Shown: one piece after another, positions 1 through 64,000 of the stretch | Layout of the letters: each line of letters opens with the position of its first letter | Numbering within the stretch: position 1 is the first letter of the stretch | Translations under genes and position numbers: made by a program | The notes under the pieces: generated by a model | What the model saw: only the letters and a program-made list of their open reading frames with translations | Databases searched by the model: none | What the model was told of the DNA's origin: nothing | Assembly (NCBI GenBank): GCA_049275655.1 | Contig: JBASUY010000020.1 | Coordinates: 2,651-66,650, forward strand | Direction of reading: 5' to 3' | DNA length: 64,000 bases | DNA from: Candidatus Omnitrophota bacterium | GTDB lineage: Bacteria; Omnitrophota; Gorgyraeia; Gygaellales; Profunditerraquicolaceae

Positions 1-378
1 ACTTTGGCTACGGGTGCGTTTAACTCTTCCTCCGAACATTTCTACTATCACTTGCATTCCATAACTTATGCCCAAGATAGGTATTCCTAATTTAAATATT
101 CCTTTATCAGGATAAAGAGGCTTTTTAGCTGTAGTTAACGTTGGGCTTCCGGAGAGGATAAGCCCTTTAGGATTCATTGCTACTATATCTTTTAACGGGG
201 TATTAAAAGGTATAATCCTTGAATAAACTTTATTCTCACGCACTCTTCGGGCAACCAGTTGAGTGTATTGAGAGCCAAAGTCTAATATCAAAACAACCTG
301 CTTAGGAGAAGTTATCTTTTCTTTTTTAAAGCGCCGGCTTTTTTTAAAAAATCTCTTTTTTTTAGCTAACCTTTTCAT
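1..378 (-). CDS. guaA: GMP synthase (glutamine-hydrolysing), N-terminal class I glutamine amidotransferase part. The gene continues beyond the window start.
   Basis: Reverse-strand translation from ATG at 378 gives MKRLAKKK...ILDFGSQYTQLVARRVRE...LSGSP...GIPILGISYGMQV. This is the typical GuaA GATase N-terminus. It was not in the ORF track because it runs off the window edge. Confidence 0.7.
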   Translation of the reverse strand, partial: MKRLAKKKRFFKKSRRFKKEKITSPKQVVLILDFGSQYTQLVARRVRENKVYSRIIPFNTPLKDIVAMNPKGLILSGSPTLTTAKKPLYPDKGIFKLGIPILGISYGMQVIVEMFGGRVKRTRSQS

Positions 379-379
379 A

Positions 380-1540
380 TTATTTCCCCATTCCTACGCG
401 CTGCCCAACTTGAAACATTTTCCCCTCGGTCTGTATTGATGGCGCGATAATAATTTCTACATCCTGCATTTTGCTTAGGTCTGTTGCTCCTAATGAGCCC
501 ATTGAGGTTTTTAATGCCCCTATTAAATTTTGAGAGCCGTCATCAACCTTAGCCGGGCCAAAGAGAATCTCTTTTAAGGATCCGGTCGTTCCTACTCTGA
601 TACGAGTACCTCTAGGAAGATTAACATGTGAAGTGGCCATTCCCCAATGAAAGCCCCTTCCTGGAGCTTCTTTTGCGCGGGCAAAGCTTGAGCCGATCAT
701 TACAGCGTCAGCCCCGCAGGCAAATGCCTTGCATATATCTCCCCCCCTATTCATCCCTCCGTCAGTAATGATAGATATATACCTGCCTGTTCTCTTGTAA
801 TAATAATCCCGTGCCTGTGAAGCATCTACTGTTGCCGTGACCTGGGGAACGCCTATGCCTAAGACTCCCCTTGTAGTGCAGGCTGCTCCCGGGCCTACCC
901 CAATTAAAAGCGCCCTTGCGCCTGTATCCATAAGTTCAAGGGTTGTCTCATAAGTTACGCAATTGCCTAAAATTACCGGTATCTTAGTCTCTTTGCAAAA
1001 CTTATAAAGATCAAGTGTTTTATATTCTTTTGCTAAATGCCGGGCAGTAGTTACTGTAGATTGGACAATAAATATATCTGCTCCGGAAGCTATAGCTAAC
1101 TTGGAGAACCTTTCGGCATTAGCCGGTATGCAACTTACTACCGCAACAGCCCCTTTCTTTTTAATCTCAGAGACCCTCTTTGAAACTAACTTTTCTTTGA
1201 TTGGGGTTGTATATACAGACTGGATTAATTCAGTTGCTTTTTGTGGAGTTGCCTGGGCTATATCCTTTAATACTGAATCAGGGTTTTCGTATCTAGTTTG
1301 GACACCGTCTAAATTTAATACCGCAATACCTCCTAAGTTAGACATCTCAACGGCAAATTTTACGTCTACCACTCCATCCATTGCCGCCGCTAGAATTGGA
1401 ACGCTGAATCTTTTTCCTGCTATTTGAAAGGATGTGTCTACCTCGTTTGGGTTAATTGTCTGCGCTCCAGGGACAAGAGCAATCTCATCAAAACCATAAC
1501 ATCTACGTGCGCGCTTACCTATACCTATCCACTCTGCCAT
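380..1540 (-). CDS. IMP dehydrogenase/GMP reductase family protein, short CBS-less form, GuaB-like
   Basis: 386 aa. Catalytic loop [11 protein letters not shown] matches the IMPDH GIGPGSICTTR loop. [19 protein letters not shown] matches the IMPDH GGIRxxGDIxKAlAaGA region. AAAMDGVVD resembles the IMPDH N-terminus. Lies immediately upstream of guaA. Confidence 0.65.
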
Positions 1541-1693
1541 CTCTTAGCCTTTCTTTGTATATAACTTGTTGTTAAATAAAGAGTTAGATAAAAAATTCAT
1601 ATTTTTTACGAGTTTACCTATGAAAGGATAGTGAATTTTACAATAATTAAGAGCCTTTGTCAAGATAAAAAGGCAAGGAATTTATGTAATCCC

Positions 1694-2731
1694 TTAGAAC
1701 AATATCTTTAATAATCTCAATGCACCTTGCCCCCAAGGCACTCGATGTGTAATACCCTTCTTATTCTTAAAGCTATTAAGATTTTTTAAATACCAATGAT
1801 AATTTCTTAGGAGCGCTTCTTTATTGGAGAATTTCGGTATAAAGCCTAATTTTTCTTTAGCCTTATCTATTGAAACATAGGAATCTTTATCCACTGTTTC
1901 ATACACCCATTTATACAGGGGCGAAAGATGAAAAAACTCTAAGACTCTTAAAATTGTAACAGCAACCCAAGACGGAAAAGCTATTAAACTCTTCCCATAC
2001 CCTGCTTCATCTAATACTACCTGATAATCTTCTTTCATAGTAGCAAATTCTTTAGCCCCAATATTAAATGTATCGTTAACTATTACTTTGTCTTTTACCA
2101 TACATAAAAAAATAGCCTCGCATAGGTCTTCAACATCTAAAAATTGATATTTATTATTTCCGTTTCCTATAATAGGAAAGTTTTTACCATCCTTAGCCCA
2201 ATCATAAAACAAGGCAAATACCCCTAATCTCTCAGGGCCGATAAAAGATTTAGGCCTTATTATTGAAATGCACATCCCCTTTTTGCGGTATTCTTCACAT
2301 ACCTCTTCTGCTGTTATCTTTGCCTTCCCATAATCGCCTACGCCTATTAATTTATCATCTTCATATATAGGGTTGTGGTCAGGAATACCATAAACAGCTG
2401 TTGAGGAGATATGAATAAACCTATCAATTTTATTTTTAAAAGCTTCTTCTAAAAGGTTTTTTGTCCCATCAACATCAGTAGAATAAATATCATTTTTTTT
2501 ATAAAGAGGTAAAGCTGCGGCAGTATGGATAACTAAATCTGTGTTTTTCAGTGCTTTTACAACATCTTCTTTATTCCGTATATCCCCTTTTATTTCTTCT
2601 ATTCTGTTTTTTTCAGGGTAATCAAAATCAGCTACATCTAAAGTTCTAATGGCTCCTAATCCTTTATTAAATAAATACCTAACGAGATTAACCCCTAGGA
2701 AACCTGCTCCACCTGTAATTAAGATTCTCAT
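1694..2731 (-). CDS. NAD-dependent epimerase/dehydratase (extended SDR family)
   Basis: N-terminal ILITGGAGFLG Rossmann motif. 345 aa, typical for sugar-nucleotide epimerases/dehydratases. Confidence 0.8.
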   Translation of the reverse strand: MRILITGGAGFLGVNLVRYLFNKGLGAIRTLDVADFDYPEKNRIEEIKGDIRNKEDVVKALKNTDLVIHTAAALPLYKKNDIYSTDVDGTKNLLEEAFKNKIDRFIHISSTAVYGIPDHNPIYEDDKLIGVGDYGKAKITAEEVCEEYRKKGMCISIIRPKSFIGPERLGVFALFYDWAKDGKNFPIIGNGNNKYQFLDVEDLCEAIFLCMVKDKVIVNDTFNIGAKEFATMKEDYQVVLDEAGYGKSLIAFPSWVAVTILRVLEFFHLSPLYKWVYETVDKDSYVSIDKAKEKLGFIPKFSNKEALLRNYHWYLKNLNSFKNKKGITHRVPWGQGALRLLKILF

Positions 2732-2749
2732 ATATTAGGCTTATTTAAA

Positions 2750-3616
2750 TTAAAAATAAATAATAGCGCTACAAGCAATAATCCACAATACAATGCTTAA
2801 TTGCAGCGGTATATCGGATAATAGAATACGAATCGGATCATCATCTTTCTTAACTTTGTGAATAAGATAAAGATAGCGAAAGATACCATAATAGACAAAG
2901 GGCATAGTAAGTAGTAGTTTTGTAGTTCCAAATTCTCTTATTGTCCGAATATCCACAGTATAAAGCATATAAACTATTGTTATAGATGACGTAATTACCG
3001 CTATCATTTGATCTATGAAATAGATATCATATTCCACAAGTATAGAACGGTGCCGGATAGCTTTCTCTTGAAATAGATCTAATTCCTGCCGCCTTTTATT
3101 GAAACCTAAAAACATAGCAAGTAGGGCTATCATTATTATAACCCAGTAAGATAACTTAACTTCTGCCACTACGCCTCCAGATAAAATACGTAATAGGTAA
3201 AAAAAGGCTAAGCTAAAAACATCAATAATAACTACTTTTTTCAATATCTTAGAATAAAAAAAATTAGATATAGAATAAACGATAATTATATACCCAAAAT
3301 AGATATTTAGAATAAAAGATAAAGTAATAGAGAAAACTAATAATATAAAAGCTGCGGTTAAAGCTAACCTTATATTAACTTTACCTGAAGCTATAGGCCG
3401 TAAAGATTTAATTGGATGGCGCTTGTCTTTTTCTATATCTAAGATGTCATTTATAAGATACGCAGCACTAGCAGATAAGGAAAAAAGACAAAAGGCAAAA
3501 AATACTTTTAAATTTGCTGGGAAAATTAGCAATCTCTTCCCAAAGATTAAAGGAATAAAGATAAAAGTATTTTTAATCCACTGCTTAGGACGCAAAGAAA
3601 GGAATAAGTGCTTCAT
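2750..3616 (-). CDS. UbiA-family prenyltransferase, decaprenyl-phosphate phosphoribosyltransferase (DPPR synthase)-like
   Basis: 288 aa polytopic membrane protein with the NDILDIEKDKRHP motif (NDxxDxxxD of UbiA/DPPR synthases). Confidence 0.7.
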   Translation of the reverse strand: MKHLFLSLRPKQWIKNTFIFIPLIFGKRLLIFPANLKVFFAFCLFSLSASAAYLINDILDIEKDKRHPIKSLRPIASGKVNIRLALTAAFILLVFSITLSFILNIYFGYIIIVYSISNFFYSKILKKVVIIDVFSLAFFYLLRILSGGVVAEVKLSYWVIIMIALLAMFLGFNKRRQELDLFQEKAIRHRSILVEYDIYFIDQMIAVITSSITIVYMLYTVDIRTIREFGTTKLLLTMPFVYYGIFRYLYLIHKVKKDDDPIRILLSDIPLQLSIVLWIIACSAIIYF

Positions 3617-3649
3617 AGTTAACCTTAAATTAAGATAAGCGTACTTTTA

Positions 3650-5422
3650 TTATTCTAAAGAATATACTATCCCATCGCTCAAATTTATAATTTCTTGAAG
3701 ATTAAAAACAGAGCTGAGTTCTTCTATATTATATAAAAAATCCCTTGCTATATTTTTAAACCATACTAAATATATTTTCTCGTGAGTTAGTTTTAATTTT
3801 TCTTTAATTTCATACAAATTATCGCCTTTTGAAGCTGAAGAATCATGCTCATGCTTCTTGGGGCTAAGGTTAGATTTTTTTCCAGTATGAATATAAATGG
3901 CTTCTGGCACATTACTAGCTATTGCAGCGTCTAATTTATGCTCCTGCAACCATAATATAAGAGATGATTTTCTCCAGGCCTGAGTGCTATATTCAACAAT
4001 ACCGGATTGCCTTGAATGTATAACCCTGTAAATATTATAGGTAAGGGGATAGAACAAAGAAAAAATAAATATAGTATAAACAGTAAATCTTAGTATTTTC
4101 TTACTTACTTGTTGATAAGGCAATAAAATTAATAAATTTTCTATATTAACTAAGATTAAAAATATAGTAAAAATATATATTGGCGATAAGAGCCTAAGAT
4201 TTATCCTATCAAAAGCAAACCTTGCCCCAGAAATAATTAAAAAAATAGTGTAAACTAATAAAAAAATGCCTGCGGGTAATACTTGTCTTATTCTATTAAT
4301 CCCCTCCTCATTACTCTTTAAATAACGATAAAAAGTTAAAGTTATTATTAATAATATCAATAATCCAACAGTTATTCCTCTAATTAAAAAAGGCATATTA
4401 CTAGGTAAAAACCATAAAGTTAATGTATCAAAAGTATAATATATATTTTGCAATAAGGTAAAATCTGAAGGAAACCTAGTTCCAAAAAATGTTTGTGTTA
4501 GGATATAATTTCGTATAGGCCAAATAGAAAATATAGAAGTAGAGATAATACTAAAAATAATTCCATATTTTAATCTTTGCAAAAAAGAAGATTTTGGCAA
4601 CAATAAAAAAATAGAGATAAAACCTGAAATAATTAACGTAACACCTATATATCTTTGTAAACAAGAAAGCGCTGCTATAGCAGAGAGTAAAATTAATGTT
4701 GACCACCGCGCTTTGTTTATAAACTTATATAAACAAAAGATAAACAAATTTACAAGTAAGATAAATAACGGCTCTGACCAAGCCATATATGAAACTAAAA
4801 AAATAGGAATTGAGAATAAGACAGATATTGTTCCTAAAATTATTATTTCTTTTGTTTGGATAAACTTACGAAATAACTGCCCTGAAGTAAAAATAATCAA
4901 TCCAAAGATAATAACGTTAAGAAATCTGGCTCCATATAAAGGATCCATACCTGTTAATCCAATAGCAGCTAAAATAGTTGAAAATAGTGGCGGGAATACT
5001 ATTAAAGGATTTCCGGCCCAGTCAAGATACCCTTTGCCAAGGATTAAGTTTCTAGCTACGGAGATGTAAACTACTGAATCAGGACTAAGGCCTACTCCAT
5101 AACGCGACGTGCATATTAAAACTAATAGAACACCTATAAAACTTAATATTGTGATTATTAAATTTATATGCGTTTTTACTCTTATTAAAAAAAAGTAACC
5201 TAAAAGAAAAAAGAAAGAAGTAGCTAAGCTAAAGAATAAGGTAATTGGTTCTAAATGAACTATCCTGTCTTTATGAATTTCAATAAATAACCCGCTATTG
5301 ATAACATAGCTACAAAAATAGGAATAAATTGGCCATCCTAAAATCGCAAGGATTAATATAGTTAATATAAGTATTGGAAGGGTTTTATTTTTTTTAATCT
5401 TGGTTTTTATTTTACCTATCAT
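3650..5422 (-). CDS. GT-C fold membrane glycosyltransferase (ArnT/PMT-like, polyprenyl-phosphate-sugar dependent)
   Basis: 590 aa with about 12 predicted TM helices. First periplasmic loop motif DSVVYISVARN resembles the ArnT/PMT DxxxY..A.N motif. Soluble C-terminal domain. Confidence 0.5.
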   Translation of the reverse strand: MIGKIKTKIKKNKTLPILILTILILAILGWPIYSYFCSYVINSGLFIEIHKDRIVHLEPITLFFSLATSFFFLLGYFFLIRVKTHINLIITILSFIGVLLVLICTSRYGVGLSPDSVVYISVARNLILGKGYLDWAGNPLIVFPPLFSTILAAIGLTGMDPLYGARFLNVIIFGLIIFTSGQLFRKFIQTKEIIILGTISVLFSIPIFLVSYMAWSEPLFILLVNLFIFCLYKFINKARWSTLILLSAIAALSCLQRYIGVTLIISGFISIFLLLPKSSFLQRLKYGIIFSIISTSIFSIWPIRNYILTQTFFGTRFPSDFTLLQNIYYTFDTLTLWFLPSNMPFLIRGITVGLLILLIITLTFYRYLKSNEEGINRIRQVLPAGIFLLVYTIFLIISGARFAFDRINLRLLSPIYIFTIFLILVNIENLLILLPYQQVSKKILRFTVYTIFIFSLFYPLTYNIYRVIHSRQSGIVEYSTQAWRKSSLILWLQEHKLDAAIASNVPEAIYIHTGKKSNLSPKKHEHDSSASKGDNLYEIKEKLKLTHEKIYLVWFKNIARDFLYNIEELSSVFNLQEIINLSDGIVYSLE

Positions 5423-5444
5423 AAAGAGGTGATAACTATAAGAA

Positions 5445-5476
5445 AATAGGTGCTTCTAATTAAAGAAGCACCTATT
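5445..5476 (-). terminator. Rho-independent terminator-like hairpin downstream of groEL
   Basis: 13-bp perfect stem AATAGGTGCTTCT / AGAAGCACCTATT with a 6-nt loop, followed on the minus strand by TTCTT. Lies 20 nt after the groEL stop. Confidence 0.5.
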
Positions 5477-5495
5477 CTACTCTACCTTTTATGGA

Positions 5496-7139
5496 TTAAT
5501 ACATCCCTCCACCCATTCCGCCCATACCTGCCGGCGGCATAGGAGGCATCTTATCATCCTTTTCTGGTTTATCTGCTATCAAAGCCTCAGTAGTAAGAAG
5601 CAAGGAGGCGATGCTGGATGCATTTTGTAGGGCTGAACGGGTAACTTTTTTAGGGTCAATTACCCCTGCTTCAACCATATCTACGTAATCATCCCGAGAA
5701 ACATCATATCCAACATTGGTCTTTTCTTGCTTTATGCGCTGAACCACGACAGAACCCTCTAATCCTGCGTTCTCGGTAATCTGCCTGATTGGCTCTTCTA
5801 AGGCGCGCTTGATTATATCAACTCCGACCTTCTCATCTCCTTCAAGCTTTAGTTTATCTAAAACAGGGATACAGCGGATTAAAGCAACTCCTCCACCGGG
5901 AATAATCCCTTCCTCTACTGCCGCGCGTGTGGCATGCAAGGCATCCTCTACGCGGGCTTTCTTTTCTTTCATTTCGCTTTCAGTAGCCGCGCCTACGTTA
6001 ATAACTGCTACTCCGCCTGCAAGTTTAGCTAAACGCTCCTGCAGTTTTTCTTTATCATAATCAGAGTCAGTTTCATCAATCTGTTTTTTGATCTGCGCTA
6101 CGCGTGCGCTTACTGCGGCTTGCTTTCCTGCGCCTTCTACGATAGTAGTATTCTCCTTGTCAATCTTTACTTTTTTAGCTTTGCCTAAGTCATTAAGGTC
6201 AACACTCTCTAATTTAATCCCTAAATCCTCAGTTAAAGCCTTTCCACCGGTTAATATGGCGATATCTTCAAGCATTGCTTTGCGCCTATCTCCATAGCCA
6301 GGGGCTTTTACTGCACAAGAAACAAATGTGCCTTTTAGCTTATTGACTACTAAGGTTGCAAGAGCCTCTCCTTCTACCTCCTCGGCAATAATCAAGAGGG
6401 GCTTTCCGGTGCGCGCTATCTTCTCTAATAAAGGAAGAAGGTCTTTTAAAGAGGATATCTTCTTTTCGTGTATTAAAATATAGGTATCCTCTAAGATGCA
6501 CTCCATTCTCTCTGCGTCAGTGACAAAATAAGGGGATAGATAGCCTTGGTCAAATTGCATGCCTTCTACTAACTCTAAGGTAGTTGCAGTAGTCTTAGCT
6601 TCTTCTACGGTAATTACTCCGTCTTTGCCTACCTTATCCATTGCCTCGGATATTTGGTCGCCTATGGCGCTATCGCCATTTGCCGCAATTGAAGCAACCT
6701 GAGCTACCTCTTTCTTTTCTCTGGCATTAATGGGCTTTGCTAATTTACCCAACTCTTCTGCCACCTTTTCTACTGCTTTTTCAATCCCACGCTTTAAGGC
6801 CATAGGGTTAGCTCCGGCAGTAACATTCTTTAAACCTTCGCGGTATATCGCTTCAGCTAAAACCGTAGCTGTAGTAGTTCCATCACCAGCTACATCAGAG
6901 GTCTTTTCAGCTACCTCCTTTACCATCTGTGCGCCCATATTTTCATAAGGGTCTTCTAGCTCTATCTCCTTGGCGACGGTTACCCCGTCTTTGGTGATTG
7001 TAGGAGAGCCGAATTTTTTGTCAATTACTACATTACGCCCCTTTGGTCCTAAGGTAACTTTTACTGCGCGGGCTAGTTGTTCTACTCCGCTTAAAAGTTT
7101 TCTGCGGCCTTCATCTTGATATAACAGCTGCTTACTCAT
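5496..7139 (-). CDS. groL: Chaperonin GroEL (Cpn60)
   Basis: 547 aa with characteristic GroEL sequence throughout and a C-terminal GGM repeat tail ([10 protein letters not shown]). Confidence 0.97.
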
Positions 7140-7161
7140 TTATATCCTCCTTATTGTAAGA

Positions 7162-7452
7162 TTATTTGATAATTGCTAAAATATCTTCTTCTCGCATAAT
7201 TAAAAGCTCTTCGCCTTCCTTGGTGGTAATTTCGTTGCCAGAGTATTTTCCGTATAAAACCTTATCTCCCACCTTTACTTCCGGAGCCTGAACGCCTCCG
7301 TTTTCTAAGACCTTACCTTTGCCTACAGCCACAACCTTGCCTTCCTGAGGTTTTTCTTTTGCTGTATCCGGGATAACTATACCGCCCTTAGTCTTCTCCT
7401 CTGCCTCCAGGGGCTTTATCACTATCCTATCACCTAATGGTTTAATCTCCAT
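7162..7452 (-). CDS. groS: Co-chaperonin GroES (Cpn10)
   Basis: [14 protein letters not shown]... is typical GroES. Start moved to ATG at 7452, preceded by a strong SD (AAGAGGAGGTG, then a 6-nt spacer). The track ORF starts at an upstream GTG. Confidence 0.95.
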
Positions 7453-7481
7453 CTTTAACACCTCCTCTTAATCTGTTTATT

Positions 7482-7508
7482 TTAGCACTTTTCTCCTAAG
7501 AGTGCTAA
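7482..7508 (-). promoter_or_regulatory. CIRCE element (HrcA operator) upstream of groES
   Basis: TTAGCACTT-N9-GAGTGCTAA, versus the consensus TTAGCACTC-N9-GAGTGCTAA. It overlaps the -10 of the groESL promoter. Confidence 0.85.
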
Positions 7509-7535
7509 TTATAAATAAAAAAAAATTCTTGTCAA
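7507..7535 (-). promoter_or_regulatory. sigma70-type promoter of groESL
   Basis: On the minus strand: TTGACA (7535..7530), 17-nt spacer, ATAATT (7512..7507). Immediately followed by CIRCE. Confidence 0.6.
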
Positions 7536-7546
7536 GTATTTTTTTA

Positions 7547-9367
7547 TTAAGATTGGTATATTTCCTTAATCGCCAGTTCTACTAAAAGGCTGTCCCAATT
7601 ATTCTTTATTAATTCTTTTTTTATTATTTTTAAATCAACTCCTTGAGCTTTTTTTACCGATATAAAGGCAACTAAAATAGATAGGTTAAATTTTTGTGTT
7701 TTACTTAAAATATTAATTATCGGTCTTTCTTTTTGAGTTTGATTTAGAAAAAAAGCAGCCAAGGCTATAAGTAGCGGAAATAATAGTAAACCTAAAGAAG
7801 AGTAAAATAGCGCTATGCTACTTCGGCCTAAAATATAAACTATTGTGCACCAAAATATATCAAAGAGATAATGAGCGACTAATACCGGGACTATCCCAAA
7901 GCGGATAAAGAACAAGCCATATAATAATCCGATTAGGGTAATCTCTATTATACGAAACCAAACCGGATATATAGCATAAAGGGTATGCCCCATCCCCCAA
8001 ACAAATGAAGCCAGTAGTATTGCCAGGATAGTGTTGCGCAGGTATTTTTTAGCAAAACTTATTCCGAAAAGCCTAAAGGTAATCTCTTCAGTCAGGCTGG
8101 CGTTGGCCCCTATTATCAACGCGCTTAATAAAGGTATACTACCAGAAGAAAAAGCAGCCATAGTGTACCACTCCCGCCAAATTCCTAAGAACTTTTGCCC
8201 GTTATGAAAAATTATTGCTTGGAGCCCAAGAGTAATTATCCAGAGTAGGTAACCAAGTAAAACTGAACTACTAAAATAACGGTTTAGGAAGCTTGAGCGA
8301 AGATAAGAGAAAAAGGAGATATATTTTTTTTCAGGGAAAGTCTCATTGGTTAAAATCTCTCCGGCGATCCCGGGCATAATAAAGCCAACTATTATAAAAA
8401 GATTATTAAATAACCATTTGGTAAATGCCAGCCCGAGAAAAGAATGCATTTGGGAATTAGTAGGGTAGTTCATATAAATATACTGCAGGTTATTTATAAA
8501 TCCGGCTAAGTTGATAGCTCCTAAAAATATTGCCATAGCGTAAAAAATTTTTTTTGTCATCTGCGGGACAATATCGCTTTTTTTACTTAGGACAATACTG
8601 ATAGAAATAGCCAATACAAAAAAAACAAAGATATTAAAAATATTATTAATATAACCAGCTAAGATGAACTGTTTATCCGTATATCTTTTGAATGTGTCAG
8701 GTAAATCAAATTTATTTTTTTGAAACTCCCTGACCTCATCTCCTGAGACTATTACTTCATTAAGTAGCTTAGCCCCTCCTTTGCCCGGCTCCCAAGGTAT
8801 ATAGACGTTTTTTTTCTCCCAAGAAAATATATATTCTATCCTATTTTCATAGCGCTTTATTTTTTCTTCGTGGAAATCATATTCGCTTAAGTCCGCATTA
8901 AATGTATTTTTTAGAAATTCCTTAGCTTTTATCTTTGCCTCTAATTTTCCTAAATCCGGCCTAGCCTCTGTATCTTCTATTAAATGTATAAAGCGGATGA
9001 CCTCCCCGGATTTTGCGCTTAAAAAGATTGAATACTCTTCTTTTTTTGATTCTTGAAAAAACCTGACAATCCAGCAAAATAAATCAAAATTATGCTTATG
9101 GATAAACTCTTTCTCTGCTTCTAACCCGACAGCATGCTGGAAATAGCGGTTAAAGTTGTCATTAATATCAAATACTACTGCTCGGGAGTAATTGCTAAGG
9201 TCAACATTCTTCTTTTTAAGATAATCGATAGATTTTTCTATAGCCTCTTTTTTATTAAAAGAAAGGTCGATAAAGGTAAAACGTGGGTATTCTAATCTAT
9301 GCCAAAAGCCAAAGGCTATTAAAGCTAAAATTATAATTATAAGCCAGTCTTTAACCTTTATTTTCAT
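7547..9367 (-). CDS. CPBP-family intramembrane metalloprotease (CAAX protease/Abi domain) with a large N-terminal extracytoplasmic domain
   Basis: 606 aa. The C-terminal region carries the CPBP motifs EEITFRLFG (EExxxR), FVWGMGH (FxxxH) and HYLFD (HxxxD). The N-terminal ~230 aa after the first TM helix has no recognisable motif. Confidence 0.6.
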   Translation of the reverse strand: MKIKVKDWLIIIILALIAFGFWHRLEYPRFTFIDLSFNKKEAIEKSIDYLKKKNVDLSNYSRAVVFDINDNFNRYFQHAVGLEAEKEFIHKHNFDLFCWIVRFFQESKKEEYSIFLSAKSGEVIRFIHLIEDTEARPDLGKLEAKIKAKEFLKNTFNADLSEYDFHEEKIKRYENRIEYIFSWEKKNVYIPWEPGKGGAKLLNEVIVSGDEVREFQKNKFDLPDTFKRYTDKQFILAGYINNIFNIFVFFVLAISISIVLSKKSDIVPQMTKKIFYAMAIFLGAINLAGFINNLQYIYMNYPTNSQMHSFLGLAFTKWLFNNLFIIVGFIMPGIAGEILTNETFPEKKYISFFSYLRSSFLNRYFSSSVLLGYLLWIITLGLQAIIFHNGQKFLGIWREWYTMAAFSSGSIPLLSALIIGANASLTEEITFRLFGISFAKKYLRNTILAILLASFVWGMGHTLYAIYPVWFRIIEITLIGLLYGLFFIRFGIVPVLVAHYLFDIFWCTIVYILGRSSIALFYSSLGLLLFPLLIALAAFFLNQTQKERPIINILSKTQKFNLSILVAFISVKKAQGVDLKIIKKELIKNNWDSLLVELAIKEIYQS

Positions 9368-10088
9368 AATAAAGCATTGTTAACCCTTTAAGGGTAAGGT
9401 TTGTGTCTATTATTTTTAAAGAAGATGCGTACTCTTTAATTAATTTAGAGTCCCCTCCGGTTGCTACTACTTTTGCCCTGCCTATCGATTTTCTTATGTC
9501 TTTAATCAAGCCGTCTGTAAGGTTAGCAAAGCCATAGACTATCCCTGAGAGGATGCTATTCTTTGTTTTTCTACCGATAAATTCCACCGGCTTATTTAAA
9601 GTTACTTTAGGCAAAAGTGCAGTGCGTTTATAGAGCGCTTCAAGAGAGATATTTAACCCAGGGAGTATCATTCCGCCTAAGTACTCTTTTTTTCTTGAGA
9701 TTAAATCAAACGTAACCGCCGTTCCAAAATCAACTACGATTAAAGGCGCTCCATAGAGCCTTAAGGCAGCATAGGCATTAACCAATCTATCTTTTCCTAC
9801 TTGATTAGGAAAAGAGTATAGGTTTTTAATAGGGACATTGATATCCTTGCCTACTATATAAGGGGTTTTAGCGGTTAATCTTTTAAGGTCGCGCTTAAGG
9901 GCATTGGTCAAAGAAGGAACCACGCTACTTATTATAGCTTCATCAATGCTTATATCTTTTAGCCTATGGCGCAGTTTAGATAGTGAGTATTTGTTTGTTA
10001 GGATATAAAAAGTCCTTTGAAGGCGGGCATGGCCAGAAACCCCAAAGGAGATAACCGTATTTCCTATATCAACGCTTAAGAGGTTCAT
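9351..10088 (-). CDS. coaX: Type III pantothenate kinase
   Basis: MNLLSVDIGNTVISFGV N-terminus plus ASKHA-fold motifs (VDFGTAVT, GGDS). 245 aa. Confidence 0.85.
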   Translation of the reverse strand: MNLLSVDIGNTVISFGVSGHARLQRTFYILTNKYSLSKLRHRLKDISIDEAIISSVVPSLTNALKRDLKRLTAKTPYIVGKDINVPIKNLYSFPNQVGKDRLVNAYAALRLYGAPLIVVDFGTAVTFDLISRKKEYLGGMILPGLNISLEALYKRTALLPKVTLNKPVEFIGRKTKNSILSGIVYGFANLTDGLIKDIRKSIGRAKVVATGGDSKLIKEYASSLKIIDTNLTLKGLTMLYYENKG

Positions 10089-12051
10089 TTTTTAGCTTTT
10101 TTATCTTATCCCTTAAAGAGGCAGCTTTTTCAAATTGCAGGTTTCTTGCTGCTAACTCCATCTCATATTGTAACTGGGATATATACTTATGTAAATGATA
10201 TTCATCTTTGTTCTCCCCGGTTAAGGAAGCTGTAAAATCCTCAACCCTTGATAAAACCTCTATTCCCTCTTTAAGCCCTTTTCTTATTGAGCGGGGGGTA
10301 ATATTATTCTTTTTATTAAAGGCAGACTGTATCCTTCTTCTACGCTTACTCTCATTAATGGCTTTAAGCATAGATTTAGTAACCGTATCTGCATACATAA
10401 TAACGCAGCCGTTTATATTGCGCGCAGCGCGCCCGGCAACCTGAATAAGGCTTGTTGTTGAGCGCAAGAAGCCTTCTTTATCTGCGTCGAGAATAGCCAC
10501 CAAAGATACCTCGGGTAAATCTAAACCCTCCCTTAAAAGGTTTATCCCTACAAGGCAGTCAAATTCCTTCTTTCTTAGGTCCATTAGGATCTTACTGCGT
10601 TCAATAGTTTGAATATCCGAATGGAGGTATTTTACTCTAAGCCTGCGCTCCTGAAGATACCCGGTTAAGTCTTCTGCCATCCGCTTAGTAAGGGTGGTTA
10701 CAAGAGTACGCTCATTTCTCTTAGAGCGCTTCTTAACCTCTTTAACTAAATCTTCTATCTGCCCTTTAGTCTTACGGACTAGTATCTTAGGATCAAGCAA
10801 TCCCGTAGGCCTTATGACCTGTTCTATTACCTTTCCTTTAGATTTTTTAATCTCGTATTCCCCGGGGGTTGCCGAAACAAAGACTACTCTTTTTACCAAG
10901 CTTAAAAATTCTTTAAACTTTAAAGGGCGGTTATCAAGGCACGAAGGAAGACGAAAACCATGCTCAACAAGGACTTCCTTACGCGCCCTATCCCCTTCAT
11001 ACATGCCGCCTATCTGAGGGACTGTTGCATGGGATTCGTCAATGATAACTAAAAACCCTTCTTTTTTTGGGAAATAATCTATTAAAGTGTAAGGGCGGGC
11101 TCCGGGAGCTTGACCGGTAAGATGCCGGGAATAGTTCTCTATCCCGTGGCAGTAGCCAATCTCTTTAAGCATCTCTAAATCATACTTAGTCCGAGCTTCA
11201 AGCCTTTGGGCCTCTAATAACTTATTCTCTGACCTTAGTTTTTTTAAGTGTGCAGATAATTCGTCATTTATCGAGCGGCAGGCGTTATTAATCGTATCTT
11301 TTGAAACCATAAAATGCTTTGCAGGGTAGATAAATACCTGTTTTAGGCTTTCGTTTATCTTGCCTGATACGGGGTTAAAATCTAAGATACGGCTTATTCT
11401 TTCGCCTGCAAGCTCTATACGGATAGCCTTTTCTAAGTAAGAAGGAAATATTTCTAAGGTATCCCCCCTTACCCTTAGGCGCCCGCGGATAAATTCATAG
11501 TCATTTCTTTCATACTGCATAAGGATAAGTTTTTCAATTAGGTTATCCCTCTTAAGTTTTTGATTAAGGCTTAAAGAGATGAGCATATCTTGATAGCTTT
11601 TGGGGTCCCCGAGATTGTAAATACAAGAAACAGAGGATACAATTATCAAGTCTCTGCGGCTTAAAAGAGAAGCTGTAGCTGAAAGGCGCAAGCGGTCTAA
11701 ACGTTCATTTATAGAGGCGTCTTTTTCTATATAGGTATCCGTAGAGGGGATGTATGCTTCCGGTTGGTAGTAGTCGTAATAACTGACAAAATATTCTACC
11801 GCGTTATGCGGAAAAAATTCTTTAAACTCAGAATAGAGTTGTGCCGCTAAAGTTTTATTATGGGATATTACTAAAACCGGAAGGTTGACCTTAGCAATTA
11901 CAGAGGCTAAGGTAAAAGTCTTTCCTGAACCAGTAGTTCCTAATAAAGTAGAGTAAGGTTCTTTGGCAATAATATTGTAAGTAAGTTCTTTAATTGCCTT
12001 AGGCTGGTCCCCGCGAGGCTTAAATTTACTGCAAAGATTAAACTTTGACAT
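10069..12051 (-). CDS. uvrB: Excinuclease ABC subunit B
   Basis: 660 aa with Walker A GTTGSGKT, a helicase-like core, and the C-terminal UvrB/UvrC interaction motif region. Confidence 0.95.
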   Translation of the reverse strand: MSKFNLCSKFKPRGDQPKAIKELTYNIIAKEPYSTLLGTTGSGKTFTLASVIAKVNLPVLVISHNKTLAAQLYSEFKEFFPHNAVEYFVSYYDYYQPEAYIPSTDTYIEKDASINERLDRLRLSATASLLSRRDLIIVSSVSCIYNLGDPKSYQDMLISLSLNQKLKRDNLIEKLILMQYERNDYEFIRGRLRVRGDTLEIFPSYLEKAIRIELAGERISRILDFNPVSGKINESLKQVFIYPAKHFMVSKDTINNACRSINDELSAHLKKLRSENKLLEAQRLEARTKYDLEMLKEIGYCHGIENYSRHLTGQAPGARPYTLIDYFPKKEGFLVIIDESHATVPQIGGMYEGDRARKEVLVEHGFRLPSCLDNRPLKFKEFLSLVKRVVFVSATPGEYEIKKSKGKVIEQVIRPTGLLDPKILVRKTKGQIEDLVKEVKKRSKRNERTLVTTLTKRMAEDLTGYLQERRLRVKYLHSDIQTIERSKILMDLRKKEFDCLVGINLLREGLDLPEVSLVAILDADKEGFLRSTTSLIQVAGRAARNINGCVIMYADTVTKSMLKAINESKRRRRIQSAFNKKNNITPRSIRKGLKEGIEVLSRVEDFTASLTGENKDEYHLHKYISQLQYEMELAARNLQFEKAASLRDKIKKLKNEPLKR

Positions 12052-12117
12052 AAAAAGCTTATTTTTTATTCATCTTAAAAATAAAATAGAGGATAGTTTC
12101 TCTCGTGGAGGATTTAG

Positions 12118-12975
12118 CTATGTAATCTCTAAAGAGATATCAACTGATTTTACTGAATCCGTAATCTCTCCTATGGAGATAATATCCACTCCGCTTGCGG
12201 CAACCTCTTTGATATTATCAATATTTATTTCTCCGCTAGCCTCTAATAAAGTAGGAGGATGATGGCTTTTAAATTCAGTATTATTCCTTATCTTTACTGC
12301 TTCTTTTATCTCTCCAAGACTCATATTATCAAGCATAATTACATCCGGCTTAAAGTATAAGGCGTGTTTAAACTCGGCAATATTTTGGACCTCTATCTCT
12401 ATCTTAAAGCCCTTAGGCACGCTGGGGAGCTTGTCATAACCGTTAGTTACCTTTATATGATTATCTTTAATAAGAATCATCTCATCTAACCCCATTCTAT
12501 GGTTGTAGCCTCCGCCTACGCGCACCGCATATTTTTGAAGCTCCCTTAACCCGGGAATAGTCTTTCGAGTGTCAGATATTTTAGTTTTATAGGGTTTAAT
12601 CTCTTCAACAAATTCTCTTGTTCGCGTGGCTATCCCGGACATCATCCCTAAAAGGTTAAGCGCTACCCGCTCTGAGGTTAGTATGCTGGAGGCCTTTCCT
12701 GATATCCTAGCGATAGCCTTAGGCCTCTTTGCCCTTATCTTTTTGCCCTCCTCAACTAAGCTTTTAAAGATAACTGAGCTGTCTACCGTCTTAAAAACCC
12801 TTTCAGCTACCTCTAGGCCGCAGACAACAGAATCTTCTTTCAGTATTATTTTTGCTATTATCTCTTTTTCTTTCGGGATAGTTAGTTGCGTAGTAATATC
12901 CCCTTTGCCTATATCTTCTAACAAAGCATGGCGCACTACATAGTCCAATTTTTCACGGTTAAGTTTTAAGTCCAT
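12118..12975 (-). CDS. nadC: Nicotinate-nucleotide pyrophosphorylase (quinolinate phosphoribosyltransferase)
   Basis: 285 aa with a QPRTase-type TIM barrel sequence (KDNHI, LDNM motifs). Confidence 0.85.
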   Translation of the reverse strand: MDLKLNREKLDYVVRHALLEDIGKGDITTQLTIPKEKEIIAKIILKEDSVVCGLEVAERVFKTVDSSVIFKSLVEEGKKIRAKRPKAIARISGKASSILTSERVALNLLGMMSGIATRTREFVEEIKPYKTKISDTRKTIPGLRELQKYAVRVGGGYNHRMGLDEMILIKDNHIKVTNGYDKLPSVPKGFKIEIEVQNIAEFKHALYFKPDVIMLDNMSLGEIKEAVKIRNNTEFKSHHPPTLLEASGEINIDNIKEVAASGVDIISIGEITDSVKSVDISLEIT

Positions 12976-15595
12976 CTTTTAGCCCCCTTAATTTTTTTAA
13001 TTCTTCCGTTAATGTGCGTAATTTTTCCTTTTCAGCATTAATTATTTCTTGTGGAGCCTTTTTTACAAAGTTCTTATTTTTAAGCAAGCGCTCCTTTGCT
13101 TGAATATCGGATTGGTATTTTACAATCCCCTTTTCTATATTTTCTATTTGTTTTTGAATGCCCGATACCTCCGTTAGCGGGATTACGATATGCATCCCTT
13201 TGAGTACATTTACATAGGTATTCTTTGAATACTTGTAGGCGTTTTCTATGGATACCTGATTAAGCCTTAAGAGTTGTTTTATAGTTAAGATATGGGATTC
13301 TAATAATAACCGGTTGAGCTTTGTTGAAGGGTAAATCAGAACCTTTAGCGTAGTATCGCAAGACGCTAAATTAAGGTCCATGCGCATACTCCTTATAACT
13401 CCTACAACCTCAAATATCTGGCCCATCTTTTTCTCTAAGGCAATATCAATGGCTTCTTTTTTAAGCTTTGGCCATGAAGAGACCATAATTGATTTATTCT
13501 TGGCCGGTAACCTTTGCCAAATCTCTTCGGTAATAAAAGGCATAAAGGGATGCGTTATCCTCAATGTTTTTTCTAAGATGCTATACATAATTAATTGATT
13601 ATGGGGATTTGTTGTATCTTGTTTAATAATCTCAAGGTAGCGGTCGCAAAATTCATGCCAAAAGAAAGAATAAATAGCATTAATTGCCTCATTTAGTTTA
13701 TAGGCATTTAGGTATTTTTCTACTTTTATTAAGGTTGAGTAAAACCTGCTTAATATCCAAGAGTTAACCGAGGTTAAAGATTTTTGAGTAAATAAAGCGG
13801 TAAGGTTTAAATCGGTATTTTTTATATCAAGGTTTGTTAGGATAAACCGCGAAGCGTTCCATATCTTATTGGCAAAGTTTCTGCCCTGTTCAAACTTTTC
13901 TTTTGATAAAAATAAATCTTGGCCCTGAGAAGCAGCAGAGATCAGGCTAAAACGTAAAGCATCCGTCCCGTATTCTTTTATAATATCTAAAGGGTCAATG
14001 CTATTACCTAAAGACTTAGACATTTTTTTCCCTTCTCTATCACGTACTGTCCCATGGATATAGACATCTTCAAAAGGCACTCTGCCTTTAAACTCTAATC
14101 CCGCCATAATCATCCGGGCAACCCAAAAAAATATAATCTCAGGAGCAGTTACTAGAACAGATGACGGGTAGTAATACTCAAGGTCTTTTTTTGATATGCC
14201 TGCAAAAGGCCAAAGCCAAGAAGAAAACCAAGTATCTAAGACATCTTCGTCTTGATATATATTGCTTCCGTTGCATTTAGGGCAAAGTTGTGGTTTGGTT
14301 CTAGATACTATAATCTGCTTATCCTCACCACAATCCTTACAGTAATAGACAGGGATTCTATGCCCCCACCATATCTGTCTTGATATGCACCAGTCCTGTA
14401 TGTTATTCATCCAATTAAGATAAACCTTTGTCCAGCGATTAGGATAGAACCTTACCTTTTTGTCTTTCACTGCCTTAATTGCTGGCTTAGCTAAAGGTTG
14501 CATCTTGACAAACCATTGCTTTGATAAGTACGGCTCTACTATTGTATGGCAACGGTAGCAATGGCCCGTCGATAATTTATGCGGCTCTATTTTTTCTAAT
14601 AACCCTAAAGATTTTAAGTCTTTGATAATCTCTTCTCTAGCCTTAAACCTATCTAAATTGCAATATTTTCCTGCAGAGGCGTTCATCTTTGCATCCGGAT
14701 TCATAACGTTTATAAAATCTAAATTATGCTTTTTTGCAAGCAGGTAGTCATTAGGGTCATGAGCAGGGGTAATCTTAACAGCGCCGCTACCGAACTTCAT
14801 ATCTATAGAGGTATCTGCTATTATTTTTATTGGGCGGTCCACAAGAGGCAGGGTTACTATTTTACCGATTAATTTTTTATAACGGCTATCTTTAGGGTTA
14901 ACTGCCACTGCAGTATCTCCGAGCATAGTTTCAGGTCGGGTGGTAGCAACAAGAATATATCCGGATGAGTCTTTTAACGGGTATCTTAAATAGTAAAGCT
15001 TGCCTTCTAAGGGTTGATGGGCAGCTTCCTCGTTGGATAAAGCTGTCTGGCAACGCGGGCACCAATTGATAATATATCTTCCGCGATAGATTAACCCTTT
15101 TTCGTAGAGTTTTATAAAAATATCCGTTACTGCTTTAGAATAATCTTTGTCCATAGTAAAGCGTAACCTATTCCAATCGCAGGAAGCGCCTATTTTTTTA
15201 AGTTGATGGATTATCGTAGAGCCGTATTCTTCTCTCCAGAGCCAAACTCTCTCAATAAATTTATCCCTTCCTAAATCCTGCCGCTTTAAACCATCTTTAA
15301 GCAGGGTTTTTTCTACTACATTTTGAGTAGCTATCCCTGCATGGTCTGTCCCGGGGAACCACAAAGCCTCAAACCCAAGCATCCTTTTATAACGTATAAG
15401 TATATCCTGTATTGTATTGTTTAAGGCATGTCCCATATGCAGTATCCCTGTTACGTTAGGCGGAGGGATTATAATGGCATAGGGGGTTTTATGGGAGTTA
15501 GGTTTAGAGCCAAAGAAACCACTATCCTCCCAATATTTATACCAATGCCCTTCAACCTCTAGGGGGGCGTAGTGTTTTTTTAGTTCGCTATTCAT
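12959..15595 (-). CDS. valS: Valine--tRNA ligase
   Basis: 878 aa. HIGH motif (PPNVTGILHMGHALN), KMSKS motif (KMSKSLGN), and a C-terminal coiled coil. Confidence 0.95.
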   Translation of the reverse strand: MNSELKKHYAPLEVEGHWYKYWEDSGFFGSKPNSHKTPYAIIIPPPNVTGILHMGHALNNTIQDILIRYKRMLGFEALWFPGTDHAGIATQNVVEKTLLKDGLKRQDLGRDKFIERVWLWREEYGSTIIHQLKKIGASCDWNRLRFTMDKDYSKAVTDIFIKLYEKGLIYRGRYIINWCPRCQTALSNEEAAHQPLEGKLYYLRYPLKDSSGYILVATTRPETMLGDTAVAVNPKDSRYKKLIGKIVTLPLVDRPIKIIADTSIDMKFGSGAVKITPAHDPNDYLLAKKHNLDFINVMNPDAKMNASAGKYCNLDRFKAREEIIKDLKSLGLLEKIEPHKLSTGHCYRCHTIVEPYLSKQWFVKMQPLAKPAIKAVKDKKVRFYPNRWTKVYLNWMNNIQDWCISRQIWWGHRIPVYYCKDCGEDKQIIVSRTKPQLCPKCNGSNIYQDEDVLDTWFSSWLWPFAGISKKDLEYYYPSSVLVTAPEIIFFWVARMIMAGLEFKGRVPFEDVYIHGTVRDREGKKMSKSLGNSIDPLDIIKEYGTDALRFSLISAASQGQDLFLSKEKFEQGRNFANKIWNASRFILTNLDIKNTDLNLTALFTQKSLTSVNSWILSRFYSTLIKVEKYLNAYKLNEAINAIYSFFWHEFCDRYLEIIKQDTTNPHNQLIMYSILEKTLRITHPFMPFITEEIWQRLPAKNKSIMVSSWPKLKKEAIDIALEKKMGQIFEVVGVIRSMRMDLNLASCDTTLKVLIYPSTKLNRLLLESHILTIKQLLRLNQVSIENAYKYSKNTYVNVLKGMHIVIPLTEVSGIQKQIENIEKGIVKYQSDIQAKERLLKNKNFVKKAPQEIINAEKEKLRTLTEELKKLRGLKDGLKT

Positions 15596-17160
15596 TTAAT
15601 ATTATCTTTTAAGAGTTTATATTCAATACTATCAACAAGCGCTTGCCAGCTGGCTTCAATTATATTCTCTGAGACCCCTATTGTACTCCATGAGTTTTTT
15701 GCATCTTCCGATTGTATTAATACCCTAACCTTTGCCGCAGTCCCGGATTTTTCATCAAGGACACGTACCTTAAAGTCAGTAAGGCGCATCTTAGAAAGAG
15801 TAGGATAATAATCTTTGAGCGCTTTTCTTAGGGCATTATCGAGGGCATTTACCGGCCCTTCCCCCATAGATACGGTATGCTCTCTCTTCCCTTTAATGCG
15901 CAATTTGATAATCGCCTCCGTAGTTATCCGCCTGTTGGATTGTTTTTCGGTTGTTACCCTAAAGCCTTCCAGCTCAAAAAATTTACCGAGTTTTCTTAAG
16001 GCTCGCCTCATTAGAATCTCAAAAGATGCCTCTGCCGCTTCAAAGTGATACCCTTTATGTTCTAATTTTTGCACGAGTTGTAAAATCTTTTTAGCGTCGG
16101 GAGAATCTTTTTTTATGCTAAGGTTTAAATCTTTTGCCCGCGTTAATACTCCGGATTTACCGGCTAATTCAGAGACAAGAACCCTGCGGGTATTTCCGAC
16201 TAAAGAAGGATCTATATGTTCGTATGTCTTAGGGTTTTTAATAATAGCATTGATATGCATCCCCCCTTTATGCGCAAAACTAGATTGGCCGACATAGGGT
16301 TGGTCGTTTTTATGTTTTAAATTGCTGATCTCGCTTATAAAATGCGAAATGTGGGTTAATTCTTTAAGTTTTTCATCGGCAATACAATTTATCCCCATTT
16401 TAAGCTTAAGGTTAGCGATTATAGGTATAAGGTCAGCATTTCCCGCCCTCTCTCCTATTCCATTTATAGTCCCTTGCACCATATCAGCTCCGGCTAATAC
16501 GGCGGCAAGAGAATTGGCTATCGCGCAACCGGTATCGTTATGGCAATGTATTCCTATGCCTACCCTAAGTTTTCCTTTAAGTAAAGATACTACCTGTGTA
16601 ATTTCATGCGGTAGGGTTCCGCCGTTAGTATCGCATAGGCAAATCTGCTTTGCCCCTGCTTCCTGGGCGGCTAAAAGGGTTTCAATAGCATAGTTTTTAT
16701 TGTGGTTAAAGGCCTCAAAAAAGTGTTCTGCATCATAAAAGACGGTTAATCCTTTGGACGTAAGATAGCTGATTGTATCTTTTATCATTTCTATATTTTC
16801 AGCCAAAGTAGCCTTTAAGACATCGGTTACATGCAGGTCCCATGTCTTTCCTACTATCGTTATGATATCGGCATTTGACTTAAGAAGAGAGTTTATATTT
16901 GGGTCATTTTTGGCTTTTAAGTTTAACCTGCGGGTCATGCTAAATGCGGCAAGTTTGGAATTATTAAGCTTTACCCTACCCATCTTAAGGAAAAATTCCA
17001 TATCTTTAGGATTAGAGCCGGGCCAACCTCCTTCTATAAAGTGAATCCCTAAGAGGTCTAATTCTTTAACGATGCGGATTTTATCCGTTACCGAATATGA
17101 TATCCCTTCGGCTTGTGAACCGTCGCGTAGTGTAGTGTCATATATCTTAACCAGTTTCAT
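15592..17160 (-). CDS. cimA: (R)-citramalate synthase (2-isopropylmalate synthase family)
   Basis: 522 aa. N-terminal KIYDTTLRDGSQAEGIS is the DRE-TIM metallolyase signature. Its length and C-terminal regulatory domain are typical of CimA. Confidence 0.75.
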   Translation of the reverse strand: MKLVKIYDTTLRDGSQAEGISYSVTDKIRIVKELDLLGIHFIEGGWPGSNPKDMEFFLKMGRVKLNNSKLAAFSMTRRLNLKAKNDPNINSLLKSNADIITIVGKTWDLHVTDVLKATLAENIEMIKDTISYLTSKGLTVFYDAEHFFEAFNHNKNYAIETLLAAQEAGAKQICLCDTNGGTLPHEITQVVSLLKGKLRVGIGIHCHNDTGCAIANSLAAVLAGADMVQGTINGIGERAGNADLIPIIANLKLKMGINCIADEKLKELTHISHFISEISNLKHKNDQPYVGQSSFAHKGGMHINAIIKNPKTYEHIDPSLVGNTRRVLVSELAGKSGVLTRAKDLNLSIKKDSPDAKKILQLVQKLEHKGYHFEAAEASFEILMRRALRKLGKFFELEGFRVTTEKQSNRRITTEAIIKLRIKGKREHTVSMGEGPVNALDNALRKALKDYYPTLSKMRLTDFKVRVLDEKSGTAAKVRVLIQSEDAKNSWSTIGVSENIIEASWQALVDSIEYKLLKDNIK

Positions 17161-17173
17161 ATCTGCCTCTCTT

Positions 17174-18397
17174 TTATCTTTTTGTTAACCCAAACTTGCT
17201 ATGCAAGGCACGAACGGCCTTTTGGGCAAACTTTTTTTGCACTATACAGGAGATACTGATATCGGAGGTTGAAATCATCTCTATATTTATCTTATGCCTT
17301 GCTAAGACTTCAAACATCTTTCCGGCTACGCCGGGATGAGACTTCATCCCAACCCCTACAATAGAGATACGCGCTATATCCGCATTCTTGACTACCTCCT
17401 TTATTCCTATATCCGGCTTAATTTTATTTATTAATTTTATTGCGTTTAAGGCATCGGCTCTATCTACGGTAAAAGATATATCTGTTTTTCTAAGGTGGCT
17501 TACGTTTTGTACTATCATATCCACGCTTACTTCTTTATCCGCCAGTTCATTAAATATCTTTGCTGCTATCCCCGGCTGGTCGGGGACATTGCGTACGGTG
17601 ATCTTAACTTCATTTTTATTCATAGTGATTGCAGAGACTACTACATCTTCCATATTTTTAACCTCCTTAATAATCATCGTTCCGGAATTATTATTAAAGC
17701 TGGAACGGACATGTATAGGCACATTGAATTTTTTAGCTACTTCTATGGAGCGCGCCTGCATTATCTGTGCGCCCAAAGAAGCCATCTCCAGCATCTCATC
17801 ATAGGTAATCTCTTTTATCTTTCTTGCCTTTGGCTCAACTGCAGGGTCTGTTGTGTATATTCCTTTGACATCCGTATAGATTTCGCATTTATCCGCCCCC
17901 AGCTCTTTGGCCAGAGCAACAGCAGTAAGGTCTGAGCCACCCCTGCCTAAAGTGGTTATATCCTGATTTAGATTTACTCCTTGGAACCCCGCGACCACTA
18001 CAACCTGCCCTTTTTTTATCGCCTCTTTGATTTTATCGGCATTTATTTTTATGATTCGTGCGCGGGTATGGGAGGAGTCTGTTATAATTCCTACTTGCGC
18101 TCCAGTAAATGATACTGCTTCGGTTTTAAGTTTTTGAATAGCCATTGCCAAAAGAGCAACGGATATCTGTTCGCCGGTTGAAAGGAGCATATCCATCTCC
18201 CGCTTAGAAGGTTTATTAGTTATTTTTGAAGAGAGCTTTATCAAATCGTCGGTAGTATCCCCTAAGGCAGAGACTACCACAACTAGGTTAAAGCCTTTTT
18301 TTCTGTAACTGACAACTCTTTTGGCGACTTTCAATATGCGCTCTACATTAGCAACAGAAGAGCCGCCGAATTTTTGTATAATTAATTTTTTACTCAT
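17174..18397 (-). CDS. lysC: Aspartate kinase
   Basis: Amino-acid kinase fold (KFGGSSV) plus two C-terminal ACT domains. Start set at MSKKLIIQKFGG, the internal Met of the track ORF, which just overlaps the cstA stop. Confidence 0.9.
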   Translation of the reverse strand: MSKKLIIQKFGGSSVANVERILKVAKRVVSYRKKGFNLVVVVSALGDTTDDLIKLSSKITNKPSKREMDMLLSTGEQISVALLAMAIQKLKTEAVSFTGAQVGIITDSSHTRARIIKINADKIKEAIKKGQVVVVAGFQGVNLNQDITTLGRGGSDLTAVALAKELGADKCEIYTDVKGIYTTDPAVEPKARKIKEITYDEMLEMASLGAQIMQARSIEVAKKFNVPIHVRSSFNNNSGTMIIKEVKNMEDVVVSAITMNKNEVKITVRNVPDQPGIAAKIFNELADKEVSVDMIVQNVSHLRKTDISFTVDRADALNAIKLINKIKPDIGIKEVVKNADIARISIVGVGMKSHPGVAGKMFEVLARHKINIEMISTSDISISCIVQKKFAQKAVRALHSKFGLTKR

Positions 18398-19976
18398 CTT
18401 TTTTTCTCCTGATAACTTTAAATATAAGTTCAATAGTCATAAAGGATGCTAATAAAAGCAATAAAAGAGTTATTATAAAAAGAGGTAAATCCCTTTGCCT
18501 GATATATTCAAAAGCCTGAAGAGCCAATGCCCCCATGGATGTAGCAAGCATAAATATAGCAGGTAAGAATACTAAAGCCGAAGGCCTACTTTTAGATAAT
18601 AAATATGCCCCTAAAACAAATAAGGCAAGCGTTGCTACTAACTGATTAGCCGCTCCAAATGCAGGCCAGACTTTATTCCATTGCCCGCTTAAGGCTAAGG
18701 ATAAAGAGATAAGCACTATGATTGCAGTAGAAAGGTACCTGTTTTTTATTTGAAACAGCTCTTCTGTTAAATAGCGTAAGATCCTGGTAGCTGTATCTAA
18801 AGTAGTAAGTATAAAAGCATTTAGTATAGTTACTGCAATAAGCCCCCCAAAATCCCCTAAAAATCCTTTAGTTAAGGCATTAAAGCCTTGGGCAAATATG
18901 CCTATAGGGCCTATAGATTTTAAGGCTAACGAAGCGTCCCCCGGAGTTTTGAAGATAATCCCTACGCTAATAATTGCTATTACTGCTAATAACGCTTCTA
19001 CTACCATTCCTCCGTAGCCGATTCTTTTAGCATGGCGCTGACTATTAATTTGTTTAGATGTAGTACCGCTGGATATTAAAGCATGGAAACCCGATACTGC
19101 GCCACAGGCAACCGTAACAAAAAGCATTGGCCAAAGCTTAAGGTTATTAGGTGCCCATTGGGTATAGGAGGGCATGGTAATTTGCGGCCTTGAAAATAAG
19201 ATACCTAAATAACCTATCAATATTCCAAAAAAGAGTAAAAAGCTGGCTAAGTAGTCGCGGGGTTGTAAGAGTAAATTAACCGGAAGTATTGATGCAAGAT
19301 AAGAGTATAAAAATAATACCACTAACCAGAAAAATACCCCTGAAGTTACAGGTAGATGGTTACCGAGCAGAATAAGGCTTAAGAGGAGAATAAGCCCTAA
19401 GGAGGTTGCTAAGAAACTATTTACTTTTAAATAATACAAAAGATAGCCAATTAACAAAGCAACCGGTATAAGCCCTAATGAAGGCAGGACTATCTTAGGT
19501 TCTTTCACAAAGGTATCCGCGCATAGATAAGCAAACACGGATATAATCAATATTAAGGTAAACCATAAAAAAAGCGAGGTTAATATCTTTGCCCTTTTGG
19601 ATATTACCCTTCCTGCGATATCCGAGATAGAGCTCCCCCCTTCTTTTACAGAAGTTATCAAAGAGCCGAAATCATGGACTCCACCTATAAATATAGATCC
19701 TAAGACTACCCATAAGAGCGCCGGAAGCCATCCCCATAAGGCTACTGCAATAACAGGCCCTATAATAGGCCCTGCTCCGGCAATAGAAGAAAAGTGGTGC
19801 CCAAATAAAACCAACCAGTTCCGCGCCGGGACATAGTCTACGTTGTCAAACTTATAATTGGCAGGAGTAGATTTTTTAAAATCAACTTGCCATAATCTTT
19901 CAAGCCTCTTAGCGTAAATAAGATAGCCTGCTCCTAAAAGAATAAAAGCAACTAAAGAGATATAAAGAGCGCTCAT
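18390..19976 (-). CDS. cstA: Carbon starvation protein A family transporter
   Basis: 528 aa polytopic membrane protein with the CstA-like HHFSSIAGAGPIIGPVIA motif. Confidence 0.8.
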   Translation of the reverse strand: MSALYISLVAFILLGAGYLIYAKRLERLWQVDFKKSTPANYKFDNVDYVPARNWLVLFGHHFSSIAGAGPIIGPVIAVALWGWLPALLWVVLGSIFIGGVHDFGSLITSVKEGGSSISDIAGRVISKRAKILTSLFLWFTLILIISVFAYLCADTFVKEPKIVLPSLGLIPVALLIGYLLYYLKVNSFLATSLGLILLLSLILLGNHLPVTSGVFFWLVVLFLYSYLASILPVNLLLQPRDYLASFLLFFGILIGYLGILFSRPQITMPSYTQWAPNNLKLWPMLFVTVACGAVSGFHALISSGTTSKQINSQRHAKRIGYGGMVVEALLAVIAIISVGIIFKTPGDASLALKSIGPIGIFAQGFNALTKGFLGDFGGLIAVTILNAFILTTLDTATRILRYLTEELFQIKNRYLSTAIIVLISLSLALSGQWNKVWPAFGAANQLVATLALFVLGAYLLSKSRPSALVFLPAIFMLATSMGALALQAFEYIRQRDLPLFIITLLLLLLASFMTIELIFKVIRRKKDE

Positions 19977-21175
19977 TCCGCCTTTCTGATAAAAAAATCC
20001 ATAAGCTCATGCCCTCTTTCAAAGGTAAGCCCGCTTTTTAAGGATTCTTTCTCACTATAGTTTAAAAAACCTCTTGCAATGATATTATGTCCAAATATCC
20101 CAAAAGGAACAGGGTCTGAGGTATGCGTTTTAAGAGAGACAGGGGTAGGATGATCCGGTAATACCATCAACCTAAAGTTTCTCTTGCGTTTAAAGTACTT
20201 AAGGACTCTGCCTAAAATCAACTGGTCAAATCTCTCTATGGCAATAATCTTTTCTCTTAAATCTCCGTTATGCCCTGCTTCATCAGCTGCTTCTAAGTGG
20301 AGAAAAACAAAGTCTTTATCTTCAAGCGCCTTTAATGCTGCCTTTGCCTTTCCCTCATAATTAGTATCATAATAACCGGTTGCTCCCGGGACATTAATAA
20401 CTTCAAGGCCAATTGTTTTGCCTAACCCTTTAATTAAATTTACCGCAGAGATTACACTTCCTTTAATACCGTACTTTTCATAGAAGCTCTCCATTAAAGG
20501 GCGCTTCCCTTGTCCCCAGAGCCAAATCATATTAGCAGGGTTTTCTTTTAAATCTAAGCGGACAAGGTTAATCTCATGTTTTTCTAATATTTTTTTAGAC
20601 TCCTGCATGAGATTAATAAGGATACTTGCATTATCGCCTTTAGGCAGGTTTCTTGAAATACTTTTTCCGGTTATATCGTGCGGTGGACGGCAAGTTATCC
20701 TATCAAGATGTTCTTCTGCCCCTCGCTTAACAACCATAAGATGGCGGTAACTTACCCCGGGGTAAAACTTAATTCTATTAGTACCTAAGGCACGATCAAT
20801 AAACTTTATAATTATCTCAGCCTCTTTAGAGCTGATATGCCCTGCGCTATAGTCGCGCAGTATATCATTAGATGCAGTAATGAGATTACACCTAAAAGCT
20901 ACATCGTCATCTTCTAATTTTACTCCAAGGTTGGCTGCCTCAAGGGGAGCTCTACCGGAATAGTATTTTTTAGGGTCATAGCCGAATATAGAGATTTGTG
21001 CGATATCTGAACCTGGAGTAAACCCTTCCGGGACGGTCCGCACTCTTCCTAAACGCCCGTATTTGGCGATAAAGTCCATATTCGGCGTGCGCGCAGCCTC
21101 TAAAGGCGTGCGCCCGCGTATCTCTTTTTGCGGAATATCAGCCATCCCATCGCAGACTAAAACAATATATTTCAT
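19973..21175 (-). CDS. Archaeal-type cofactor-independent phosphoglycerate mutase family protein (ApgM-like), candidate non-orthologous homoserine kinase
   Basis: 400 aa. MKYIVLVCDGMADIP is the metal-binding N-terminus of the ApgM/phosphopentomutase superfamily. It lies among the aspartate-family genes lysC, thrC and hom. Confidence 0.75.
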   Translation of the reverse strand: MKYIVLVCDGMADIPQKEIRGRTPLEAARTPNMDFIAKYGRLGRVRTVPEGFTPGSDIAQISIFGYDPKKYYSGRAPLEAANLGVKLEDDDVAFRCNLITASNDILRDYSAGHISSKEAEIIIKFIDRALGTNRIKFYPGVSYRHLMVVKRGAEEHLDRITCRPPHDITGKSISRNLPKGDNASILINLMQESKKILEKHEINLVRLDLKENPANMIWLWGQGKRPLMESFYEKYGIKGSVISAVNLIKGLGKTIGLEVINVPGATGYYDTNYEGKAKAALKALEDKDFVFLHLEAADEAGHNGDLREKIIAIERFDQLILGRVLKYFKRKRNFRLMVLPDHPTPVSLKTHTSDPVPFGIFGHNIIARGFLNYSEKESLKSGLTFERGHELMDFFIRKAE

Positions 21176-21180
21176 CTTTT

Positions 21181-21738
21181 TTAAAATGTTACCTGCGGCA
21201 CTTTCTTAGCCGTATCATCTGCCTTAAAATATTCTGTTGCCGGCTTATAGCCAAAATTAGAAGCGATAATATTACCCGGGAATGTCCTTACCGATATATT
21301 ATACTCTCTGACAGATTCATTGTAACGCATCCTTTCTACTGCTATTCTATTTTCTGTCCCGGACAATTCATCCATAAGCTTTAAAAATGTCTGGTCTGCT
21401 TTTAGGTCAGGGTAGTTCTCTGCTACAAAAAGCAACCTAGACAAAGCAGCGTCTATTTCTCCGGCTGCTTTAACCTTCTCTTCAACGGTAGACGCCTTAG
21501 CCCATTGGGAGCGGGCTAAGGTAACATTTTCAAGGACCGTCTTTTCATGCGCGGCATAACCTTTTACTGTATTTAAAAGATTAGGTATCAAGTCATTTCT
21601 TCGTTGCAATTGATTTTCTACCTGCGCCCATTTAGCGGTTATAGCCTCATGCTTAGAGATGATACCGTTATAAAGAGCGATAATAATTCCTATTAATATA
21701 ACTACGGCTAGTATAACTCCAATAACTATCTTTTTCAT
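21181..21738 (-). CDS. lemA: LemA family protein
   Basis: 185 aa. N-terminal TM helix followed by the LemA signature region (KWAQVENQLQRRNDLIPNL). Confidence 0.85.
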   Translation of the reverse strand: MKKIVIGVILAVVILIGIIIALYNGIISKHEAITAKWAQVENQLQRRNDLIPNLLNTVKGYAAHEKTVLENVTLARSQWAKASTVEEKVKAAGEIDAALSRLLFVAENYPDLKADQTFLKLMDELSGTENRIAVERMRYNESVREYNISVRTFPGNIIASNFGYKPATEYFKADDTAKKVPQVTF

Positions 21739-21767
21739 TATTCTGCCCTCCCTTTTTATATTAAGTA

Positions 21768-22661
21768 TTAAAATTTTCCTCCGGCTCCGCCACCTCCGCC
21801 TCTACCTCCGCCAAACCCACCGCCGCCAAATCCTCCCCCACCGATTCCTCCGCCAAACCCACCGCTCCTAAAACCCCCACTACCCCACTTACCAGATGAG
21901 GATTTACTGCCAAAATCTAATGGGCCAAAAAAACTCTTTCTTTTTTCCTTAGGGAGTTTTTTCCAATAAAAATACCTCATTAACATTGAAAGGATGAAAG
22001 CAAGGAATATTATAATTCCTAACGGTTTAGAGACACCCAAGAAAAATACGGTAGAAAATAATAAGGTTACTGGTAGGCTTATAGGTATCGGCCAAGGGAA
22101 GCTCCAAATAAAAAAGAAAACCGGAATAATAAAATAAAAAATAAACGGATTATCTTTTTCTTCAGATTTTTCCCCACTTTCTAAACTACTTTTAGAGAGA
22201 ATTGCGGTAATTTTAATAATCCCAGTATAGATTCCCTCGCCGTAATTCCCTGATTTAAAATAAGGGGCCATGTAATCGCGTCCTATCTGGCCGCATAAAC
22301 CATCAGGTAGGTCTCCTTCTATGCCATACCCTGTTTCAATTCGCCAAAGCCTTTCTTTTTCTGCTACAAGGATTAAAACTCCGTTGTCTTTATCTTTTTT
22401 CCCCGGTTTCCAATTATCAAAGACCATCCGGGTAAATTCTTTCTCTTCATAAGGAGAAATGGTTTTAAAGGTAGCCACAACTACCTCAACCCCTGTTTTT
22501 TCTTCTAACTCGGAAATTAAAGTATTAATCTTTTCTTTGTATTCAGGATTAATAATACCGGCAAAATCATTCACCCACCCAGAAGGAGAGGGTATTTCAA
22601 AGGCAAATAGGCAAGAAAAAGAAAGAAATAGAATAAAGGCAAGAATAATAACCTTACGCAT
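21768..22661 (-). CDS. TPM-domain (YgcG-like) protein with glycine-rich C-terminal tail
   Basis: Signal peptide, TPM fold region, TM helix, then the tail GGFGGGIGGGGFGGGGFGGGRGGGGGAGG. LemA-TPM is a conserved gene pair. Confidence 0.7.
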   Translation of the reverse strand: MRKVIILAFILFLSFSCLFAFEIPSPSGWVNDFAGIINPEYKEKINTLISELEEKTGVEVVVATFKTISPYEEKEFTRMVFDNWKPGKKDKDNGVLILVAEKERLWRIETGYGIEGDLPDGLCGQIGRDYMAPYFKSGNYGEGIYTGIIKITAILSKSSLESGEKSEEKDNPFIFYFIIPVFFFIWSFPWPIPISLPVTLLFSTVFFLGVSKPLGIIIFLAFILSMLMRYFYWKKLPKEKRKSFFGPLDFGSKSSSGKWGSGGFRSGGFGGGIGGGGFGGGGFGGGRGGGGGAGGKF

Positions 22662-23295
22662 AATAGCCCCCGATTATTTTTATAGCCCCTTTTACAAGAG
22701 ACTCCCTGTCCTTAAAAACTTTACTGATTTTATTCTCTTCCATTAAAAAGGCAGAATATTTGCCGTCTTTTACAGTATTAGATATGACTAAATCCGCGCA
22801 AGACTGCCTTATTAATTTAACTGCTTCTTTGTATAAATTATCCTTTTTGGCCTCCGGCTCATATTTAAATCCGATGAGAAATATCTTTGGTTGTATCTTT
22901 TTAAATAAGCGGATAATTTTAAAAGTCGGCTTAAATTTTATAGTTAAGCTTTTTAAATTAGATTTAATTTTTTTAGGATACGGCATGCAAGGCGCATAAT
23001 CAGATACCGCTGCGCTATGTATTGCTATATCGTACTTTTTATTTTTAAGCTCTTTTTTTATTAGGTTATTCAACTCATCAAAAAACTTATATTTCTTTAC
23101 CGTTATACTCCTTTTTTGCAAAGGTAGATTAATTGGCCCTAATAAAAGGGTAACCTTAGAGCCAAGCCTCTTAAAAGCGTCAGCAAAGAGTAGCCCTGTT
23201 TTGCCGCTAGCAGTATTGCTGATTACTCTTACCTTATCTATCTTAACCCAGGTCGGGCCTGCGGTAATAAGAACCCTCTTATTCTTTAATTTCAT
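22654..23295 (-). CDS. coaB: Phosphopantothenate--cysteine ligase domain protein (stand-alone CoaB)
   Basis: 213 aa. [25 protein letters not shown] matches the CoaB motif ITAGPTxEPIDPVRxIxNxSSGKMG. No CoaC flavoprotein domain is attached. Confidence 0.75.
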
Positions 23296-24352
23296 CTAAT
23301 AGGGCATTTAATTCTGGTTTTATTACTTTTGGATCTGCTATGTTCTTTATCGTTGTATCAGGGTCTTTTAGTCCATGCCCAGTTAAAATACAAACTATTC
23401 TGTTTATCTTTTTGCCTGTATTTTTTATAGCATCTTTAAAGTAGCCCTGCTTTGAAAGTTTAAACAGCCCTGCTATAGAAGATGCTGAGGCAGGCTCTAT
23501 AAACACTCCGTCGGTTTTGGCGATAAATTTATAGGCATCTATTATCTCTTTATCTGAGACCATATCTATTAACCCGCCTGATTCATCACGTGCTCTTTCT
23601 GCTTGCTTCCAGCTGGCAGGGTTTCCGATACGTATAGCTGTAGCTATTGTTTCAGGTTTTTCTATAGGGTAACCCCTTACTATCGGGGCAGACCCTTCTG
23701 CTTGAAATCCAAGCATTTTAGGCAGAGTCTTTGATAGTTTTAGGCCATGGTATTCTTTATAACCTTTCCAGTATGCAGTAATATTCCCGGCATTTCCCAC
23801 CGGCATAATTTGAAAATCAGGCGCGTCGCCTAAAAAGTCGCATATTTCAAAGCTGGCAGTCTTCTGTCCTTCTATGCGGTAAGGGTTAAGGGAATTTACC
23901 AAGGTTAGGGAATTTTTATCCGAGGCTTCTCTTACCAAGGTTAAAGCCTCATCAAAATTTCCTTCAACGGCCAAAACAACTGCTCCGTGTATAAGCGCTT
24001 GGCTTAATTTACCGAGGGCAATTGCCCCTTTTGGTATTAAAACTACGCATTTAATTTTAGCCCGAGCCGCATAAGCTGCAGCAGAAGCTGAGGTGTTTCC
24101 TGTAGAAGCACATATAACAGCCCTAGAGCCTTCTTCTTTGGCTTTAGAAATAGCCAAAGTCATCCCCCTGTCCTTAAATGAGCCTGTGGGATTTAGGCCC
24201 TCAACCTTAAGGTAAACTTCAAAACCTTCTCCTAAAAAACTGCTCAAAGATGGGGAGAAGAGTAATGGAGTATTCCCCTCATTTAAGGTTATAACCGGAG
24301 TCTTACCAGTAACAGGAAGGTATTTTTTATATCTATTAATTACCCCTATCAT
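23279..24352 (-). CDS. thrC: Threonine synthase
   Basis: 357 aa PLP-fold type II enzyme with the lysine motif in [11 protein letters not shown]. Confidence 0.9.
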
Positions 24353-25644
24353 ATCTCTTCCATCCTTATTGCTACAGACTTCTCTTTAATTGATTCTATG
24401 CGGTCAATAATATTAAGCGCTCTTCTTAAATCTTTTTCTTTTGCCTCGTGAATAAGCATTATAATAGGGACAAGTTTAGACTTGTTTTTTTCTTTTTGGG
24501 TAACCGAAGATATGCTTATTCCGAATTTAGCTAAGACTCCTGAAATCTTTGCTAAAACGCCAGGTTTATCTAAGGCAGTAAAACGTATATAGTAGCGGCT
24601 CAAGGACTCATCTATCTTGCGTAGCCTTTTTATGGATTTATCCTGCACAGCGTTCATCATTGGCCTAAAAAGCCCTGCCTTTATATCTTTGGTTAAATCT
24701 ACTATATCTGAGACTACGGCTGAAGCAGCTGAGAGTTGCCCTGCCCCGGGTCCGTAAAATAATAAGTCTCCAGCTAAATCTGCCTCAACATATATTGCGT
24801 TAAAGACTCCGTCAATTGAAGATAAAAGATGATCTTTTGGTATTAAAGTCGGATGCACTCTAACCTCTAAATCTTCTTTTTCTCTTTGGGCGATAGCAAG
24901 GAGTTTAATCTTAAAACCTAACTCTTTAGCATAATTAATATCTGCTAATGAAATACGCGAGATTCCTTCAATAAAAATATCACGCATATTTACCATCTTA
25001 CCGAAGGATAGGTAAGTAAGTAGCGCTAACTTATGCGCAGAGTCTATTCCCTGAACATCTAAAGTCGGATCCTTTTCAGCAAAACCTTTTCTCTGGGCTT
25101 CTTTAAGTGCCTCTGAAAAGGTTATTCCTTTAGTAGACATTGAAGAGAGTATATAATTAGATGTCCCATTAAGAATCCCGAGTATACTATTAAAATTATT
25201 AGAGACTAATCCTTCTCTTAAAGATTTTATGATTGGTATGCCTGCCCCTACTGAGGCTTCAAAATATATGCTTTTCCCCTTAGCGCCTGCTTCTAAAAAA
25301 AGCTCTTCTCCATAGGTGGCTAAAAGCGCTTTATTTGCAGTAACGATATTCTTACCTCTCTTAATAGAATCAAGGATAAGTTCTCTTGCCGGGTGAATTC
25401 CGCCTATTAGTTCTACCATTATATCTATTTGAGGGTCTTCAATAATGTCCTTAGGATTGCGAGTAAGAAGCATTTTATTGACACTTACATTGCGTTTAGA
25501 GGTAATATCTTGGTCGCATATCTTTCTTATATTTATATCTAAACCTATCTTAGCGCTTAAAAGAGTTCGTTTTTCCCGTAGGATTTTAACAACCCCAGAA
25601 CCAATATTCCCAAAGCCAATTAATCCAATATTGATTTTTTTCAT
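24349..25644 (-). CDS. hom: Homoserine dehydrogenase
   Basis: 431 aa. N-terminal NAD-binding [13 protein letters not shown], catalytic domain, and a C-terminal ACT domain. Confidence 0.9.
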
Positions 25645-25646
25645 AA

Positions 25647-26045
25647 CTATTCCTTTTTGCCTTTTTTAAGATAATAATCTACGGTCTCTCCTACGATCAT
25701 TTTATGTTTTTTATCTACGGAGATAAACTCTAGGTGAGTATCGTAAATCATATCCCTCATTATCTCCTTTGATTCAACCACTCTTCCTATAACCATAATC
25801 GGATTAGGATCAAAAGGCAAGCGTATTTCAATTGCTAAGTTTGTTCCGGGAGAAAATGCCCTATTGGTAGTAAGAAGCATCCCCCCTAAGCTTATATTTT
25901 TAGTTTGAGTTAGATCTACATTGTCAATCTCATCAAGGATTCGGTAAGATACAATAAACCTGCCATAGGCGCGTGGGTGTTTTCTACGTTCTGTTCCCGA
26001 ATATTCCATAGCTACCTCCTTTAATTTGGGGAACTTTTCCCCCAT
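25647..26045 (-). CDS. PilZ domain protein (putative c-di-GMP receptor)
   Basis: RRKHPR (RxxxR) and NISLGG (D/NxSxGG) PilZ motifs. 132 aa. Confidence 0.6.
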   Translation of the reverse strand: MGEKFPKLKEVAMEYSGTERRKHPRAYGRFIVSYRILDEIDNVDLTQTKNISLGGMLLTTNRAFSPGTNLAIEIRLPFDPNPIMVIGRVVESKEIMRDMIYDTHLEFISVDKKHKMIVGETVDYYLKKGKKE

Positions 26046-26070
26046 ACCCCCTTAGTTTTAAGTGTAATAG

Positions 26071-26145
26071 TCGGGGCGGACAGACTTGAACTGTCGACCT
26101 CTTGAACCCCATTCAAGCGCTCTAGCCAAACTGAGCCACGCCCCG
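26071..26145 (-). tRNA. tRNA-Pro (anticodon GGG)
   Basis: Manual fold. Acceptor CGGGGCG/CGCCCCG, D-stem GCTC/GAGC, anticodon stem CTTGA/TCAAG with loop ATGGGGT, T-arm GACAG-TTCAAGT-CTGTC. No encoded CCA. Confidence 0.85.
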
Positions 26146-26152
26146 CAAAAAA

Positions 26153-27190
26153 CTACTCTTCTTTTTTGTTCCTTGTCATTAAATCCCTAACAGCTTTTAA
26201 GGCAGATTTATTCCTGTACAGAACGTTATAAACCTCCCTTACTATGGGCATATCAACTTTATATTTGAGGCTTAAGAGATAAGCAGATTTAGCAGTAGGT
26301 ATTCCTTCTGCTATGCCTGAATGTTTCTTTGTAGAAGAGCTTAAAGCCTTTAGTATCTTTACTAAAGGCTGCCCCTTGCCTAACTCCTCGCCTACAAACC
26401 TATTCCTGCTATGCGGGCTAAAACAGGTAGTTACTAAATCCCCTAATCCACTTATACCGCTAAAAGTATTTTGTTTAGCGCCCATGGCTTTGCCTAAACG
26501 AGAAATCTCCGCTAATCCCCTTGCTAATATAGCTGCTTTTGTATTTGCCCCAAATTTAAGCCCGTCAGATGCCCCACAGGCAATAGCAATAACATTTTTT
26601 AAACTCCCTCCTAATTCTACGCCTAAAATATCGTTATTAGTATATACCCTAAACCTTTCAGTTATGAATATATCCTGCACAAATTTCCTTAAGAGCTTGT
26701 CTTTAGAGGCTACTACTGCAACTGTTGGAATATTATTAGCAACCTCATAGGCTATGGTCGGGCCTGAAAGGACTGCAAGCTTTACCCTGCCTAACTCTTC
26801 TATTATAACCTCCGAAATTCTTTTTAATCCCTTAGCTTCAATACCCTTGACAACACTTAAATATACAGGTTTAGTTCTATTGAAGGCGATATCTTTTTTT
26901 ATTGCCCTTAAGATTCTACGGATATGCTCTGAGGGGGTTGCTAAGACTATTAAGTCTTTGTTTAAGATAGCATGGGATATCTTATCTGTAAGGATAATAC
27001 TTTTAGGTATTTTTATCCCCGGAAGAAACTTATGGTTTTCTCTCAATTGTTTTATCTTTAAGATATTATCACTAAAAGCCCCCCAAAGACTAACCGAATG
27101 CCCTTTTTTAGAAAGAAGAATAGCTAGGGTAGTCCCCCAACCGCCATCGCCAAGAATAGCTATTTTAATCTTTTTATTATTCAAATACAT
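26153..27190 (-). CDS. gpsA: NAD(P)H-dependent glycerol-3-phosphate dehydrogenase
   Basis: 345 aa. N-terminal IAILGDGGWGTTLA Rossmann motif with a GpsA-type C-terminal domain. Confidence 0.9.
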   Translation of the reverse strand: MYLNNKKIKIAILGDGGWGTTLAILLSKKGHSVSLWGAFSDNILKIKQLRENHKFLPGIKIPKSIILTDKISHAILNKDLIVLATPSEHIRRILRAIKKDIAFNRTKPVYLSVVKGIEAKGLKRISEVIIEELGRVKLAVLSGPTIAYEVANNIPTVAVVASKDKLLRKFVQDIFITERFRVYTNNDILGVELGGSLKNVIAIACGASDGLKFGANTKAAILARGLAEISRLGKAMGAKQNTFSGISGLGDLVTTCFSPHSRNRFVGEELGKGQPLVKILKALSSSTKKHSGIAEGIPTAKSAYLLSLKYKVDMPIVREVYNVLYRNKSALKAVRDLMTRNKKEE

Positions 27191-27539
27191 TCCTCCAGCT
27201 TTTTTCCTCCCGGGTAATAAATTTTATCCCCACATCAAAATTAAGGCCTCCTTTTGGCTCAATCCTTACTACTTTGCCTAACACTCCCTTTTGATATATA
27301 AGCGCTCTTTTTTCCAACTCTTCGCAGATCTCTAAAGTTTCGCGGTTAAAAGATAACCAAAGAATATCATCTTGATTAACCCGCTCTTTAATATTACAGA
27401 GCATCCCTGCCGAACTTATATTTGAGGTATAGCCTTCGAGAAGCTTAGATACAGTATCTTTATTGCATACTTTGTAAGCTAAAGGGGTTGCGTAATTTAT
27501 TCTTGGAAAAATCCGCCTTTCTGAAGAATTTATATCCAT
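27177..27539 (-). CDS. PilZ domain protein
   Basis: RRIFPR and NISSAG motifs. 120 aa. Confidence 0.6.
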   Translation of the reverse strand: MDINSSERRIFPRINYATPLAYKVCNKDTVSKLLEGYTSNISSAGMLCNIKERVNQDDILWLSFNRETLEICEELEKRALIYQKGVLGKVVRIEPKGGLNFDVGIKFITREEKSWRNVFE

Positions 27540-27540
27540 A

Positions 27541-28290
27541 TTATTTTATAGCTAAATTATTTTTATTTGTCCTTATCTTTGCTAAATCCCAAGCGTAATC
27601 ATATAAGTGTAATCCTTTACTTAGAGCAATAATTTCTCCGTCTTCAACGCCTATTTCTTCAGCCATATATTGCTTGACTAATTGAAGGCCACCTAAGTTA
27701 GAAGGGAAACCTCCCCATAAATCCCAAGAGCGAAAATAAAGTATGAAATGTAATTTTCCGTAACGTAGGCGCGTATCTATAATCCTTAGGCACGGAGGGT
27801 CAAGAAGCTTTATATCCGAAGGCATGCCTATCTCCATAGTTGCCTGGTTGGTTCCGGCGCCTTTTTCCCGGTAAAGTTTTATAACCTCCTCAATCTGGTT
27901 TACGCAAAGAGGCATCTCCCGGACCATCTCTTTGCCGTTTACATTCTCTTTAAACTTAACCTTAGGGTCAACCAACCTCTCTCCATAAGTATAATCTTCC
28001 GTATCTGTTTTAGTCCCGGTTAAAAGATAAGTTAAATAACCTTGGATATAATCCATATCTGTAGGAGCAGGAATTCCCATCCCTTCAGGAATTATAGGAA
28101 TGATTTGATGAGACGGTTTTTTAACTCTTATCGCCGCAAAATCAAATTCTAGCCTTTTCTGCCCTTCGTAACTTCCCTTAGTAATAGTGTAAACATGCCC
28201 ATGCTCTAAAATTTCGGATAGAGATTGAAACCAAGCATCATCAAGATCAAATGCATCAATAAAAATAGGTTTTAAAAGCTCTTCGGTCAT
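27541..28290 (-). CDS. Thymidylate synthase (ThyA) fold protein, divergent, short archaeal-like form
   Basis: 249 aa. LLDPPCLRIIDTRLRYGKLHFILYFRSWDLWGGFPSNLGG...GLHLYDYA aligns to the ThyA core ([38 protein letters not shown]...GDTHLYSNH). Catalytic Cys and the Asn of dUMP-type enzymes are retained. The His after Cys is replaced by Leu. Confidence 0.55.
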   Translation of the reverse strand: MTEELLKPIFIDAFDLDDAWFQSLSEILEHGHVYTITKGSYEGQKRLEFDFAAIRVKKPSHQIIPIIPEGMGIPAPTDMDYIQGYLTYLLTGTKTDTEDYTYGERLVDPKVKFKENVNGKEMVREMPLCVNQIEEVIKLYREKGAGTNQATMEIGMPSDIKLLDPPCLRIIDTRLRYGKLHFILYFRSWDLWGGFPSNLGGLQLVKQYMAEEIGVEDGEIIALSKGLHLYDYAWDLAKIRTNKNNLAIK

Positions 28291-28676
28291 TTTCTTCTAT
28301 TTTTTTCTTTTGCAGTTTTAACAAAAAGATTAAAGCTGCTAATTATCCGTGATATAGGCACATTTTTACCGATATAACCTGCGCTGCCGTATTCTTTAGA
28401 TTTAGATATAAGCTCTTCATCATATCCAAAGCCGGTAATCATAATTACAATAATTTCAGGCTTTAAATCTTTTATCTTTTTTAAGGCTTCTAAGCCGGTT
28501 ATCCCGGTAAGCTTAACATCCATAAGCACGGCATCAAAATCCTCTTTTTCTACGAGCTTTAACGACTCTTCTCCGGTTGCTACAGTCTTTACAGAGTACC
28601 CTTCTTTTTTAAACAAGTCTTCAAATAATTCCCTTACCGCTGATTCATCATCAACAACTAATATTTTATAAATCAT
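28287..28676 (-). CDS. Single-domain response regulator (CheY-like receiver)
   Basis: ILVVDDE...D(phospho-acceptor)...K motifs. Start placed at the internal MIYKILVVDD. Confidence 0.8.
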   Translation of the reverse strand: MIYKILVVDDESAVRELFEDLFKKEGYSVKTVATGEESLKLVEKEDFDAVLMDVKLTGITGLEALKKIKDLKPEIIVIMITGFGYDEELISKSKEYGSAGYIGKNVPISRIISSFNLFVKTAKEKNRRK

Positions 28677-30138
28677 TGCTATCTCCTTTTTTAACAAAAG
28701 GTAGCTTGATAATAAAAGTGGTTCCTTTACCCACTTGGCTTTCAACCGTTATAGAGCCACTGTGATTTTTGATTATATTATAACAGATAGAAAGCCCCAA
28801 ACCTGTCCCTTCTTTTTTTGAAGAATAAAAGGGCAGAAAAAGATTTTTTAAGGCAAGTGGGGGTATACCGCAACCAGTATCACTTATAAATATTAAGAGG
28901 TATTCGTTTGATTTATTAATAGTTTTAATAGTAAGCGTGCCCCCTTCTTTCATCGCCTGGTAAGCATTAATAAATAGGTTTACAAATACTTCCTGAAGTT
29001 GATGCGAATCTCCTCTAATTTTAAGGATATTTTTGGCAAAGACCTTATTTATTTTTATCTCATTTGAAGGCAATTTATGATAGCGTAAAAGAGGAAGGAC
29101 ATCCCTAATTATTTTATTTATATCTAGTTCTCTTGTAGTAGGAATTGACTTACGGGAAAAGGTCAGGAATCTATCTACAAGCCTTCTTATCTGATCTACC
29201 TGAAGGTTTATTGCTTTAAGGCCAGACCTTAATTCCTTATTTAAACCCTTAGTCTTTAATAAGATTTCCGTTCTACCGGATATAACAAAGGCAGGATTAT
29301 TAATTTCATGCGCTATTCCTGCTACTAATTGCCCCATTGCCGCAAGTTTTTCCGATTGAAATACCTGATACTCTAATTTTTTTCTTTCAGTAATATCTTT
29401 AGCCATAAATATATAGCCTGTCGTATCGCCTGCTGAATCAATAAATTTAGTTACGGTTAAACTTACTGGAAAAGATTGTCCATCCTTCTTAATAAAATAA
29501 GTCTCCAATTCATACCTACCGGTTTTCTTCACTTGTTCAAGCATAAAGTTCAATTTATAAGAGATATCATCATAAGAGTGTAGGGCTTTTATATGCTTAA
29601 AGATTATCTCGCTTCTCTTCCAGCCAAACATATCCTCTGCGCCCATGCCATAGTAAGTTATATTCCCGTCTAAATTAATAGTGTATAAGGCGTATTCTTT
29701 TATATTTAAGATGATATTTTTTAATGTCTGGTCAATATTATTCAAGGAAGCTTCTTTTTCCCTATGGGAAGTATTATCGTCGCCCATAAACAAAACGCCT
29801 TGGAGGTTTTTGTTTTTTGTTAAGATAGGGTTAATTCTCCAATAAATTAACCGATCCTCGCCTTTTTTATCGGGTATCAAAATCTCAAAACTACTAGGGC
29901 GTTTGTATTTTAAGGCGTCATTAAGCATGGCTTTAAAAATTTGTTCTCGACTCAAAGAGTTTCTTAACCTTTTATAGATTATACTAATACAATCAGAGCC
30001 CACAATTAAATCTTTTGACATACCAACAATATCCTCAAACTTTTTATTGCACATAAGAACTTCTCCTTTAGAATCACAATAAAAGATTAAGGAATTTGCT
30101 TTATCAATTGCATTATAAATTGTTTTTAAAAGGTTCAT
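28666..30138 (-). CDS. Cytoplasmic PAS-domain sensor histidine kinase
   Basis: 490 aa. Two PAS-like regions, H-box AHEINNP, and an HATPase_c domain with G boxes (DTGCGIP, GTGLGLS). No TM helices. Confidence 0.85.
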   Translation of the reverse strand: MNLLKTIYNAIDKANSLIFYCDSKGEVLMCNKKFEDIVGMSKDLIVGSDCISIIYKRLRNSLSREQIFKAMLNDALKYKRPSSFEILIPDKKGEDRLIYWRINPILTKNKNLQGVLFMGDDNTSHREKEASLNNIDQTLKNIILNIKEYALYTINLDGNITYYGMGAEDMFGWKRSEIIFKHIKALHSYDDISYKLNFMLEQVKKTGRYELETYFIKKDGQSFPVSLTVTKFIDSAGDTTGYIFMAKDITERKKLEYQVFQSEKLAAMGQLVAGIAHEINNPAFVISGRTEILLKTKGLNKELRSGLKAINLQVDQIRRLVDRFLTFSRKSIPTTRELDINKIIRDVLPLLRYHKLPSNEIKINKVFAKNILKIRGDSHQLQEVFVNLFINAYQAMKEGGTLTIKTINKSNEYLLIFISDTGCGIPPLALKNLFLPFYSSKKEGTGLGLSICYNIIKNHSGSITVESQVGKGTTFIIKLPFVKKGDSNDL

Positions 30139-30153
30139 AAACGTTTTTATAAT

Positions 30154-30225
30154 AGCGGGAGACGGGGTTCGAACCCGCGACGACTTGCTTGGAAGGCAAG
30201 TGTTCTACCACTGAACTACTCCCGC
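30154..30225 (-). tRNA. tRNA-Gly (anticodon UCC)
   Basis: Manual fold. GCGGGAG acceptor, anticodon loop CTTCCAA, T-arm GGGTTCGAACCC. No encoded CCA. Confidence 0.85.
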
Positions 30226-30230
30226 AATAA

Positions 30231-30316
30231 TGGTGGGCAGGAGAGGATTCGAACCTCTGAAGCACAGGTGCAGCAGATTTACAGTCTGCCCCCTTTGGCC
30301 ACTTGGGTACCTGCCC
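30231..30316 (-). tRNA. tRNA-Tyr (anticodon GUA), class II with long variable arm, CCA encoded
   Basis: GGGCAGG acceptor, anticodon loop TGTAAAT, long variable arm, T-arm GGTTCGAATCC, 3' ACCA. Confidence 0.85.
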
Positions 30317-30326
30317 ATTTATTTAA

Positions 30327-30399
30327 AGCCGGCGAGAGGAATCGGACCCCCGACCCGCTGTTTACAAAACAGCTGCTCTACCAACTGAGCTACGCCGGC
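30327..30399 (-). tRNA. tRNA-Thr (anticodon UGU)
   Basis: GCCGGCG acceptor, D-arm TAGCTCAGTTGGTAGAGC, anticodon loop TTTGTAA. The T-arm is atypical (GGGGG-TCCGATT-CCTCT with two G-U pairs). Confidence 0.75.
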
Positions 30400-31264
30400 A
30401 AACGCACATTCTTTTTATTGCATTAGGGATTTTATCAACAATATCCGAGGCAATCAAGGAAATTTGCGTTTTTTCTTTTGCCGCTAAATCCCCGGCTACT
30501 CCATGAAGATAGACTCCTGTTTTAGCTGCTTCAAAAGCGCTTAAGCCTTGAGCTAAAAAAGAGGCGATTATACCGGTTAAAACATCCCCGCTACCTAAAG
30601 TAGCCATCCCCGGATTTCCTGTTTTATTGATATAAATACTGCCATTAAAGTTTGTAACTATAGTTTCATAGCCTTTTAAAACCAGGGTTACTCTGTATCT
30701 TTTTGCAAAATCAAGCGATATTTTTTTTCTATTTTTTTGAACCTCTTCTACATTTAAGCCTGTTAAGCGGGACATCTCCTTAGGATGAGGGGTCATAATA
30801 ACCTTAGGGTTTTTTTTCGTAAGCTTAGACAAAGTATTTAAGTTCCCTTTGATAGCATTTAAGCCATCAGCGTCAATTACCATAGGCTTCAAAGAAGAAA
30901 AAATGACTTTGCGGATTAAAGAATAGGTTGAAGGGTTATCCCCTAATCCCGGGCCAATGGCTAAAATATCTATTTTTTTTATAAAATCCGCAATCTTTTT
31001 AAATGCTAAAAGACTAACCCCTCCTTCTTTCGTTTGAGGTAAAGGCAGGGTTATCGCCTCTTTAGGTTTAAGCTTTATCATCGCGTTATTAATCCCTTTG
31101 GGCAACCCTAAGGTAACTAATCCTGCGCCGCTACGCAATACTGCTAAAGAACAAAGCGCTGCTGCTCCGGAATAACGGGCAGAGCCTGCAAGAATAAATA
31201 TATGCCCAAAGCTACTCTTATTACTATCAAGCGGCCTTTGTAATAATCGCATTGGCAACCGCAT
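30362..31264 (-). CDS. nnrD: ADP-dependent NAD(P)H-hydrate dehydratase (YjeF C-terminal / Nnr dehydratase domain)
   Basis: 300 aa with the carbohydrate-kinase-like fold motifs (DSNKSSFGH, GPGLG, GSGDVLTG). The ORF 3' end reads into tRNA-Thr. Confidence 0.8.
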   Translation of the reverse strand: MRLPMRLLQRPLDSNKSSFGHIFILAGSARYSGAAALCSLAVLRSGAGLVTLGLPKGINNAMIKLKPKEAITLPLPQTKEGGVSLLAFKKIADFIKKIDILAIGPGLGDNPSTYSLIRKVIFSSLKPMVIDADGLNAIKGNLNTLSKLTKKNPKVIMTPHPKEMSRLTGLNVEEVQKNRKKISLDFAKRYRVTLVLKGYETIVTNFNGSIYINKTGNPGMATLGSGDVLTGIIASFLAQGLSAFEAAKTGVYLHGVAGDLAAKEKTQISLIASDIVDKIPNAIKRMCVCRRSSVGRAAVL

Positions 31265-31583
31265 AATTTTTTACATGGGAGATAGAAACAACAACGCCTA
31301 CCCCCTTGCCTTTAGAGTTTAAAAATTTACAGAAGGGTTTGCCGTCTTTATCGTTTAGAACCTCTAAATCTTTCCAGCCTAAAGACGCATCCCCTAATGC
31401 TTTAAAGATCGCCTCTTTAGCGGCAAATCTACCTGCTAAATGTTGGTATATACTAACCCTACTTTTAGCATTATTAAGCTCTTCTCTGGTAAAAATCCTT
31501 TCTAAAAAAGATTCCCCCCATTTTTCTATAGCCTTCTTTAAGCGGTTCACCTCTGTTATATCTACGCCTGTCCCTAAAATCAT
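31227..31583 (-). CDS. acpS: Holo-[acyl-carrier-protein] synthase
   Basis: MILGTGVDITEVNRL... is the canonical AcpS start. 118 aa. Confidence 0.85.
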   Translation of the reverse strand: MILGTGVDITEVNRLKKAIEKWGESFLERIFTREELNNAKSRVSIYQHLAGRFAAKEAIFKALGDASLGWKDLEVLNDKDGKPFCKFLNSKGKGVGVVVSISHVKNYAVANAIITKAA

Positions 31584-32293
31584 CTCTCTATTAACCTTTT
31601 CATTTCTTTTACTGCTTTGCCTAAACCTACAAAAACAGCCTTAGAGATAATAGAGTGTCCGATATTTAACTCCTCTATCTGCTTAATTTTTGCTATAGAA
31701 GAAACATTATTATAGCCTAAACCATGCCCGGCAAAAACATTTAATCCTAAAGACTTTGCATATATTGCCGCTTGTTTTATTTCATTAAGAGACTTTTGTA
31801 ATTCACTATAATTCTTAGCGTTGGCATAGCGTCCTGTATGTAGCTCAATGCTATTTACCCCTAAAGCATTAACCGCTTTTATCTGCCTAAAATTAGGATC
31901 AATAAAAATACTCACCTCAATGCCATTTTTATTTAATCTACCTATTGCATGCTTAATACGCTTAAAACCCTTTACTACATCTAATCCGCCCTCAGTAGTA
32001 AGCTCCGCTCTTTTTTCAGGGACAAGGGTAGCCCGGTTAGGCTTAACTTTAGAAGCGATATCTACTATCTTTTTAGATATAGACATCTCTAGATTAAGAG
32101 GCAAAGATAAGATTTCTTTTAATACCCAAAGATCATTATCTTGGATGTGCCTACGGTCCTCGCGTAGATGCACTACAAGGCTATTAGCGCCGCTCCTCTC
32201 TACTATCAAAGCAGCAAGGGCAATCTCAGGCTCTAAGCCGGCGCGCGCTTCTCTTAACGTAGCTACATGGTCTATATTTACTCCTAAGCGCAT
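31580..32293 (-). CDS. pdxJ: Pyridoxine 5'-phosphate synthase
   Basis: MRLGVNIDHVATLR...HLREDRRHI are PdxJ TIM-barrel signatures. 237 aa. Confidence 0.9.
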   Translation of the reverse strand: MRLGVNIDHVATLREARAGLEPEIALAALIVERSGANSLVVHLREDRRHIQDNDLWVLKEILSLPLNLEMSISKKIVDIASKVKPNRATLVPEKRAELTTEGGLDVVKGFKRIKHAIGRLNKNGIEVSIFIDPNFRQIKAVNALGVNSIELHTGRYANAKNYSELQKSLNEIKQAAIYAKSLGLNVFAGHGLGYNNVSSIAKIKQIEELNIGHSIISKAVFVGLGKAVKEMKRLIER

Positions 32294-32417
32294 TTTTTAA
32301 TGTGCAAGCACCTCATAATTTATATAGAGCCAAGATATTATGGCTAAAATTAAAGATATAATTTTAAGCCATGGATGAGATAAAAAGAGATGCTTTATCT
32401 TCTCTAAAAGAGTTATT

Positions 32418-33194
32418 TTATTTCTGTTCATCTTTAACCTTTAATTTAAAAATCTCTCTTGCCTTCAGAAACAGCCCTTTTTGGTCTAAGGCGTTATAAA
32501 ACTTACTCTCATAAACCAAAGAGATATCTTTCCTCTCCTCAGATACTATGATAATTAAAGCATCCGTCTCCTCGCTTAAACCTAAGGCTGCACGGTGCCT
32601 AGTGCCAAATATACGGTTTAAATCCTGAGATTGTGCTAAAGGGAAAAAGCAACCAGCACTTAGAATCCGTCCGTTTTGAACAATGATTCCTCCGTCGTGA
32701 ATAGGATTATTAGGGGTAAATATTGCTTGGATCAGCTCCGAGGATACCCTTGAGTCAATCATAACTCCGCTTTGGGCAAAAGCATTAAGGGGATCACTTT
32801 TTTCTATGGCTATTAAAGCCCCTATTTTTTCACGCGCTAAAGATTCCACTGCTATGCTTATTTCTTTTAACATATAATCTAACTCTTCGTCGCGAAGTTG
32901 CGCCGTAAAAATATGCCTCTGCCCAAGCCGCGCAAGGCCCCTTCTTATCTCCGGGTGAAATATGATAAGAACCGCAATAACGGAAGTAGCAAAAAAGTTC
33001 TTAAATATCCAATCCAACCTAGTAAGCCCCAGCCTTTGAAATACAAAGAAAGAGACTAAGACAATCGCTATTCCCCGGACAACTTGAATAGCACGTGTTC
33101 CTTCAAAGAAGAGTATTATCTGGTAAATTACAAACCAAAGAATCGCTATCTCAAGTAATGTTTTCCAATGGACAAAAGCTACTGATATGCTCAT
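32418..33194 (-). CDS. cdaA: Diadenylate cyclase (membrane-anchored CdaA type)
   Basis: N-terminal TM helices plus a DAC domain (DGA..I, GTRHRAALG motifs). Confidence 0.85.
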   Translation of the reverse strand: MSISVAFVHWKTLLEIAILWFVIYQIILFFEGTRAIQVVRGIAIVLVSFFVFQRLGLTRLDWIFKNFFATSVIAVLIIFHPEIRRGLARLGQRHIFTAQLRDEELDYMLKEISIAVESLAREKIGALIAIEKSDPLNAFAQSGVMIDSRVSSELIQAIFTPNNPIHDGGIIVQNGRILSAGCFFPLAQSQDLNRIFGTRHRAALGLSEETDALIIIVSEERKDISLVYESKFYNALDQKGLFLKAREIFKLKVKDEQK

Positions 33195-34381
33195 GATATT
33201 AAACTATCAACTACTTTTAAGGCTTCCTTTGTTTCCTTAACATTGTGTACCCTAAAAATAGCCGCTCCGTTCATTCTTGCAACCGCACAAGAAGCAATTG
33301 TCCCAAATAGCCTTCTATTTGGTTTAACCTTTAATATACGCCCAATAAAAGACTTTCTTGAAAGGCCTATCATTATCGGCATACCTAAGCCTTTAAACTC
33401 TGAAAGCCTCTTGATTATTTCAAGGTTATGAGGCAATGTTTTACCAAAACCAATCCCAGGATCAATAATAATCCTATTTGGCGCTATGCCGTGTTGCAAG
33501 GCCTTGGATACCGCTAAACTTAAATAAGAATACAGGTCATCCATCAAAGAAGCATAAACAGGGTTTTTCTGCATTACCCTCGGGTTTTTAAGCATATGCA
33601 TAATTATAATGCCGGATTTATATTTTGCCGCTACCTTTGCCATCTTATGGTCCCTTAATCCTGAGATATCATTAACAATGCTTGCTCCGTTCTCTAAGGC
33701 AATCTTTGCTATCTGCGGCTTATAGGTATCAATAGATATGGGGATTTTAATTTTTTTACTTAAAGCCTTTATTATTGGGATTACCCGCTCCTCTTCTTCT
33801 TTTAAGCTTATCCTTCTTGCCCCCGGGCGCGTAGATTCTCCGCCAATATCAATAATGTCTGCTCCGTCCTTCGCTAAACTCAAAGCGTATTCTACTATTC
33901 TTTCTTTTTTTAAGCCAAGCAAGCCGTCACCACTAAAAGAATCCTCTGTAATATTTACTATGCCCATTATGCAAGAACGCTTCCCCAAATTAAGCGTATG
34001 TTTGCCGGCTACAAAACAAAAGGCCTCCTTATCATTGTTGCTTAAGGCAGAGTCTAATTCCTTAGCAATTGATTGCAAGTTAAATGACTGCTTATTAAGT
34101 TTTGCTATCAAGCGATTGTAATGAGAGTGATTCCCCATAAGAAGGCAATCAGTCTTCTTTATTCTACCGGTAATAATATCTTTTGCTAAAGCTGCCTCTG
34201 CCCCTAAAGAGAGCATCTGCTGCTTGATGATATTTGCCTGAATAGCGCTAAGGCCTTTAATCTTAACTAAAGAATGTTGCGCCTTAGGAAGCATGAGTTT
34301 TATTCCATTAGGGTCAACCCCTATATCATTCATAGCCTTAAATAATTCTTTAGCTTTAAATAGATTTAAAACTCTCATCAT
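33191..34381 (-). CDS. folP: Dihydropteroate synthase with ~115-aa N-terminal extension
   Basis: The C-terminal ~280 aa is a pterin-binding DHPS (GIVNITEDSFSGDG, DIGGESTRPG). The N-terminal extension has no recognisable motif. Confidence 0.8.
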   Translation of the reverse strand: MMRVLNLFKAKELFKAMNDIGVDPNGIKLMLPKAQHSLVKIKGLSAIQANIIKQQMLSLGAEAALAKDIITGRIKKTDCLLMGNHSHYNRLIAKLNKQSFNLQSIAKELDSALSNNDKEAFCFVAGKHTLNLGKRSCIMGIVNITEDSFSGDGLLGLKKERIVEYALSLAKDGADIIDIGGESTRPGARRISLKEEEERVIPIIKALSKKIKIPISIDTYKPQIAKIALENGASIVNDISGLRDHKMAKVAAKYKSGIIIMHMLKNPRVMQKNPVYASLMDDLYSYLSLAVSKALQHGIAPNRIIIDPGIGFGKTLPHNLEIIKRLSEFKGLGMPIMIGLSRKSFIGRILKVKPNRRLFGTIASCAVARMNGAAIFRVHNVKETKEALKVVDSLIS

Positions 34382-34384
34382 TTT

Positions 34385-36232
34385 TTAAGAGGATGATTGC
34401 TCTTCTTTTTTTATGCCAAGCATCTCCTTAACCACTTCGCCGTCTAATACTTCTTTTTCAAGGAGGGCGTCTGTTAAAATTTTAAGTTTATCTAAATTCT
34501 CTTCCAATAAAGCCTTGGCTTGATTGTAAGCCTCATCAACAATCTTTCTTACCTCTTCGTCTATAAGCTTGGCTGTCTCTTCGCTATAATTTCTCTCTTC
34601 GGTTATATCTTTTCCAAGAAAGACCAATCCTCCTCTTTTGCCTAAAGTAATGTTGCCTAATCTCTCTGACATTCCGAATTGCGTAACCATTCTACGCGCC
34701 ATACTTGTAGCCTGTTCAAGGTCATTTTGTGCGCCTGTGGTTACCTCTTTTAGGTTTATCTCTTCTGATGCCCTTCCGCCTAACATAAGGGATATCTCAG
34801 AGATTAGTTCTCTCTTAGTCCAATAATGCCTATCTTCTAAAGGGGGCGTAAATGTATAGCCACCTGCCAGCCCCCGAGGTATAATTGATACTTTTTTTAA
34901 GGGGTTGACATCCGGAATAAGCAGGGAGAGCAAGGCATGCCCTGATTCATGCAAGGCGGTAATCTCCTTCTCCTTCTTTGACATTATATGGCTTTTCTTC
35001 TCCGGCCCCATAAGGACCCTTTCAACTGATTTATCAAAGTCTATCTCTTCAACCTCCTCCTTACTATTCCTTGCGGCTAAAAGGGCTGCTTCGTTGCAAA
35101 GGTTAGCTAAATCAGCACCGGAAAACCCAGGGGTCTGCGAAGCGATGGATTTTAAGTTGACGGAAGTTGCGAGCTTAATTTTACGCGTATGAACCTTTAG
35201 TATCTCTTCTCTTCCTTTGATATCCGGAAGGTTGACAATTATATTACGGTCAAATCTCCCCGGACGAAGCAAAGCAGGATCTAGGGTATCCGGACGGTTG
35301 GTAGCCGCTATAAGAATTAATCCTTGTTGGGTATCAAAGCCATCCATCTCAACTAAAAGGGCGTTTAATGTCTGCTCCCGCTCATCATGCCCTCCGCCTA
35401 TCCCTGAAAAACGAAGGCGGCCAACAGCATCAATCTCGTCAATAAAAATTATAGCCCCTTTACCTGATGCCTTTCCTGCTCTTCTGCCTTGGTCAAATAA
35501 ATCCCTAACCCTACTTGCGCCTACCCCTACAAACATCTCCACAAAATCCGACCCACTAATAGAAAAAAATGGAACCCCGGCTTCTCCTGCTACTGCCTTA
35601 GCTATCAATGTTTTTCCACACCCAGGCGGGCCTACTAATAAGACTCCTTTGGGTATTTTTCCGCCTAACTTTTGAAAACGTTTAGGGTCTTTTAAGAATT
35701 CTATAACCTCCCTTAATTCTTCTTTTGCCTCATCTACTCCGGCTACATCGTTAAATGTGACTTTCTCCATACCACTATGTATCTTAGGGGTGACTTTCCC
35801 AAAACCCATTATCCTGCTGCCTAATTGTTCGCCTCGAGCAGCCATCATCCACCAAAAGAATATAAGCAAGAGTATCGGGCCTAAGTTAAATAATAAGGCT
35901 GTCCAGAATGTACGCGCCGGCTTAACATCAAAATCCTTTAAGTTATTTCTCATAAGATTGAGAAGCTCAGGGTCATTATCCGGAATGTGCACTAAAAAGG
36001 AAGACTTATCCTGCAAGGTCCCTTGAATAATGCTCTCCCTTTTAACCGCGGATTTAATCTTTTCAGGATGTTCCTTAAGTAGAGCATAAAACTCTCCATA
36101 AGTCATCTCCTTAAAGATTCCGCCGGCAGGGATATTTATAGAATTTATGATTATAAAGGTAAGGATAATAGCTATTATCCAACCTAAGGAAAAGCGCCTA
36201 TTATTAACTTTTCTCTTTTTATTCTTAGCCAT
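34385..36232 (-). CDS. ftsH: ATP-dependent zinc metalloprotease FtsH
   Basis: 615 aa. Two TM helices, AAA+ Walker A GPPGCGKT, second region of homology, and the HESGH zinc motif. Confidence 0.95.
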
Positions 36233-36330
36233 CTCTATCCTTTCTATAAAATAATATTATAATGAATTTGAGGAGATATTATATATTTAAATAGCTATAA
36301 AATCAAGCGTTTATCAAACTTTTATGAAAG

Positions 36331-37350
36331 TTATCTTAAATAAAAAAGAAGGGTTTTTTCTTTCTTTTTTACCGATAGGCCTTTAGGCAAATCAACGATG
36401 GATTCAACCGGGCGAAAAAAGATTAAATCCTCAACTTCTTGGATATGCTTAAAGGTTACCCTGCGGGTATCTCCCTGAAGCGCTCTTATGGCTTCTCTTA
36501 TCCTAAAACGCAAAGCTGAATGATGGAGGCTATAAAGAGACTTAAGGCTTAGCCTTGTTTTATTCCCTTTTAGAAGATGGCGCATGGAAGACTTAAGGTA
36601 ATCATAATCACTCCCTGCGCTTAACCCGAGGTTAAAGAGGGCCTCTTTAATATTTTTATTGTACCTTTTTTCTAAATAAGGAAGCAGTAATAGCCTTATT
36701 CTGTTTCTAAAATAAATTTTGCTACGGTTAGATTTATCTATGCAAAATTTGATTCTGTTTCTCTTTAAAAAGCTTTCAATTTCTCTTCTCTTTATCATAA
36801 GTAGAGGACGGATTACAGACACACCGCCTATCTTTCTTATCGGCACTATTCCTGCTAACCCTTCTAAGCCACTGCCCCTAATAAGGCGCATTAACACCGT
36901 CTCTGCTTGGTCATTAAAATTATGCGCGGTAGCTATTTTATTGGCGTTAATCTTTTTTGCTAAAGTTAAGAAAAATCCAAATCGAGCGTTTCTAGCCTTT
37001 TCTTCTACGGAAAATTTTCCGGGAAGCTTTTTTATATCTATGCGCCTTAAGGTAAACGGGACATTTAATCTCTTGGCTAAAGTTTTTACAAAAACTGCTT
37101 CTTTTTTTGAAACCTCTCTTAAGGCATGATCTAAATGGGCAATATGAAGCTTAAAATTTAAAGGTTTTTTAAGATGGTTTAAAATATAGGCTAATGCTAC
37201 TGAATCAGCCCCTCCTGAGACGCCGAGTATTACTATCTCTTTGGGTTTAATTAAGTTATGCCTTTTAATGATTGCTTTTACTTTTTCTACAATCTTTAAA
37301 TCATCTATCAACATAGGGCAAAAAGAGGATTTTTTCTCCTCCTTTAACAA
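36331..37350 (-). CDS. tilS: tRNA(Ile)-lysidine synthetase
   Basis: PP-loop SGGADS in VSGGADSVALAYIL. The true start may be the internal MLIDDL at about 37314. Confidence 0.85.
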   Translation of the reverse strand: MLKEEKKSSFCPMLIDDLKIVEKVKAIIKRHNLIKPKEIVILGVSGGADSVALAYILNHLKKPLNFKLHIAHLDHALREVSKKEAVFVKTLAKRLNVPFTLRRIDIKKLPGKFSVEEKARNARFGFFLTLAKKINANKIATAHNFNDQAETVLMRLIRGSGLEGLAGIVPIRKIGGVSVIRPLLMIKRREIESFLKRNRIKFCIDKSNRSKIYFRNRIRLLLLPYLEKRYNKNIKEALFNLGLSAGSDYDYLKSSMRHLLKGNKTRLSLKSLYSLHHSALRFRIREAIRALQGDTRRVTFKHIQEVEDLIFFRPVESIVDLPKGLSVKKKEKTLLFYLR

Positions 37351-37377
37351 AGGTAGGTATTTTTAGGTGTCATTGAG

Positions 37378-37454
37378 TTGGTGGCGGCGACTGGATTTAA
37401 ACCAGTGACAAATCGGGTATGAGCCGACTACTCTATCAGGCTGAGTTACGCCGC
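37378..37454 (-). tRNA. tRNA with CAU anticodon (elongator Met or Ile2/lysidine tRNA), CCA encoded
   Basis: Acceptor GGCGGCG/CGCCGCC with a G1-C72 pair, so not an initiator. Anticodon loop CTCATAC. D-loop AGCCTGATA lacks GG. T-loop TTTAAAT has U at position 56. Confidence 0.75.
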
Positions 37455-37463
37455 CAAAAAAGA

Positions 37464-37844
37464 TTAAAAGAGCTTTCTTATAAACAAAACATAGCCTATT
37501 AAAGCCGCATTTATACAGGTTATCACTACTACCCCTGCGGCGATATCCTTTACAAGGCGTACTTTTGTATTATATTTTTCTGCGATAGTGTCCATCATAA
37601 TCTCTATTGCAGTATTAAGTATCTCTGCCACGAAAACTAAGGTAATCGTAATAGAAAGGGCCATTAATTCAATACCTTTAAGGTTAAGATAAAATCCTAA
37701 AACCATAGCCATAAGCCCTATTAAAAAGATTAGACGCATATTCCTATGATAAAGGAATAGATAAGCAATGCCCCTGATAGCAATTAACAAGTTCTTACCA
37801 AAACCCCTTAATTTAAAGATATCCCTTATAAGCCTATTCTTCAA
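37464..37844 (-). CDS. dgkA: Diacylglycerol kinase / undecaprenol kinase family
   Basis: 126 aa three-TM protein with DgkA-like motifs. Confidence 0.75.
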   Translation of the reverse strand: MKNRLIRDIFKLRGFGKNLLIAIRGIAYLFLYHRNMRLIFLIGLMAMVLGFYLNLKGIELMALSITITLVFVAEILNTAIEIMMDTIAEKYNTKVRLVKDIAAGVVVITCINAALIGYVLFIRKLF

Positions 37845-37847
37845 TTT

Positions 37848-38636
37848 TTACCGCCTCCTGTATGCTTCCAAAAACTTATCGCAATAAATATGCTTATTTA
37901 AGATTAAATCAGTAGTTATCGCCATATCCATCAACTCGCTGTCTAAAGGGTCAAGTATCGCTGCGTCTAAACCAAAGGCCATAGCCATGGCTAAAAAGGT
38001 ACGGTTAATTATTGGCCTGTTTAATGCGCCCTGAGAAACATTACTTAATCCTATTATAGTATTAGGGGCTGGGTCTGCAATTAATTTAAACTCTCTTATA
38101 GATTCTAATATATCCTTTTCTTGCCCTTGCGCTATATTAACCGGCATAACTATCGGGTCAAGATATAATTCATCCGTAGAAAAATTATTTTCAATACAAT
38201 AAGAGACTATCTGCGCTGCTAATTCTAAACGCTGGTCTTTAGTTTGAGGTATTCCGTCTGCGCTTATGGTCAGGGCTATTAACTTAGCTTTGTTTTCCTT
38301 AGCCAAAGGCACTAATTGGTTAAGTTTATCTAAATCCGCTGTAGTAGAATTTATGATTGCGTTTTCTTTAACCAGTTTAAGCGCTTCTTTAATTACCTCT
38401 ACCTTGCTTGAATCAATGCAAATAGCCTTATCAGTAACTTCTTGAATAGTTTTAATTAGCCAAAGGGTATCTTTAATTGGGTCTTTTGAGGCAGGACCAC
38501 AATTTACATCTAATGCGTCTGCTCCGGCTTTAATCTGATTTAAAGCAGAGTCCTGAATAACTTGCTTATCTTTTTCGGCTACAGCCTTGCCTATCTTCCC
38601 GTACATCCCGTTGATTAACTCTCCGATAATAAGCAT
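37848..38636 (-). CDS. acsE: Methyltetrahydrofolate:corrinoid iron-sulfur protein methyltransferase (pterin-binding, AcsE/MeTr)
   Basis: 262 aa. MLIIGELINGM...NCGP...INSTT...GLSNVSQG...NRTFLAMAMAFGLDAAI is collinear with the Moorella AcsE pattern. Confidence 0.8.
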   Translation of the reverse strand: MLIIGELINGMYGKIGKAVAEKDKQVIQDSALNQIKAGADALDVNCGPASKDPIKDTLWLIKTIQEVTDKAICIDSSKVEVIKEALKLVKENAIINSTTADLDKLNQLVPLAKENKAKLIALTISADGIPQTKDQRLELAAQIVSYCIENNFSTDELYLDPIVMPVNIAQGQEKDILESIREFKLIADPAPNTIIGLSNVSQGALNRPIINRTFLAMAMAFGLDAAILDPLDSELMDMAITTDLILNKHIYCDKFLEAYRRR

Positions 38637-38660
38637 CCTTGATCTCCCTTTAAAAGACTC

Positions 38661-39596
38661 TTAAGAAAAGAGGCTATCTATATACCTTTCGATTTCTTTT
38701 ACTGCCGTAGGATGGCGCATTACTAATAGATTAGCTCCTGCCTGCACTAAAGCAAGGACAGTTAGAATCTCCCAGATTATCCCTTGCCTTACATCCTCTG
38801 CTTTTGCCTCTTTAGCCCTCCAAGCCTCTTGCCCTGCCAAACAAAGAAAAGGGCTAAAAAGTGTTTTATCTCCTGACAGAGCAGCTAAACGCGCCCTCTC
38901 CATAATAGAATAAGCATATTCTAAGCCATACCCTAAAGCGCCTATAGTAGGGTCAATAACTATCCTCTCTAAAGGCATCCCCATATCTGAAATTAGGATA
39001 TTAAGTTGTTTAGCGATATTAATATCAATAGGTGATTCTGCGATAAGGCTATGGCCTCCTGCCAATGCGCCTGCTGTTACTGCCTTATAGTTATTTTGGG
39101 TTGCGTTACCGATTAAACACCGCTCATTTTTTGCTGCCTCGCTACAGGCAGGCAAAAGGATATTATCCTTTTCATCATCTCCGCAGCCGAGAATAATCAA
39201 AGGCAAATCAAATTTGCGTAAAAAATCTTTAACAAGGTTAGCTTCCTCTGAAGGAGATTTATCTTCAAACTCAGGATGCGCGCCTTTTAGCCTTAGGCAG
39301 ATAATCTTAGCATTATATTCTTTAATACATTTATCTGCCCACAAAAAAGGATCAGATAAAACATCGCCAAAAGCTTTGGTTAATTCTTCCGGCCAATCTT
39401 TAGGATAAGTATCCCATACTTCAAAGATAGGGTATGGTTTATTAGGGATAACACCCTCTTTAAAAAGCAAAGGCAAAGAACGCTCCCCTCCTATCTTAAC
39501 CTTAAAAGCGCGGCTGCCCCCTTCTTCTTTGGTTGCTCCGATAGTTATCTCCGAGACAGATCCACTCCATTTTTCATGCATTAATTGAATCGCCAT
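38661..39596 (-). CDS. acsD: Corrinoid iron-sulfur protein small subunit (AcsD / CFeSP delta)
   Basis: 311 aa. LGNATQNNYK, SPIDINIAKQLNIL, VIDPTIGALGYGLEYAYSIMER and WRAKEA match AcsD closely. Confidence 0.8.
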   Translation of the reverse strand: MAIQLMHEKWSGSVSEITIGATKEEGGSRAFKVKIGGERSLPLLFKEGVIPNKPYPIFEVWDTYPKDWPEELTKAFGDVLSDPFLWADKCIKEYNAKIICLRLKGAHPEFEDKSPSEEANLVKDFLRKFDLPLIILGCGDDEKDNILLPACSEAAKNERCLIGNATQNNYKAVTAGALAGGHSLIAESPIDINIAKQLNILISDMGMPLERIVIDPTIGALGYGLEYAYSIMERARLAALSGDKTLFSPFLCLAGQEAWRAKEAKAEDVRQGIIWEILTVLALVQAGANLLVMRHPTAVKEIERYIDSLFS

Positions 39597-39638
39597 ACAA
39601 CTCCTCTAAACTTCATTTTAGCAATAAATTTATCTTAA

Positions 39639-41231
39639 TCAATTGTTTTTTATGCTGGGGAATCTGCCTAAATCCGTATGAGGAAAAAATAATGCCGCCA
39701 TGTATTCATTCATATATTCCGCGTCAGTAGAAAGGTCAAAATAAGTTATCTGGCGCGCTAATTCTTCTGCTCTCTTTAGCTTTTCAGCCGATAGTAGCAC
39801 TTCTTTGGCCCCGGCTAAAGCGCTATTACCTAAAAAAGAAAAAATACTTCTGTCGGCATCCGGTAAAAGCCCTATGGCTATAGCGCTATCAATATCCAAA
39901 GATGTTCCAAACCCTCCTGAAATAAAAATATTCTCTAAATCAGTTACCTTAAAATTCATATGCTTTAGGAGTATGGATGCGGCAGAGTAAATAGCTGCCT
40001 TAGCGCGTTTTAAATTATCTAAATCCGCTTCGCTGACCGTTATCTCTTCTTTTGTCAATGAATCTTCTTTAAAACAGACTATAAATTCCTTGCCAAAGTC
40101 AGAATTCCTTATTCTCTTATCCTCTTTAATAATCTTACCCCCCTTATCAATTATTCCGCAAGCAAGCATGTTGCGCAAGAGGCTTATGTATCCTGACCCG
40201 CAAATTCCTAATGGTTGCGCTCCCCCAATAACTTTATAATCAATAGATAAGTTTTTTGGGTCTATCGTTACCTTTTCTATTGCCCCCGGCAATGCGCGCA
40301 TTCCATTTTTTAATCCGCTACCCTCAAAAGCAGGCCCTGCAGAAGCAGCAGAGGAAACAATAAACTCTTCATTGCCTAAAGCTATCTCTCCATTAGTCCC
40401 TATATCTATAAGCATACTAATCCCCTTTTTCATATAAAGCCCGCTGGATAGTATCCCGGCGACAGTATCCCCTCCTACATAGCTGGCTACTGCCGGGATA
40501 GAATAAATAACCCCGGAAGGGTTAATATCTATGCCTATCTCTTTAGCCTTTAAAGAAGGAAGGTTATCTTTAAGAGGGTCAAAAGAGTCCCTACGTATAT
40601 AGGCAGGATTCTTTTTAAGTAGAAGATGAATCATTGTAGTATTCCCTGCACAAACCATAAAATCAACATCTTTAATATTCACCTTATTCTCTAAGGCCAA
40701 GGCTCGTATTAATTGATTAATAGTAAAAACAACTGCCCTTTGAAGCTTATCTAAGCCATCGCTTCCTGTAGCGTATATTATGCGCGTGATTATATCCGCA
40801 CCAAAAGAAGCCTGCCTATTATAACTTGTTTTAACCCCTAAAGAGCTCTTTTCATTAATATTGATTATTTCAGCTGAAATTGTAGTCGTCCCTATATCTA
40901 CGGCAAGCCCAAAATCTCCTGAAATATAGGTAGCACTCTCTTGGTTATCAGATAATTGAAAAAGATTATTTTCTAATTGCGGGCTATCTAACCTAGACTC
41001 TAAAGGAATATCCACATCTAAGTTGCTGTTTATAGTAGCCTGACATGCCAAGCAACTCTTCTTCCCTGAAGTTTTTCTTATAAATACCCTACATTTCCCA
41101 CACAATCCATCTCCTGCGCAAATTGAGTTAATATATATGCCGCCTGATAAAGCAGCGGAGAGTATCGTTGTCCCCTCTAAAACCTCAACGCTTTTATTAT
41201 AAGGATAAAATGTCACTTTATATTTTTTCAT
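39639..41231 (-). CDS. Corrinoid activation/regeneration protein (RACo-like): N-terminal 2Fe-2S ferredoxin + ASKHA ATPase
   Basis: 530 aa. N-terminal plant-type ferredoxin cysteines (CAGDGLCGKCRV...C), C-terminal ASKHA-fold glycine-rich segments, and conserved genomic placement between acsD and acsC. Confidence 0.65.
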   Translation of the reverse strand: MKKYKVTFYPYNKSVEVLEGTTILSAALSGGIYINSICAGDGLCGKCRVFIRKTSGKKSCLACQATINSNLDVDIPLESRLDSPQLENNLFQLSDNQESATYISGDFGLAVDIGTTTISAEIININEKSSLGVKTSYNRQASFGADIITRIIYATGSDGLDKLQRAVVFTINQLIRALALENKVNIKDVDFMVCAGNTTMIHLLLKKNPAYIRRDSFDPLKDNLPSLKAKEIGIDINPSGVIYSIPAVASYVGGDTVAGILSSGLYMKKGISMLIDIGTNGEIALGNEEFIVSSAASAGPAFEGSGLKNGMRALPGAIEKVTIDPKNLSIDYKVIGGAQPLGICGSGYISLLRNMLACGIIDKGGKIIKEDKRIRNSDFGKEFIVCFKEDSLTKEEITVSEADLDNLKRAKAAIYSAASILLKHMNFKVTDLENIFISGGFGTSLDIDSAIAIGLLPDADRSIFSFLGNSALAGAKEVLLSAEKLKRAEELARQITYFDLSTDAEYMNEYMAALFFPHTDLGRFPSIKNN

Positions 41232-41255
41232 TATATATTATGTATATGGGTATAT

Positions 41256-42584
41256 TTACAGATTTTTAAGAAAAGAAGGTATGCCTGCAGCTTCTTTTGG
41301 CCCTACGGTTATATTAAAACCTGAAGCTTCCTTTAAATCTCCACTCATCACAGAGACATAGCCGGGAATAATCAAGCAGTTATGCGAGATTAATCCCCTT
41401 ACTTTATATTTTTCAAGAGAATCAGCTATTCTCTTAGGGGTAAATTTTTCTGCTGCCCAGGCAGTTAATACGGACATCCCTTCGGTATCAATGCTTACGA
41501 TATACGAAGGGACTTTACTTGCCTCAACTTCTCCTAAGACCGTAAAATAAGAAAGAGAAAAGTTTGTGGTAACTAACACCGGAGACTTATTACTAACAGC
41601 GCCTACAGAATAAACCTTGGGCTCTATCTGTAATGGTTTTTGCGGGTCGGTATAAATATTTTGACGCAAGGTAAGCAGAGGCAATACTTCAAATACGCTA
41701 AAATTACTGATTAATACGATGCTGGCATACTTTGTAATATAAGTAGCTGCCTCCATTGCTTCCTCATAAGGCGATTTTGCCGAAACTATTACTAAAAAAG
41801 GAAATCCTAAAGAGCGTTGATTTTTTTTAAGCGCAAGCCTTCTGGCTTGGGTTAAATTCCATATATTATCAGAGATGGAGCTTCCCTTAATCTCTAATAC
41901 TATATCCTTATACCCAGACTTATTAAGCTCTCCGGCTAAGCCTGATAAGGTATCTAAGGAATCTGCAGAAACCACCAAAGAGGCTTCTATATCCTTAATT
42001 GCTTTTGCTATCGCAATTAAATCTTCTTTTCCATTATAATAGACTAACGGTTTTTTATCTTTTAAATAAGCTAAAGACCCTTCAAGGGCTTTTAAATCTT
42101 TAAAGATTATTCCTATGGCAAGTTGCGTTATATCCGAAACCAACCTGACTACCTCAATAAACCTTTGAGCGCCTCCTTTTTGCTCTACAACTATGATATT
42201 GGCTTTTAGGGTTTGGCCGACGCGCTCAAATCCCAAGGCATTTATTTTATCAACCCTGTCCTTTATTTCGTTATCCGTCAAGGAGTCCTCTAAAATAAAA
42301 CCTAAAGCACAGGGATTATGGAACTTCTCTTCGTGGCGAAAAAGAACAGTCTCCCCTCCTACTTTAAAGCTGTAATCTTTATTTTTAAGGATGATTGTTT
42401 TTATAGGCGGCTCTGATTGAGATTCAATTATATCCTTAGATTCCTTGCTTACATAAGGGCATTTATCTATAGTCGTTGACTTTTTAACTAATTGCATGGC
42501 AAAGGCAAGGCAAGTAGCAAAGCCGCATTCACGACAGTTAGTCTTTGGTAGAAGTTTATAAATATCCAAGCCTGATAAAGCCAT
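41256..42584 (-). CDS. acsC: Corrinoid iron-sulfur protein large subunit (AcsC / CFeSP gamma)
   Basis: 442 aa. N-terminal 4Fe-4S motif CRECGFATCLAFA...C with a TIM-barrel and a C-terminal B12-binding-like region. Confidence 0.8.
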   Translation of the reverse strand: MALSGLDIYKLLPKTNCRECGFATCLAFAMQLVKKSTTIDKCPYVSKESKDIIESQSEPPIKTIILKNKDYSFKVGGETVLFRHEEKFHNPCALGFILEDSLTDNEIKDRVDKINALGFERVGQTLKANIIVVEQKGGAQRFIEVVRLVSDITQLAIGIIFKDLKALEGSLAYLKDKKPLVYYNGKEDLIAIAKAIKDIEASLVVSADSLDTLSGLAGELNKSGYKDIVLEIKGSSISDNIWNLTQARRLALKKNQRSLGFPFLVIVSAKSPYEEAMEAATYITKYASIVLISNFSVFEVLPLLTLRQNIYTDPQKPLQIEPKVYSVGAVSNKSPVLVTTNFSLSYFTVLGEVEASKVPSYIVSIDTEGMSVLTAWAAEKFTPKRIADSLEKYKVRGLISHNCLIIPGYVSVMSGDLKEASGFNITVGPKEAAGIPSFLKNL

Positions 42585-42611
42585 AATAATTTTAAGTACT
42601 AATTAAAAAGG

Positions 42612-42926
42612 TTATACCTTAAATATTATTGTTAACAACAAGAAAATGAGAATCCCTGAAAAGATGTAAAAATCATAAAAATAGATAAAATCATCTATTC
42701 TCTCTTTCAAAGAAACCGGCTTTTCGGGGGGTTCTTTAGTTTTAGCTAAAGAAGAGAGGGATGACCTTCGGTACTCCTGAATCTGCTCCTTTTTAAACCT
42801 TAAAAAAACGCCTCCTACTTTATAAGCCGGGATTAACCCGGCTTGAGCAAGGTCCATAACTTCTTTTTCTGATATATTTAAAAGTATGGATACTTCCCTT
42901 ACAGTCAAAAGCTTCTCTTCGCTCAT
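42612..42926 (-). CDS. Membrane-anchored excisionase-type HTH (HTH_17) protein
   Basis: 104 aa. N-terminal LLTVREVSILLNISEKEVMDLAQAGLIPAYKVGGVFLRF is an Xis-family HTH. C-terminal FIYFYDFYIFSGILIFLLLTIIF is a TM helix. Confidence 0.55.
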   Translation of the reverse strand: MSEEKLLTVREVSILLNISEKEVMDLAQAGLIPAYKVGGVFLRFKKEQIQEYRRSSLSSLAKTKEPPEKPVSLKERIDDFIYFYDFYIFSGILIFLLLTIIFKV

Positions 42927-42937
42927 ATAGCCTTATT

Positions 42938-43441
42938 TTATTTTTCTATTTTACCCGAAGCAACCCAAGAATCAATTGCCTTCCTCTCAAACTTCCATTC
43001 ATCCCCTTCTTTATGTCCGGGGACTCTCCCGGCATTAGCCCATTCCATAATGGAATTTAAATCAACCTCAAGATATCTGGCAAGCTCATTGGCATTAAGA
43101 AAATCATGAAGCATAGAGCATCTACCTTCAAAAACCGCTCCTTCTGCTATATTTAATTTTACCGGATATATATCCCCTTCAAGTACGGCCGAAGGCAAAA
43201 GAGTGAGCCTCTCTTTAGCAGTAACCTTACCTTTTACTTTCCCACCTATAATAATATTATCCCCTATAATATTTGCATTAACAAAAGCTGTTTGCCCTAT
43301 AGTTAGATTCCCCTTTGCCTCAAGGTTACCCTCAAAATTTCCGTTAATCCTTAAATTAACCGGGTCTTTAAAGCTTAAAGTGCCCTGCATGGAGGCATCA
43401 ACATCTAAAACCTTTAGTTCTGCTTTTTTCTTAAAAGCCAT
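42938..43441 (-). CDS. Bactofilin-domain protein fused to C-terminal excisionase-type HTH
   Basis: 167 aa. Residues ~20-110 are a bactofilin beta-helical repeat (LTIGQTAFVNANIIGDNIIIGGKVKGKV...). The C-terminus LARYLEVDLNSIMEWANAGRVPGHKEGDEWKFER is an HTH_17. Confidence 0.65.
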   Translation of the reverse strand: MAFKKKAELKVLDVDASMQGTLSFKDPVNLRINGNFEGNLEAKGNLTIGQTAFVNANIIGDNIIIGGKVKGKVTAKERLTLLPSAVLEGDIYPVKLNIAEGAVFEGRCSMLHDFLNANELARYLEVDLNSIMEWANAGRVPGHKEGDEWKFERKAIDSWVASGKIEK

Positions 43442-43499
43442 CTTTACCTCCTTTAAGTTTTATTCGTTACTTAAACTTTTTTCCTCTAACCACTCTTTA

Positions 43500-43528
43500 T
43501 ATATATCAAAAAGATACAGAGATGTCAA
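43500..43528 (-). promoter_or_regulatory. sigma70-type promoter for the bactofilin-HTH / acs transcription unit
   Basis: Minus strand: TTGACA (43528..43523), 17 nt, TATATA (43505..43500). Followed by SD AAAGGAGGTAAAG and ATG at 43441. Confidence 0.5.
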
Positions 43529-43542
43529 TTTTATTTATCTTT

Positions 43543-44547
43543 CTAGCTTAAATCCATATTTAAATATAAATTAGACTGCTTCCCCTTTTTAAATAATTGA
43601 TAACCTAACCCCGCTACCATCGCCGCATTATCCATAGAATACGCCAATGGAGGAAAATAACAGGTTAAACTATTTTTTCCAGCTGCATTAAGGAATTTCT
43701 CCCTAAGCCTCTTATTGGCTACAACCCCGCCCCCCAAAAGCAAAATCCGTGACTTTTTAAGCTTACAGGCAAGAAAGGATTTTTTTATTAAAACATCAAT
43801 AACCGTATCCTGAAAAGAAGCGCAAATATCTTTTATCAAAATATCCCTCTTCTTTCTCTTCTTAGAGGTATTTTTATGCAAATAATTTAAGGCTGCGGTT
43901 TTAATTCCGCTAAAACTAAAATCAAACTTTCCCTTAGTCCCGGAGCAATTAAACTTTATGCTTTTTGGGTCCCCCTTTAAAGCAAACCGCTCAATCTCAG
44001 GCCCTCCCGGATACCCTAACCCTAAAATCTTAGCTACTTTATCAAAAGCCTCTCCGCAGGCGTCATCATAAGTTTGCCCTAAAGTGTGTATCCTATCAAA
44101 ATCTCGGATATAAAAAAGGCTCGTATGCCCGCCTGAGGCAACTAATGAAATAAAGGGGAATTTAATGTTATTCTTTCTTTGATTTAATAAATTAGCGTAA
44201 AAGTGGCTGTGTACATGATTTACCCCCAAAAGAGGTATCTTCAAACTTAAGCTAAGGGCCTTGGCAAATGAGATACCTACTAAAAGTGAGCCTGATAACC
44301 CGGGCCCGGAGGTTACGCTAATTAACCCTATATCCTTTAATTTAACGCGCGCCTCTTTTAAGGCGCTTGCTACTACCTCTGATATCGTCTCAAGCTGCAT
44401 GCGTGAGGCAATCTCAGGTATAATCCCTCCGTATTTGCTATGAAATTTTATACTGGAAGCTACCTCATTAGATAAAACCTTGCTGCCGTTACTTACCACA
44501 GCAGCAGAGGTCTCATCGCAAGAAGTCTCAATCCCCAAGACTATCAT
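43543..44547 (-). CDS. tsaD: tRNA N6-adenosine threonylcarbamoyltransferase
   Basis: MIVLGIETSCDETSAAVV is the Kae1/TsaD N-terminus. 334 aa. Confidence 0.9.
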   Translation of the reverse strand: MIVLGIETSCDETSAAVVSNGSKVLSNEVASSIKFHSKYGGIIPEIASRMQLETISEVVASALKEARVKLKDIGLISVTSGPGLSGSLLVGISFAKALSLSLKIPLLGVNHVHSHFYANLLNQRKNNIKFPFISLVASGGHTSLFYIRDFDRIHTLGQTYDDACGEAFDKVAKILGLGYPGGPEIERFALKGDPKSIKFNCSGTKGKFDFSFSGIKTAALNYLHKNTSKKRKKRDILIKDICASFQDTVIDVLIKKSFLACKLKKSRILLLGGGVVANKRLREKFLNAAGKNSLTCYFPPLAYSMDNAAMVAGLGYQLFKKGKQSNLYLNMDLS

Positions 44548-45326
44548 TTTACCAACTCCGAAATAAAAACAAACTTATAACCTTCTCTTTCGATCTTAGG
44601 CATCTCTTCTTTTAAGGCTAAAATGGTATTCTTCCGATCATGGCCAATGCCTATAGCATAGCCGTTTTTTTTAGCCTTAGATTTAAGCAATTGGATCTGT
44701 TTTTTTATGTATTCCAATTCATTTTTATTGTCGATAAAAATATCCCTTTTAGCAAAACGTAAACCGTGCCTTTTAGCCGCATCAAGGCATTTAGAGGTTG
44801 ATATAACGTAACTATCTAAAAAGAAGAGGTTGCGTTTTTTAAGCTCTTTAAAGACCACTTCCATAGTCTTTAGGCTACTTGTAGCTTTAGAACCCATATG
44901 GTTATTTACGCCCTTTACGTTTCCTACAGAATCAAGGCTTTTTAAGATAATACCCTGGATCTCTTCTTCTTGCATGGAAGTTTTAATCGTATCCTTCTCC
45001 ATTGCGTTTTTCCCCTCCGGCTCCATAGGCAGATGCAGGATGATTTCAAATCCCTGAGTAGTCAAATCTTTAGAGATTTTTTTTGAATAAGCAAGGTTGG
45101 GCAATACTGATACCGTTAAAGGCAAGTTTATCTTTTCTAAAAGGGGGATGTTATTTAAATTATAACCCCAATCGTCTAAAACAATAGCTATCCTACCTAA
45201 ACAGGCTTTCTTAGGAGGAATAATTCTTTCTTTGGGTTTTCTGACAAAAGGAATTGAAACTATAAGCAGAATAATAAAAACAAAAACAACGAGAGTTAAA
45301 AAGAGGGTATCTTTTTCTTTTGTCAA
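44544..45326 (-). CDS. Divergent polysaccharide deacetylase family protein (YibQ-like)
   Basis: N-terminal TM anchor, then IAIVLDDWGYN...LHLPME, typical of the YibQ family. Confidence 0.65.
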   Translation of the reverse strand: MTKEKDTLFLTLVVFVFIILLIVSIPFVRKPKERIIPPKKACLGRIAIVLDDWGYNLNNIPLLEKINLPLTVSVLPNLAYSKKISKDLTTQGFEIILHLPMEPEGKNAMEKDTIKTSMQEEEIQGIILKSLDSVGNVKGVNNHMGSKATSSLKTMEVVFKELKKRNLFFLDSYVISTSKCLDAAKRHGLRFAKRDIFIDNKNELEYIKKQIQLLKSKAKKNGYAIGIGHDRKNTILALKEEMPKIEREGYKFVFISELVK

Positions 45327-46486
45327 TTTCTACTTCCCTCATATATTTTAAGGGCCTTTAAGAGGTCTAATGCCCTTAAAATTTGTTTATCCTCATCTTC
45401 AACTAAAATGTCCGGGATAACCCCTTTACCGCTTATCTCTTTATCTTCAGGCGTAAAATATTTACTAGTAGTTAACTTTAAGGCAGAGCCGTCATGTAAG
45501 GGGATAGCGCTTTGCACAGATCCCTTACCAAAAGATTTACTCCCAATTATTACCGCCCTTTTATGACTCTTTAAGGCAGAAGCAAGTATCTCGCTTCCTG
45601 AGGCTGAACCGCCATTAATTAAAACCACCATGGGTATATTAAGCAAAGGGTCTTTATCTTTAGAAAAAAGGGTAAGGTTTTGTTTTTCTTTTTTCCCTTT
45701 GGTATAAACTATAAGTTTACCTTCGGGTAAAAATTTACCGGCCACAGAGACAGCAGAATCTAAAAGCCCTCCAGGATTATTGCGTAAATCTAAAATCAAA
45801 GCCTTGATACCTTCTTTAAGCAAATTATTTATAGCAGTATTTAAATTTTTAATTGTATCTTCCGCAAACTGAGATATCTTTATATACCCTATCTTATCTT
45901 CTAAAATTAAGGCGTCTTTAATATCTTTTATCTGAATAATCCCCCGTATTATTTTAAACTCAAGGAGCTTTCTTTCAGATTCTCTTAGTATAGTAAAATG
46001 TACGGCCTCCCCCGGCTTTCCCCTAATTCTTTTAACCGCATCGCTTAAAAGCATATCCCGCGTAATTTCATTGTTTATCTTTACAATTCTATCCAAAGGC
46101 TTAATCCCTGCTTCCCAAGCAGGGGTATCTTCAATAGGGGTAATTACGGTAAGCAAGCCATCTTTAATGGTTATCTCTATACCAATTCCCCCAAATTTTC
46201 CCTTAGCCCCTTGTTTTAGTTCATTGTATGTATCTTGATCTAAAAATTGACTGTGTAAATCTAAAGATGCAAGCATGCCTTTTAATGCCCCGTAGATTAA
46301 TTCTTTAGGCTTAATCTTTTCAGGGTATTCAGATTCAATTATTGATAAAGCCTCGGAAAAAAGGCTCAGTTGTTTATATATTTCATCCTTGTTATTCTTT
46401 TCGCTTATTTTAGAAAAAGAGGCAGTAAAGACAAGAAATAGAAACAGATTTAAAAGGAATAAAAAAATAAAAAACCTTTTATGCAT
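45323..46486 (-). CDS. ctpA: Carboxy-terminal processing protease (S41 family) with PDZ domain
   Basis: Signal peptide, PDZ domain, S41 catalytic region (GGSASGSEIL, K in SFGKGSVQ). Confidence 0.85.
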   Translation of the reverse strand: MHKRFFIFLFLLNLFLFLVFTASFSKISEKNNKDEIYKQLSLFSEALSIIESEYPEKIKPKELIYGALKGMLASLDLHSQFLDQDTYNELKQGAKGKFGGIGIEITIKDGLLTVITPIEDTPAWEAGIKPLDRIVKINNEITRDMLLSDAVKRIRGKPGEAVHFTILRESERKLLEFKIIRGIIQIKDIKDALILEDKIGYIKISQFAEDTIKNLNTAINNLLKEGIKALILDLRNNPGGLLDSAVSVAGKFLPEGKLIVYTKGKKEKQNLTLFSKDKDPLLNIPMVVLINGGSASGSEILASALKSHKRAVIIGSKSFGKGSVQSAIPLHDGSALKLTTSKYFTPEDKEISGKGVIPDILVEDEDKQILRALDLLKALKIYEGSRN

Positions 46487-47912
46487 TGAGAGTATCTTTT
46501 AGCAGTTCTTTAGCTATCTTAGGATTGGCCTTGCCTTTGGATTTACGCATTAATTGCCCTACTAAAAACATAAGTGCATTTTCCTTGCCGGATTTGTAAT
46601 CTTCTGCTGATTTAGGGTTTTCTTTTATAACCTCTACCACCATCTCTTTTAATGCGCCCTCTTCAGATATCTGAGCAAGGTTCTTTTCTTTTATGATATC
46701 CGTAGGCAGCTTACCGGTATTTATCATCTCGGTCAAAACTATCTTTGCGGATAAAAGAGAGATTTCATTCTTTTCTGTAAGCGCTATAAGTTGAAGTAAA
46801 TTTTTAGAGGTTACCCCTAATTTAGATATGCTCATATTTCTATCATTTGCCTCTTTAAGTAACGGCCCGATAAACCAATTAGAGACTGCCTTTTTGTCTT
46901 TATTAGGGTAAACCTTGAAAGATTCTTCGGCAAAATTTGCATCTTGACAGGAAGCAACAAGAATTCTTGCGTCATATTCAGGCAGACCATACTCTTTAAT
47001 AAAACGACAGCTTTTTTCATAAGGCAACTCAGGAATAGTATCTTTAATCTCTTTAACCATGGACTCAGTTATTTTTAAAGGCGGTAAATCAGGATCCGGA
47101 AAATACCTATAGTCCTTAGCTGCTTCTTTTGTGCGCATGGAAATAGTCTTTAGTTCTTTTGCATCCCAAAGCCGCGTCTCTTGAATAACCATTGAGCCGG
47201 AACCTAATAATTCTGCCTGCCTCTTTATCTCATAGGTAAGCGCATCCTTAACCCCTTTAAAAGAATTCATATTCTTTATCTCTGTTTTAACCCCTAATTT
47301 TTTTTCTCCTTTAGGCCTAAGAGATACATTTGCGTCGCAACGCAAAGAACCCTTCTCCATATCACAATCAGAGACATCTAAATATTCAATAACACTCTTT
47401 AAAGTTGATAGATACAAATGCGCCTCTTCGGGCGAGGTTAGCTCTGGCTGACTAACTATTTCAAGCAAGGGCATCCCTGCACGGTTAAAATCTATAAGGC
47501 TTACGCCTTCTTCGTGTATTAACTTACCTGCGTCCTCTTCTATGTGTACCCGGGCTATGCCAATAGGTTTTACCCCTGCAAGAGTAGGCAAATTTAAATA
47601 CCCGTCTAAAGACAGAGGAAAGTCATATTGGGAGATTTGGTAGTTTTTAGATAAGTCCGGGTAAAAATAATTCTTCCGGTCAAATTTTGTGTATTTTTGC
47701 ACCTTACAATTTAAGGCAAGCGCAACCTTAATTGCATATTCAAGGACCTTTTTGTTAAATAGAGGCAAGGCTCCCGGAAGGCCTAAACAAGACGGACAGG
47801 TTTGCGTATTAGGCCCTTTACCAAATTCAGTAGAACATCCGCAAAAAGCCTTTGTCTTAGTGGATAATTGTAGATGGACCTCTAACCCTATTACTGCTTC
47901 ATACTCTTTCAT
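46479..47912 (-). CDS. gatB: Asp/Glu-tRNA(Asn/Gln) amidotransferase subunit B
   Basis: 477 aa with GatB motifs and the C-terminal YqeY-like tail. Confidence 0.9.
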   Translation of the reverse strand: MKEYEAVIGLEVHLQLSTKTKAFCGCSTEFGKGPNTQTCPSCLGLPGALPLFNKKVLEYAIKVALALNCKVQKYTKFDRKNYFYPDLSKNYQISQYDFPLSLDGYLNLPTLAGVKPIGIARVHIEEDAGKLIHEEGVSLIDFNRAGMPLLEIVSQPELTSPEEAHLYLSTLKSVIEYLDVSDCDMEKGSLRCDANVSLRPKGEKKLGVKTEIKNMNSFKGVKDALTYEIKRQAELLGSGSMVIQETRLWDAKELKTISMRTKEAAKDYRYFPDPDLPPLKITESMVKEIKDTIPELPYEKSCRFIKEYGLPEYDARILVASCQDANFAEESFKVYPNKDKKAVSNWFIGPLLKEANDRNMSISKLGVTSKNLLQLIALTEKNEISLLSAKIVLTEMINTGKLPTDIIKEKNLAQISEEGALKEMVVEVIKENPKSAEDYKSGKENALMFLVGQLMRKSKGKANPKIAKELLKDTLNA

Positions 47913-47913
47913 C

Positions 47914-49350
47914 TTATTTTAGATTTGGCTTTATCTTATGCCACTTAGTGTTTTGCTCATAGGCAAATGCTAAAGAGAATATTTTTTCTTCATCAAAATG
48001 ATTAGCTAATATCTGCAAGCCCACCGGTAAACCGTTTTTAGTAAAACCGCAGGGTAAGGATATCGCCGGAATTCCTGTTAAATTCGCAGATATGGTATAA
48101 ATATCTGCGAAATATTTTTTTAAAGGATCGGTAAACTTTTCCCCTACTTTAAACGTAAGAGTAGGAAAAGTAGGGCTTAAGATACAGTCAAAATCTTTAA
48201 ATAACTTATCAAAATCATTCTTTATTAGGGTGCGCACCTTTAAGGCGCGTAAATAATAATCTTCGTAATATTTATGAGAAAGAAAAAGAGTCCCTAATAT
48301 AATTCTGCGCTTGGCTTCAGTGCCAAAGCCTTCAGCGCGGGTCTTTTTATACATATCAATAATATTTTCGGATTTACTCTGCAAACCGTAACGAACTCCA
48401 TCAAACTTAGCCATGCTTGAACTTGCCTCAGCAGTAGCAATAATATAATAGGCTGCGGCAGCATAATCAACATGAGGTATAGAGACCTCCTTAAAAGTAA
48501 CCCCCAGCCTCTTTAATTCCTCAATAGCCTCTTTTATGCAAGAAGATACCTCTGGGTCTAAATATTTAGCAAAATATTCTTTAGGGTAGGCTACCTTAAA
48601 CCCCTGTATATCCTTGCCTAAAGCTTTTAAATAATCAGGGACAGGAAGGTTAACTGAAGTAGCATCTTTTGTGTCTTGCCCTGAGATTATCTTTAATAGG
48701 AGTGCGCTATCATGAACATCCTTAGTAATTGGCCCAATCTGGTCTAAACTTGAAGCAAAGGCGATTAATCCATAACGAGAGACCCTTCCATAGGTAGGCT
48801 TTAATCCTACTACCCCACAAAAAGCAGAGGGCTGACGAATTGAACCTCCGGTATCTGAGCCAAGCGCCCATATTGCACTATCTGCGGCAACTGCAGCGGC
48901 AGAACCCCCGGAAGAGCCTCCGGAAACATAATCTAAATTCCAAGGGTTACGCGTAACCCCAAAGCAGGAATTTTCTGTGGAAGAACCAAAAGCAAATTCA
49001 TCCATATTAGTCTTCTTATCAAAAAAAGAGTTCCCAGATTCTTTTATCTTAGTAATTACAGTAGCGTCAAAAGGAGGGATAAATCCTGAGAGAATCTTAG
49101 AACAACACTCTGTGGGGTAGCCTTCGGTAGATATATTATCTTTAATAGATACAGGTATTCCTTGATTTTTATCAGCATAAACTTTCTGCGTAGCCTTTCC
49201 ATTGCCTCTTCTTACATAAGCATTAAGGGTTTCGTCTATCTCATCAATCCGTTTTTGTAAAGAATTGACTATATCTTGCCCAAGGACCTCCCCCTGCTTT
49301 ATCTTATCTAAAAGCTCATGGGCTGTTAAGGCATTCAGTTCTTTTTTCAT
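47914..49350 (-). CDS. gatA: Asp/Glu-tRNA(Asn/Gln) amidotransferase subunit A
   Basis: Amidase signature (GGSSGGSAAAVAA, Ser-cisSer-Lys triad region). Confidence 0.9.
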   Translation of the reverse strand: MKKELNALTAHELLDKIKQGEVLGQDIVNSLQKRIDEIDETLNAYVRRGNGKATQKVYADKNQGIPVSIKDNISTEGYPTECCSKILSGFIPPFDATVITKIKESGNSFFDKKTNMDEFAFGSSTENSCFGVTRNPWNLDYVSGGSSGGSAAAVAADSAIWALGSDTGGSIRQPSAFCGVVGLKPTYGRVSRYGLIAFASSLDQIGPITKDVHDSALLLKIISGQDTKDATSVNLPVPDYLKALGKDIQGFKVAYPKEYFAKYLDPEVSSCIKEAIEELKRLGVTFKEVSIPHVDYAAAAYYIIATAEASSSMAKFDGVRYGLQSKSENIIDMYKKTRAEGFGTEAKRRIILGTLFLSHKYYEDYYLRALKVRTLIKNDFDKLFKDFDCILSPTFPTLTFKVGEKFTDPLKKYFADIYTISANLTGIPAISLPCGFTKNGLPVGLQILANHFDEEKIFSLAFAYEQNTKWHKIKPNLK

Positions 49351-49359
49351 CTTGTAGTA

Positions 49360-49644
49360 TTACTCAATTATTTTGGGGACTAAAAAGAAGTTTCCCTTCT
49401 TTAAAGGGGCATTAGCTAATGCTTTTTCTATTGGAAGCGAATCTTCCACCAGGTCATCCCTTAAAAGATTATCCATTAAGATAGCTTGGATTGTAGGAGG
49501 GGTATTATCTATATTTACCTCTTTAAGCCTATCAATAAAACTAAGTATATGCTTAAATTCTTTGGAGAACTTAACAAGCTCATCTTCCGTTAATTCTATC
49601 CGCGCTAAATTAGCTATACCTTCAACTATCTTATTATCTATCAT
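49360..49644 (-). CDS. gatC: Asp/Glu-tRNA(Asn/Gln) amidotransferase subunit C
   Basis: 94 aa with GatC-like sequence, upstream of gatA. Confidence 0.85.
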   Translation of the reverse strand: MIDNKIVEGIANLARIELTEDELVKFSKEFKHILSFIDRLKEVNIDNTPPTIQAILMDNLLRDDLVEDSLPIEKALANAPLKKGNFFLVPKIIE

Positions 49645-49740
49645 AGTATTATCCTAACTCTATATTTATACTCTATTGAAAAATTATATTATCATTTTAA
49701 GAGGCAAAAGTCAATAATCTAATAAAATAAAATAATTATG

Positions 49741-49768
49741 TGGACAAAATTTTAAAATTATGTAAAAT
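49741..49768 (+). promoter_or_regulatory. sigma70-like promoter abutting the start codon of the 1072-aa gene (leaderless configuration)
   Basis: TGGACA (49741-49746), 16 nt, TAAAAT (49763-49768), then only 8 nt before ATG at 49777. No SD. Confidence 0.4.
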
Positions 49769-49776
49769 GAAATAAC

Positions 49777-52700
49777 ATGATTAAAGAAACTAACAAAAAA
49801 CCAAAGTATCTTCTTAATAAAGAGGGCGCATTTGTAATTAAAAATTATAATTTCTCTAAGCCCTTCTCTAGTTTTTTACCCGGGATAGCCGGTAGATACG
49901 GCATACCTATGTGGGCCTTCTATGTAAACCGCGCTCAATGTATTTCAAGCTTTGGGATAAAAGATAAAGACCACGCGATACTAGAGTTCTTCCCCGCTAA
50001 TAAGGCATGGCAATCTGTTTCTACGCACGGGTTCAGGACTTTCTTAAAAGTCAGTAAAAATAATAAGGACTTTTTTTATGAGCCCTTCCATAACGGATTT
50101 ACGAATCTTTCTTATAAAATAACAAATAGGATATATATCCTGCCTTATGAATTAACTATTGAAGAAGAGAACAAAACCTTAAATCTTGTTACCAGAATTA
50201 AATATTTTAATATCCCCAATGACAACTACGCCGGATTAGCTAGGATAGTAGAACTAAAAAACCTGAATAAAAACTTAATAAAAATAGAGCTCCTTGACGG
50301 GCTGCCTCAAATTGTCCCTTATGGAACTAATAACTATTGCCTTAAAAAAATGTCGCGCACGATTGAGGCGTGGATGGGGGTTGAAAACCTTAAGAATAAC
50401 GCCCCCTTTTATAGGCTTACAGTTGACCCTGCTGACCGGCCAGAGATAGTCCACATAAAAGAAGGCAACTTTTATTTAGGTTTTAGTTCTGAAGCCAAAA
50501 AAACAAAGCTAATCAAACCTATCATTAATCCGGATAATATATTCGGCCCGATTACTGATTTTTCTTGCCCAAGGTTATTCTTAAGCAAAGATTTTTCTCC
50601 CCCGCAAAATGAAACTATACAAAGTAAAACCCCTTCTGCTTTTATATACTCTTCTTTTAGCCTAAAGCAAAATGAAAATAAAAAGCTCTACGCTCTAAGC
50701 GGCTATATGCGTAGCCTAAAAGACCTTAACAACTCCTTAAAGAGGCTCTCTTCTCCTGCCTACATTGAATCTAAAAGAATTGAAAATATGAAATTAATAA
50801 ATAGCTTACTTGAAAATGTCAGGACAAACTCATCTTCAAGAGAGTTTAACCTCTATTCTCAACAGACTTACTTAGATAATATATTACGCGGCGGGTATCC
50901 GGTTATGTTTGCGCAAAACAAGCCTTTCTATCTTTATTCGCGCAAGCACGGCGATCCTGAAAGAGATTACAATAAGTTTCAAATTTCTCCAACATACCTC
51001 TCCCAAGGCAATGGCAATTACCGGGACTTAAACCAAAACCGCAGGAACGAAGTTTGGTTTAATCCTAAGATAAAAGAAAAAGACTTACTCTCGTTATTTA
51101 ATCTTATCCAACTCGACGGATTTAACCCTTTAGTGACAAAGGGTACGCGTTTTATCTTACAGGATGCGCAAAAGATACGAACAAAACTCGCTCAATTTAC
51201 TAAAAAAGAAAACGTAGATAAAATCCTTCTTGCCTTTACAGGAAAAAGGTTTTCTCCTGGTGAGATAATTCATTTTATTGAAGATAATCAAATAAAACTA
51301 ACCTCTTCTTATGATGAGTTGTTAGATATTATTGTCTCTTGTTCCTTAGAGATAAATGAAGCAGAACATTTAGAAGGTTTTTGGATTGACCATTGGCATT
51401 ATAATTTAGACCTTCTTGATAGCTACCTTGCTATTTACCCGGAAAAAGCAAAAGAGATATTCTTTGAAAAAAGGGAATTTACCTTCTTTGATAATGACAG
51501 AGTAGTAAAACCAAGGAAAGAAAAATATATTCTTCATAATGGCCTCCCGCGTCAACTACATGCAGTTACTATAGACCTTAATAAAAAAGAGATCCTAAGC
51601 AAAAGGAAAACTGCTCCTAATATAGCGCGCACAGAGGGCGGTTTTGGGGATATTTATCAAACAACCCTCATAAATAAGCTTCTATGCCTCTTGGTTAATA
51701 AGTATGCCTCCCTTGACTCTTTTGGCGTAGGAGTTGAGATGGAATCAGATAAGCCTAATTGGTTTGATTCTTTAAATGGGCTACCTGCTATATTCGGCTC
51801 TTCCCTCTCAGAGACCTTTGAGCTAAAACGATTAGCGCTCTATATCAAAAACTCTATAAATTTAACCCCTACAGAAGGTATCTTCGTTACGGAAGAGATT
51901 TACAGGCTTTTAGAAAAATTATACGTTTTAACTAAAGAATATTTTAATAAGACACTAAGTGACTTTCAATGGTGGGATGAGACGCATTTAGCGAAAGAGT
52001 CTTATTGGTCAGATACAAAAATGGGAGTTAAGGGAAAAGAGTTAAATATACCTTCAAAGGACTTAAGCCAGATCGTTAATTTATTTATAAAGAAAATTGA
52101 TATAGGCATAGATAAGGCTTGGGATAAAAAATCCTCTGTATATAGAGGTTATTTTTTCCATGAAGTTACCAAATACGAAAGGCTAAAAGATAATTTCATA
52201 AAACCTCTATCTTTTAAGCAGATTACCTTGCCCTTATTCCTTGAGCCGCAGATGCATGGCTTACGCCTTGCAGAAAACCAAGCTAAAGCTAAAGCCCTAT
52301 ATAAAGGGGTAAAAAGAAGCGCTCTCTTTGATAAAAAACTATCTATGTATAAAGTAACTGCTTCGCTTAAACCTATGCCTGAGGAGATTGGTAGATGCAG
52401 GGTATTCCCTTCCGGCTGGCTTGAGAATGAATCTGTATGGCTACATATGGAGTATAAGTATCTCCTTGAATTACTAAAACAAGGGCTTTATGAAGAGTTT
52501 TACCAGGATTTTAAAAAAGCCCTTATACCTTTTCAGGACCCAAAAAGATACGGGCGAAGCATCCTTGAAAACTCTTCTTTCCTTGTAAGTAGCGCTTTCC
52601 CTGATAAAACTTTACATGGAAATGGGTTTGTTGCCCGGCTATCCGGCTCTACAGCAGAATTTTTAGATATCTGGCTTAAGATTAACCTTGGGATAAAACC

Positions 52701-52995
52701 CTTCTTTATAACCGGTAATAATACCCTTAACCTCTGCTTTAAACCTATATTAAATGCCTGGTTATTTGATAAAAATGGAAATTATTCTTTTAATTTCTTA
52801 AGCAAGATAAAGGTTGCCTATCACAATCCTGCCAAAAAGAATACCTACGGCAAAAACTCAGCTAAAGTCCAATATATAACTTTTAAAGACAACAACGGGC
52901 TTTTAATCAAAATAAACTCAGATACAATCAAATCCCCTTACGCAGAACAAATCCGCTTAGGTAAAATCAATCAGATAGATATCCATTTAAAATAA
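49777..52995 (+). CDS. Large cytoplasmic protein, putative six-hairpin glycoside hydrolase/phosphorylase (GH94-like)
   Basis: 1072 aa, the only plus-strand gene. No Walker or nuclease motifs. Rich in W/Y/F/N/D. The N-terminal LPGIAGRYGIPMWAFYVNRAQC resembles the GH94 sNTAGGYSFYRDA segment and HGFRTF resembles cRHGLGYT. The C-terminal beta-sandwich-like tail supports a glycoside family. The family assignment is low confidence. Confidence 0.35.
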   Translation: MIKETNKKPKYLLNKEGAFVIKNYNFSKPFSSFLPGIAGRYGIPMWAFYVNRAQCISSFGIKDKDHAILEFFPANKAWQSVSTHGFRTFLKVSKNNKDFFYEPFHNGFTNLSYKITNRIYILPYELTIEEENKTLNLVTRIKYFNIPNDNYAGLARIVELKNLNKNLIKIELLDGLPQIVPYGTNNYCLKKMSRTIEAWMGVENLKNNAPFYRLTVDPADRPEIVHIKEGNFYLGFSSEAKKTKLIKPIINPDNIFGPITDFSCPRLFLSKDFSPPQNETIQSKTPSAFIYSSFSLKQNENKKLYALSGYMRSLKDLNNSLKRLSSPAYIESKRIENMKLINSLLENVRTNSSSREFNLYSQQTYLDNILRGGYPVMFAQNKPFYLYSRKHGDPERDYNKFQISPTYLSQGNGNYRDLNQNRRNEVWFNPKIKEKDLLSLFNLIQLDGFNPLVTKGTRFILQDAQKIRTKLAQFTKKENVDKILLAFTGKRFSPGEIIHFIEDNQIKLTSSYDELLDIIVSCSLEINEAEHLEGFWIDHWHYNLDLLDSYLAIYPEKAKEIFFEKREFTFFDNDRVVKPRKEKYILHNGLPRQLHAVTIDLNKKEILSKRKTAPNIARTEGGFGDIYQTTLINKLLCLLVNKYASLDSFGVGVEMESDKPNWFDSLNGLPAIFGSSLSETFELKRLALYIKNSINLTPTEGIFVTEEIYRLLEKLYVLTKEYFNKTLSDFQWWDETHLAKESYWSDTKMGVKGKELNIPSKDLSQIVNLFIKKIDIGIDKAWDKKSSVYRGYFFHEVTKYERLKDNFIKPLSFKQITLPLFLEPQMHGLRLAENQAKAKALYKGVKRSALFDKKLSMYKVTASLKPMPEEIGRCRVFPSGWLENESVWLHMEYKYLLELLKQGLYEEFYQDFKKALIPFQDPKRYGRSILENSSFLVSSAFPDKTLHGNGFVARLSGSTAEFLDIWLKINLGIKPFFITGNNTLNLCFKPILNAWLFDKNGNYSFNFLSKIKVAYHNPAKKNTYGKNSAKVQYITFKDNNGLLIKINSDTIKSPYAEQIRLGKINQIDIHLK

Positions 52996-53026
52996 GGTAT
53001 TTATTAAAAAGGTAGGTAAAAACAGG

Positions 53027-55798
53027 TTAAAATCTGCGGCGATAATATACGCGGACTATGTGTGCGGTATCTATTGTTAGCAGCGCTCCACCCGTAGGAT
53101 CATAGAGCCTTCCGATAGAGCTTGAGTTTCCTTCTCCATACTGGATAGTAAACTCATCATCCTTAGTAGGCATATATCTAAGCTCTGTAAAAATATTGTG
53201 GTGACCGGTTGTTTTAGAGTTCCCATCTCTAACTAAAAGGGGATTCTTCCATAGGGAATAAGTGTATTTAAAACAGAGCCCTAACTTATCTGTAGGCTCA
53301 TAAACCATCTGTAAGCCAAAGTGGTTCATATTATCTGAGTTTTGCCCTGCCATCTTAAACTCATTATAAGTATAATCAAGGTAGATATTGAATTTTTCTA
53401 AAGGAGAGATATCTAAGCCTGCTTTGTAAATATTATAGAACGGATAAGGCGCCTGTGGAAAGAATTCTTGATCATAAAGAAACCTGCCCCAACCGCGATA
53501 CGTATTGCCATATTCAGAATAAGTTCTCCAGAACCCCGCGTCATTAAATACGCCGTTAGGAAAATTACCATAAGCTAAATAATAGTCATTCGTCCTTTCC
53601 CAGACAATATTTGCCTTTAACCACTCTACAAAAGCGTATTCTAACCCTATAGAACCTGTTTTAATGCTTGGATCAGCTCCATCAGGGACAACTTTATTAG
53701 TTAAACCTATATCAGTGTCAATATCAAAATTAAAAGGGTCTATCTCTCCTTTGGTCTTTGGTAGGTCATGATAAAGGAGTAAACCTTTGAGGGTAAGTTT
53801 TTCAAATGGCTTAAACATTATCTCATCACGCACAACAGTCTCAACATACTTGCCATTATTCTTATGCACATTACGTACATCAAAAAGATTTGAGAAGGTA
53901 TCTTCATAAAAAGTCTCAAATCTGAAACCAATAGTACTTCTATCTTTATCTATCCCATCTCCTATACGCGTAGCGTCAAGCTCATCTTGATTAACATAGG
54001 CAGAGCTTAAACCTGGGGTAAAATACCCAAAGTTCTTTCTAAAAGAGATATGCCTTGACCAAAAATCATCATCCCGCGTATCACGGTAATTAGAAAGAGG
54101 GGCATCAAAACCCCTATCCATCCTGGCAATAAAAAATTTACTCTTTGCCATAAATGATTCGTCTTTAGCTATTTTAGATTCATTATAAGCATCAGTAAGA
54201 ACTATAAGCTCTTTTTGAGGATAACGGTTAATAAGCGTAAAATAATAAGCATTTCCGCGTGCCTTAGTCTTGTATTGGGAGTCAAGCTGATCATAGTAAG
54301 ATTGCGACCTTAAGACTTCTGCTTGAGCCTTAACTCCTTCAATAATCTCATAGCTTAAATCCATCCCACCTACATAATTTGTGCTATCAACCTTGTTTTT
54401 ATCATTAATATTTAATCCGGTGCGTGTAGTAAATGTAGCCCCTAAAGATAGATTATCCGCAGCAAAGTGCTTTAACCTACTTGCAGTAATATAATTATCC
54501 ACCTCTTCATAATCCTGCCAGAGATCTTTAGGTGTGGCTACAGTAGTAGTAAATAACGTCTTCTCTGCTGAGCCAAGCTCAAAAGAAAACCCCCTTAAAG
54601 CAGTAAGGTATTTTCCTGTGCTATCCCGTATTGTAGAATAGGTATCATCCCAGATACCCTTAGTATAATCCAATGCACCCGGGTCTGAGTTATATCTACC
54701 CGGAGAATACCTTTTAAGCCAGGGACTGGGTGCCCACCATTTATGGTGATTAGTTATACGCAAAGGATCGTCTGAAGTAAATGCCTGATCCTGATAAGCA
54801 ATCGGGAAAACCCGGAATTTCACTCCGGCATCCTCATTCATATAATCAAGCCAAAATTCCCTAACCGGTTGAAACCTACGATGAATTTTCGTTTCAGGAA
54901 TTACAAAAATGTTGCCAAAAGAAGAGGTAACTGTAGTAGGAAGCACCCTTCCGTTAACTACCTTTATTTCAGGAAGGTTAAATACATCCCCGCTAATTGA
55001 GGTAAAAACCCTATCATTTAAAGTATAGCCTGTATTCGACCAATACCTTAATTCAACATCAGCAGTATCCCCCCATATCCCCCCGGTAATATTAAATTTG
55101 CTGCTCTTACCAGTAAAACTCCAAGGATCAATGGTTATGTTACTATGAAAACTAAATCCGGATTTATTCTCTGTATCAAGGTTTATTGAAAGGCTATCAT
55201 AAACCCTGGTATCAAATGTATTCCATCTTTGATTATAAGCCGCATCTGATAAAACGCGCCAGTTCCTTTCATTTAAATCATAGTTAGCGCGCTTCCATAT
55301 AAAATTACCCGGAGACTCAACCCCAAAAGAAAGCATCGCCTCTCCGGTTACACGTATACCGCCTAATAAAAAACCCCTTGTTTTATCTTCAGTTAAAGGT
55401 TCAATTGTATCCTTAGGCTCTAAATCAGAGAATGCCTTCTCCATCGCCTCTTCTTTAGTATGTATATTATTCAAATCTTTGCTATTAGGGACAAGGGCCT
55501 CTTCCTGGGGATGGGTTTGGGGTTCTTTTGGAATATAAGATTGTGGCTTTTGTAATTGGTCCTTATTTTTAAAGATACGGCTTACATATTCTTTGGCAGT
55601 TTTATTTTCAGGGTCTGCAGCAAGGACTTTTTGAAACTCAGATAAGGCATCATCGTATTTTTCAAGGTTATAAAGCTCTACCCCTAATTCACACAAATAT
55701 TCTACTGCCAAAGTCTCTGCTATAGATAAAGACGGAATTAAAAAAAATAAAGCGCCTAAAAGCATAAGCGCCATAACAAGAATATATTTATTTTTCAT
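53027..55798 (-). CDS. Putative outer-membrane beta-barrel protein with N-terminal TPR-like hairpin
   Basis: 923 aa. Signal peptide MKNKYILVMALMLLGALFFLIPSLSIA. One TPR-like helical pair (LYNLEKYDDALSEFQKVLAADPEN), an acidic linker, then ~800 aa of aromatic, Gly, Asn and Asp-rich beta-type sequence ending in a C-terminal Phe (VRVYYRRRF). Confidence 0.5.
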   Translation of the reverse strand: MKNKYILVMALMLLGALFFLIPSLSIAETLAVEYLCELGVELYNLEKYDDALSEFQKVLAADPENKTAKEYVSRIFKNKDQLQKPQSYIPKEPQTHPQEEALVPNSKDLNNIHTKEEAMEKAFSDLEPKDTIEPLTEDKTRGFLLGGIRVTGEAMLSFGVESPGNFIWKRANYDLNERNWRVLSDAAYNQRWNTFDTRVYDSLSINLDTENKSGFSFHSNITIDPWSFTGKSSKFNITGGIWGDTADVELRYWSNTGYTLNDRVFTSISGDVFNLPEIKVVNGRVLPTTVTSSFGNIFVIPETKIHRRFQPVREFWLDYMNEDAGVKFRVFPIAYQDQAFTSDDPLRITNHHKWWAPSPWLKRYSPGRYNSDPGALDYTKGIWDDTYSTIRDSTGKYLTALRGFSFELGSAEKTLFTTTVATPKDLWQDYEEVDNYITASRLKHFAADNLSLGATFTTRTGLNINDKNKVDSTNYVGGMDLSYEIIEGVKAQAEVLRSQSYYDQLDSQYKTKARGNAYYFTLINRYPQKELIVLTDAYNESKIAKDESFMAKSKFFIARMDRGFDAPLSNYRDTRDDDFWSRHISFRKNFGYFTPGLSSAYVNQDELDATRIGDGIDKDRSTIGFRFETFYEDTFSNLFDVRNVHKNNGKYVETVVRDEIMFKPFEKLTLKGLLLYHDLPKTKGEIDPFNFDIDTDIGLTNKVVPDGADPSIKTGSIGLEYAFVEWLKANIVWERTNDYYLAYGNFPNGVFNDAGFWRTYSEYGNTYRGWGRFLYDQEFFPQAPYPFYNIYKAGLDISPLEKFNIYLDYTYNEFKMAGQNSDNMNHFGLQMVYEPTDKLGLCFKYTYSLWKNPLLVRDGNSKTTGHHNIFTELRYMPTKDDEFTIQYGEGNSSSIGRLYDPTGGALLTIDTAHIVRVYYRRRF

Positions 55799-55807
55799 AA
55801 TATTTTT

Positions 55808-55835
55808 ATTATATATAGGTAAAGCCCTTTGTCAA
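55808..55835 (-). promoter_or_regulatory. Consensus sigma70 promoter directly abutting the OMP gene start (leaderless configuration)
   Basis: Minus strand: TTGACA (55835..55830), 16 nt, TATAAT (55813..55808), 9 nt, ATG at 55798. Confidence 0.5.
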
Positions 55836-55857
55836 GATTTTTTTGCTCTTAAAAAAA

Positions 55858-56187
55858 TTAAACTACTTCCTGAGGAGATGAAACGAGGGTTATCTTTAAG
55901 GTGTGCATAAAGGCTATTAAAAAAAGCCTACCACGGTTTACCGCAAGTACGCTTCCTTTTAGCTTACAAAAAAACTTTTGTCTCTGCTCTTTTGTATCCT
56001 GCTCTTTTAAAACACAAAGAGATGGTTTTGGTTTTTCTATATCCGGATTAGAGACCTCTTTGACTATATATATAAAATGGCGACGGATAACGCTGCGCAC
56101 CCCTTCTTTTTCAGTAATCTCTGAAGAAGATACCACCCTTTTTCTACGGTCGTTAGAGGTTAAGTTTTTAAATAAGAGATTGCGCAT
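55858..56187 (-). CDS. Hypothetical small basic protein (109 aa from the internal ATG). Coding status uncertain.
   Basis: ATG at 56187 preceded by GAAAGGG plus a 4-5 nt spacer. The product MRNLLFKNLTSNDRRKRVV... is Lys/Arg-rich with no recognisable domain. It lies in the long intergenic island. Confidence 0.25.
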   Translation of the reverse strand: MRNLLFKNLTSNDRRKRVVSSSEITEKEGVRSVIRRHFIYIVKEVSNPDIEKPKPSLCVLKEQDTKEQRQKFFCKLKGSVLAVNRGRLFLIAFMHTLKITLVSSPQEVV

Positions 56188-56195
56188 TTTACCCT

Positions 56196-56339
56196 TTCTA
56201 CGATGACCCCCTAAAACCGGGTTGCCGTTTAACCCTACCAAAACTAGGCAACCCGGCGTTTTCCCCTTATGGCTGGCGGGGTCTTAAAACTTTTTTAAAT
56301 TGTAAAAGAAGTAGTTATAAAAATATTTTTTGCTCTTTT
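56196..56339 (-). ncRNA. Candidate structured RNA / 5' leader transcribed from the 56347-56375 promoter
   Basis: Minus-strand transcript with an AT-rich 5' part followed by a GC-rich nested hairpin: GACCCC-GCCAGCCATAA-GGGG, then GCCGGGTTGCC-N20-GGCAACCCGG-TTTT, then GGGGTC. The GACCCC/GGGGTC segments can pair either locally or across the whole element. Confidence 0.3.
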
Positions 56340-56346
56340 CAATTAA

Positions 56347-56375
56347 AGTATAAATTACTAAAGGTAGCCTTTCAA
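56347..56375 (-). promoter_or_regulatory. Near-consensus sigma70 promoter in the intergenic island
   Basis: Minus strand: TTGAAA (56375..56370), 17 nt, TATACT (56352..56347). Confidence 0.5.
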
Positions 56376-56407
56376 GGGGTTTAGAGCAAAAAAAGAAAGC
56401 GTTTGCT

Positions 56408-57040
56408 TTATCTTTTAAAAGATAGGCGCGGCTCTTCGCCTTTTATCAGGCGTTTAAGGTTAGATTTGTGACGGAGAATTATAAAAACCGAGAGAAGAAA
56501 ACTAATTATAATTATTGATAAAGGTAGTTTTAATATAAGAATAAAAAGAGGAAAAGTTAGGGCTGCTAAGATAGATGAGAGAGATATTATTCTAAAGAAG
56601 ATAAAACTAACCACCCAAATTAAAACTATTAAGGCAAGCGCTATCTTTAAGCCTTGAATTTTAAAACTAAGGGCAAGTAAAACCCCCAAGGTAGTAGCAA
56701 CCCCTTTACCTCCTTTAAACTTTAAAAAAAGTGTCCAATTATGTCCACAAATAGCACAAAACCCTATGATAATCAATAAGTTATGTTCCTGAATAAAACT
56801 TATCCTATCAGAAATTAAAGTTCCTAAAAAGAATACAGGTAAGAATCCTTTTAAGATATCAAGGAATAATACACTAAAACCCCACCCCTTCCCTAAAATC
56901 CTCAAAGCATTGGTGGCGCCTACATTTCCTGAGCCTGTTTTACGGATATCAATTCCTTTTATAATGCGGACGAATAAATAGGCAGTTGGAATAGACCCGA
57001 TAATATAACTAACGATTATTAGAAGAATTATCAGGAGCAT
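56408..57040 (-). CDS. plsY: Glycerol-3-phosphate acyltransferase PlsY
   Basis: IIGSIPTAYL...GSGNVGATNALR are the PlsY motifs. Start set at the internal MLLIILL. Confidence 0.85.
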   Translation of the reverse strand: MLLIILLIIVSYIIGSIPTAYLFVRIIKGIDIRKTGSGNVGATNALRILGKGWGFSVLFLDILKGFLPVFFLGTLISDRISFIQEHNLLIIIGFCAICGHNWTLFLKFKGGKGVATTLGVLLALSFKIQGLKIALALIVLIWVVSFIFFRIISLSSILAALTFPLFILILKLPLSIIIISFLLSVFIILRHKSNLKRLIKGEEPRLSFKR

Positions 57041-57572
57041 ATAAGACCTTAAACCCCCTATTAATATAAATAATCCCTGAGGCAATAGTAAAGATAACCG
57101 CTAACCACCAAAAGATAAAAGAATATTTAAATTGAAGCAATAGGACAAAGACTGCTAAGACCTGAAAAAAAGTAGATAACTTGCCTAATTTAAGAGGAAT
57201 CATGCTTAATTTTTGCCTTATTATATATATAACAACCGAGCCTAATAAGATAATAGCATCACGGCTAATAACGGATAAAGTTACCCATAATGGGAATCTA
57301 ATTTCAAAATTGGTATTTATGGTAAGGGATATAAAAGCGCTCATTAATAGAAGTTTATCGCCAAGAGGGTCTAAGATAAGCCCTGCCTTAGATTGCTCGC
57401 CGCTGCGTCTTGCGATATAGCCGTCAGCGGCATCAGATACAGCGGCGATAACAAAAATAACCAGCGCAAGATACCTTAAAAAAATCCTATCTGAAGAATA
57501 ATACGCTACGCTAGCTATAAAAAACGGAACAGTTAATATTCTAAAGGTAGATATCTTATTTGCAATATTCAT
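57009..57572 (-). CDS. pgsA: CDP-diacylglycerol--glycerol-3-phosphate 3-phosphatidyltransferase
   Basis: CDP-alcohol phosphatidyltransferase motif DAADGYIARRSGEQSKAGLILDPLGDKLL. Start set at the internal MNIANKIST. Confidence 0.8.
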   Translation of the reverse strand: MNIANKISTFRILTVPFFIASVAYYSSDRIFLRYLALVIFVIAAVSDAADGYIARRSGEQSKAGLILDPLGDKLLLMSAFISLTINTNFEIRFPLWVTLSVISRDAIILLGSVVIYIIRQKLSMIPLKLGKLSTFFQVLAVFVLLLQFKYSFIFWWLAVIFTIASGIIYINRGFKVLYAPDNSSNNR

Positions 57573-57574
57573 TC

Positions 57575-58165
57575 CTATTTTATCGCCCTTATTCTCTGCG
57601 GAGGCCAATAAATAGTTACCGCCATCCCCAAAATATTATTCTTTGGCACAAACCCCCAATAGCGGCTATCCTTTGAAGAAGCGGAGTTATCCCCTAAAAC
57701 AAAATAACTATCCTGCGGGACTATCAATACTTCCCCCTCTTTAGCAAAATCTCCCCGGTTGTAATAATACCTTTTATTAAATTGAGGGCCGGATAAAAGA
57801 TTACCATTTATGTAGATATTCCCATTTCTTATTTCAACTATATCTCCCGGAAGCCCCACCAGCCTTTTAATAAAATCTTTCTTTACGTCCTCAGGATAAA
57901 TAAAAACAATAACATCCCCTCTCTTAGGGTCACGCACCTTTGGCAACCTATACTTAGTAAAAGGAACCTTTGCCCCATAAATAAACTTATTAACTAATAT
58001 TAAATCGCCCTCCATTAAGGTAGGGCGCATTGAACCGGTAGGAATCTTAAAAGCTTGAATGATAAATGGGCGTATCAGGCAAAAAGCAAGAAATGCCGCA
58101 ACTATCCCTGATTCTATCCATTCACGTAAAGCTGACTTTTTTTTACTTCCTTTTATCTGCTTCAT
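57575..58165 (-). CDS. lepB: Signal peptidase I
   Basis: S26 motifs GSMRPTL (catalytic Ser) and the GDNS...SRYWGFVP boxes. Confidence 0.9.
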   Translation of the reverse strand: MKQIKGSKKKSALREWIESGIVAAFLAFCLIRPFIIQAFKIPTGSMRPTLMEGDLILVNKFIYGAKVPFTKYRLPKVRDPKRGDVIVFIYPEDVKKDFIKRLVGLPGDIVEIRNGNIYINGNLLSGPQFNKRYYYNRGDFAKEGEVLIVPQDSYFVLGDNSASSKDSRYWGFVPKNNILGMAVTIYWPPQRIRAIK

Positions 58166-59958
58166 ATCTTTAACACCTCCAAAAATGCCTCCTGAGGAAT
58201 TTCTACCTTGCCAAATTGTTTAAGGCGTTTTTTTCCTTTCTTCTGCTCTTCCCAAAGTTTTCTTTTGCGCGTAATATCCCCACCGTAACACTTAGCCGTA
58301 ACGTGCTTCCCTACAGAGCGCACCTTAGCTGATGCTAAAATCTGGCTACCTAAAGCTGCCTGTATAGATACTTCAAATAGCTGCCTGGGGATTAACTCCT
58401 TTAATTTATTTACTAAAGCATGCGCCCTTTGATAAGACTTTTCTTTACAGATCAGCGAAGAAAAAGCATCACACTTTTCGCCATTTAAAAGTATATCCAT
58501 TTTTACTAAGTTTATCGTTAGATAATCTTTAAACTCATAATCCAAAGAGCCGTAACCGCGAGTTAAGGATTTTATCCGGTCATAAAAATCAACGATAATC
58601 TCAGAGAGGGGGATATCAAAGGTAAGTTTAACCCTATCCTCTGAGAGGTATTCATTTGATTTAAATACCCCCCTGCGTGATTTAGTAAAATCGCAAATTG
58701 CCTCAATTGAACCAACCGGAATAATCATTAAAAGATTAACATAAGGCTCTTGGGCGTTCTCTATCTCAGAGGCCTCAGGAAGTTTAGCCGGGGTATCCAC
58801 CTCTAAAACCCCTCCGTCTTTCTTTATTATTTTATAAACCACATTTGGCACAGTAAGTATTAAGTTTAAATCATACTCCCTCTTAAGCCTCTCTTGCACA
58901 ATCTCCATATGCAAAAGCCCTAAAAACCCACAGCGGAAGCCCGAACCAAAAGACTGGGAGTTTTCCGGCTCAAAAACAAAAGAAGCATCAGAGAGCCTTA
59001 ATTTATCCATAGCATCCCTTAATTGAGGAAAGTCTCCGGGGTTAATCGGATATATCCCGCAGAAAACTAAAGGCTTAGGCTGACGGTAACCCGGGAATAC
59101 CTCGCTACAAGGATTTTTTATATCGGTTATAGTATCCCCTACGATTATTTCTCTGGGCTCTCTGATATTAGCGGTAAAATAACCTACCTCTCCGCAGGAT
59201 AAAGAATCAACCGCGTTGTATTTTAAGTTTTGAAATACCCCTAACTCTTCAATTTTATAAACTGCCCCTGAATGCATCATCTTAAGCTGAGTATTCAAAG
59301 AAATCCTCCCGTCAACTACCCTAATAAAGACAACAACCCCCTTATAGGTATCAAAACGGCAATCAAAGACAAGGGCTTTTAAAGGATTAGTTATCTCTCC
59401 CTCGGGGGAAGGAATAATCTCAATCACTTTCTCTAATAAATCTTCAACCCCGGTCCCCTCTTTTGCAGAGGCTAAGATAACCTCCTCCTCCTTAAAACCA
59501 AGGATACTAACAACCTCATTTTTAACCTTAGGAAGATCAATAGAGGTTAGGTCAATCTTATTTATTACGGGAATAATCTCTAAATTATTTTCCAAGGCAA
59601 GGTAATAGTTAGCTACTGTTTGCGCTTCTATGCTTTGAGCGGCATCCACCAGTAAAATAGCCCCTTCGCAGGCAGCAAGGGACTTAGAGACTTCATAGGT
59701 AAAATCCACATGCCCCGGGGTATCTATCAGGTTTAGTATATAATCTTTGCCGTCTTTTGCTTTATAAGGAAGCCTGACCATAGAGGCCTTGATTGTAATA
59801 CCCCGCTCACGCTCTAGATCCATATCATCCAAAAGCTGGCTTTCTTTATGGCGCTTATCTACTGCCCCGGTTAACTCTAATATACGGTCGGCAAGAGTAG
59901 ATTTTCCATGGTCAATATGGGCAATGATTGAAAAATTGCGAATTAAAGACTTATCCAT
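58162..59958 (-). CDS. lepA: Elongation factor 4
   Basis: NFSIIAHIDHGKSTL G-domain and the LepA-specific C-terminal domain. 598 aa. Confidence 0.95.
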   Translation of the reverse strand: MDKSLIRNFSIIAHIDHGKSTLADRILELTGAVDKRHKESQLLDDMDLERERGITIKASMVRLPYKAKDGKDYILNLIDTPGHVDFTYEVSKSLAACEGAILLVDAAQSIEAQTVANYYLALENNLEIIPVINKIDLTSIDLPKVKNEVVSILGFKEEEVILASAKEGTGVEDLLEKVIEIIPSPEGEITNPLKALVFDCRFDTYKGVVVFIRVVDGRISLNTQLKMMHSGAVYKIEELGVFQNLKYNAVDSLSCGEVGYFTANIREPREIIVGDTITDIKNPCSEVFPGYRQPKPLVFCGIYPINPGDFPQLRDAMDKLRLSDASFVFEPENSQSFGSGFRCGFLGLLHMEIVQERLKREYDLNLILTVPNVVYKIIKKDGGVLEVDTPAKLPEASEIENAQEPYVNLLMIIPVGSIEAICDFTKSRRGVFKSNEYLSEDRVKLTFDIPLSEIIVDFYDRIKSLTRGYGSLDYEFKDYLTINLVKMDILLNGEKCDAFSSLICKEKSYQRAHALVNKLKELIPRQLFEVSIQAALGSQILASAKVRSVGKHVTAKCYGGDITRKRKLWEEQKKGKKRLKQFGKVEIPQEAFLEVLKI

Positions 59959-60607
59959 TAATATAAAATAATATTTTTTTTATTACCTCTTCAATAGTAA
60001 GTTTAGTGGTATCTATATATACGGCATCTTCTGCCTGTTTTAAGGGAGCGCATTCCCTTTCAGCGTCAATCTTATCTCTATTAGATAAATCCTGATGGAC
60101 TGCCTCTAATTTTATATTTTCCCCCAACTCATTTAACTCTTTATAGCGGCGGTTAACCCGTTCACTTAAGTCGGCGTCAAGATAAAATTTCTTTTCTGCT
60201 TCGGGAAAGACCACTGTTCCGATATCGCGTCCGTCTAAGACTACATTCCCTCTTTTCCCCAATTCCCTTTGAAGATGTAGCATAACTTGGCGCACTTGTT
60301 TAATCTTAGCAATATCTGAAACTAACTTTGTAATCTCAGGCTTGCGTATAGCCAAACTTACATCCTCTGCATCTAAAATCACAGTCAAAGAACCATCGGA
60401 ATTATTGATTAAATCTATGGCACTACAGGAGGCTAAATTAACTACTGCCTGCGTATCATCTGTGCTTATCCCTTTTCTTAAAACTTTAAGCGTAAGCGCC
60501 CTATACATCGCCCCTGTATCAAGATAAAGATAATTTAACTTCTTAGCTACTACCTTAGCCACGGTGCTCTTGCCTGCCCCAGCCGGTCCGTCGATAGCAA
60601 TTATCAT
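59951..60607 (-). CDS. cmk: Cytidylate kinase
   Basis: IIAIDGPAGAGKSTVAK P-loop with a Cmk NMP-binding region. Confidence 0.9.
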   Translation of the reverse strand: MIIAIDGPAGAGKSTVAKVVAKKLNYLYLDTGAMYRALTLKVLRKGISTDDTQAVVNLASCSAIDLINNSDGSLTVILDAEDVSLAIRKPEITKLVSDIAKIKQVRQVMLHLQRELGKRGNVVLDGRDIGTVVFPEAEKKFYLDADLSERVNRRYKELNELGENIKLEAVHQDLSNRDKIDAERECAPLKQAEDAVYIDTTKLTIEEVIKKILFYING

Positions 60608-61434
60608 TTTAATAGCTCTCTTTTCTTTTTGGATTGCGAAAGGATTTTTATCAGGGAGTTTTTATTGCCGGATTTTATTACGGACTTAATCTTTTTAATC
60701 TTGCTTTCAAATACCTCTATGGCAGATAAAAGGTTTTTCTTATTGGTTAAAAATATATCGCTCCATAAAACCGCATCAGAACCGGATATGCGCGTTGAAT
60801 CCTTTAATCCTCCTGCCGCAAAGATAAGCGCTTCTTTAGGGATTGCGCCCATAAGCGCATAAGAGACAAAATGAGGCAAGTGGGAAGCAAAGGATAATTT
60901 TTTGTCATGTTCTTTTGGGCTTAAAAAAATAGTTTTAGCCCCTAAAACCTCCCACATCCTTTTAATTTTTTTAAGGGCTAAAGGGGAGGATTTCTTTTCT
61001 AAGCTTAAGGTACACAGAGAACCTTTAAAGATATCGGCGGAGGCATTGGCTATTCCTCTTTTTTCAGAGCCGGCTAAAGGATGAGAACCGACATAGTTTA
61101 AGAAAGTTTTACTTAAAGAAAAGTGTATAGCCTCTTTAGTACTGCCCACATCAGTTACTAAAGTATCTTTATCTATATATTTTAAAATTTCATCCCTTAG
61201 GCTTATTATTTTACTTACCGGAGTTGCTATGATTACTAAATCGCTTCCTTTGATAATCTTTAAAGATAAGGAGCCTTTATCTATCGCTTTCATCTTTAAA
61301 GCTAAAGAGAGGGTTTCTTTATGGCGGCTTACCCCAACAACCTGACGGCAAACCTTATTCTTCTTTATCGCCAAAGCAATAGAACCTCCTATAAGGCCTA
61401 CTCCTATAATTGCTACTTTTTTAAACAAACGCAT
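60604..61434 (-). CDS. tyrA: Prephenate/arogenate dehydrogenase
   Basis: VAIIGVGLIGGSIA Rossmann motif plus a TyrA catalytic domain. 276 aa. Confidence 0.85.
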   Translation of the reverse strand: MRLFKKVAIIGVGLIGGSIALAIKKNKVCRQVVGVSRHKETLSLALKMKAIDKGSLSLKIIKGSDLVIIATPVSKIISLRDEILKYIDKDTLVTDVGSTKEAIHFSLSKTFLNYVGSHPLAGSEKRGIANASADIFKGSLCTLSLEKKSSPLALKKIKRMWEVLGAKTIFLSPKEHDKKLSFASHLPHFVSYALMGAIPKEALIFAAGGLKDSTRISGSDAVLWSDIFLTNKKNLLSAIEVFESKIKKIKSVIKSGNKNSLIKILSQSKKKRELLK

Positions 61435-62450
61435 TAAATCTGCCTCCCGGTAGCTTTAGCTATAACCCTTAGGTCCTGCATAAGCTCTGAAAAGTTTAAG
61501 GGTAATAACGACTGTATCCCGTCTGACAAGGCATCCTCGGGGGATGTATGCACTTCTATAATCAACCCATCTGCGCCTATAGCTACGCCTGCCTTAGCCA
61601 ACGGGGGAACTAAGCCCCATTTCCCCGCGGCATGAGAAGGGTCAACTATAACTGGCAAATGTGAGAGCTGTTTTATCACTGGGACTGCGCTTATATCTAA
61701 TGTATTACGGGTAGAATCTTCAAATGTCCTAATCCCCCGCTCACAAAGAATAACATTAAAATTTCCTCCTGAAAGTATGTATTCTGCGGACATCAAAAGC
61801 TCTTTTATCGTTGAAGAAAGCCCGCGCTTTAAAACTACGGGCTTTTTTGTCATGCCAACCTCTTTTAAGAGATTAAAGTTCTGCATGTTGCGCGCGCCTA
61901 TCTGCAAAACATCTACATAGCGGCTGACAAGCCCTACATCCCTTGTATCCATTACCTCACTAACCGTAACTAAATCTAATTCATCTCCGATATTTTTAAG
62001 AATTTTTAACCCCACCTCGCCTAACCCTTGAAAACTATAAGGAGATGTACGCGGCTTAAAGGCTCCCCCGCGTAAAATAAGGGCTCCGGCTTTTTTAATT
62101 GAAAGGGCGATATTGCGCAAAGACTCTTCATTTTCTATAGCACAAGGCCCTGCCATAACCACAATCTTCTTTGTCCCTATAGAGACCCCCTTACCTAAAT
62201 CAATAATTGAATCTTCTTTTTTAAATTCTCGCGAAACAAGCCTATATGGAGCTAATACCGGAATAACCTTCTCAACCCCGGGGTAAACCTCTAATGGGGT
62301 AACACGCAGGATATCCTCAGGACCAATAACTCCAATAATTGTCCGTTCTGTCCCCTTAGAAACATGCGGGGTAAGCTTAAGCTTTTTTACTTTTTCAACT
62401 ATATGGTTTACCTGTTCTTCAGTAGCATCAGGCCTTAAAACTATAATCAT
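61434..62450 (-). CDS. aroF: 3-deoxy-7-phosphoheptulonate (DAHP) synthase, class I-beta, with N-terminal ACT/ferredoxin-like regulatory domain
   Basis: The N-terminal ~70-aa regulatory domain resembles Thermotoga-type DAHPS. The catalytic core has KPRTSPYSFQG and GLIIE motifs. Confidence 0.8.
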   Translation of the reverse strand: MIIVLRPDATEEQVNHIVEKVKKLKLTPHVSKGTERTIIGVIGPEDILRVTPLEVYPGVEKVIPVLAPYRLVSREFKKEDSIIDLGKGVSIGTKKIVVMAGPCAIENEESLRNIALSIKKAGALILRGGAFKPRTSPYSFQGLGEVGLKILKNIGDELDLVTVSEVMDTRDVGLVSRYVDVLQIGARNMQNFNLLKEVGMTKKPVVLKRGLSSTIKELLMSAEYILSGGNFNVILCERGIRTFEDSTRNTLDISAVPVIKQLSHLPVIVDPSHAAGKWGLVPPLAKAGVAIGADGLIIEVHTSPEDALSDGIQSLLPLNFSELMQDLRVIAKATGRQI

Positions 62451-63544
62451 CTCTTCTCCTTCCCTTTTAGGACTTTACGTAAAACCTTTATAAATCTTAT
62501 ATTTTCTTTTTTTGTTCCTATGGTCACCCGGATAAAATTCTTTAATCCATATTGGCGCATATCCCTTACAATAACCCCATATTTAAGCATCTCCTTAAAT
62601 AGCGTAAAACCATCCCTGCCTACATCAATAAGTATAAAATTAGCTACAGAGACAACATAGGCAAGGCCCATCTGCGATATACTTTTATACAGATAATCCT
62701 TTCCGGTTAATACTAAAGAGCGCAGGTTAACTAAGAATTTTTTATCGTCTAAAGCGGCTATCGCCGCTTCCTGTGCCAAAGCATTAACATTAAATGGCTG
62801 CCTTACCCTTTCTAAATAAGAGATAAGCTCTGAGTTGCCCAAACAATACCCAACCCTTAAACCGGCTAAACCATAAGACTTAGAAAATGTCTTAAGGACA
62901 AGAAAATTATTTCTTTTTATATAATTAAGGCTTTGCGGAAAATCATCCACGTCTATAAAAGCATCATAGGCTTCGTCTAAAACCACCAGCACCCTATCCG
63001 GGAGGCCTTTAAAAAATTCTTCTAGTTCATATTTGGTTATATATGTCCCGGTCGGATTATTCGGATTAGCAATAAAAATTACCTTTGTCTTTTCATTAAC
63101 CCTTGCTTTTATCGCATCCAAATCAAACTTAAAATATTTTAAAGGAACGGTTACCACATCCCTAGCATTTATCGAAGAAATAATCTTATACTCTAAAAAA
63201 GTGGCATCAGAGGTTAATACGCTCTCCCCTTCATCAACAAAAGCCTTTATGATTAACTCTATCAACTCATCCGAGCCATTGCCTAAAACAATATTACTCG
63301 GCTCAAGCTTTAAAGACTTAGCAATCTTCTTTTTTAAAGAATACCCGCTTGAATCAGGATAGCGATTAACAGAAGAGAGCCTCTTTTGTAATACCTTAAG
63401 CGCCTTAGGGGAAGGGCCTAGAGGGTTTTCGTTTGAAGCTAATTTAATAACCTTTTTAAGCCTATACTGGCGTTTAATCTCCTCAATAGGCTTACCTGCC
63501 TCATAAGGGTTTATCTTTAAGATATGCTTCCTTGCCAAACTCAT
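62447..63544 (-). CDS. hisC: Histidinol-phosphate/aromatic aminotransferase (class II)
   Basis: 365 aa PLP fold type I with the KTFSKSYGLAGLRVGY lysine motif. The context suggests an aromatic aminotransferase role. Confidence 0.8.
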   Translation of the reverse strand: MSLARKHILKINPYEAGKPIEEIKRQYRLKKVIKLASNENPLGPSPKALKVLQKRLSSVNRYPDSSGYSLKKKIAKSLKLEPSNIVLGNGSDELIELIIKAFVDEGESVLTSDATFLEYKIISSINARDVVTVPLKYFKFDLDAIKARVNEKTKVIFIANPNNPTGTYITKYELEEFFKGLPDRVLVVLDEAYDAFIDVDDFPQSLNYIKRNNFLVLKTFSKSYGLAGLRVGYCLGNSELISYLERVRQPFNVNALAQEAAIAALDDKKFLVNLRSLVLTGKDYLYKSISQMGLAYVVSVANFILIDVGRDGFTLFKEMLKYGVIVRDMRQYGLKNFIRVTIGTKKENIRFIKVLRKVLKGKEKR

Positions 63545-63547
63545 AGA

Positions 63548-64000
63548 TTATTCTCCTGCAGGATAAGATCCGAGTATCTTTAAAAATTTACACTTATTAT
63601 CCAACTCTAAAAGTGCTTTTTTAACCTTAGGGCTATCCCTATGGCCTTGTAGGTCAATAAAAAAATAATAATCCCAGAGCTTCTTCTTTGAAGGGCGTGA
63701 TTCTATCTTAGTTAAATTAATCTTATTCTTCTTAAAAGGAAGGAGCATCTGGTGCAACGCGCCTACCTTATCTTTTATAGAAAAAAGGACTGAAGTCTTA
63801 TCTTGCCCTGTTGCCTTAGTGTCGGTCTTGCCGATAACAAAGAAACGCGTAATATTATGCGGGAAGTCTTCTATCCCCCGGGCAACCACCTTCAGTTTAT
63901 ATGCCTCTGCCGCTAAGAGAGAGGCAATACAAGCGCTATTTTTCTCTTTAGAGGCTATCTGGGCTGCACGGGTAGTGCTTGAGACCTCAATCTGCTCGGC
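63548..64000 (-). CDS. pheA: Prephenate dehydratase, C-terminal catalytic end plus ACT domain. The gene continues beyond the window end.
   Basis: The reading frame stays open upstream of the track's GTG start (…LLAAEAYKLKVVARGIEDFPHNITRFFVIG). The ACT domain reads GALHQML..F....INLTKIESRP. Confidence 0.8.
   Translation of the reverse strand, partial: AEQIEVSSTTRAAQIASKEKNSACIASLLAAEAYKLKVVARGIEDFPHNITRFFVIGKTDTKATGQDKTSVLFSIKDKVGALHQMLLPFKKNKINLTKIESRPSKKKLWDYYFFIDLQGHRDSPKVKKALLELDNKCKFLKILGSYPAGE

Follow-up and report, generated by a model that had tools for sequence, protein, structure and literature searches.

A probable HomK-type homoserine phosphotransferase, named as a phosphoglycerate mutase, in a threonine operon of Candidatus Omnitrophota

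A minus-strand ORF with an ATG start, designated homK here, extends exactly from position 19973 to 21175 of the 64-kb window (the whole stretch of Omnitrophota DNA that was analysed) and encodes a protein of 400 aa (Table 1). It lies within a packed run of genes, PilZ-hom-thrC-coaB-TPM-LemA-[homK]-cstA-lysC-cimA-valS-nadC, in which homK and its named neighbours share the minus strand and the intergenic gaps from PilZ to nadC range from -17 to +29 nt. The hom and thrC genes overlap by 4 nt and the ATG of cstA overlaps the stop codon of homK (ATGA). Both thrC, 2.1 kb from homK, and hom, 3.2 kb from it, are located upstream on the same strand, with no gap exceeding 29 nt. The original prediction had placed here a homolog of the archaeal-type cofactor-independent phosphoglycerate mutases (ApgM), between lysC/cstA and thrC/hom and on the same strand, with cimA nearby. 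All these neighbours are confirmed, and the ORF and its same-strand neighbourhood are real, far beyond chance.

The product of thrC is, by family score, a canonical threonine synthase using phosphohomoserine. The true start of lysC is probably the ATG at position 18397, which gives the 407-aa form used by gene callers. The citramalate synthase encoded by cimA opens a threonine-independent route to 2-oxobutyrate and isoleucine. The three genes lying between homK and thrC (coaB, TPM and LemA, 21181..23295) have no obvious role in threonine synthesis. No riboswitch or regulatory RNA was found in the operon, the Rfam matches being tRNAs only. Promoter-like and terminator-like sites occur in the operon at chance frequency only, and no terminator signal exceeds it.

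Table 1. Genes of the operon and predicted functional residues of the homK product (positions in the 64-kb window)
Feature	Position	Strand	Basis or remark
homK, putative homoserine phosphotransferase (ThrB2/TIGR02535 type; ApgM fold)	19973..21175	-	400 aa; TIGR02535, PF10143 + PF01676, 2zkt
hom, homoserine dehydrogenase (makes the HomK substrate)	24349..25644	-	NF004976, 525.5 bits
thrC, threonine synthase (uses O-phosphohomoserine)	23279..24352	-	TIGR00260, 329.2 bits
coaB, standalone	22654-23295	-	Pfam DFP
TPM-domain protein	21768-22661	-	Pfam TPM_phosphatase
LemA	21181-21738	-	Pfam LemA
cstA, CstA-family transporter, between homK and lysC	18390..19976	-	PF02554, 429.7 bits
lysC, monofunctional aspartate kinase	17174..18433	-	NF005155, 585 bits
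cimA, citramalate synthase	15592..17160	-	TIGR00977, 744.2 bits (cut-off 450)
Metal ligand D9	21149-21151	-	completes the metal set
Ser56 codon, predicted phospho-accepting nucleophile	21008..21010	-	matches the serine of GSD in 2zkt and 3kd8
DYSAGH motif, residues 108-113, cap domain	20837..20854	-	DRRAGR in mutases
HLEAADEAGH, residues 293-302, with E295 and metal ligands D298 and H302	20270..20299	-	aligned to HFKPTDAAGH (2zkt) and NIKATDVAGH (3kd8)
Metal ligands D341, H342 and H351	20123..20155	-	kept with 2zkt and 3kd8

The 400-aa protein carries the two-domain Metalloenzyme and PhosphMutase fold with its serine nucleophile. The Pfam domains PhosphMutase (PF10143, residues 37-203, E=1e-59) and Metalloenzyme (PF01676, residues 1-394, E=6e-46) are the only ones that Pfam finds in it, and the HAD fold with the DxD motif of ThrH is absent. 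Its closest solved structure is the ApgM of P. horikoshii (2zkt, E=2e-69), and its nearest relative in a collection of species representatives is at most 82% identical. Its NCBI name is “cofactor-independent phosphoglycerate mutase”. Among the NCBIfam models, TIGR02535 (“proposed homoserine kinase”) gives 556.6 bits, above its trusted cut-off of 446.3 and more than the 528.8 bits of TIGR00306, the broad apgM subfamily model, which is also passed. The cut-off of NF003242, a model named “cofactor-independent phosphoglycerate mutase”, is passed as well (570.8 bits). The protein fails NF003104 (340.5 bits, cut-off 489) and NF003160 (217.6 bits, cut-off 468), two mutase equivalog models that rest on characterised archaeal enzymes.

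The catalytic apparatus of the mutases is intact, whereas their substrate pocket is not. The serine and all six metal ligands (D9, D298, H302, D341, H342, H351) align with those of 2zkt and 3kd8 and are invariant among the relatives; Ser56 is found in 88/88 related loci and in 120/120 database matches. On the other hand, the cationic pocket of the mutases is absent, since their K/R/R/R are replaced by E295/S110/H113/W220 in a comparison with three mutase-type sequences only. In the cap domain, S110 (83/88 loci) and H113 (87/88 loci), both present in all 120 database matches, occupy the positions of two arginines in 2zkt, 3kd8 and a mutase-type paralog from one of the related loci (L078). In the same way, W220 stands where mutase-type sequences have an arginine, and Y143 where they have a histidine. 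The column of E295, three residues ahead of the metal-binding D298, is the sole one with Glu throughout the clade and Lys in 2zkt, 3kd8 and the L078 paralog. Its invariance among the 80 best species-level loci is partly circular, since the peptide patterns PGATGYYD and EA[AP]DEAGH served to retrieve them, but Glu is also present in 120/120 matches of a protein search in which that motif was not used. A glutamate at the equivalent site, E299 in BT2402 of Bacteroides thetaiotaomicron against Lys in mutases, is the published rule for recognizing HomK (GapMind 2026, bioRxiv 10.1101/2024.10.14.618325). As E295 lies in the only Glu-versus-Lys column, we infer that it is the counterpart of E299. This glutamate does not by itself fix the acceptor, since Glu-bearing homologs encoded beside cobD may phosphorylate threonine instead (GapMind, bioRxiv 10.1101/2024.10.14.618325).

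Other enzymes able to phosphorylate homoserine, and other mutases, were looked for in the window. No GHMP kinase, dPGM, iPGM, HAD-type ThrH or glycerate kinase is encoded by its main-strand ORFs of at least 110 aa, among which there is no HAD protein of any kind, a six-frame tblastn search using ThrB, GpmA and GpmM of E. coli as queries gave no match in the 64 kb at E<=0.01, and there is no Pfam match to the GHMP_kinases_N/C domains. The claim that lysC, hom and thrC are present in the window and a thrB-like GHMP kinase is not thus holds, on family scores for the former and on the ORF scan and tblastn for the latter. Canonical thrB is likewise absent from the 88 related loci that were fetched, of which the 80 species-level ones amount to about 0.97 Mb. 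Because thrC needs a supplier of phosphohomoserine and neither ThrB, ThrH nor another mutase is seen in the window, this was counted as a pathway need for HomK.

The gene neighbourhood is kept well beyond this genome. The relatives compared are the best 80 species-level loci from a scan of genome contigs, none of them from Bacteroidota. Among these best 80, hom, thrC or lysC lies on the strand of homK in 70, and this linkage spans several phyla including Brocadia, Nitrospirota and others. Where the flank suffices, linkage is seen upstream in 45/54 loci, hom being upstream of homK in relatives too, and downstream in 46/57, where the gene is lysC. The cimA gene follows lysC in 49/80, while coaB (26/80), LemA (14/80) and TPM (8/80) vary in presence. 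A CstA-family gene occupies the same slot in 17/80 species, and the idea that cstA is a lineage-private insertion was rejected on this ground. The locus L078 holds two paralogs, a HomK-type copy adjoining lysC-cimA and, 6 kb off, the mutase-type copy. This latter passes NF003160 (573 bits), reaches 183 bits with TIGR02535, has Lys at the specificity site and is rejected by NF003242 (188.9 bits against a cut-off of 426), whereas on all three HomK-type proteins tested NF003242 scores in step with TIGR02535.

The family to which this gene belongs (HomK/ThrB2/TIGR02535) is already recognised, and the gene is an ordinary member of it. TIGRFAMs first proposed the family as a homoserine kinase, with PEP as the suggested donor. 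BT2402 was then found to be needed for growth without threonine (fitness data, 2020; PMC7311316), ThrB2 and thrB were reported to have complementary occurrence (comparative genomics, 2022; PMC9026213), and both BT2402 and DET_RS08350 from Dehalococcoides mccartyi rescue an E. coli thrB::kan mutant (GapMind 2026, bioRxiv 10.1101/2024.10.14.618325). The statement that this family had been proposed as the missing homoserine kinase was therefore correct, and is now stronger owing to these complementations. No literature specific to threonine synthesis in Omnitrophota was found. The first 124 aa of DET_RS08350, the extent of a truncated gBlock sequence, align without gaps with the protein studied here at 48% identity, with D9, S56 and YSAGHISS in common. 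BT2402 and DET_RS08350 share with it the fold, the D9/S56 numbering (S56 bears the same number in BT2402) and the specificity Glu, and are co-encoded with hom and thrC. In Bacteroidetes, homK belongs to a three-gene operon with thrC and the gene of a bifunctional homoserine-synthesis enzyme (Asd-Hom in PMC9026213), whereas in the layout seen here coaB, TPM and LemA separate homK from thrC, and the CstA-family gene, lysC and cimA follow.

Taken as a whole, family membership, conserved residues and operon linkage, which are what was observed here, make it very likely that this gene encodes HomK (ThrB2, TIGR02535) and that its product would supply O-phospho-L-homoserine to ThrC in place of a GHMP-type ThrB. 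For the homologs, the evidence consists of a genetic need for threonine synthesis and of the complementation of E. coli thrB, the direct product of HomK resting on genetics and modelling. The reading of this gene as a candidate homoserine kinase is thus supported by the family cut-off, E295, the serine and metal ligands and the linkage in 70 of the best 80 loci, although the idea is not new. The word “kinase” is what fares less well: since the fold lacks a nucleotide site and ATP is probably not the donor, the term is probably a misnomer. ThrB (E. coli b0003), an ATP-dependent GHMP enzyme, carries out the same step of the pathway, giving O-phosphohomoserine to ThrC, but has no kinship with HomK in sequence or fold.

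HomK would be a two-metal phosphotransferase of the alkaline phosphatase superfamily that descends from archaeal-type cofactor-independent phosphoglycerate mutases. A phosphorylated donor would bind between the core and cap domains and phosphorylate Ser56, with the assistance of two divalent cations held by D9/S56/D341/H342 and by D298/H302/H351. After departure of the donor, L-homoserine would enter the same pocket, its alpha-amino group being held by E295, and the phosphate would pass from phospho-Ser56 to the gamma-hydroxyl of homoserine. Such a ping-pong transfer through phospho-Ser56 from a donor other than ATP is the most likely mechanism according to this model. The phospho-Ser intermediate is very probably common to HomK and ApgM, given that both have the same serine and two-metal site.

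The nature of the donor can be narrowed to some extent. It is unlikely to be ATP and probably not phosphoglycerate, because the cationic residues (K, R/R/R) by which mutases hold phosphoglycerate are gone from the pocket. By analogy, O-phosphoserine is a reasonable candidate, though at somewhat less than even chances: it has the same amino-acid backbone as homoserine and there is the precedent of ThrH, the phosphoserine:homoserine phosphotransferase of Pseudomonas aeruginosa, which was cited as such for HomK (GapMind, bioRxiv 10.1101/2024.10.14.618325). ThrH could be a functional analogue, transferring phosphate from a non-ATP donor via a covalent phospho-enzyme, but the resemblance is at most functional, as its fold is an unrelated HAD fold with an Asp nucleophile. 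Phosphoenolpyruvate, suggested by TIGRFAMs, is a rather doubtful donor, 2- or 3-phosphoglycerate is doubtful to the same degree, and some other compound is just as unlikely. As for this question in the whole HomK family, the locus described here is no more tractable than the enzymes from cultured organisms already in hand.

Several other functions were considered for this gene. The first is that it encodes a glycolytic or gluconeogenic ApgM-type phosphoglycerate mutase, located in an amino-acid operon by chance. This would agree with the full-length homology to 2zkt and 3kd8, with the intact serine and metal sites, with the scores above the NF003242 and TIGR00306 cut-offs and the NCBI name, and with the lack of another mutase in the 64-kb window. 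ApgM (2zkt, 3kd8/3idd; TIGR00306, NF003104, NF003160) indeed has the same two-domain architecture, catalytic serine and two-metal site, but its context is glycolysis while homK lies in a threonine operon, and the protein differs from it by K to E295, DRRAGR to DYSAGH, R to W220 and H to Y143, besides missing the NF003104 and NF003160 cut-offs. The replacement of the substrate-contacting Lys by Glu and of three mutase Arg by Ser, His and Trp leaves the site without the positive charge that phosphoglycerate requires. Furthermore, NF003242 probably describes the HomK clade under a legacy mutase name, since this model tracks TIGR02535 and rejects the mutase-type paralog. The linkage to hom, thrC and lysC kept across phyla, the presence of both paralogs in a single genome (L078) and the rescue of thrB by family members, one of them 48% identical over 124 residues, also argue against a mutase, which is the least probable of the functions considered.

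In a bifunctional variant, 2- or 3-phosphoglycerate would donate its phosphate to homoserine and the phosphate would also be returned to glycerate, so that one enzyme would act as mutase and phosphotransferase in a small Omnitrophota genome. Its descent speaks for it, the ancestral mutases passing through the same phospho-Ser intermediate. It is nevertheless very unlikely in view of the loss of the Lys and Arg residues, of glycerate kinase not being enriched alongside HomK (53%, against 67% in ThrB genomes; GapMind, bioRxiv 10.1101/2024.10.14.618325) and of the failure to find glycerate kinase in the window. Just as unlikely is a phosphotransferase acting on another hydroxy-amino acid or aspartate-family intermediate (making O-phosphothreonine, as suggested for the cobD-linked homologs, or dephosphorylating phosphoserine or phosphohomoserine) and not committed to replacing ThrB. 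The specificity Glu selects an amino group and not homoserine specifically, Glu-bearing homologs beside cobD are reported by GapMind, and the reaction of HomK is known from genetics and modelling rather than from work in vitro. However, unlike the cobD-linked proteins described by GapMind, this one scores higher with TIGR02535 than with TIGR00306 and lies above the trusted cut-off; no cobD is nearby, the conserved partners being hom, thrC and lysC; and thrC needs phosphohomoserine, for which no other supplier is visible in the window.

With HomK as the preferred assignment, a more speculative extension concerns metabolism. PEP or phosphoglycerate could be the donor in Omnitrophota, tying threonine synthesis to lower glycolysis, or the enzyme could be a bifunctional one and the sole member of the mutase family in the cell; this is improbable. 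If the donor were PEP or phosphoglycerate, homK-(cstA)-lysC-cimA would make up a pyruvate-centred module, in which the pyruvate used by citramalate synthase and in the lysine branch would be released by HomK or taken up through the CstA-family transporter.

The practical value of the finding lies in annotation. NF003242, presented as an “equivalog”, appears to be a HomK model under a mutase name, judging from the three HomK-type proteins and one mutase-type paralog tested. The substitutions in the cap, DYSAGH for DRRAGR and W220 for Arg, may help to class borderline sequences and guide mutagenesis. Public databases give this protein, and thousands of similar ones, the name “cofactor-independent phosphoglycerate mutase”. 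In the metabolism reconstructed for uncultured phyla, Omnitrophota among them, this name makes the threonine pathway appear interrupted and glycolysis appear whole.

The original prediction had placed an archaeal-type ApgM homolog among aspartate-family genes, and a complete ORF was recovered at exactly this place (see the table), with an ATG start and a product of 400 aa. In Pfam, its PhosphMutase domain (PF10143, residues 37-203) is inserted within a Metalloenzyme domain (PF01676, residues 1-394), the domain pair of archaeal-type cofactor-independent phosphoglycerate mutases, and among solved structures the product is closest to the ApgM entries 2zkt (E=2e-69) and 3kd8/3idd (E=6e-60). Its fold is established as that of a phospho-Ser, two-metal phosphotransferase. 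Its TIGR02535/HomK type is established as well. The protein scores 556.6 bits with the NCBIfam model TIGR02535, “proposed homoserine kinase” (trusted cut-off 446.3), and does not pass the mutase equivalogs NF003104 (340 vs a cut-off of 489) and NF003160 (218 vs 468).

It should be noted that the protein also passes NF003242, a model named “cofactor-independent phosphoglycerate mutase”, and that this name explains the mutase annotation given by NCBI; a deposited Candidatus Omnitrophota MAG protein, 100% identical to the target, bears it. All named entries among the best 120 database matches (71-100% identity) are from Omnitrophota. NF003242 parallels TIGR02535 on the three HomK-type proteins scored, with 570.8 and 556.6 bits respectively for the target, 570.8 and 558.2 for the gene at 8001-9218 of L078 (a related locus from the Nitrospiraceae MAG UBA6898) and 558.4 and 545.9 for the gene at 8001-9197 of L080 (another related locus). 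It rejects the one mutase-type paralog scored, at 1647-2855 of L078 (188.9 bits vs a cut-off of 426). Judging from these scores, NF003242 appears to be effectively a HomK model under an inherited name, and the mutase name given by NCBI to the HomK clade is probably a systematic mis-annotation.

The residues of the active site argue in the same direction. E. coli thrB::kan was rescued both by BT2402 from Bacteroides thetaiotaomicron and by the divergent DET_RS08350 from Dehalococcoides mccartyi, and the family, then named HomK, keeps the catalytic Ser56 and the metal ligands of the mutases, one position separating them, Glu in HomK (E299 in BT2402) vs Lys in mutases (bioRxiv 10.1101/2024.10.14.618325, GapMind 2026). 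D9 and S56 of the target have the same numbering as in BT2402, and its metal ligands D298, H302, D341, H342 and H351 are matched in the alignment by the ligands of 2zkt and 3kd8. Its segment HLEAADEAGH (residues 293-302) is aligned to HFKPTDAAGH in 2zkt and NIKATDVAGH in 3kd8, and E295 is the sole column with Glu in the HomK clade and Lys in all three mutase-type sequences (these two structures and the L078 paralog). E295, which is equated with E299 of BT2402 by inference and not by direct alignment, is unchanged in all 88 HomK-type sequences of the fetched loci, a partly circular count since these loci were found by the peptide patterns PGATGYYD and EA[AP]DEAGH, and in 120 of 120 matches of a protein search run without that motif.

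A second signature lies in the cap domain. Three positions occupied by Arg in the three mutase-type sequences are Ser110, His113 and Trp220 in the target, so that the motif DRRAGR becomes DYSAGH, and a mutase-type His is replaced by Tyr143; all four residues are invariant in 120 close homologs, the mutase side of this comparison consisting of three sequences only. The first 124 translated residues of DET_RS08350 (GapMind 2026 supplement, synthetic gene start) are 48% identical to the target without gaps and have D9, S56 and YSAGHISS in common with it. Thus, the same change in the cap domain is present in an experimentally validated HomK, one misclassified by TIGRFAMs. Counted with the replacement of Lys by E295, the three Arg losses leave the presumed substrate pocket with four fewer positive charges than in these three mutase-type sequences, which is hard to reconcile with phosphoglycerate binding.

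The genomic context points to threonine synthesis. The neighbours named by the original prediction (hom, thrC, cstA, lysC and cimA) are all real and all on the strand of the target, which sits with the maker of homoserine (hom) and the consumer of O-phosphohomoserine (thrC).

Features of the homK region and of the rest of the window
Feature	Position	Strand	Remarks
Aromatic amino-acid cluster	60604-63889	-	
ORF, 127 aa	55858-56241	-	no Pfam match at E<=1e-5
ORF, 923 aa	53027-55798	-	no Pfam match at E<=1e-5
ORF, 1072 aa	49777-52995	+	no Pfam match at E<=1e-5; only long plus-strand gene of the window
Corrinoid iron-sulfur protein module	37848-42584	-	Wood-Ljungdahl
249-aa protein	27541-28290	-	weak partial thymidylate synthase match only (PF00303, E=7e-9, residues 128-241)
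tRNA-Pro(GGG)	26070-26145	-	called by ARAGORN, missed by the Rfam tRNA model at gathering threshold
hom	24349-25644	-	
thrC	23279-24352	-	
Standalone coaB, TPM-domain protein, LemA	21181-23295	-	coaB: phosphopantothenate-cysteine ligase domain only, 213 aa
homK (target)	19973-21175	-	
CstA-family transporter	18390-19976	-	short, 528 aa; PF02554, 430 bits
lysC	17174-18433	-	gene callers start at ATG 18397
cimA	15592-17160	-	TIGR00977, 744 bits
ORF, 590 aa	3650-5422	-	no Pfam match at E<=1e-5

From a PilZ gene at 26045 to nadC at 12118, intergenic distances range from -17 to +29 nt, the TGA of the target overlapping the ATG of the transporter gene. An Rfam scan detected no regulatory RNA in the operon, and terminator-like hairpins are no more frequent than expected by chance. 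This arrangement reads as one long operon including the target, hom and thrC, which probably starts after the tRNA-Pro gene lying just upstream, its probable 5' boundary. The three genes between thrC and the target have no evident tie to threonine synthesis; the TPM-domain protein has a glycine-rich C-terminal tail (GGFGGG).

The order hom-thrC-coaB-(x)-(TPM)-(LemA)-homK-lysC-cimA-valS is found in four relatives with long contigs, at 73-78% identity. A scan of species-representative genomes gave, as the best 80 loci (51-82% identity), sequences from Omnitrophota, Planctomycetota (including Ca. Brocadia), Nitrospirota, Ca. Ratteibacteria, Ca. Auribacterota and a few archaea. Same-strand hom, thrC or lysC accompany homK in 70 of them, the ten loci devoid of such context being mostly on short contigs; hom or thrC is found in 45 of the 54 loci with at least 3.5 kb upstream, and lysC in 46 of the 57 with at least 3.5 kb downstream. 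coaB holds its position between thrC and homK in 26/80 relatives.

The translationally coupled cstA occupies exactly the same homK-lysC slot in 17 of the 80 species-level relatives (loci L012, L014, L019, L023, L027, L029, L030, L031, L037, L042, L044, L046, L047, L050, L052, L056 and L060). Since this slot recurs and cstA identity (50-64%) tracks homK divergence, an old linkage with repeated loss is suggested. CstA and BtsT of E. coli are pyruvate transporters, and both the adjacent CimA and the lysine branch use pyruvate as substrate.

The window had been predicted to lack a thrB-like kinase, and both searches made within it came back empty. When every main-strand ORF of at least 110 aa was compared with Pfam or NCBIfam, none was a GHMP kinase, a histidine-phosphatase-type dPGM, a bacterial iPGM, a HAD-type ThrH or a glycerate kinase. 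Six-frame tblastn with authentic E. coli ThrB, GpmA and GpmM (NC_000913.3) gave no match at E<=0.01 in the window or the 88 related loci, and the mutase-type ApgM paralog used as query matched only the target gene in the window. L078 carries two ApgM homologs. One (8001-9218, plus strand), of HomK type with Glu at the key site, adjoins lysC-cimA; the other (1647-2855, minus strand), 6 kb away among unrelated neighbours, has Lys at this site, passes NF003160 (573 bits) and fails TIGR02535 (183 bits). Both functions can therefore share one genome as separate paralogs.

Taken with the TIGR02535 score, E295 and the linkage to hom, thrC and lysC, these data uphold the proposal of a non-orthologous homoserine kinase, and the target is very probably the replacement of ThrB. 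The genetics of its homologs indicate that the HomK family supplies the homoserine-phosphorylating step. The donor would phosphorylate Ser56, homoserine would then bind, E295 holding its amino group, and the phosphate would pass to the gamma-hydroxyl of homoserine. ATP is an unlikely donor because the fold has no nucleotide site. TIGRFAMs suggested PEP (PMC7311316), whereas bioRxiv 10.1101/2024.10.14.618325 favours phosphoserine and argues against phosphoglycerate, citing a lack of co-occurrence between glycerate kinase and HomK. The window content does not discriminate among these candidates; we tentatively place phosphoserine foremost, at somewhat under an even chance, and consider PEP, phosphoglycerate or some other compound each rather improbable, to the same degree.

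Elsewhere in the window, the corrinoid iron-sulfur module (two CdhD/AcsC/D-like subunits, a pterin-binding methyltransferase-like protein and the RACo reductive activator) suggests an acetyl-CoA-pathway anaerobe. The 249-aa protein is possibly a divergent enzyme of the ThyA type; in relatives, it is kept between PilZ genes and a pair formed by a response regulator and a PAS histidine kinase. The aromatic cluster encodes an ACT-domain protein, a class I/II aminotransferase, a DAHP synthase with an N-terminal ferredoxin-like domain and a prephenate dehydrogenase; with the aspartate-family operon, it suggests that substantial amino-acid biosynthesis is kept in this Omnitrophota genome.

TIGRFAMs curators reportedly proposed the homoserine kinase function about two decades ago. 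This proposal is recounted in PMC7311316, which in 2020 added supporting B. thetaiotaomicron fitness data; an occurrence complementary to thrB across 2,856 gut genomes and the name ThrB2 followed in 2022 (PMC9026213), and confirmation via complementation in 2024-2026 (bioRxiv 10.1101/2024.10.14.618325). By every sequence criterion the target is a textbook HomK member, an ordinary finding, and a sequence identical to it is public. Only the occurrence in Omnitrophota with a very stable operon, the probable misnaming of NF003242 and the DYSAGH/W220 signature are new here. For the family, L078 provides a natural paired example of HomK-type and mutase-type specificities.

Follow-up and report, generated by a model that had tools for sequence, protein, structure and literature searches.

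The gene at positions 27541..28290 of the window (the whole 64,000-nucleotide stretch of Candidatus Omnitrophota DNA analysed here) is real and strongly conserved, and its product belongs, by sequence comparison, to a separate, uncharacterised sister clade of the methanogen-type thymidylate synthases (ThyA). With slightly better than even confidence, we view the enzyme as the dUMP-specific, C5-methylating thymidylate synthase of its Omnitrophota lineage (GTDB class Koll11). Few enzymes are better studied than thymidylate synthase, a major drug target whose textbook form, ThyA, needs its C-terminal lid for folate binding and hydride transfer. The clade described here counts thousands of sequences, which come from a bacterial class, DPANN archaea and hundreds of uncultured viral contigs. 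Its members retain the nucleophile and the residues that read the base, but have lost the two phosphate arginines contributed across the subunit interface as well as the Trp loop and the C-terminal lid. If they are true thymidylate synthases, they would show that the phosphate and cofactor sites can be built on the ThyA fold in another way, and would bear on the open cosubstrate question for the archaeal-type ThyA; if they are hydroxymethylases, modified DNA would be implied in a cellular lineage.

A conserved gene in a housekeeping array

The protein is as short as the original prediction had it, and the flanking genes named there agree with the Pfam labels that we read from identical or near-identical contigs:

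27541..28290, minus strand: ThyA-fold gene, a single ORF with ATG start encoding 249 aa; member of the "N-Q / DPPCLR" clade
28287..28676, minus strand: CheY-like receiver gene (Pfam label); a neighbour outside the enzyme system
28666..30138, minus strand: PAS histidine kinase (Pfam labels); a lineage-specific neighbour
27177..27539, minus strand: small PilZ-domain gene (Pfam label); a frequent neighbour without evident functional link
26153-27190, flank: gpsA (Pfam label)
25647-26045, flank: second PilZ gene (Pfam label)

The stop codon of the receiver gene and the start ATG of the ThyA-like gene overlap (ATGA), and the small PilZ gene starts 1 nt past the ThyA-like stop. Homology searches retrieved 6466 homologues, the best 120 at 82-89% identity, and all named organisms among these 120 are Omnitrophota except for one entry (P0107, "Deltaproteobacteria bacterium"). 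A locus search across species genomes with a 14-sequence alignment gave confirmed matches to the clade in at least 599 species-representative genomes; the top 80 all come from Omnitrophota, with 74-91% identity. Among the Omnitrophota genomes with the gene is UBA6253 (GCA_002441245.1).

These best 80 Omnitrophota loci mostly sit in a housekeeping gene array with tilS-ftsH-folP-dacA-pdxJ-acpS-nnrD-X-PilZ-gpsA-PilZ-hom-thrC as the commonest backbone. In the survey of the 80 loci, the receiver lies directly upstream in 20/72, the histidine kinase upstream in 8/55 and a PilZ gene downstream in 39/76. The signalling gene cluster that had been proposed is therefore physically present but not conserved. 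Since the kinase and receiver neighbours are lineage-specific, we regard this context as incidental; on the same grounds we rejected the idea that the gene works together with the histidine kinase, receiver and PilZ genes, and no functional link of the gene to signalling is indicated.

Among the Omnitrophota loci with listed gene families, no hydroxymethyl-dUMP kinase, DNA-modification module or glycosyltransferase lies near the gene, so that it shows no association with hypermodification genes there. A wider survey of Omnitrophota loci was confined to the window's own neighbours and dut, tmk and dcd; near the gene, tblastn with Dut, Tmk and Dcd gave no match in these loci, and the archaeal tmk of locus L091 was the sole match elsewhere.

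Relationship to known ThyA families

The ThyA fold suggested by the original prediction is well supported. PF00303 matches residues 128-241 with E = 6.6e-9 and 35.7 bits (gathering score 24.3), the predicted AF2 structure is confident (pLDDT 96.3, pTM 0.91), and Foldseek relates this model to many ThyA structures at E ~3e-13, placing the protein in the ThyA alpha/beta fold. Sequence matches in the PDB are to canonical ThyA (~1e-6) and, like the Pfam match, are confined to the C-terminal half, which confirms that the N-terminus is unlike that of bacterial ThyA.

The protein falls far below the cut-offs of the canonical NCBIfam equivalogs (29.5 bits vs 108.35 for TIGR03284; 24.6-33 bits vs 325-405 for NF002495-9). 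Its nearest curated family is the methanogen-type ThyA TIGR03283, in line with the likeness to an archaeal or methanogen-type ThyA or a pyrimidine-modifying relative that had been noticed before, and with 96.4 bits it again misses the cut-off of 174.55. Other clade members score 87-110 bits against this model and genuine family members 190-236 bits, and it is on this gap that we place the query in a sister clade. None of the seven clade members tested reaches a curated NCBIfam cut-off; automatic annotation nonetheless calls clade genes "thymidylate synthase", and pathway reconstructions may mis-score dTMP synthesis, for example where K00560 is missing from the three Omnitrophota KO lists that we examined. 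A PROSITE PS00091-type regular expression for the Cys signature finds E. coli ThyA but neither the query nor any of the 270 homologues. Both the unreached equivalog cut-offs and the missed PROSITE-type signature count against a thymidylate synthase.

Homology to the methanogen-type (archaeal short) ThyA, such as M. jannaschii MJ0757 and ORF59 of Methanobacterium virus PhiF1, is full-length (hhalign probability 99.9%, E 9.5e-33, 28% identity over residues 11-238). Both types are short and share an N-terminal strand followed by a D-A-W helix, a Y-T-Y-G-E/D-R motif, P-C-L with leucine following the nucleophile and an acidic L143 position (E, D or H in the methanogen type), and both are without the IWDEW loop and the C-terminal folate lid. 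However, the methanogen type has D-E-R-G (R21), (S/T)-R-R (R126/R127), P-C-L-I and R-S-H-D, of which only P-C-L recurs in the query, whereas the query clade has K-G-S with a 4-aa insert and R46, T-N-Q, P-P-C-L-R and R-S-W-D.

Searches from the viral side gave little: one seeded with the PhiF1 methanogen-type protein returned 9 proteins only, and BFVD contains no close viral relative. Our literature searches found no sequence-network description of the clade and nothing relevant linking Omnitrophota to thymidylate synthase or thyX, and for MJ0757 and archaeal ThyA biochemistry only the remark that methanogen ThyA is poorly known biochemically, its cosubstrate itself being unresolved (PMC9012536). 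The methanogen-type ThyA is the sole thymidylate synthase candidate in its organisms that we know of. For the closest characterised relatives, MJ0757 and the M. thermautotrophicus enzyme, we are aware of partial reactions only.

A conserved catalytic core with rebuilt surroundings

The protein carries the following motifs and segments, all on the minus strand:

28153..28176, minus strand: G39-S40-Y-E-G-Q-K-R46 (alignment to methanogen D-E-R-G and canonical D-R-T-G-T-G-T)
27976..27993, minus strand: Y100-T-Y102-G-E-R105 (hhalign; Y102 = E. coli Y94)
27907..27975, minus strand: variable insertion, residues 106-128 (AF2 predicts a beta-hairpin, E110-117/E120-127)
27844..27849, minus strand: N148-Q149 (hhalign; position of phosphate-binding R126'/R127')
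27784..27801, minus strand: D164-P-P-C167-L168-R169 (translation; aligned with ThyA of E. coli and L. casei by hhalign and HMM)
27697..27738, minus strand: Y-F-R187-S188-W189-D190-L-W-G-G-F-P-S-N198 (translation, hhalign, conservation)
27601..27615, minus strand: G226-L-H228-L-Y230 (translation, hhalign, conservation)

With canonical ThyA (E. coli, L. casei, human), the query shares 15-19% identity and a sequence alignment limited to the C-terminal half, but the fold, the nucleophile, the Tyr base and the equivalents of R166/S167/D169/N177/H207/Y209 are common to both. C167 aligns with the catalytic nucleophile C146 of E. coli, and D164, L168 and R169 stand at the positions of L143, H147 and A148; D164 is invariant in our alignment (A2), and among 150 clade representatives C167 is kept in 147, L168 in 130 and R169 in 128. 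By hhalign, R187 corresponds to R166, S188 to S167, D190 to the pterin-binding D169 and N198 to the uracil-specifying N177, with F186 in place of Q165 and W189 in place of C168, and H228 and Y230 correspond to H207 and Y209, which contact the deoxyribose 3'-OH, with G226 in place of D205. Both tyrosines of the Y-T-Y segment, Y100 and Y102, are kept in 134 of ~137 aligned representatives; Y94 of ThyA assists C5 proton removal. The catalytic Cys and the whole Y94/R166/S167/D169/N177/H207/Y209 set are thus invariant or near-invariant in the clade, and the retention of the Cys, the dUMP-specifying Asn and the HLY region claimed by the original prediction is seen directly in the translation.

The replacement of His by Leu after the catalytic Cys is also as described before and is a family trait, since PPCL is found in 229/270 retrieved homologues and the other variants are mostly non-polar (V, C, M, F, A); it is no hallmark of this protein, however, because methanogen-type ThyA has Leu as well.

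The surroundings of this core differ. Canonical ThyA binds phosphate with two arginines donated by the partner subunit (R126'/R127'), and at their positions the clade has N148 (138/150 representatives) and Q149 (126/150), viral members alike. The segment at 28153..28176 is the equivalent of the R21 loop with a 4-residue insert, in a register deduced from sequence; K38 at the R21 position is semi-conserved only (R/K in many viral members), and R46 is a clade-specific invariant arginine. Gaps in alignment A2 show that the insertion at residues 106-128 is missing from some clade members. The IWDEW loop (I79-W80-D81-E82-W83, with W80/W83) has no counterpart in the alignment, the C-terminal folate tail of ~40 residues is missing so that the sequence stops near the equivalent of E. 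coli residue ~225, and with Leu143 replaced as well the canonical folate-site elements are all lacking. In canonical ThyA, C-terminal truncation abolishes dTMP formation, and partial reactions survive. No residue is confidently alignable with Glu58, and helix 79-91 fits two sequence-based registers, either helix B or helix C of ThyA. Of the 12 residues that surround dUMP C5 at up to 6 A, 5 differ when mapped through the alignment, and W80 is without a counterpart.

The clade signature can be written as DAWFQ, GS..R46 and YTYG, followed by N148-Q149, D164-P-P-C-L-R169 and YFRSWD...N198. As judged from the aligned sequences, the clade is defined by R126'/R127' to N148/Q149, L143 to D164, the new R46 and R169, Q165 to F186 and C168 to W189, together with the loss of the W80/W83 loop and the C-terminal tail; H147 to L further separates it from canonical ThyA. 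Asp164 at the Leu143 position and the missing loop and lid are features that count against a thymidylate synthase.

Proposed reaction and folate supply

We propose that the ThyA fold, in a shortened and archaeal-like form, serves as the scaffold for dTMP formation. Cys167 would add to C6 of dUMP, the putative substrate, with N198, D190, S188, R187, H228 and Y230 holding base and sugar, and the C5 carbanion would then attack the iminium form of 5,10-methylene-tetrahydrofolate as the probable one-carbon donor. Removal of the C5 proton would be aided by Y102, and the exocyclic methylene would be reduced to a methyl rather than released as a hydroxymethyl group, yielding dTMP. In a rebuilt phosphate pocket, R46 and R169 together with K38 may take over from the partner-subunit arginines that are now Asn148-Gln149; like these candidate roles of R46 and R169, a role for W189 is presumptive.

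Two features of the window bear on the donor:

33191..34381, minus strand: folP (dihydropteroate synthase; PF00809, 270 bits), also in the relatives' syntenic array
37848..42584, minus strand: Wood-Ljungdahl corrinoid module (PF00809/PF03599, PF14574/PF17651, PF04060)

The presence of folP indicates that the organism makes a folate-type pterin, and because folP and this C1-pterin module lie in the same window, 5,10-methylene-tetrahydrofolate should be available to the cell. The module comprises a methyl-pterin:corrinoid methyltransferase-like gene, the small and large CFeSP subunits and RACo, and its partial Wood-Ljungdahl content suggests that the organism is an anaerobe. Tetrahydrofolate synthesis is encoded by more than 75% of Omnitrophota genomes (PMC10066038). 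DHFR (K00287) is absent from the three KO lists that also lack K00560. ThyX (K03465) occurs in at least two Omnitrophota genomes, GCA_023819605.1 and GCA_023819315.1, which belong to the orders B26-G9 and 4484-171 and thus to other orders than those in which we found the gene, and this fits the usual either/or distribution. Neither the loci and the window (1.35 Mb near the gene) nor the viral loci (0.88 Mb near the gene) gave a tblastn match to ThyX of T. maritima or FolA of E. coli.

Archaeal and viral members

Outside Omnitrophota, the clade is present in DPANN archaea beside thymidylate kinase, which adjoins the gene in two unrelated archaeal lineages (locus L091 and the Nanoarchaeota loci L175-177), and on 232 IMG/VR viral contigs, where it lies within replication modules (PolB in 30/80 loci, plus primase, DnaB, RecA and clamp). 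On one viral contig (L166) thymidylate kinase adjoins the gene and on another (L119) dUTPase does; tblastn with E. coli Dut and Tmk against the viral loci gave one dUTPase and two tmk genes. Several homologues are interrupted by inteins, which are typical of replication and nucleotide-metabolism genes. Thymidylate kinase and dUTPase neighbours, replication modules, inteins and folate availability are observations that count for a thymidylate synthase, as are the fold, the conserved catalytic and dUMP-binding residues and the full-length homology to the methanogen type. In addition, GT4 glycosyltransferases and a PD-(D/E)XK nuclease flank 9/78 of the Asn198-type viral genes, and these glycosyltransferase flanks hint at hypermodification in the phages concerned.

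Alternative readings of the enzyme

The main rival, which we consider rather unlikely for the query, is a dUMP 5-hydroxymethylase (5-hmdUMP synthase) that would share the Cys-C6 and methylene-folate chemistry but quench the exocyclic methylene with water instead of hydride. Modified thymine derivatives of DNA would be made from its product, a route that is certainly plausible in some phages and conceivable in the bacterium. The reading ranks as the main rival because Leu143 is replaced by Asp, in common with known hydroxymethylases; in T4 gp42 and MilA, an acidic residue at this position has been correlated with a hydroxymethyl product (PMC13326640). The SPO1-type dUMP hydroxymethylase gp29 of Bacillus phage vB_BsuM-Goe9 is ~31% identical to the query over residues 102-230, SPO1-like gp29 is among the best phage tblastn matches, and both proteins have Asp 3 residues before Cys, Asn at N177 and Asp at D169 (the same Asp/Asn/Asp triplet at L143/N177/D169), a Y-G-E-R-L-R motif and a non-His residue after Cys (D-R-P-C-N in gp29). 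The query moreover has neither the W80 loop nor the C-terminal lid, which keep water away from the intermediate in ThyA; ThyX is present in some Omnitrophota genomes, and the nine viral members flanked by GT4 and nuclease genes would fit such a product. Unlike the query, however, gp29 has a Glu58 helix (L-A-E-S-L-W), P-R-G (R21), T-R-Q (R126), a ~150-residue C-terminal extension and a phage hypermodification context. Methanogen-type ThyA also combines an acidic L143 with the missing lid, so that D164 does not discriminate here and the rule may not hold for enzymes of the short type. The Omnitrophota gene sits in a housekeeping array without modification genes in the loci with listed families, the ThyX genomes belong to other orders, and we know of no bacterium with 5hmU in its genomic DNA. 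An unlikely variant of the argument is that the protein, rather than being the cell's thymidylate synthase, is a dUMP 5-hydroxymethylase or other C5-modifier co-existing with ThyX, and we rate this as distinctly improbable; if true, a whole Omnitrophota lineage and many environmental phages with the same clade would make 5-hydroxymethyluracil-type DNA bases, and in no bacterial lineage before this one would such a base have been a known housekeeping trait.

We also regard as unlikely that the protein is a ThyA-fold C5 modifier of uracil nucleotides acting on another phosphate form or nucleotide, or with a non-canonical C1 donor or reductant. The exchange of R126'/R127' for N-Q, the semi-conserved R21 position and the new invariant R46 and R169 would suit a different partner, as would the differences around dUMP C5 with W80 unmatched, the lack of DHFR in the three KO lists and the unresolved cosubstrate of the methanogen type (PMC9012536). 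Yet D190 is kept and is not the Asn of flavin hydroxylases, the deoxyribose readers H228 and Y230 are retained, neighbouring dUTPase and thymidylate kinase genes suit an enzyme that takes dUMP and delivers dTMP, and genes for folate synthesis and C1-folate are present. A decaying or non-catalytic ThyA remnant, or an artefact of sequencing or assembly at P-C-L, is highly improbable and effectively refuted by conservation: the low scores against canonical models are all that speaks for it, whereas the identical 249-aa protein occurs on 13 independent contigs, orthologues in the 80 best loci from species genomes are 74-91% identical, every catalytic residue is invariant, PPCL is the norm, and the structure model is confident. 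A sequencing error in place of His was rejected on the basis of the PPCL norm and the 13 contigs.

Specificity for dUMP, as the thymidylate synthase reading assumes, is consistent with Asn at the N177 position, which stands for dUMP rather than dCMP, and folate-type rather than flavin hydroxylase chemistry with Asp at the D169 position (PMC13326640). In the flavin-dependent 5-hydroxy-dCMP synthases of T-even-like phages (PDB 9iqc; RB69 gp48, DLP3 gp80), which work with O2 and flavin, the signature is N177D plus D169N (PMC13326640). At both positions the query differs, with Asn198 and Asp190, and its partial Wood-Ljungdahl module points to an anaerobic source in contrast to these O2-using enzymes. 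A dCMP or CMP hydroxymethylase was likewise rejected, as the Asp at N177 of the cytosine-specific enzymes (gp42, MilA) is Asn198 here. Within the clade, Asp at position 198 is found in 4/150 representatives and in a second paralogue in the viral loci L093 and L094.

A short ThyA-like protein of a distinct clade

The ThyA-like gene is a single ORF with an ATG start:
27541-28290, minus strand, ThyA-like protein of 249 aa (the query)

Its start overlaps the stop codon of the upstream receiver gene (ATGA) and a PilZ gene begins 1 nt past its stop, so that it lies inside a tightly packed string of co-directional genes. The motifs named in the original prediction, P-P-C167-L168, N198 and H228-L-Y230, were all confirmed in the protein, and the proposed fold found support from Pfam model PF00303 (35.7 bits at a gathering score of 24.3), with a match that covers residues 128-241 only. 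Hits to canonical ThyA in PDB sequences (~1e-6) were confined to the C-terminal half. A sequencing error at the leucine that follows the catalytic cysteine is ruled out: of 270 retrieved homologues, 229 share PPCL, and 13 independent contigs encode the identical protein.

An AlphaFold2 model of the query built from a 66-sequence alignment reached a pLDDT of 96.3 and a pTM of 0.91, and Foldseek matched hundreds of ThyA chains in the PDB (E ~3e-13, TM 0.65-0.72, 15-19% identity), none of these PDB matches being an archaeal-type ThyA structure. All matching NCBIfam thymidylate synthase models scored the query below their cut-offs. The best curated family was the methanogen-type thymidylate synthase TIGR03283 (96.4 bits vs a cut-off of 174.55), on which 6 diverse members of the query's clade scored 87-110 bits and 4 genuine methanogen-type control sequences 190-236 bits; a profile-profile comparison aligns the clade with the methanogen type along the entire length (probability 99.9%, E 9.5e-33, 28% identity). 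The suspected likeness to archaeal or methanogen-type ThyA is thus borne out; because the query stays below a cut-off that the controls clearly exceed but aligns throughout, it belongs to a separate sister clade of the archaeal short ThyA type. Neither the superfamily nor this short type is new, and the sequences are present in databases as "thymidylate synthase". In the literature searched, we found no description of this clade with its N-Q / DPPCLR / RSWD signature, nor of how widely it occurs among Omnitrophota, DPANN archaea and uncultured phages.

A conserved and partly altered active site

Residues that are invariant or nearly so in the clade comprise G39, S40, R46, Y85, E98, Y100, T101, Y102, N148, Q149, D164, P165, P166, C167, L168, R169, F186, R187, S188, W189, D190, P196, N198, G226, H228 and Y230.

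Equivalent positions in the query and E. coli ThyA, from hhalign and HMM alignments
Y102: Y94
N148 / Q149: R126 / R127
D164: L143
C167: C146
L168: H147
R169: A148
F186: Q165
R187: R166
S188: S167
W189: C168
D190: D169
N198: N177
H228: H207
Y230: Y209

The query thus retains the nucleophile, the Tyr base and the residues that read base and sugar. In canonical ThyA, two arginines of the dimer partner bind the dUMP phosphate, whereas the query's clade has Asn-Gln at these positions; the methanogen type retains (S/T)-R-R as well as D-E-R-G with the R21 equivalent. At the R21 position, the clade shows K, R or another residue, followed by a 4-residue insert and the invariant R46, and two residues past the cysteine it has the invariant R169 where the methanogen type has Ile. 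From this pattern we infer that R46 and R169 would rebuild the phosphate pocket. The query also lacks the IWDEW loop (W80/W83) of canonical ThyA and the last ~40 residues, which there close over the folate; that the clade-specific W189 might substitute for W80 is speculation. By helix-end register, the Glu58 equivalent would be the invariant Y85, while MAFFT instead puts this helix on ThyA helix C.

Distribution and neighborhood in Omnitrophota

The closest homologues are 249-aa proteins of 82-89% identity; those that carry a source name are called "thymidylate synthase [Candidatus Omnitrophota]", except for one labelled Deltaproteobacteria. When the clade motif YFRSWDLW was used to scan species-representative genomes, at least 599 hits were confirmed. 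Going by sequence identity (74-91%), the 80 best loci all appear to come from Omnitrophota MAGs or SAGs, although around 15 are labelled as uncultured Planctomycetales/Planctomycetia, Elusimicrobia, Clostridia, Deltaproteobacteria or plain "bacterium". Names matched to the genome table of PMC10066038 place the carriers in 4 orders, all of GTDB class Koll11:
Gygaellales/GIF10 (UBA6253, RBG_13_41_10; UBA1562 and UBA12090 lineages; Gygaella)
DTHP01
Gorgyraeales/UBA10183
JABMQH01

With methanogen-type sequences as the root, a crude neighbor-joining tree united the 25 Omnitrophota sequences sampled in a single monophyletic group, and their nearest neighbors were metagenomic and IMG/VR sequences of 61-70% identity.

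The original prediction had set the gene in a signalling cluster. Its histidine kinase, receiver and PilZ neighbors are real, but across the 80 Omnitrophota loci a receiver lies directly upstream in only 20 of 72 and a histidine kinase in 8 of 55, PilZ and gpsA follow downstream in 39/76 and 36/70, respectively, and 20 of the 80 have no detectable synteny. The backbone seen most often is tilS-ftsH-folP-dacA-pdxJ-acpS-nnrD-(HK-RR optional)-X-PilZ-gpsA-PilZ-hom-thrC, and we take the signalling context to be incidental. Small stand-alone PilZ genes (window 25647-26045 and 27177-27539; Omnitrophota loci L005 and L007) are interspersed among gpsA, hom and thrC, and their number in the conserved array varies from 2 to 3 among relatives.

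The window has ~38% GC and carries nearly all genes on one strand; its housekeeping genes include folP and a Wood-Ljungdahl corrinoid module. Across the 64 kb, ThyX, canonical ThyA and DHFR were all absent from the ORFs as annotated with Pfam, a handful of which were identified via syntenic relatives only. In the source data of PMC10066038, two Omnitrophota genomes have complete KO lists, and both lists contain ThyX (K03465), namely ID 58 (GCA_023819605.1, order B26-G9) and ID 231 (GCA_023819315.1, order 4484-171). These orders do not overlap with the 4 carrier orders, which, for 2 ThyX genomes only, is consistent with the usual pattern of one thymidylate synthase type or the other. Neither ThyA (K00560) nor DHFR (K00287) is in KO lists 58, 231 or 221, the last of which covers both KO numbers (PMC10066038); since K00560 is absent from all three, KO-based reconstructions may fail to recognize the ThyA-like clade.

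Relatives in other cells and in viruses

Searched exhaustively with HMMER, a set of 1.84 billion cluster representatives yielded 1201 matching clusters at E<=1e-3, of which 171 also passed E<=1e-30. Three checked representatives (P0131, P0195 and P0241) are interrupted by inteins with LAGLIDADG homing endonucleases; P0241 has two intein-like insertions, and in P0195 the start of the Hint domain coincides with the catalytic P-P-C motif. Another homologue, P0239 (locus L090:67-1335), is fused to a thymidine kinase (PF00265; NF003296 at 198.6 bits) and has N198 replaced by Asp, Y102 by His and R169 by Ile, changes that make it probably a cytosine-specific variant. Named cellular members include Thermodesulfobacteriota and Nanoarchaeota MAGs. 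In Nanoarchaeota, the gene divergently adjoins a thymidylate kinase gene close to gyrB and gyrA, and this gyrB (L175-L177: 13169-16345) contains an intein (PF14890). Another archaeal contig has thymidylate kinase immediately downstream, and two bacterial loci place the gene in ordinary housekeeping surroundings.

IMG/VR viral contigs contributed 232 relatives of 43-59% identity with exactly the clade's signature. Among the 80 loci kept for context counts (L093-L172), the gene is located in replication modules with family B DNA polymerase (30/80), primase, DnaB, RecA, clamp and PD-(D/E)XK nuclease. Recurring nearby genes encode a QueE-like radical SAM protein (19/80), Cpn10 (17), ribosomal protein S21 (12) and DnaJ (8). 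The gene directly adjoins dUTPase in one locus and thymidylate kinase in another, and the ±6 kb around it contain neither ThyX nor DHFR nor canonical ThyA in any of the 80 loci. Two contigs carry tandem paralogues (L093: 3799-4551 and 5281-5991; L094 likewise), one being Asn198/N-Q/Y102 and the other Asp198/N-R/Pro102, an arrangement that recalls T4 with its td and gene 42. GT4 glycosyltransferases flank 9 of 78 Asn198-type viral genes, and these loci could be thymine or hydroxymethyluracil hypermodification clusters. In the nine (L095, L096, L098, L100, L124, L125, L151, L163 and L165), GT4 is at most 2 genes away and, except in L100, present on both sides; most have a PD-(D/E)XK nuclease gene just upstream.

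Substrate and product

According to Lee et al. (PMC13326640), Asn at N177 (E. coli numbering) marks dUMP and Asp dCMP enzymes, a bulky hydrophobic residue at L143 goes with a methyl product and Asp/Glu with a hydroxymethyl product (T4 gp42, MilA), and D169N is the mark of the flavin/O2-dependent 5-hydroxy-dCMP synthase. The query has Asn, Asp and Asp at N177, L143 and D169, respectively, which excludes dCMP enzymes and a 5-hydroxylase. Its triplet equals that of the phage vB_BsuM-Goe9 homologue of SPO1 gp29, a dUMP hydroxymethylase (D-R-P-C-N ... N ... D), and thereby keeps a hydroxymethylase reading alive. Methanogen-type ThyA, whose L143 position is occupied by E, D or H, fits the triplet equally well and is to our knowledge the sole thymidylate synthase candidate in those archaea, so that the L143 rule does not decide between methyl and hydroxymethyl products for short-type enzymes.

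The most economical reading, which we consider somewhat probable, is that the query, from a new short-type clade, would be a dUMP-specific thymidylate synthase that uses methylene-tetrahydrofolate and has a rebuilt phosphate and cofactor site. That it is instead a dUMP hydroxymethylase, as the gp29-like triplet would allow, appears rather unlikely, and slightly less likely still is the same chemistry on a non-canonical substrate form or with a non-canonical cofactor. A remnant or artefact is highly improbable.

Other features of the window

The corrinoid module suggests an acetogenic or C1-folate lifestyle of this Omnitrophota genome:
37848-42584, minus strand, part of a Wood-Ljungdahl module: methyl-pterin:corrinoid methyltransferase-like protein (Pterin_bind and CdhD), CFeSP small and large subunits, RACo corrinoid activator

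Three large ORFs have no Pfam match at E<=1e-5, the first being the window's sole long plus-strand gene:
49777-52995, plus strand, 1072 aa
53027-55798, minus strand, 923 aa
3650-5422, minus strand, 590 aa

One further small protein shows an unusual pairing of domains:
42938-43441, minus strand, 167 aa, bactofilin domain and C-terminal HTH_17 DNA-binding domain

Follow-up and report, generated by a model that had tools for sequence, protein, structure and literature searches.

The 64,000-nucleotide stretch of Omnitrophota DNA studied here (the window) carries genes annotated as encoding the corrinoid iron-sulfur protein (CFeSP), its methyltransferase and its reductive activator, with no CODH/ACS gene beside them. 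The initial annotation had left two alternatives: that CODH/ACS is encoded elsewhere, or that the CFeSP serves another corrinoid-dependent methyl transfer. Which of the two fits the locus better is the question addressed below.

Four tightly packed, collinear ORFs were found on the minus strand (42584..37848), as originally described, and these encode homologues of AcsC, RACo, AcsD and AcsE. The first, acsC (cfsA; 41256..42584), is predicted to encode the CFeSP large subunit of 442 amino acids; it is followed by the gene for RACo, the ATP-dependent reductive activator of the corrinoid protein (530 amino acids; 39639..41231), by acsD (cfsB; 38661..39596) for the CFeSP small subunit (311 amino acids) and by acsE (37848..38636) for the methyl-tetrahydrofolate:CFeSP methyltransferase (MeTr; 262 amino acids). 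The intergenic gaps are 24, 42 and 24 bp respectively. Upstream on the same strand Pfam assigned a bactofilin-HTH_17 fusion (43441..42938) and an HTH_17 protein (42926..42612), the latter ending 27 bp from acsC; downstream are dgkA (37844..37464), only 3 bp from acsE, a tRNA(CAU) (37455..37379) and tilS (37350..36331), also on the minus strand and in agreement with the earlier account of the flanks. The bactofilin-HTH and HTH_17 pair is also upstream of the CFeSP module in about 40 related loci. These neighbours serve as synteny anchors; we claim no functional link between them and the module. A promoter and terminator scan of positions 36200–44700 detected no terminator-like site in the gaps among the four genes, with counts of both elements near shuffle expectation; this is consistent with co-transcription of the four genes and otherwise uninformative. 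Elsewhere in the window are genes for aspartate kinase and homoserine dehydrogenase, and homoserine-derived amino acids would therefore be made.

The predicted AcsE contains PF00809 and matched the curated family model NF005719 (289 bits, cut-off 259), while scoring below the acetogen-type model CODH_ACS_meth NF040758, a narrow exception-type model (163 bits versus 370). It aligned without gaps to Moorella MeTr (2e7f_A) over 262 of 262 residues with 46% identity (E 3e-77), MeTr being a closer match than the DHPS-named structure 4o0q (6e-47) or the pterin domains of MetH (1e-25 or weaker). D75, N96, D160, N199 and R207 of the Moorella enzyme are all kept in this alignment; the first four we take, from published structures, to be the pterin-binding and N5-activating residues. 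The initial annotation had raised the prospect of an MtrH-, MtaB- or other non-AcsE-type enzyme; the protein is instead MeTr-like over its whole length.

AcsC scored 521 bits against NF003195 (cut-off 306) and matched Carboxydothermus hydrogenoformans CfsA (2h9a_A) at full length (residues 1–441, E 5e-121). The sequence predicts an N-terminal [4Fe-4S] domain (PF04060, residues 12–44) and a corrinoid-binding domain (PF03599); Cys17, Cys20, Cys25 and Cys42, presumably the ligands of the [4Fe-4S] cluster as in published structures, are present. Every one of the best AcsC matches was from Omnitrophota. AcsD, also with PF03599, scored 388 bits against NF003376 (cut-off 280) and matched Moorella 4djd_D at full length (E 6e-95), although it fell below the narrower WLP_AcsD model (233 versus a cut-off of 430).

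RACo has the domains Fer2 (PF00111), Raco_middle (PF17651) and RACo_C_ter (PF14574), the last an ASKHA ATPase domain. Residues 105–527 matched residues 205–630 of 3zyy_X (E 8e-133), and Cys38, Cys44, Cys47, Cys60 and Cys63 are all within the N-terminal domain. Pfam found no match to the linker domain PF17650 in this protein of 530 amino acids; the linker is present in the longer RACo proteins of relatives (about 641–642 amino acids). The RACo chain in the solved CoFeSP–RACo complex 4c1n starts near the middle domain, which suggests that the linker is dispensable for CoFeSP binding. RACo scored 517 against the AcsV model (cut-off 800) and 141 against a model of RamA-type activases (cut-off 500).

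Given the scores against curated family models and the full-length matches to solved proteins, the original identification of all four genes was correct. Purifying selection acts on all four: in a comparison of the window with a sister genome, dN/dS was 0.144 for acsC, 0.108 for RACo, 0.102 for acsD and 0.067 for acsE, with values of 0.03–0.16 for flanking housekeeping genes. The genes thus appear to form an intact CFeSP module of the bacterial Wood–Ljungdahl type, functional as judged by homology. By close homology with the characterised proteins, AcsE would transfer methyl groups between N5-methyl-tetrahydrofolate and the corrinoid, in its Co(I) state, of the AcsC/AcsD heterodimer; the resulting methyl-Co(III) CFeSP would exchange its methyl group with acetyl-CoA synthase at the Ni site; and RACo would use ATP and its [2Fe-2S] cluster to re-reduce corrinoid that has lapsed to inactive Co(II). 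The direction in which carbon flows through the module is likewise inferred.

The earlier statement that neither acsA/cooS nor acsB lies on either side of the module was borne out by two approaches over the window and its flanks. When every gene called in the window and in 10 kb past each end (about 84 kb) was annotated with Pfam, no acsB, cooS, fhs, folD or metF was revealed; and tblastn with eight Omnitrophota queries (AcsB, CooS, CooF, Fhs, FchA, FolD, MetF and a CooC-like ATPase; E ≤ 1e-3) gave no match in the window, L090, L092 or L010, the sister locus. The description of the module as a complete methyl branch end was an overstatement: the CFeSP and methyl-transfer step is encoded, but fhs, folD and metF are absent here. 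In relatives, those three genes adjoin cooS and acsB.

Comparison with related genomes showed how these genes are arranged in the clade. In about 48 species-level genomes the module is flanked by tsaD/bactofilin/HTH on one side and by dgkA/tilS/ftsH on the other, and acsB does not occur within 10 kb; the shared gene order is tsaD, bactofilin, HTH, CFeSP module, dgkA, tRNA, tilS, ftsH and folP. By comparison, about 27 more distant loci have acsB, often with cooS too, directly upstream of acsC. In a neighbour-joining tree, AcsC of the split type formed one clade nested among the acsB-adjacent types. A 222-amino-acid ORF upstream of acsC, grouped as 'acsC-like' by clustering, is LarB by BLASTP and NCBIfam; the grouping arose from a single fused ORF call.

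A second conserved Omnitrophota locus contains no CFeSP gene and has the order fhs-fchA-folD-metF-cooS-cooF-oxidoreductase-acsB-TPR-polA-glgA-coaE-rho-prfA. The AcsB proteins of such CFeSP-free loci fell into over 120 clusters (identity 83% or higher), and all but one of those with a named source are labelled Omnitrophica or Omnitrophota. In MAG GCA_001805765.1, acsB is on contig MHGW01000044.1 and a split-type acsC on MHGW01000006.1, a link that rests on binning; both proteins also occur together in assemblies ERZ4903072, ERZ27254763, ERZ27254754 and ERZ27254845. The presence of both loci in these five assemblies indicates that the Wood–Ljungdahl genes are divided between two loci in this clade. 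GCA_001805765.1 and other split-type MAGs belong to Velamenicoccia, Gygaellales, and there to Profunditerraquicolaceae or UBA12090, families for which a Wood–Ljungdahl pathway is predicted by Seymour et al. (2023; PMC10066038). The source organism is itself a member of Omnitrophota, probably of Velamenicoccia/Gygaellales.

The relatives of the source genome therefore have a two-locus split. Since cooS and acsB of the synteny-sharing clade have a conserved locus of their own, and both loci occur in one MAG, the first alternative of the initial annotation, that CODH/ACS is encoded elsewhere, is better supported than another corrinoid-dependent role. By the example of these relatives, the source genome most likely keeps its cooS and acsB at the second locus, and the lack of CODH/ACS beside the module is probably a trait of the lineage and not a loss. 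Among the AcsB matches listed (the top 120 in each of two lists), none stood out as belonging to the source population, either as a many-contig Logan-only cluster or by a low-GC amino-acid composition, which is weak evidence against this reading. An ancestral operon of the form fhs-fchA-folD-metF-cooS-cooF-oxidoreductase-acsB-acsC-RACo-cooC-acsD-acsE would have split a single time in a large group of Omnitrophota, whose members of known taxonomy belong to the order Gygaellales/GIF10, leaving the acsC-to-acsE half between the HTH gene and dgkA and the fhs-to-acsB half upstream of the TPR gene, polA, glgA, coaE and rho. In the literature searched, we found no description of a two-locus arrangement for Omnitrophota CFeSP or acsCDE.

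The window belongs to a reduced subclade of four species-level lineages, the others being L010 (from sister MAG CAZIUK01), P0002 (SRR21285879) and P0004 (JGI 3300013138). These lack the MinD/CooC-like ATPase that most relatives carry between RACo and acsD, and which may mature ACS; their RACo has lost its linker domain, and LarB and FmdE are no longer neighbours of the module. Such losses, with the core genes still under purifying selection, would fit a subclade that has lost CODH/ACS and in which AcsE, CFeSP and RACo pass the methyl group of methyl-tetrahydrofolate to another acceptor, most plausibly a MesB-type core methionine synthase. MesB is reported to co-occur with AcsC and AcsD, and the CFeSP has been proposed as its methyl donor (Price et al., 2021; PMC7857596); Omnitrophota lineages that have lost the Wood–Ljungdahl pathway are described by Seymour et al. 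(2023; PMC10066038). The aspartate kinase and homoserine dehydrogenase of the window are in keeping with such a role, as is the slightly faster divergence of the CFeSP genes in the window lineage by comparison with most flanking housekeeping genes (distance ratios of 1.15–1.36; median near 1.0), which could stem from loss of a partner. However, Pfam annotation of the 84 kb turned up neither mesB nor any Meth_synt_2 gene, and acsB is present in each relative that could be checked. The CooC-like gene is, moreover, also missing from the module of split-type loci beyond the reduced subclade (L016, L019, L027, L040 and L044), and one of these, L016 (UBA1562), is placed in Profunditerraquicolaceae, for which the Wood–Ljungdahl pathway is predicted (Seymour et al., 2023; PMC10066038). 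On balance we regard this alternative as possible but doubtful; and in the specific form that ACS was lost from the subclade and AcsC-RACo-AcsD-AcsE became a stand-alone, methyl-tetrahydrofolate-dependent corrinoid methyl carrier, for example as the methyl donor in a two-part, MetH-like methionine synthase with a MesB-type enzyme, it is unlikely.

The absence of CODH/ACS from the locus and the loss of accessory genes relative to the rest of the clade might also be expected of a module that is decaying, as a non-functional remnant of a lost Wood–Ljungdahl pathway. This is very improbable, as the four ORFs are full length and uninterrupted by frameshifts, and they align with solved proteins from one end to the other; their key residues are intact, their dN/dS values (0.07–0.14) are the same as those of essential neighbours, and the four-gene arrangement is kept in lineages sharing just 71–76% AcsC identity. 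That the genes are a mislabelled corrinoid system, whether an MtrH/MtaB-type methyltransferase with small B12 proteins or HgcA-type mercury methylation, can be dismissed almost entirely: AcsC does have weak partial matches to HgcA and HgcAB-like models, but these are confined to its C-terminal domain and far under the cut-offs (59–63 bits versus 275–285; 63 versus 275 for HgcA), no hgcB adjoins the module, there is no transmembrane HgcA domain, and the MetH and RamA comparisons given above point the same way.

The two-locus split thus remains the best explanation, and the module can be set beside known systems. The same four proteins are known from C. hydrogenoformans and Moorella thermoacetica and give full-length alignments (2h9a, 4djd, 2e7f, 3zyy and 4c1n; E 3e-77 to 8e-133), and the four-Cys [4Fe-4S] motif of AcsC and the pterin-binding and activating residues of AcsE are shared with them; the order acsC-RACo-(cooC)-acsD-acsE is common to relatives. 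The window module differs from these systems in several ways: acsB and cooS are missing upstream, the module does not contain a cooC-type ATPase, RACo is without the roughly 100-residue linker of the solved four-domain protein, and the proteins miss the narrow NCBIfam acetogen models (WLP_AcsD, CODH_ACS_meth and AcsV). Within the same phylum, Velamenicoccia and Gorgyraia have been assigned a Wood–Ljungdahl pathway (Seymour et al., 2023; PMC10066038); in the part of that study used here, the split-type MAG families have a complete or 'truncated' pathway (acsB–E, cooS present or absent, formate dehydrogenase lacking), scored by gene presence and with no mention of a two-locus arrangement. Dehalococcoides mccartyi, which has an incomplete Wood–Ljungdahl pathway and MesB, keeps acsB, acsC and acsD without acsE and metF (PMC7857596; Deobald et al., 2020; PMC7005905) and is a precedent for CFeSP in biosynthetic methyl supply instead of acetogenesis. 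By contrast, the window has acsE, while acsB was not seen and no mesB was present in the 84 kb examined.

A CFeSP module without CODH/ACS nearby is therefore a largely ordinary finding in these bacteria: because the clade routinely splits its Wood–Ljungdahl genes between two housekeeping loci, a lone module in Omnitrophota is not by itself a sign of a new corrinoid pathway. Contig-level views will often show 'orphan' halves of the pathway, and the split is a useful rule to apply when annotating Omnitrophota MAGs. If the reduced subclade is truly without ACS, it would be a natural case in which CFeSP, MeTr and RACo serve a purpose other than making acetyl-CoA, and the proposed role of CFeSP as methyl donor to core methionine synthases could then be tested in vivo.

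An AcsC-like protein (442 aa; 42584..41256), RACo (530 aa; 41231..39639), an AcsD-like protein (311 aa; 39596..38661) and an AcsE-like protein (262 aa; 38636..37848) are encoded in this transcription order on the minus strand, confirming the four open reading frames at 37848-42584 described in the initial annotation. Gaps of 24-42 bp separate the genes; 27 bp lie between the end of an upstream HTH_17 gene and the module, and 3 bp between the module and the downstream dgkA. In a simple scan the gaps contained no terminator-like site, and promoter-like matches around the module were at chance level; given the short gaps and lack of terminator-like sites within them, the four genes look co-transcribed with their neighbours.

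AcsC contains FeS and CdhD domains (Pfam) and scored 521 bits against NCBIfam model NF003195 (cut-off 306); RACo has Fer2, Raco_middle and RACo_C_ter domains; AcsD scored 388 against NF003376 (cut-off 280); and AcsE has a Pterin_bind domain and scored 289 against NF005719 (cut-off 259). All four proteins match solved enzymes in the PDB end to end: AcsC with Carboxydothermus CfsA (2h9a, E 5e-121), AcsD with Moorella 4djd_D (E 6e-95), RACo with 3zyy (E 8e-133) and AcsE with the Moorella methyltransferase MeTr (2e7f, E 3e-77; residues 1-262 on 1-262, gapless, 46% identical). The full-length MeTr match and the NF005719 score show AcsE to be of the type first proposed, not an MtrH, MtaB or other non-AcsE methyltransferase. 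Residues D75, N96, D160, N199 and R207 of MeTr are kept in AcsE, as are Cys17/20/25/42 in AcsC, with roles that we take to be those in the published structures. The identification of the parts as subunits of the corrinoid iron-sulfur protein (CFeSP), MeTr and RACo is near certain. HgcA and RamA were rejected as identities, scoring far under the NCBIfam cut-offs. The narrow acetogen 'exception' models WLP_AcsD, CODH_ACS_meth and AcsV did not reach their cut-offs, which marks a divergent subfamily rather than another function.

To extend the window, 10 kb past each end was taken from public contigs with identical proteins. By Pfam, the called genes over the window and both extensions were housekeeping genes only (among them guaB/guaA, dnaE, groES/EL, uvrB, valS, leuA-like, aspartate kinase, homoserine dehydrogenase, threonine synthase, thyA, folP, ftsH, tilS, tsaD, gatCAB, lepA, aro genes, ruvABC and rpoD). 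With Omnitrophota proteins as tblastn queries, AcsB, CooS, CooF, Fhs, FchA, FolD, MetF and the CooC-like ATPase had no match in the window, the two extensions or L010, the locus of the sister genome. CODH/ACS is thus absent from the locus, as originally noted; the accompanying description of a 'complete methyl branch end' holds for the CFeSP step, which is all that the locus encodes, the remaining methyl branch being absent there.

Several neighbouring features were also recorded. The 1072-aa reading frame at 49777-52995 (+) has no Pfam match and is conserved next to gatC in L010 and at locus L194; it is the sole large plus-strand reading frame in the 64-kb window not merely overlapping a minus-strand gene, all other genes being on the minus strand with GC skew negative throughout. 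The dihydropteroate synthase FolP (33191-34381 (-), 396 aa) has an extra N-terminal region of ~135 residues that belongs to no Pfam family and is conserved in the sister genome. A tRNA with anticodon CAU (37379-37455 (-)), which ARAGORN calls tRNA-Met, immediately precedes tilS (36331-37350 (-)), a pairing kept in L010, and could be the tRNA-Ile2 that TilS converts to lysidine. The sister has no dgkA reading frame between acsE and this tRNA (L010:14720-14990 versus window 37464-37844); as dgkA is kept in the window, in the lineage of related protein P0002 and in many relatives, its loss in L010 was recent.

The window's own proteins were found in at least eight sequencing runs, on contigs up to 125 kb, and among the best 120 AcsC relatives (60-90% identity) the organism-named ones are almost all Candidatus Omnitrophica/Omnitrophota. 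In a scan covering a single genome for each GTDB species, 80 AcsC loci were retrieved together with 10 kb on either side, and their reading frames were called, clustered and named by Pfam and NCBIfam. Two types were evident. In the split type (~48 loci; AcsC 53-90% identical to the window's) the order is gatB, ctpB, polysaccharide deacetylase, tsaD, (MgtC), bactofilin-HTH, HTH, (LarB), (FmdE-domain), acsC, RACo, (MinD/CooC-like ATPase), acsD, acsE, dgkA, tilS, ftsH, folP, and acsB and cooS are absent within 10 kb. In the adjacent type (~27 loci; AcsC at most 52% identical) acsB is directly upstream of acsC, often preceded by folD, metF, cooS, cooF and an FAD/NAD oxidoreductase. A neighbour-joining tree of AcsC rooted on the Carboxydothermus protein places the split-type loci in a single clade nested among adjacent-type Omnitrophota loci, with the window and its sister inside it on a rather long branch; this topology fits a single split of the operon in an ancestor. 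In a third arrangement, seen in some Omnitrophota-like contigs (L077, L078, L079, L085, L088, L095 and L138), a gene for a CDP-alcohol phosphatidyltransferase, plsY and a helicase gene come directly after acsB-acsC, and RACo, acsD and acsE are located elsewhere; breakage of the operon in Omnitrophota has therefore occurred at more than one site.

A scan of metagenomes with an Omnitrophota AcsB query returned 80 loci, which were then labelled. Among these is a recurrent class lacking any CFeSP gene, with the order (Pfam) UPF0102, fhs, fchA, folD, metF, (cooC), cooS, cooF, oxidoreductase, acsB, TPR protein, polA, glgA, coaE, rho, (rpmE), prfA, prmC; it is clearest in L099, L101, L103, L107, L111, L119, L141 and L154 (GC 0.40-0.49). 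At an identity of 83% or above, AcsB of this class falls into over 120 clusters and, among the matches listed, all but one of the organism-named clusters are Omnitrophica/Omnitrophota. The metagenome-assembled genome GCA_001805765.1 (RIFCSPLOWO2_01_FULL_41_12) has both halves: a CFeSP-less acsB locus on contig MHGW01000044.1, and on MHGW01000006.1 an acsC of the split type, sharing 62% identity with the window's AcsC, preceded by an FmdE-domain gene and followed, on longer contigs with the identical protein, by a 642-aa RACo. The same AcsB and AcsC pair occurs on separate contigs in four other assemblies, ERZ4903072, ERZ27254763, ERZ27254754 and ERZ27254845. Marker tables of Seymour et al. (2023; PMC10066038) put tsaD on MHGW01000006.1 and prfA on MHGW01000044.1, in agreement with both syntenies. 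This genome is assigned to Velamenicoccia, Gygaellales, Profunditerraquicolaceae, the split-type metagenome-assembled genomes QZM4_1.bins.76, QZM4_2.bins.442, B70_G16 and UBA1562 also to Profunditerraquicolaceae, and GWF2_43_52 to UBA12090 (order Gygaellales); Seymour et al. attribute a Wood-Ljungdahl pathway, complete or truncated, to these families. Inteins with a LAGLIDADG homing endonuclease (PF14890 and PF14528 inside the CdhC/ACS domains) are present in many acsB genes of Omnitrophota, both as reading frames of 1166-1279 aa (L060, L068, L081, L084, L142, L145, L146, L158) and as proteins (P0155, P0160, P0166, P0176, P0177, P0199, P0207, P0215); for some, 'LAGLIDADG family homing endonuclease' is the sole GenBank annotation.

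Most split-type loci have LarB (nickel-pincer cofactor synthesis) and FmdE-domain genes directly upstream of acsC, and a P-loop ATPase gene that separates RACo from acsD (in L012, at 7248-7916, NF033503, 299 bits; 7913-8314; and 11677-12423, MinD/CooC-like); all three are absent from window 37848-42926. This reduced module, with a 530-aa RACo lacking linker domain PF17650, is common to four lineages: the window, L010 (90% AcsC identity), P0002 (76%) and P0004 (71%). Despite the reduction, the four genes are under purifying selection, with window-L010 dN/dS of 0.067 (acsE), 0.102 (acsD), 0.108 (RACo) and 0.144 (acsC), and 0.03-0.16 for 15 flanking genes. A relative-rate comparison found the CFeSP genes to be mildly accelerated in the window's lineage (distance ratios 1.15-1.36, against 0.92-1.04 for tsaD, gatB, ctpB, ftsH and bactofilin), a range overlapped by gatA (1.28), dgkA (1.21) and tilS (1.13). 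As the main alternative, the reduced subclade might have lost ACS, with the module feeding another methyl acceptor, most plausibly a core methionine synthase of the MesB type, for which CFeSP has been proposed as the methyl donor (Price et al., 2021; PMC7857596). We consider this unlikely: no MesB-type gene turned up in the 84 kb of window and extensions, and the missing CooC-like ATPase is weak evidence for ACS loss since it is also missing from split-type modules outside the subclade (L016, L019, L027, L040, L044).

The gene identities, and the separate cooS/acsB locus in relatives, support the earlier interpretation, and we favour an ordinary CFeSP/MeTr/RACo module partnered by CODH/ACS from a second locus; by analogy with its clade, the window's genome probably has acsB elsewhere. 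AcsE would transfer methyl groups between CH3-THF and Co(I), for exchange with the Ni site of ACS, and RACo would re-reduce Co(II) in an ATP-dependent manner; flux could run to acetyl-CoA synthesis or cleavage, between which sequence cannot tell. Our literature searches on Omnitrophota CFeSP found neither the arrangement in two loci nor the reduced module of four genes described. Partial and complete Wood-Ljungdahl pathways are already published for Omnitrophota, and the two forms vary the gene order and the accessory content rather than making up a new kind of system.
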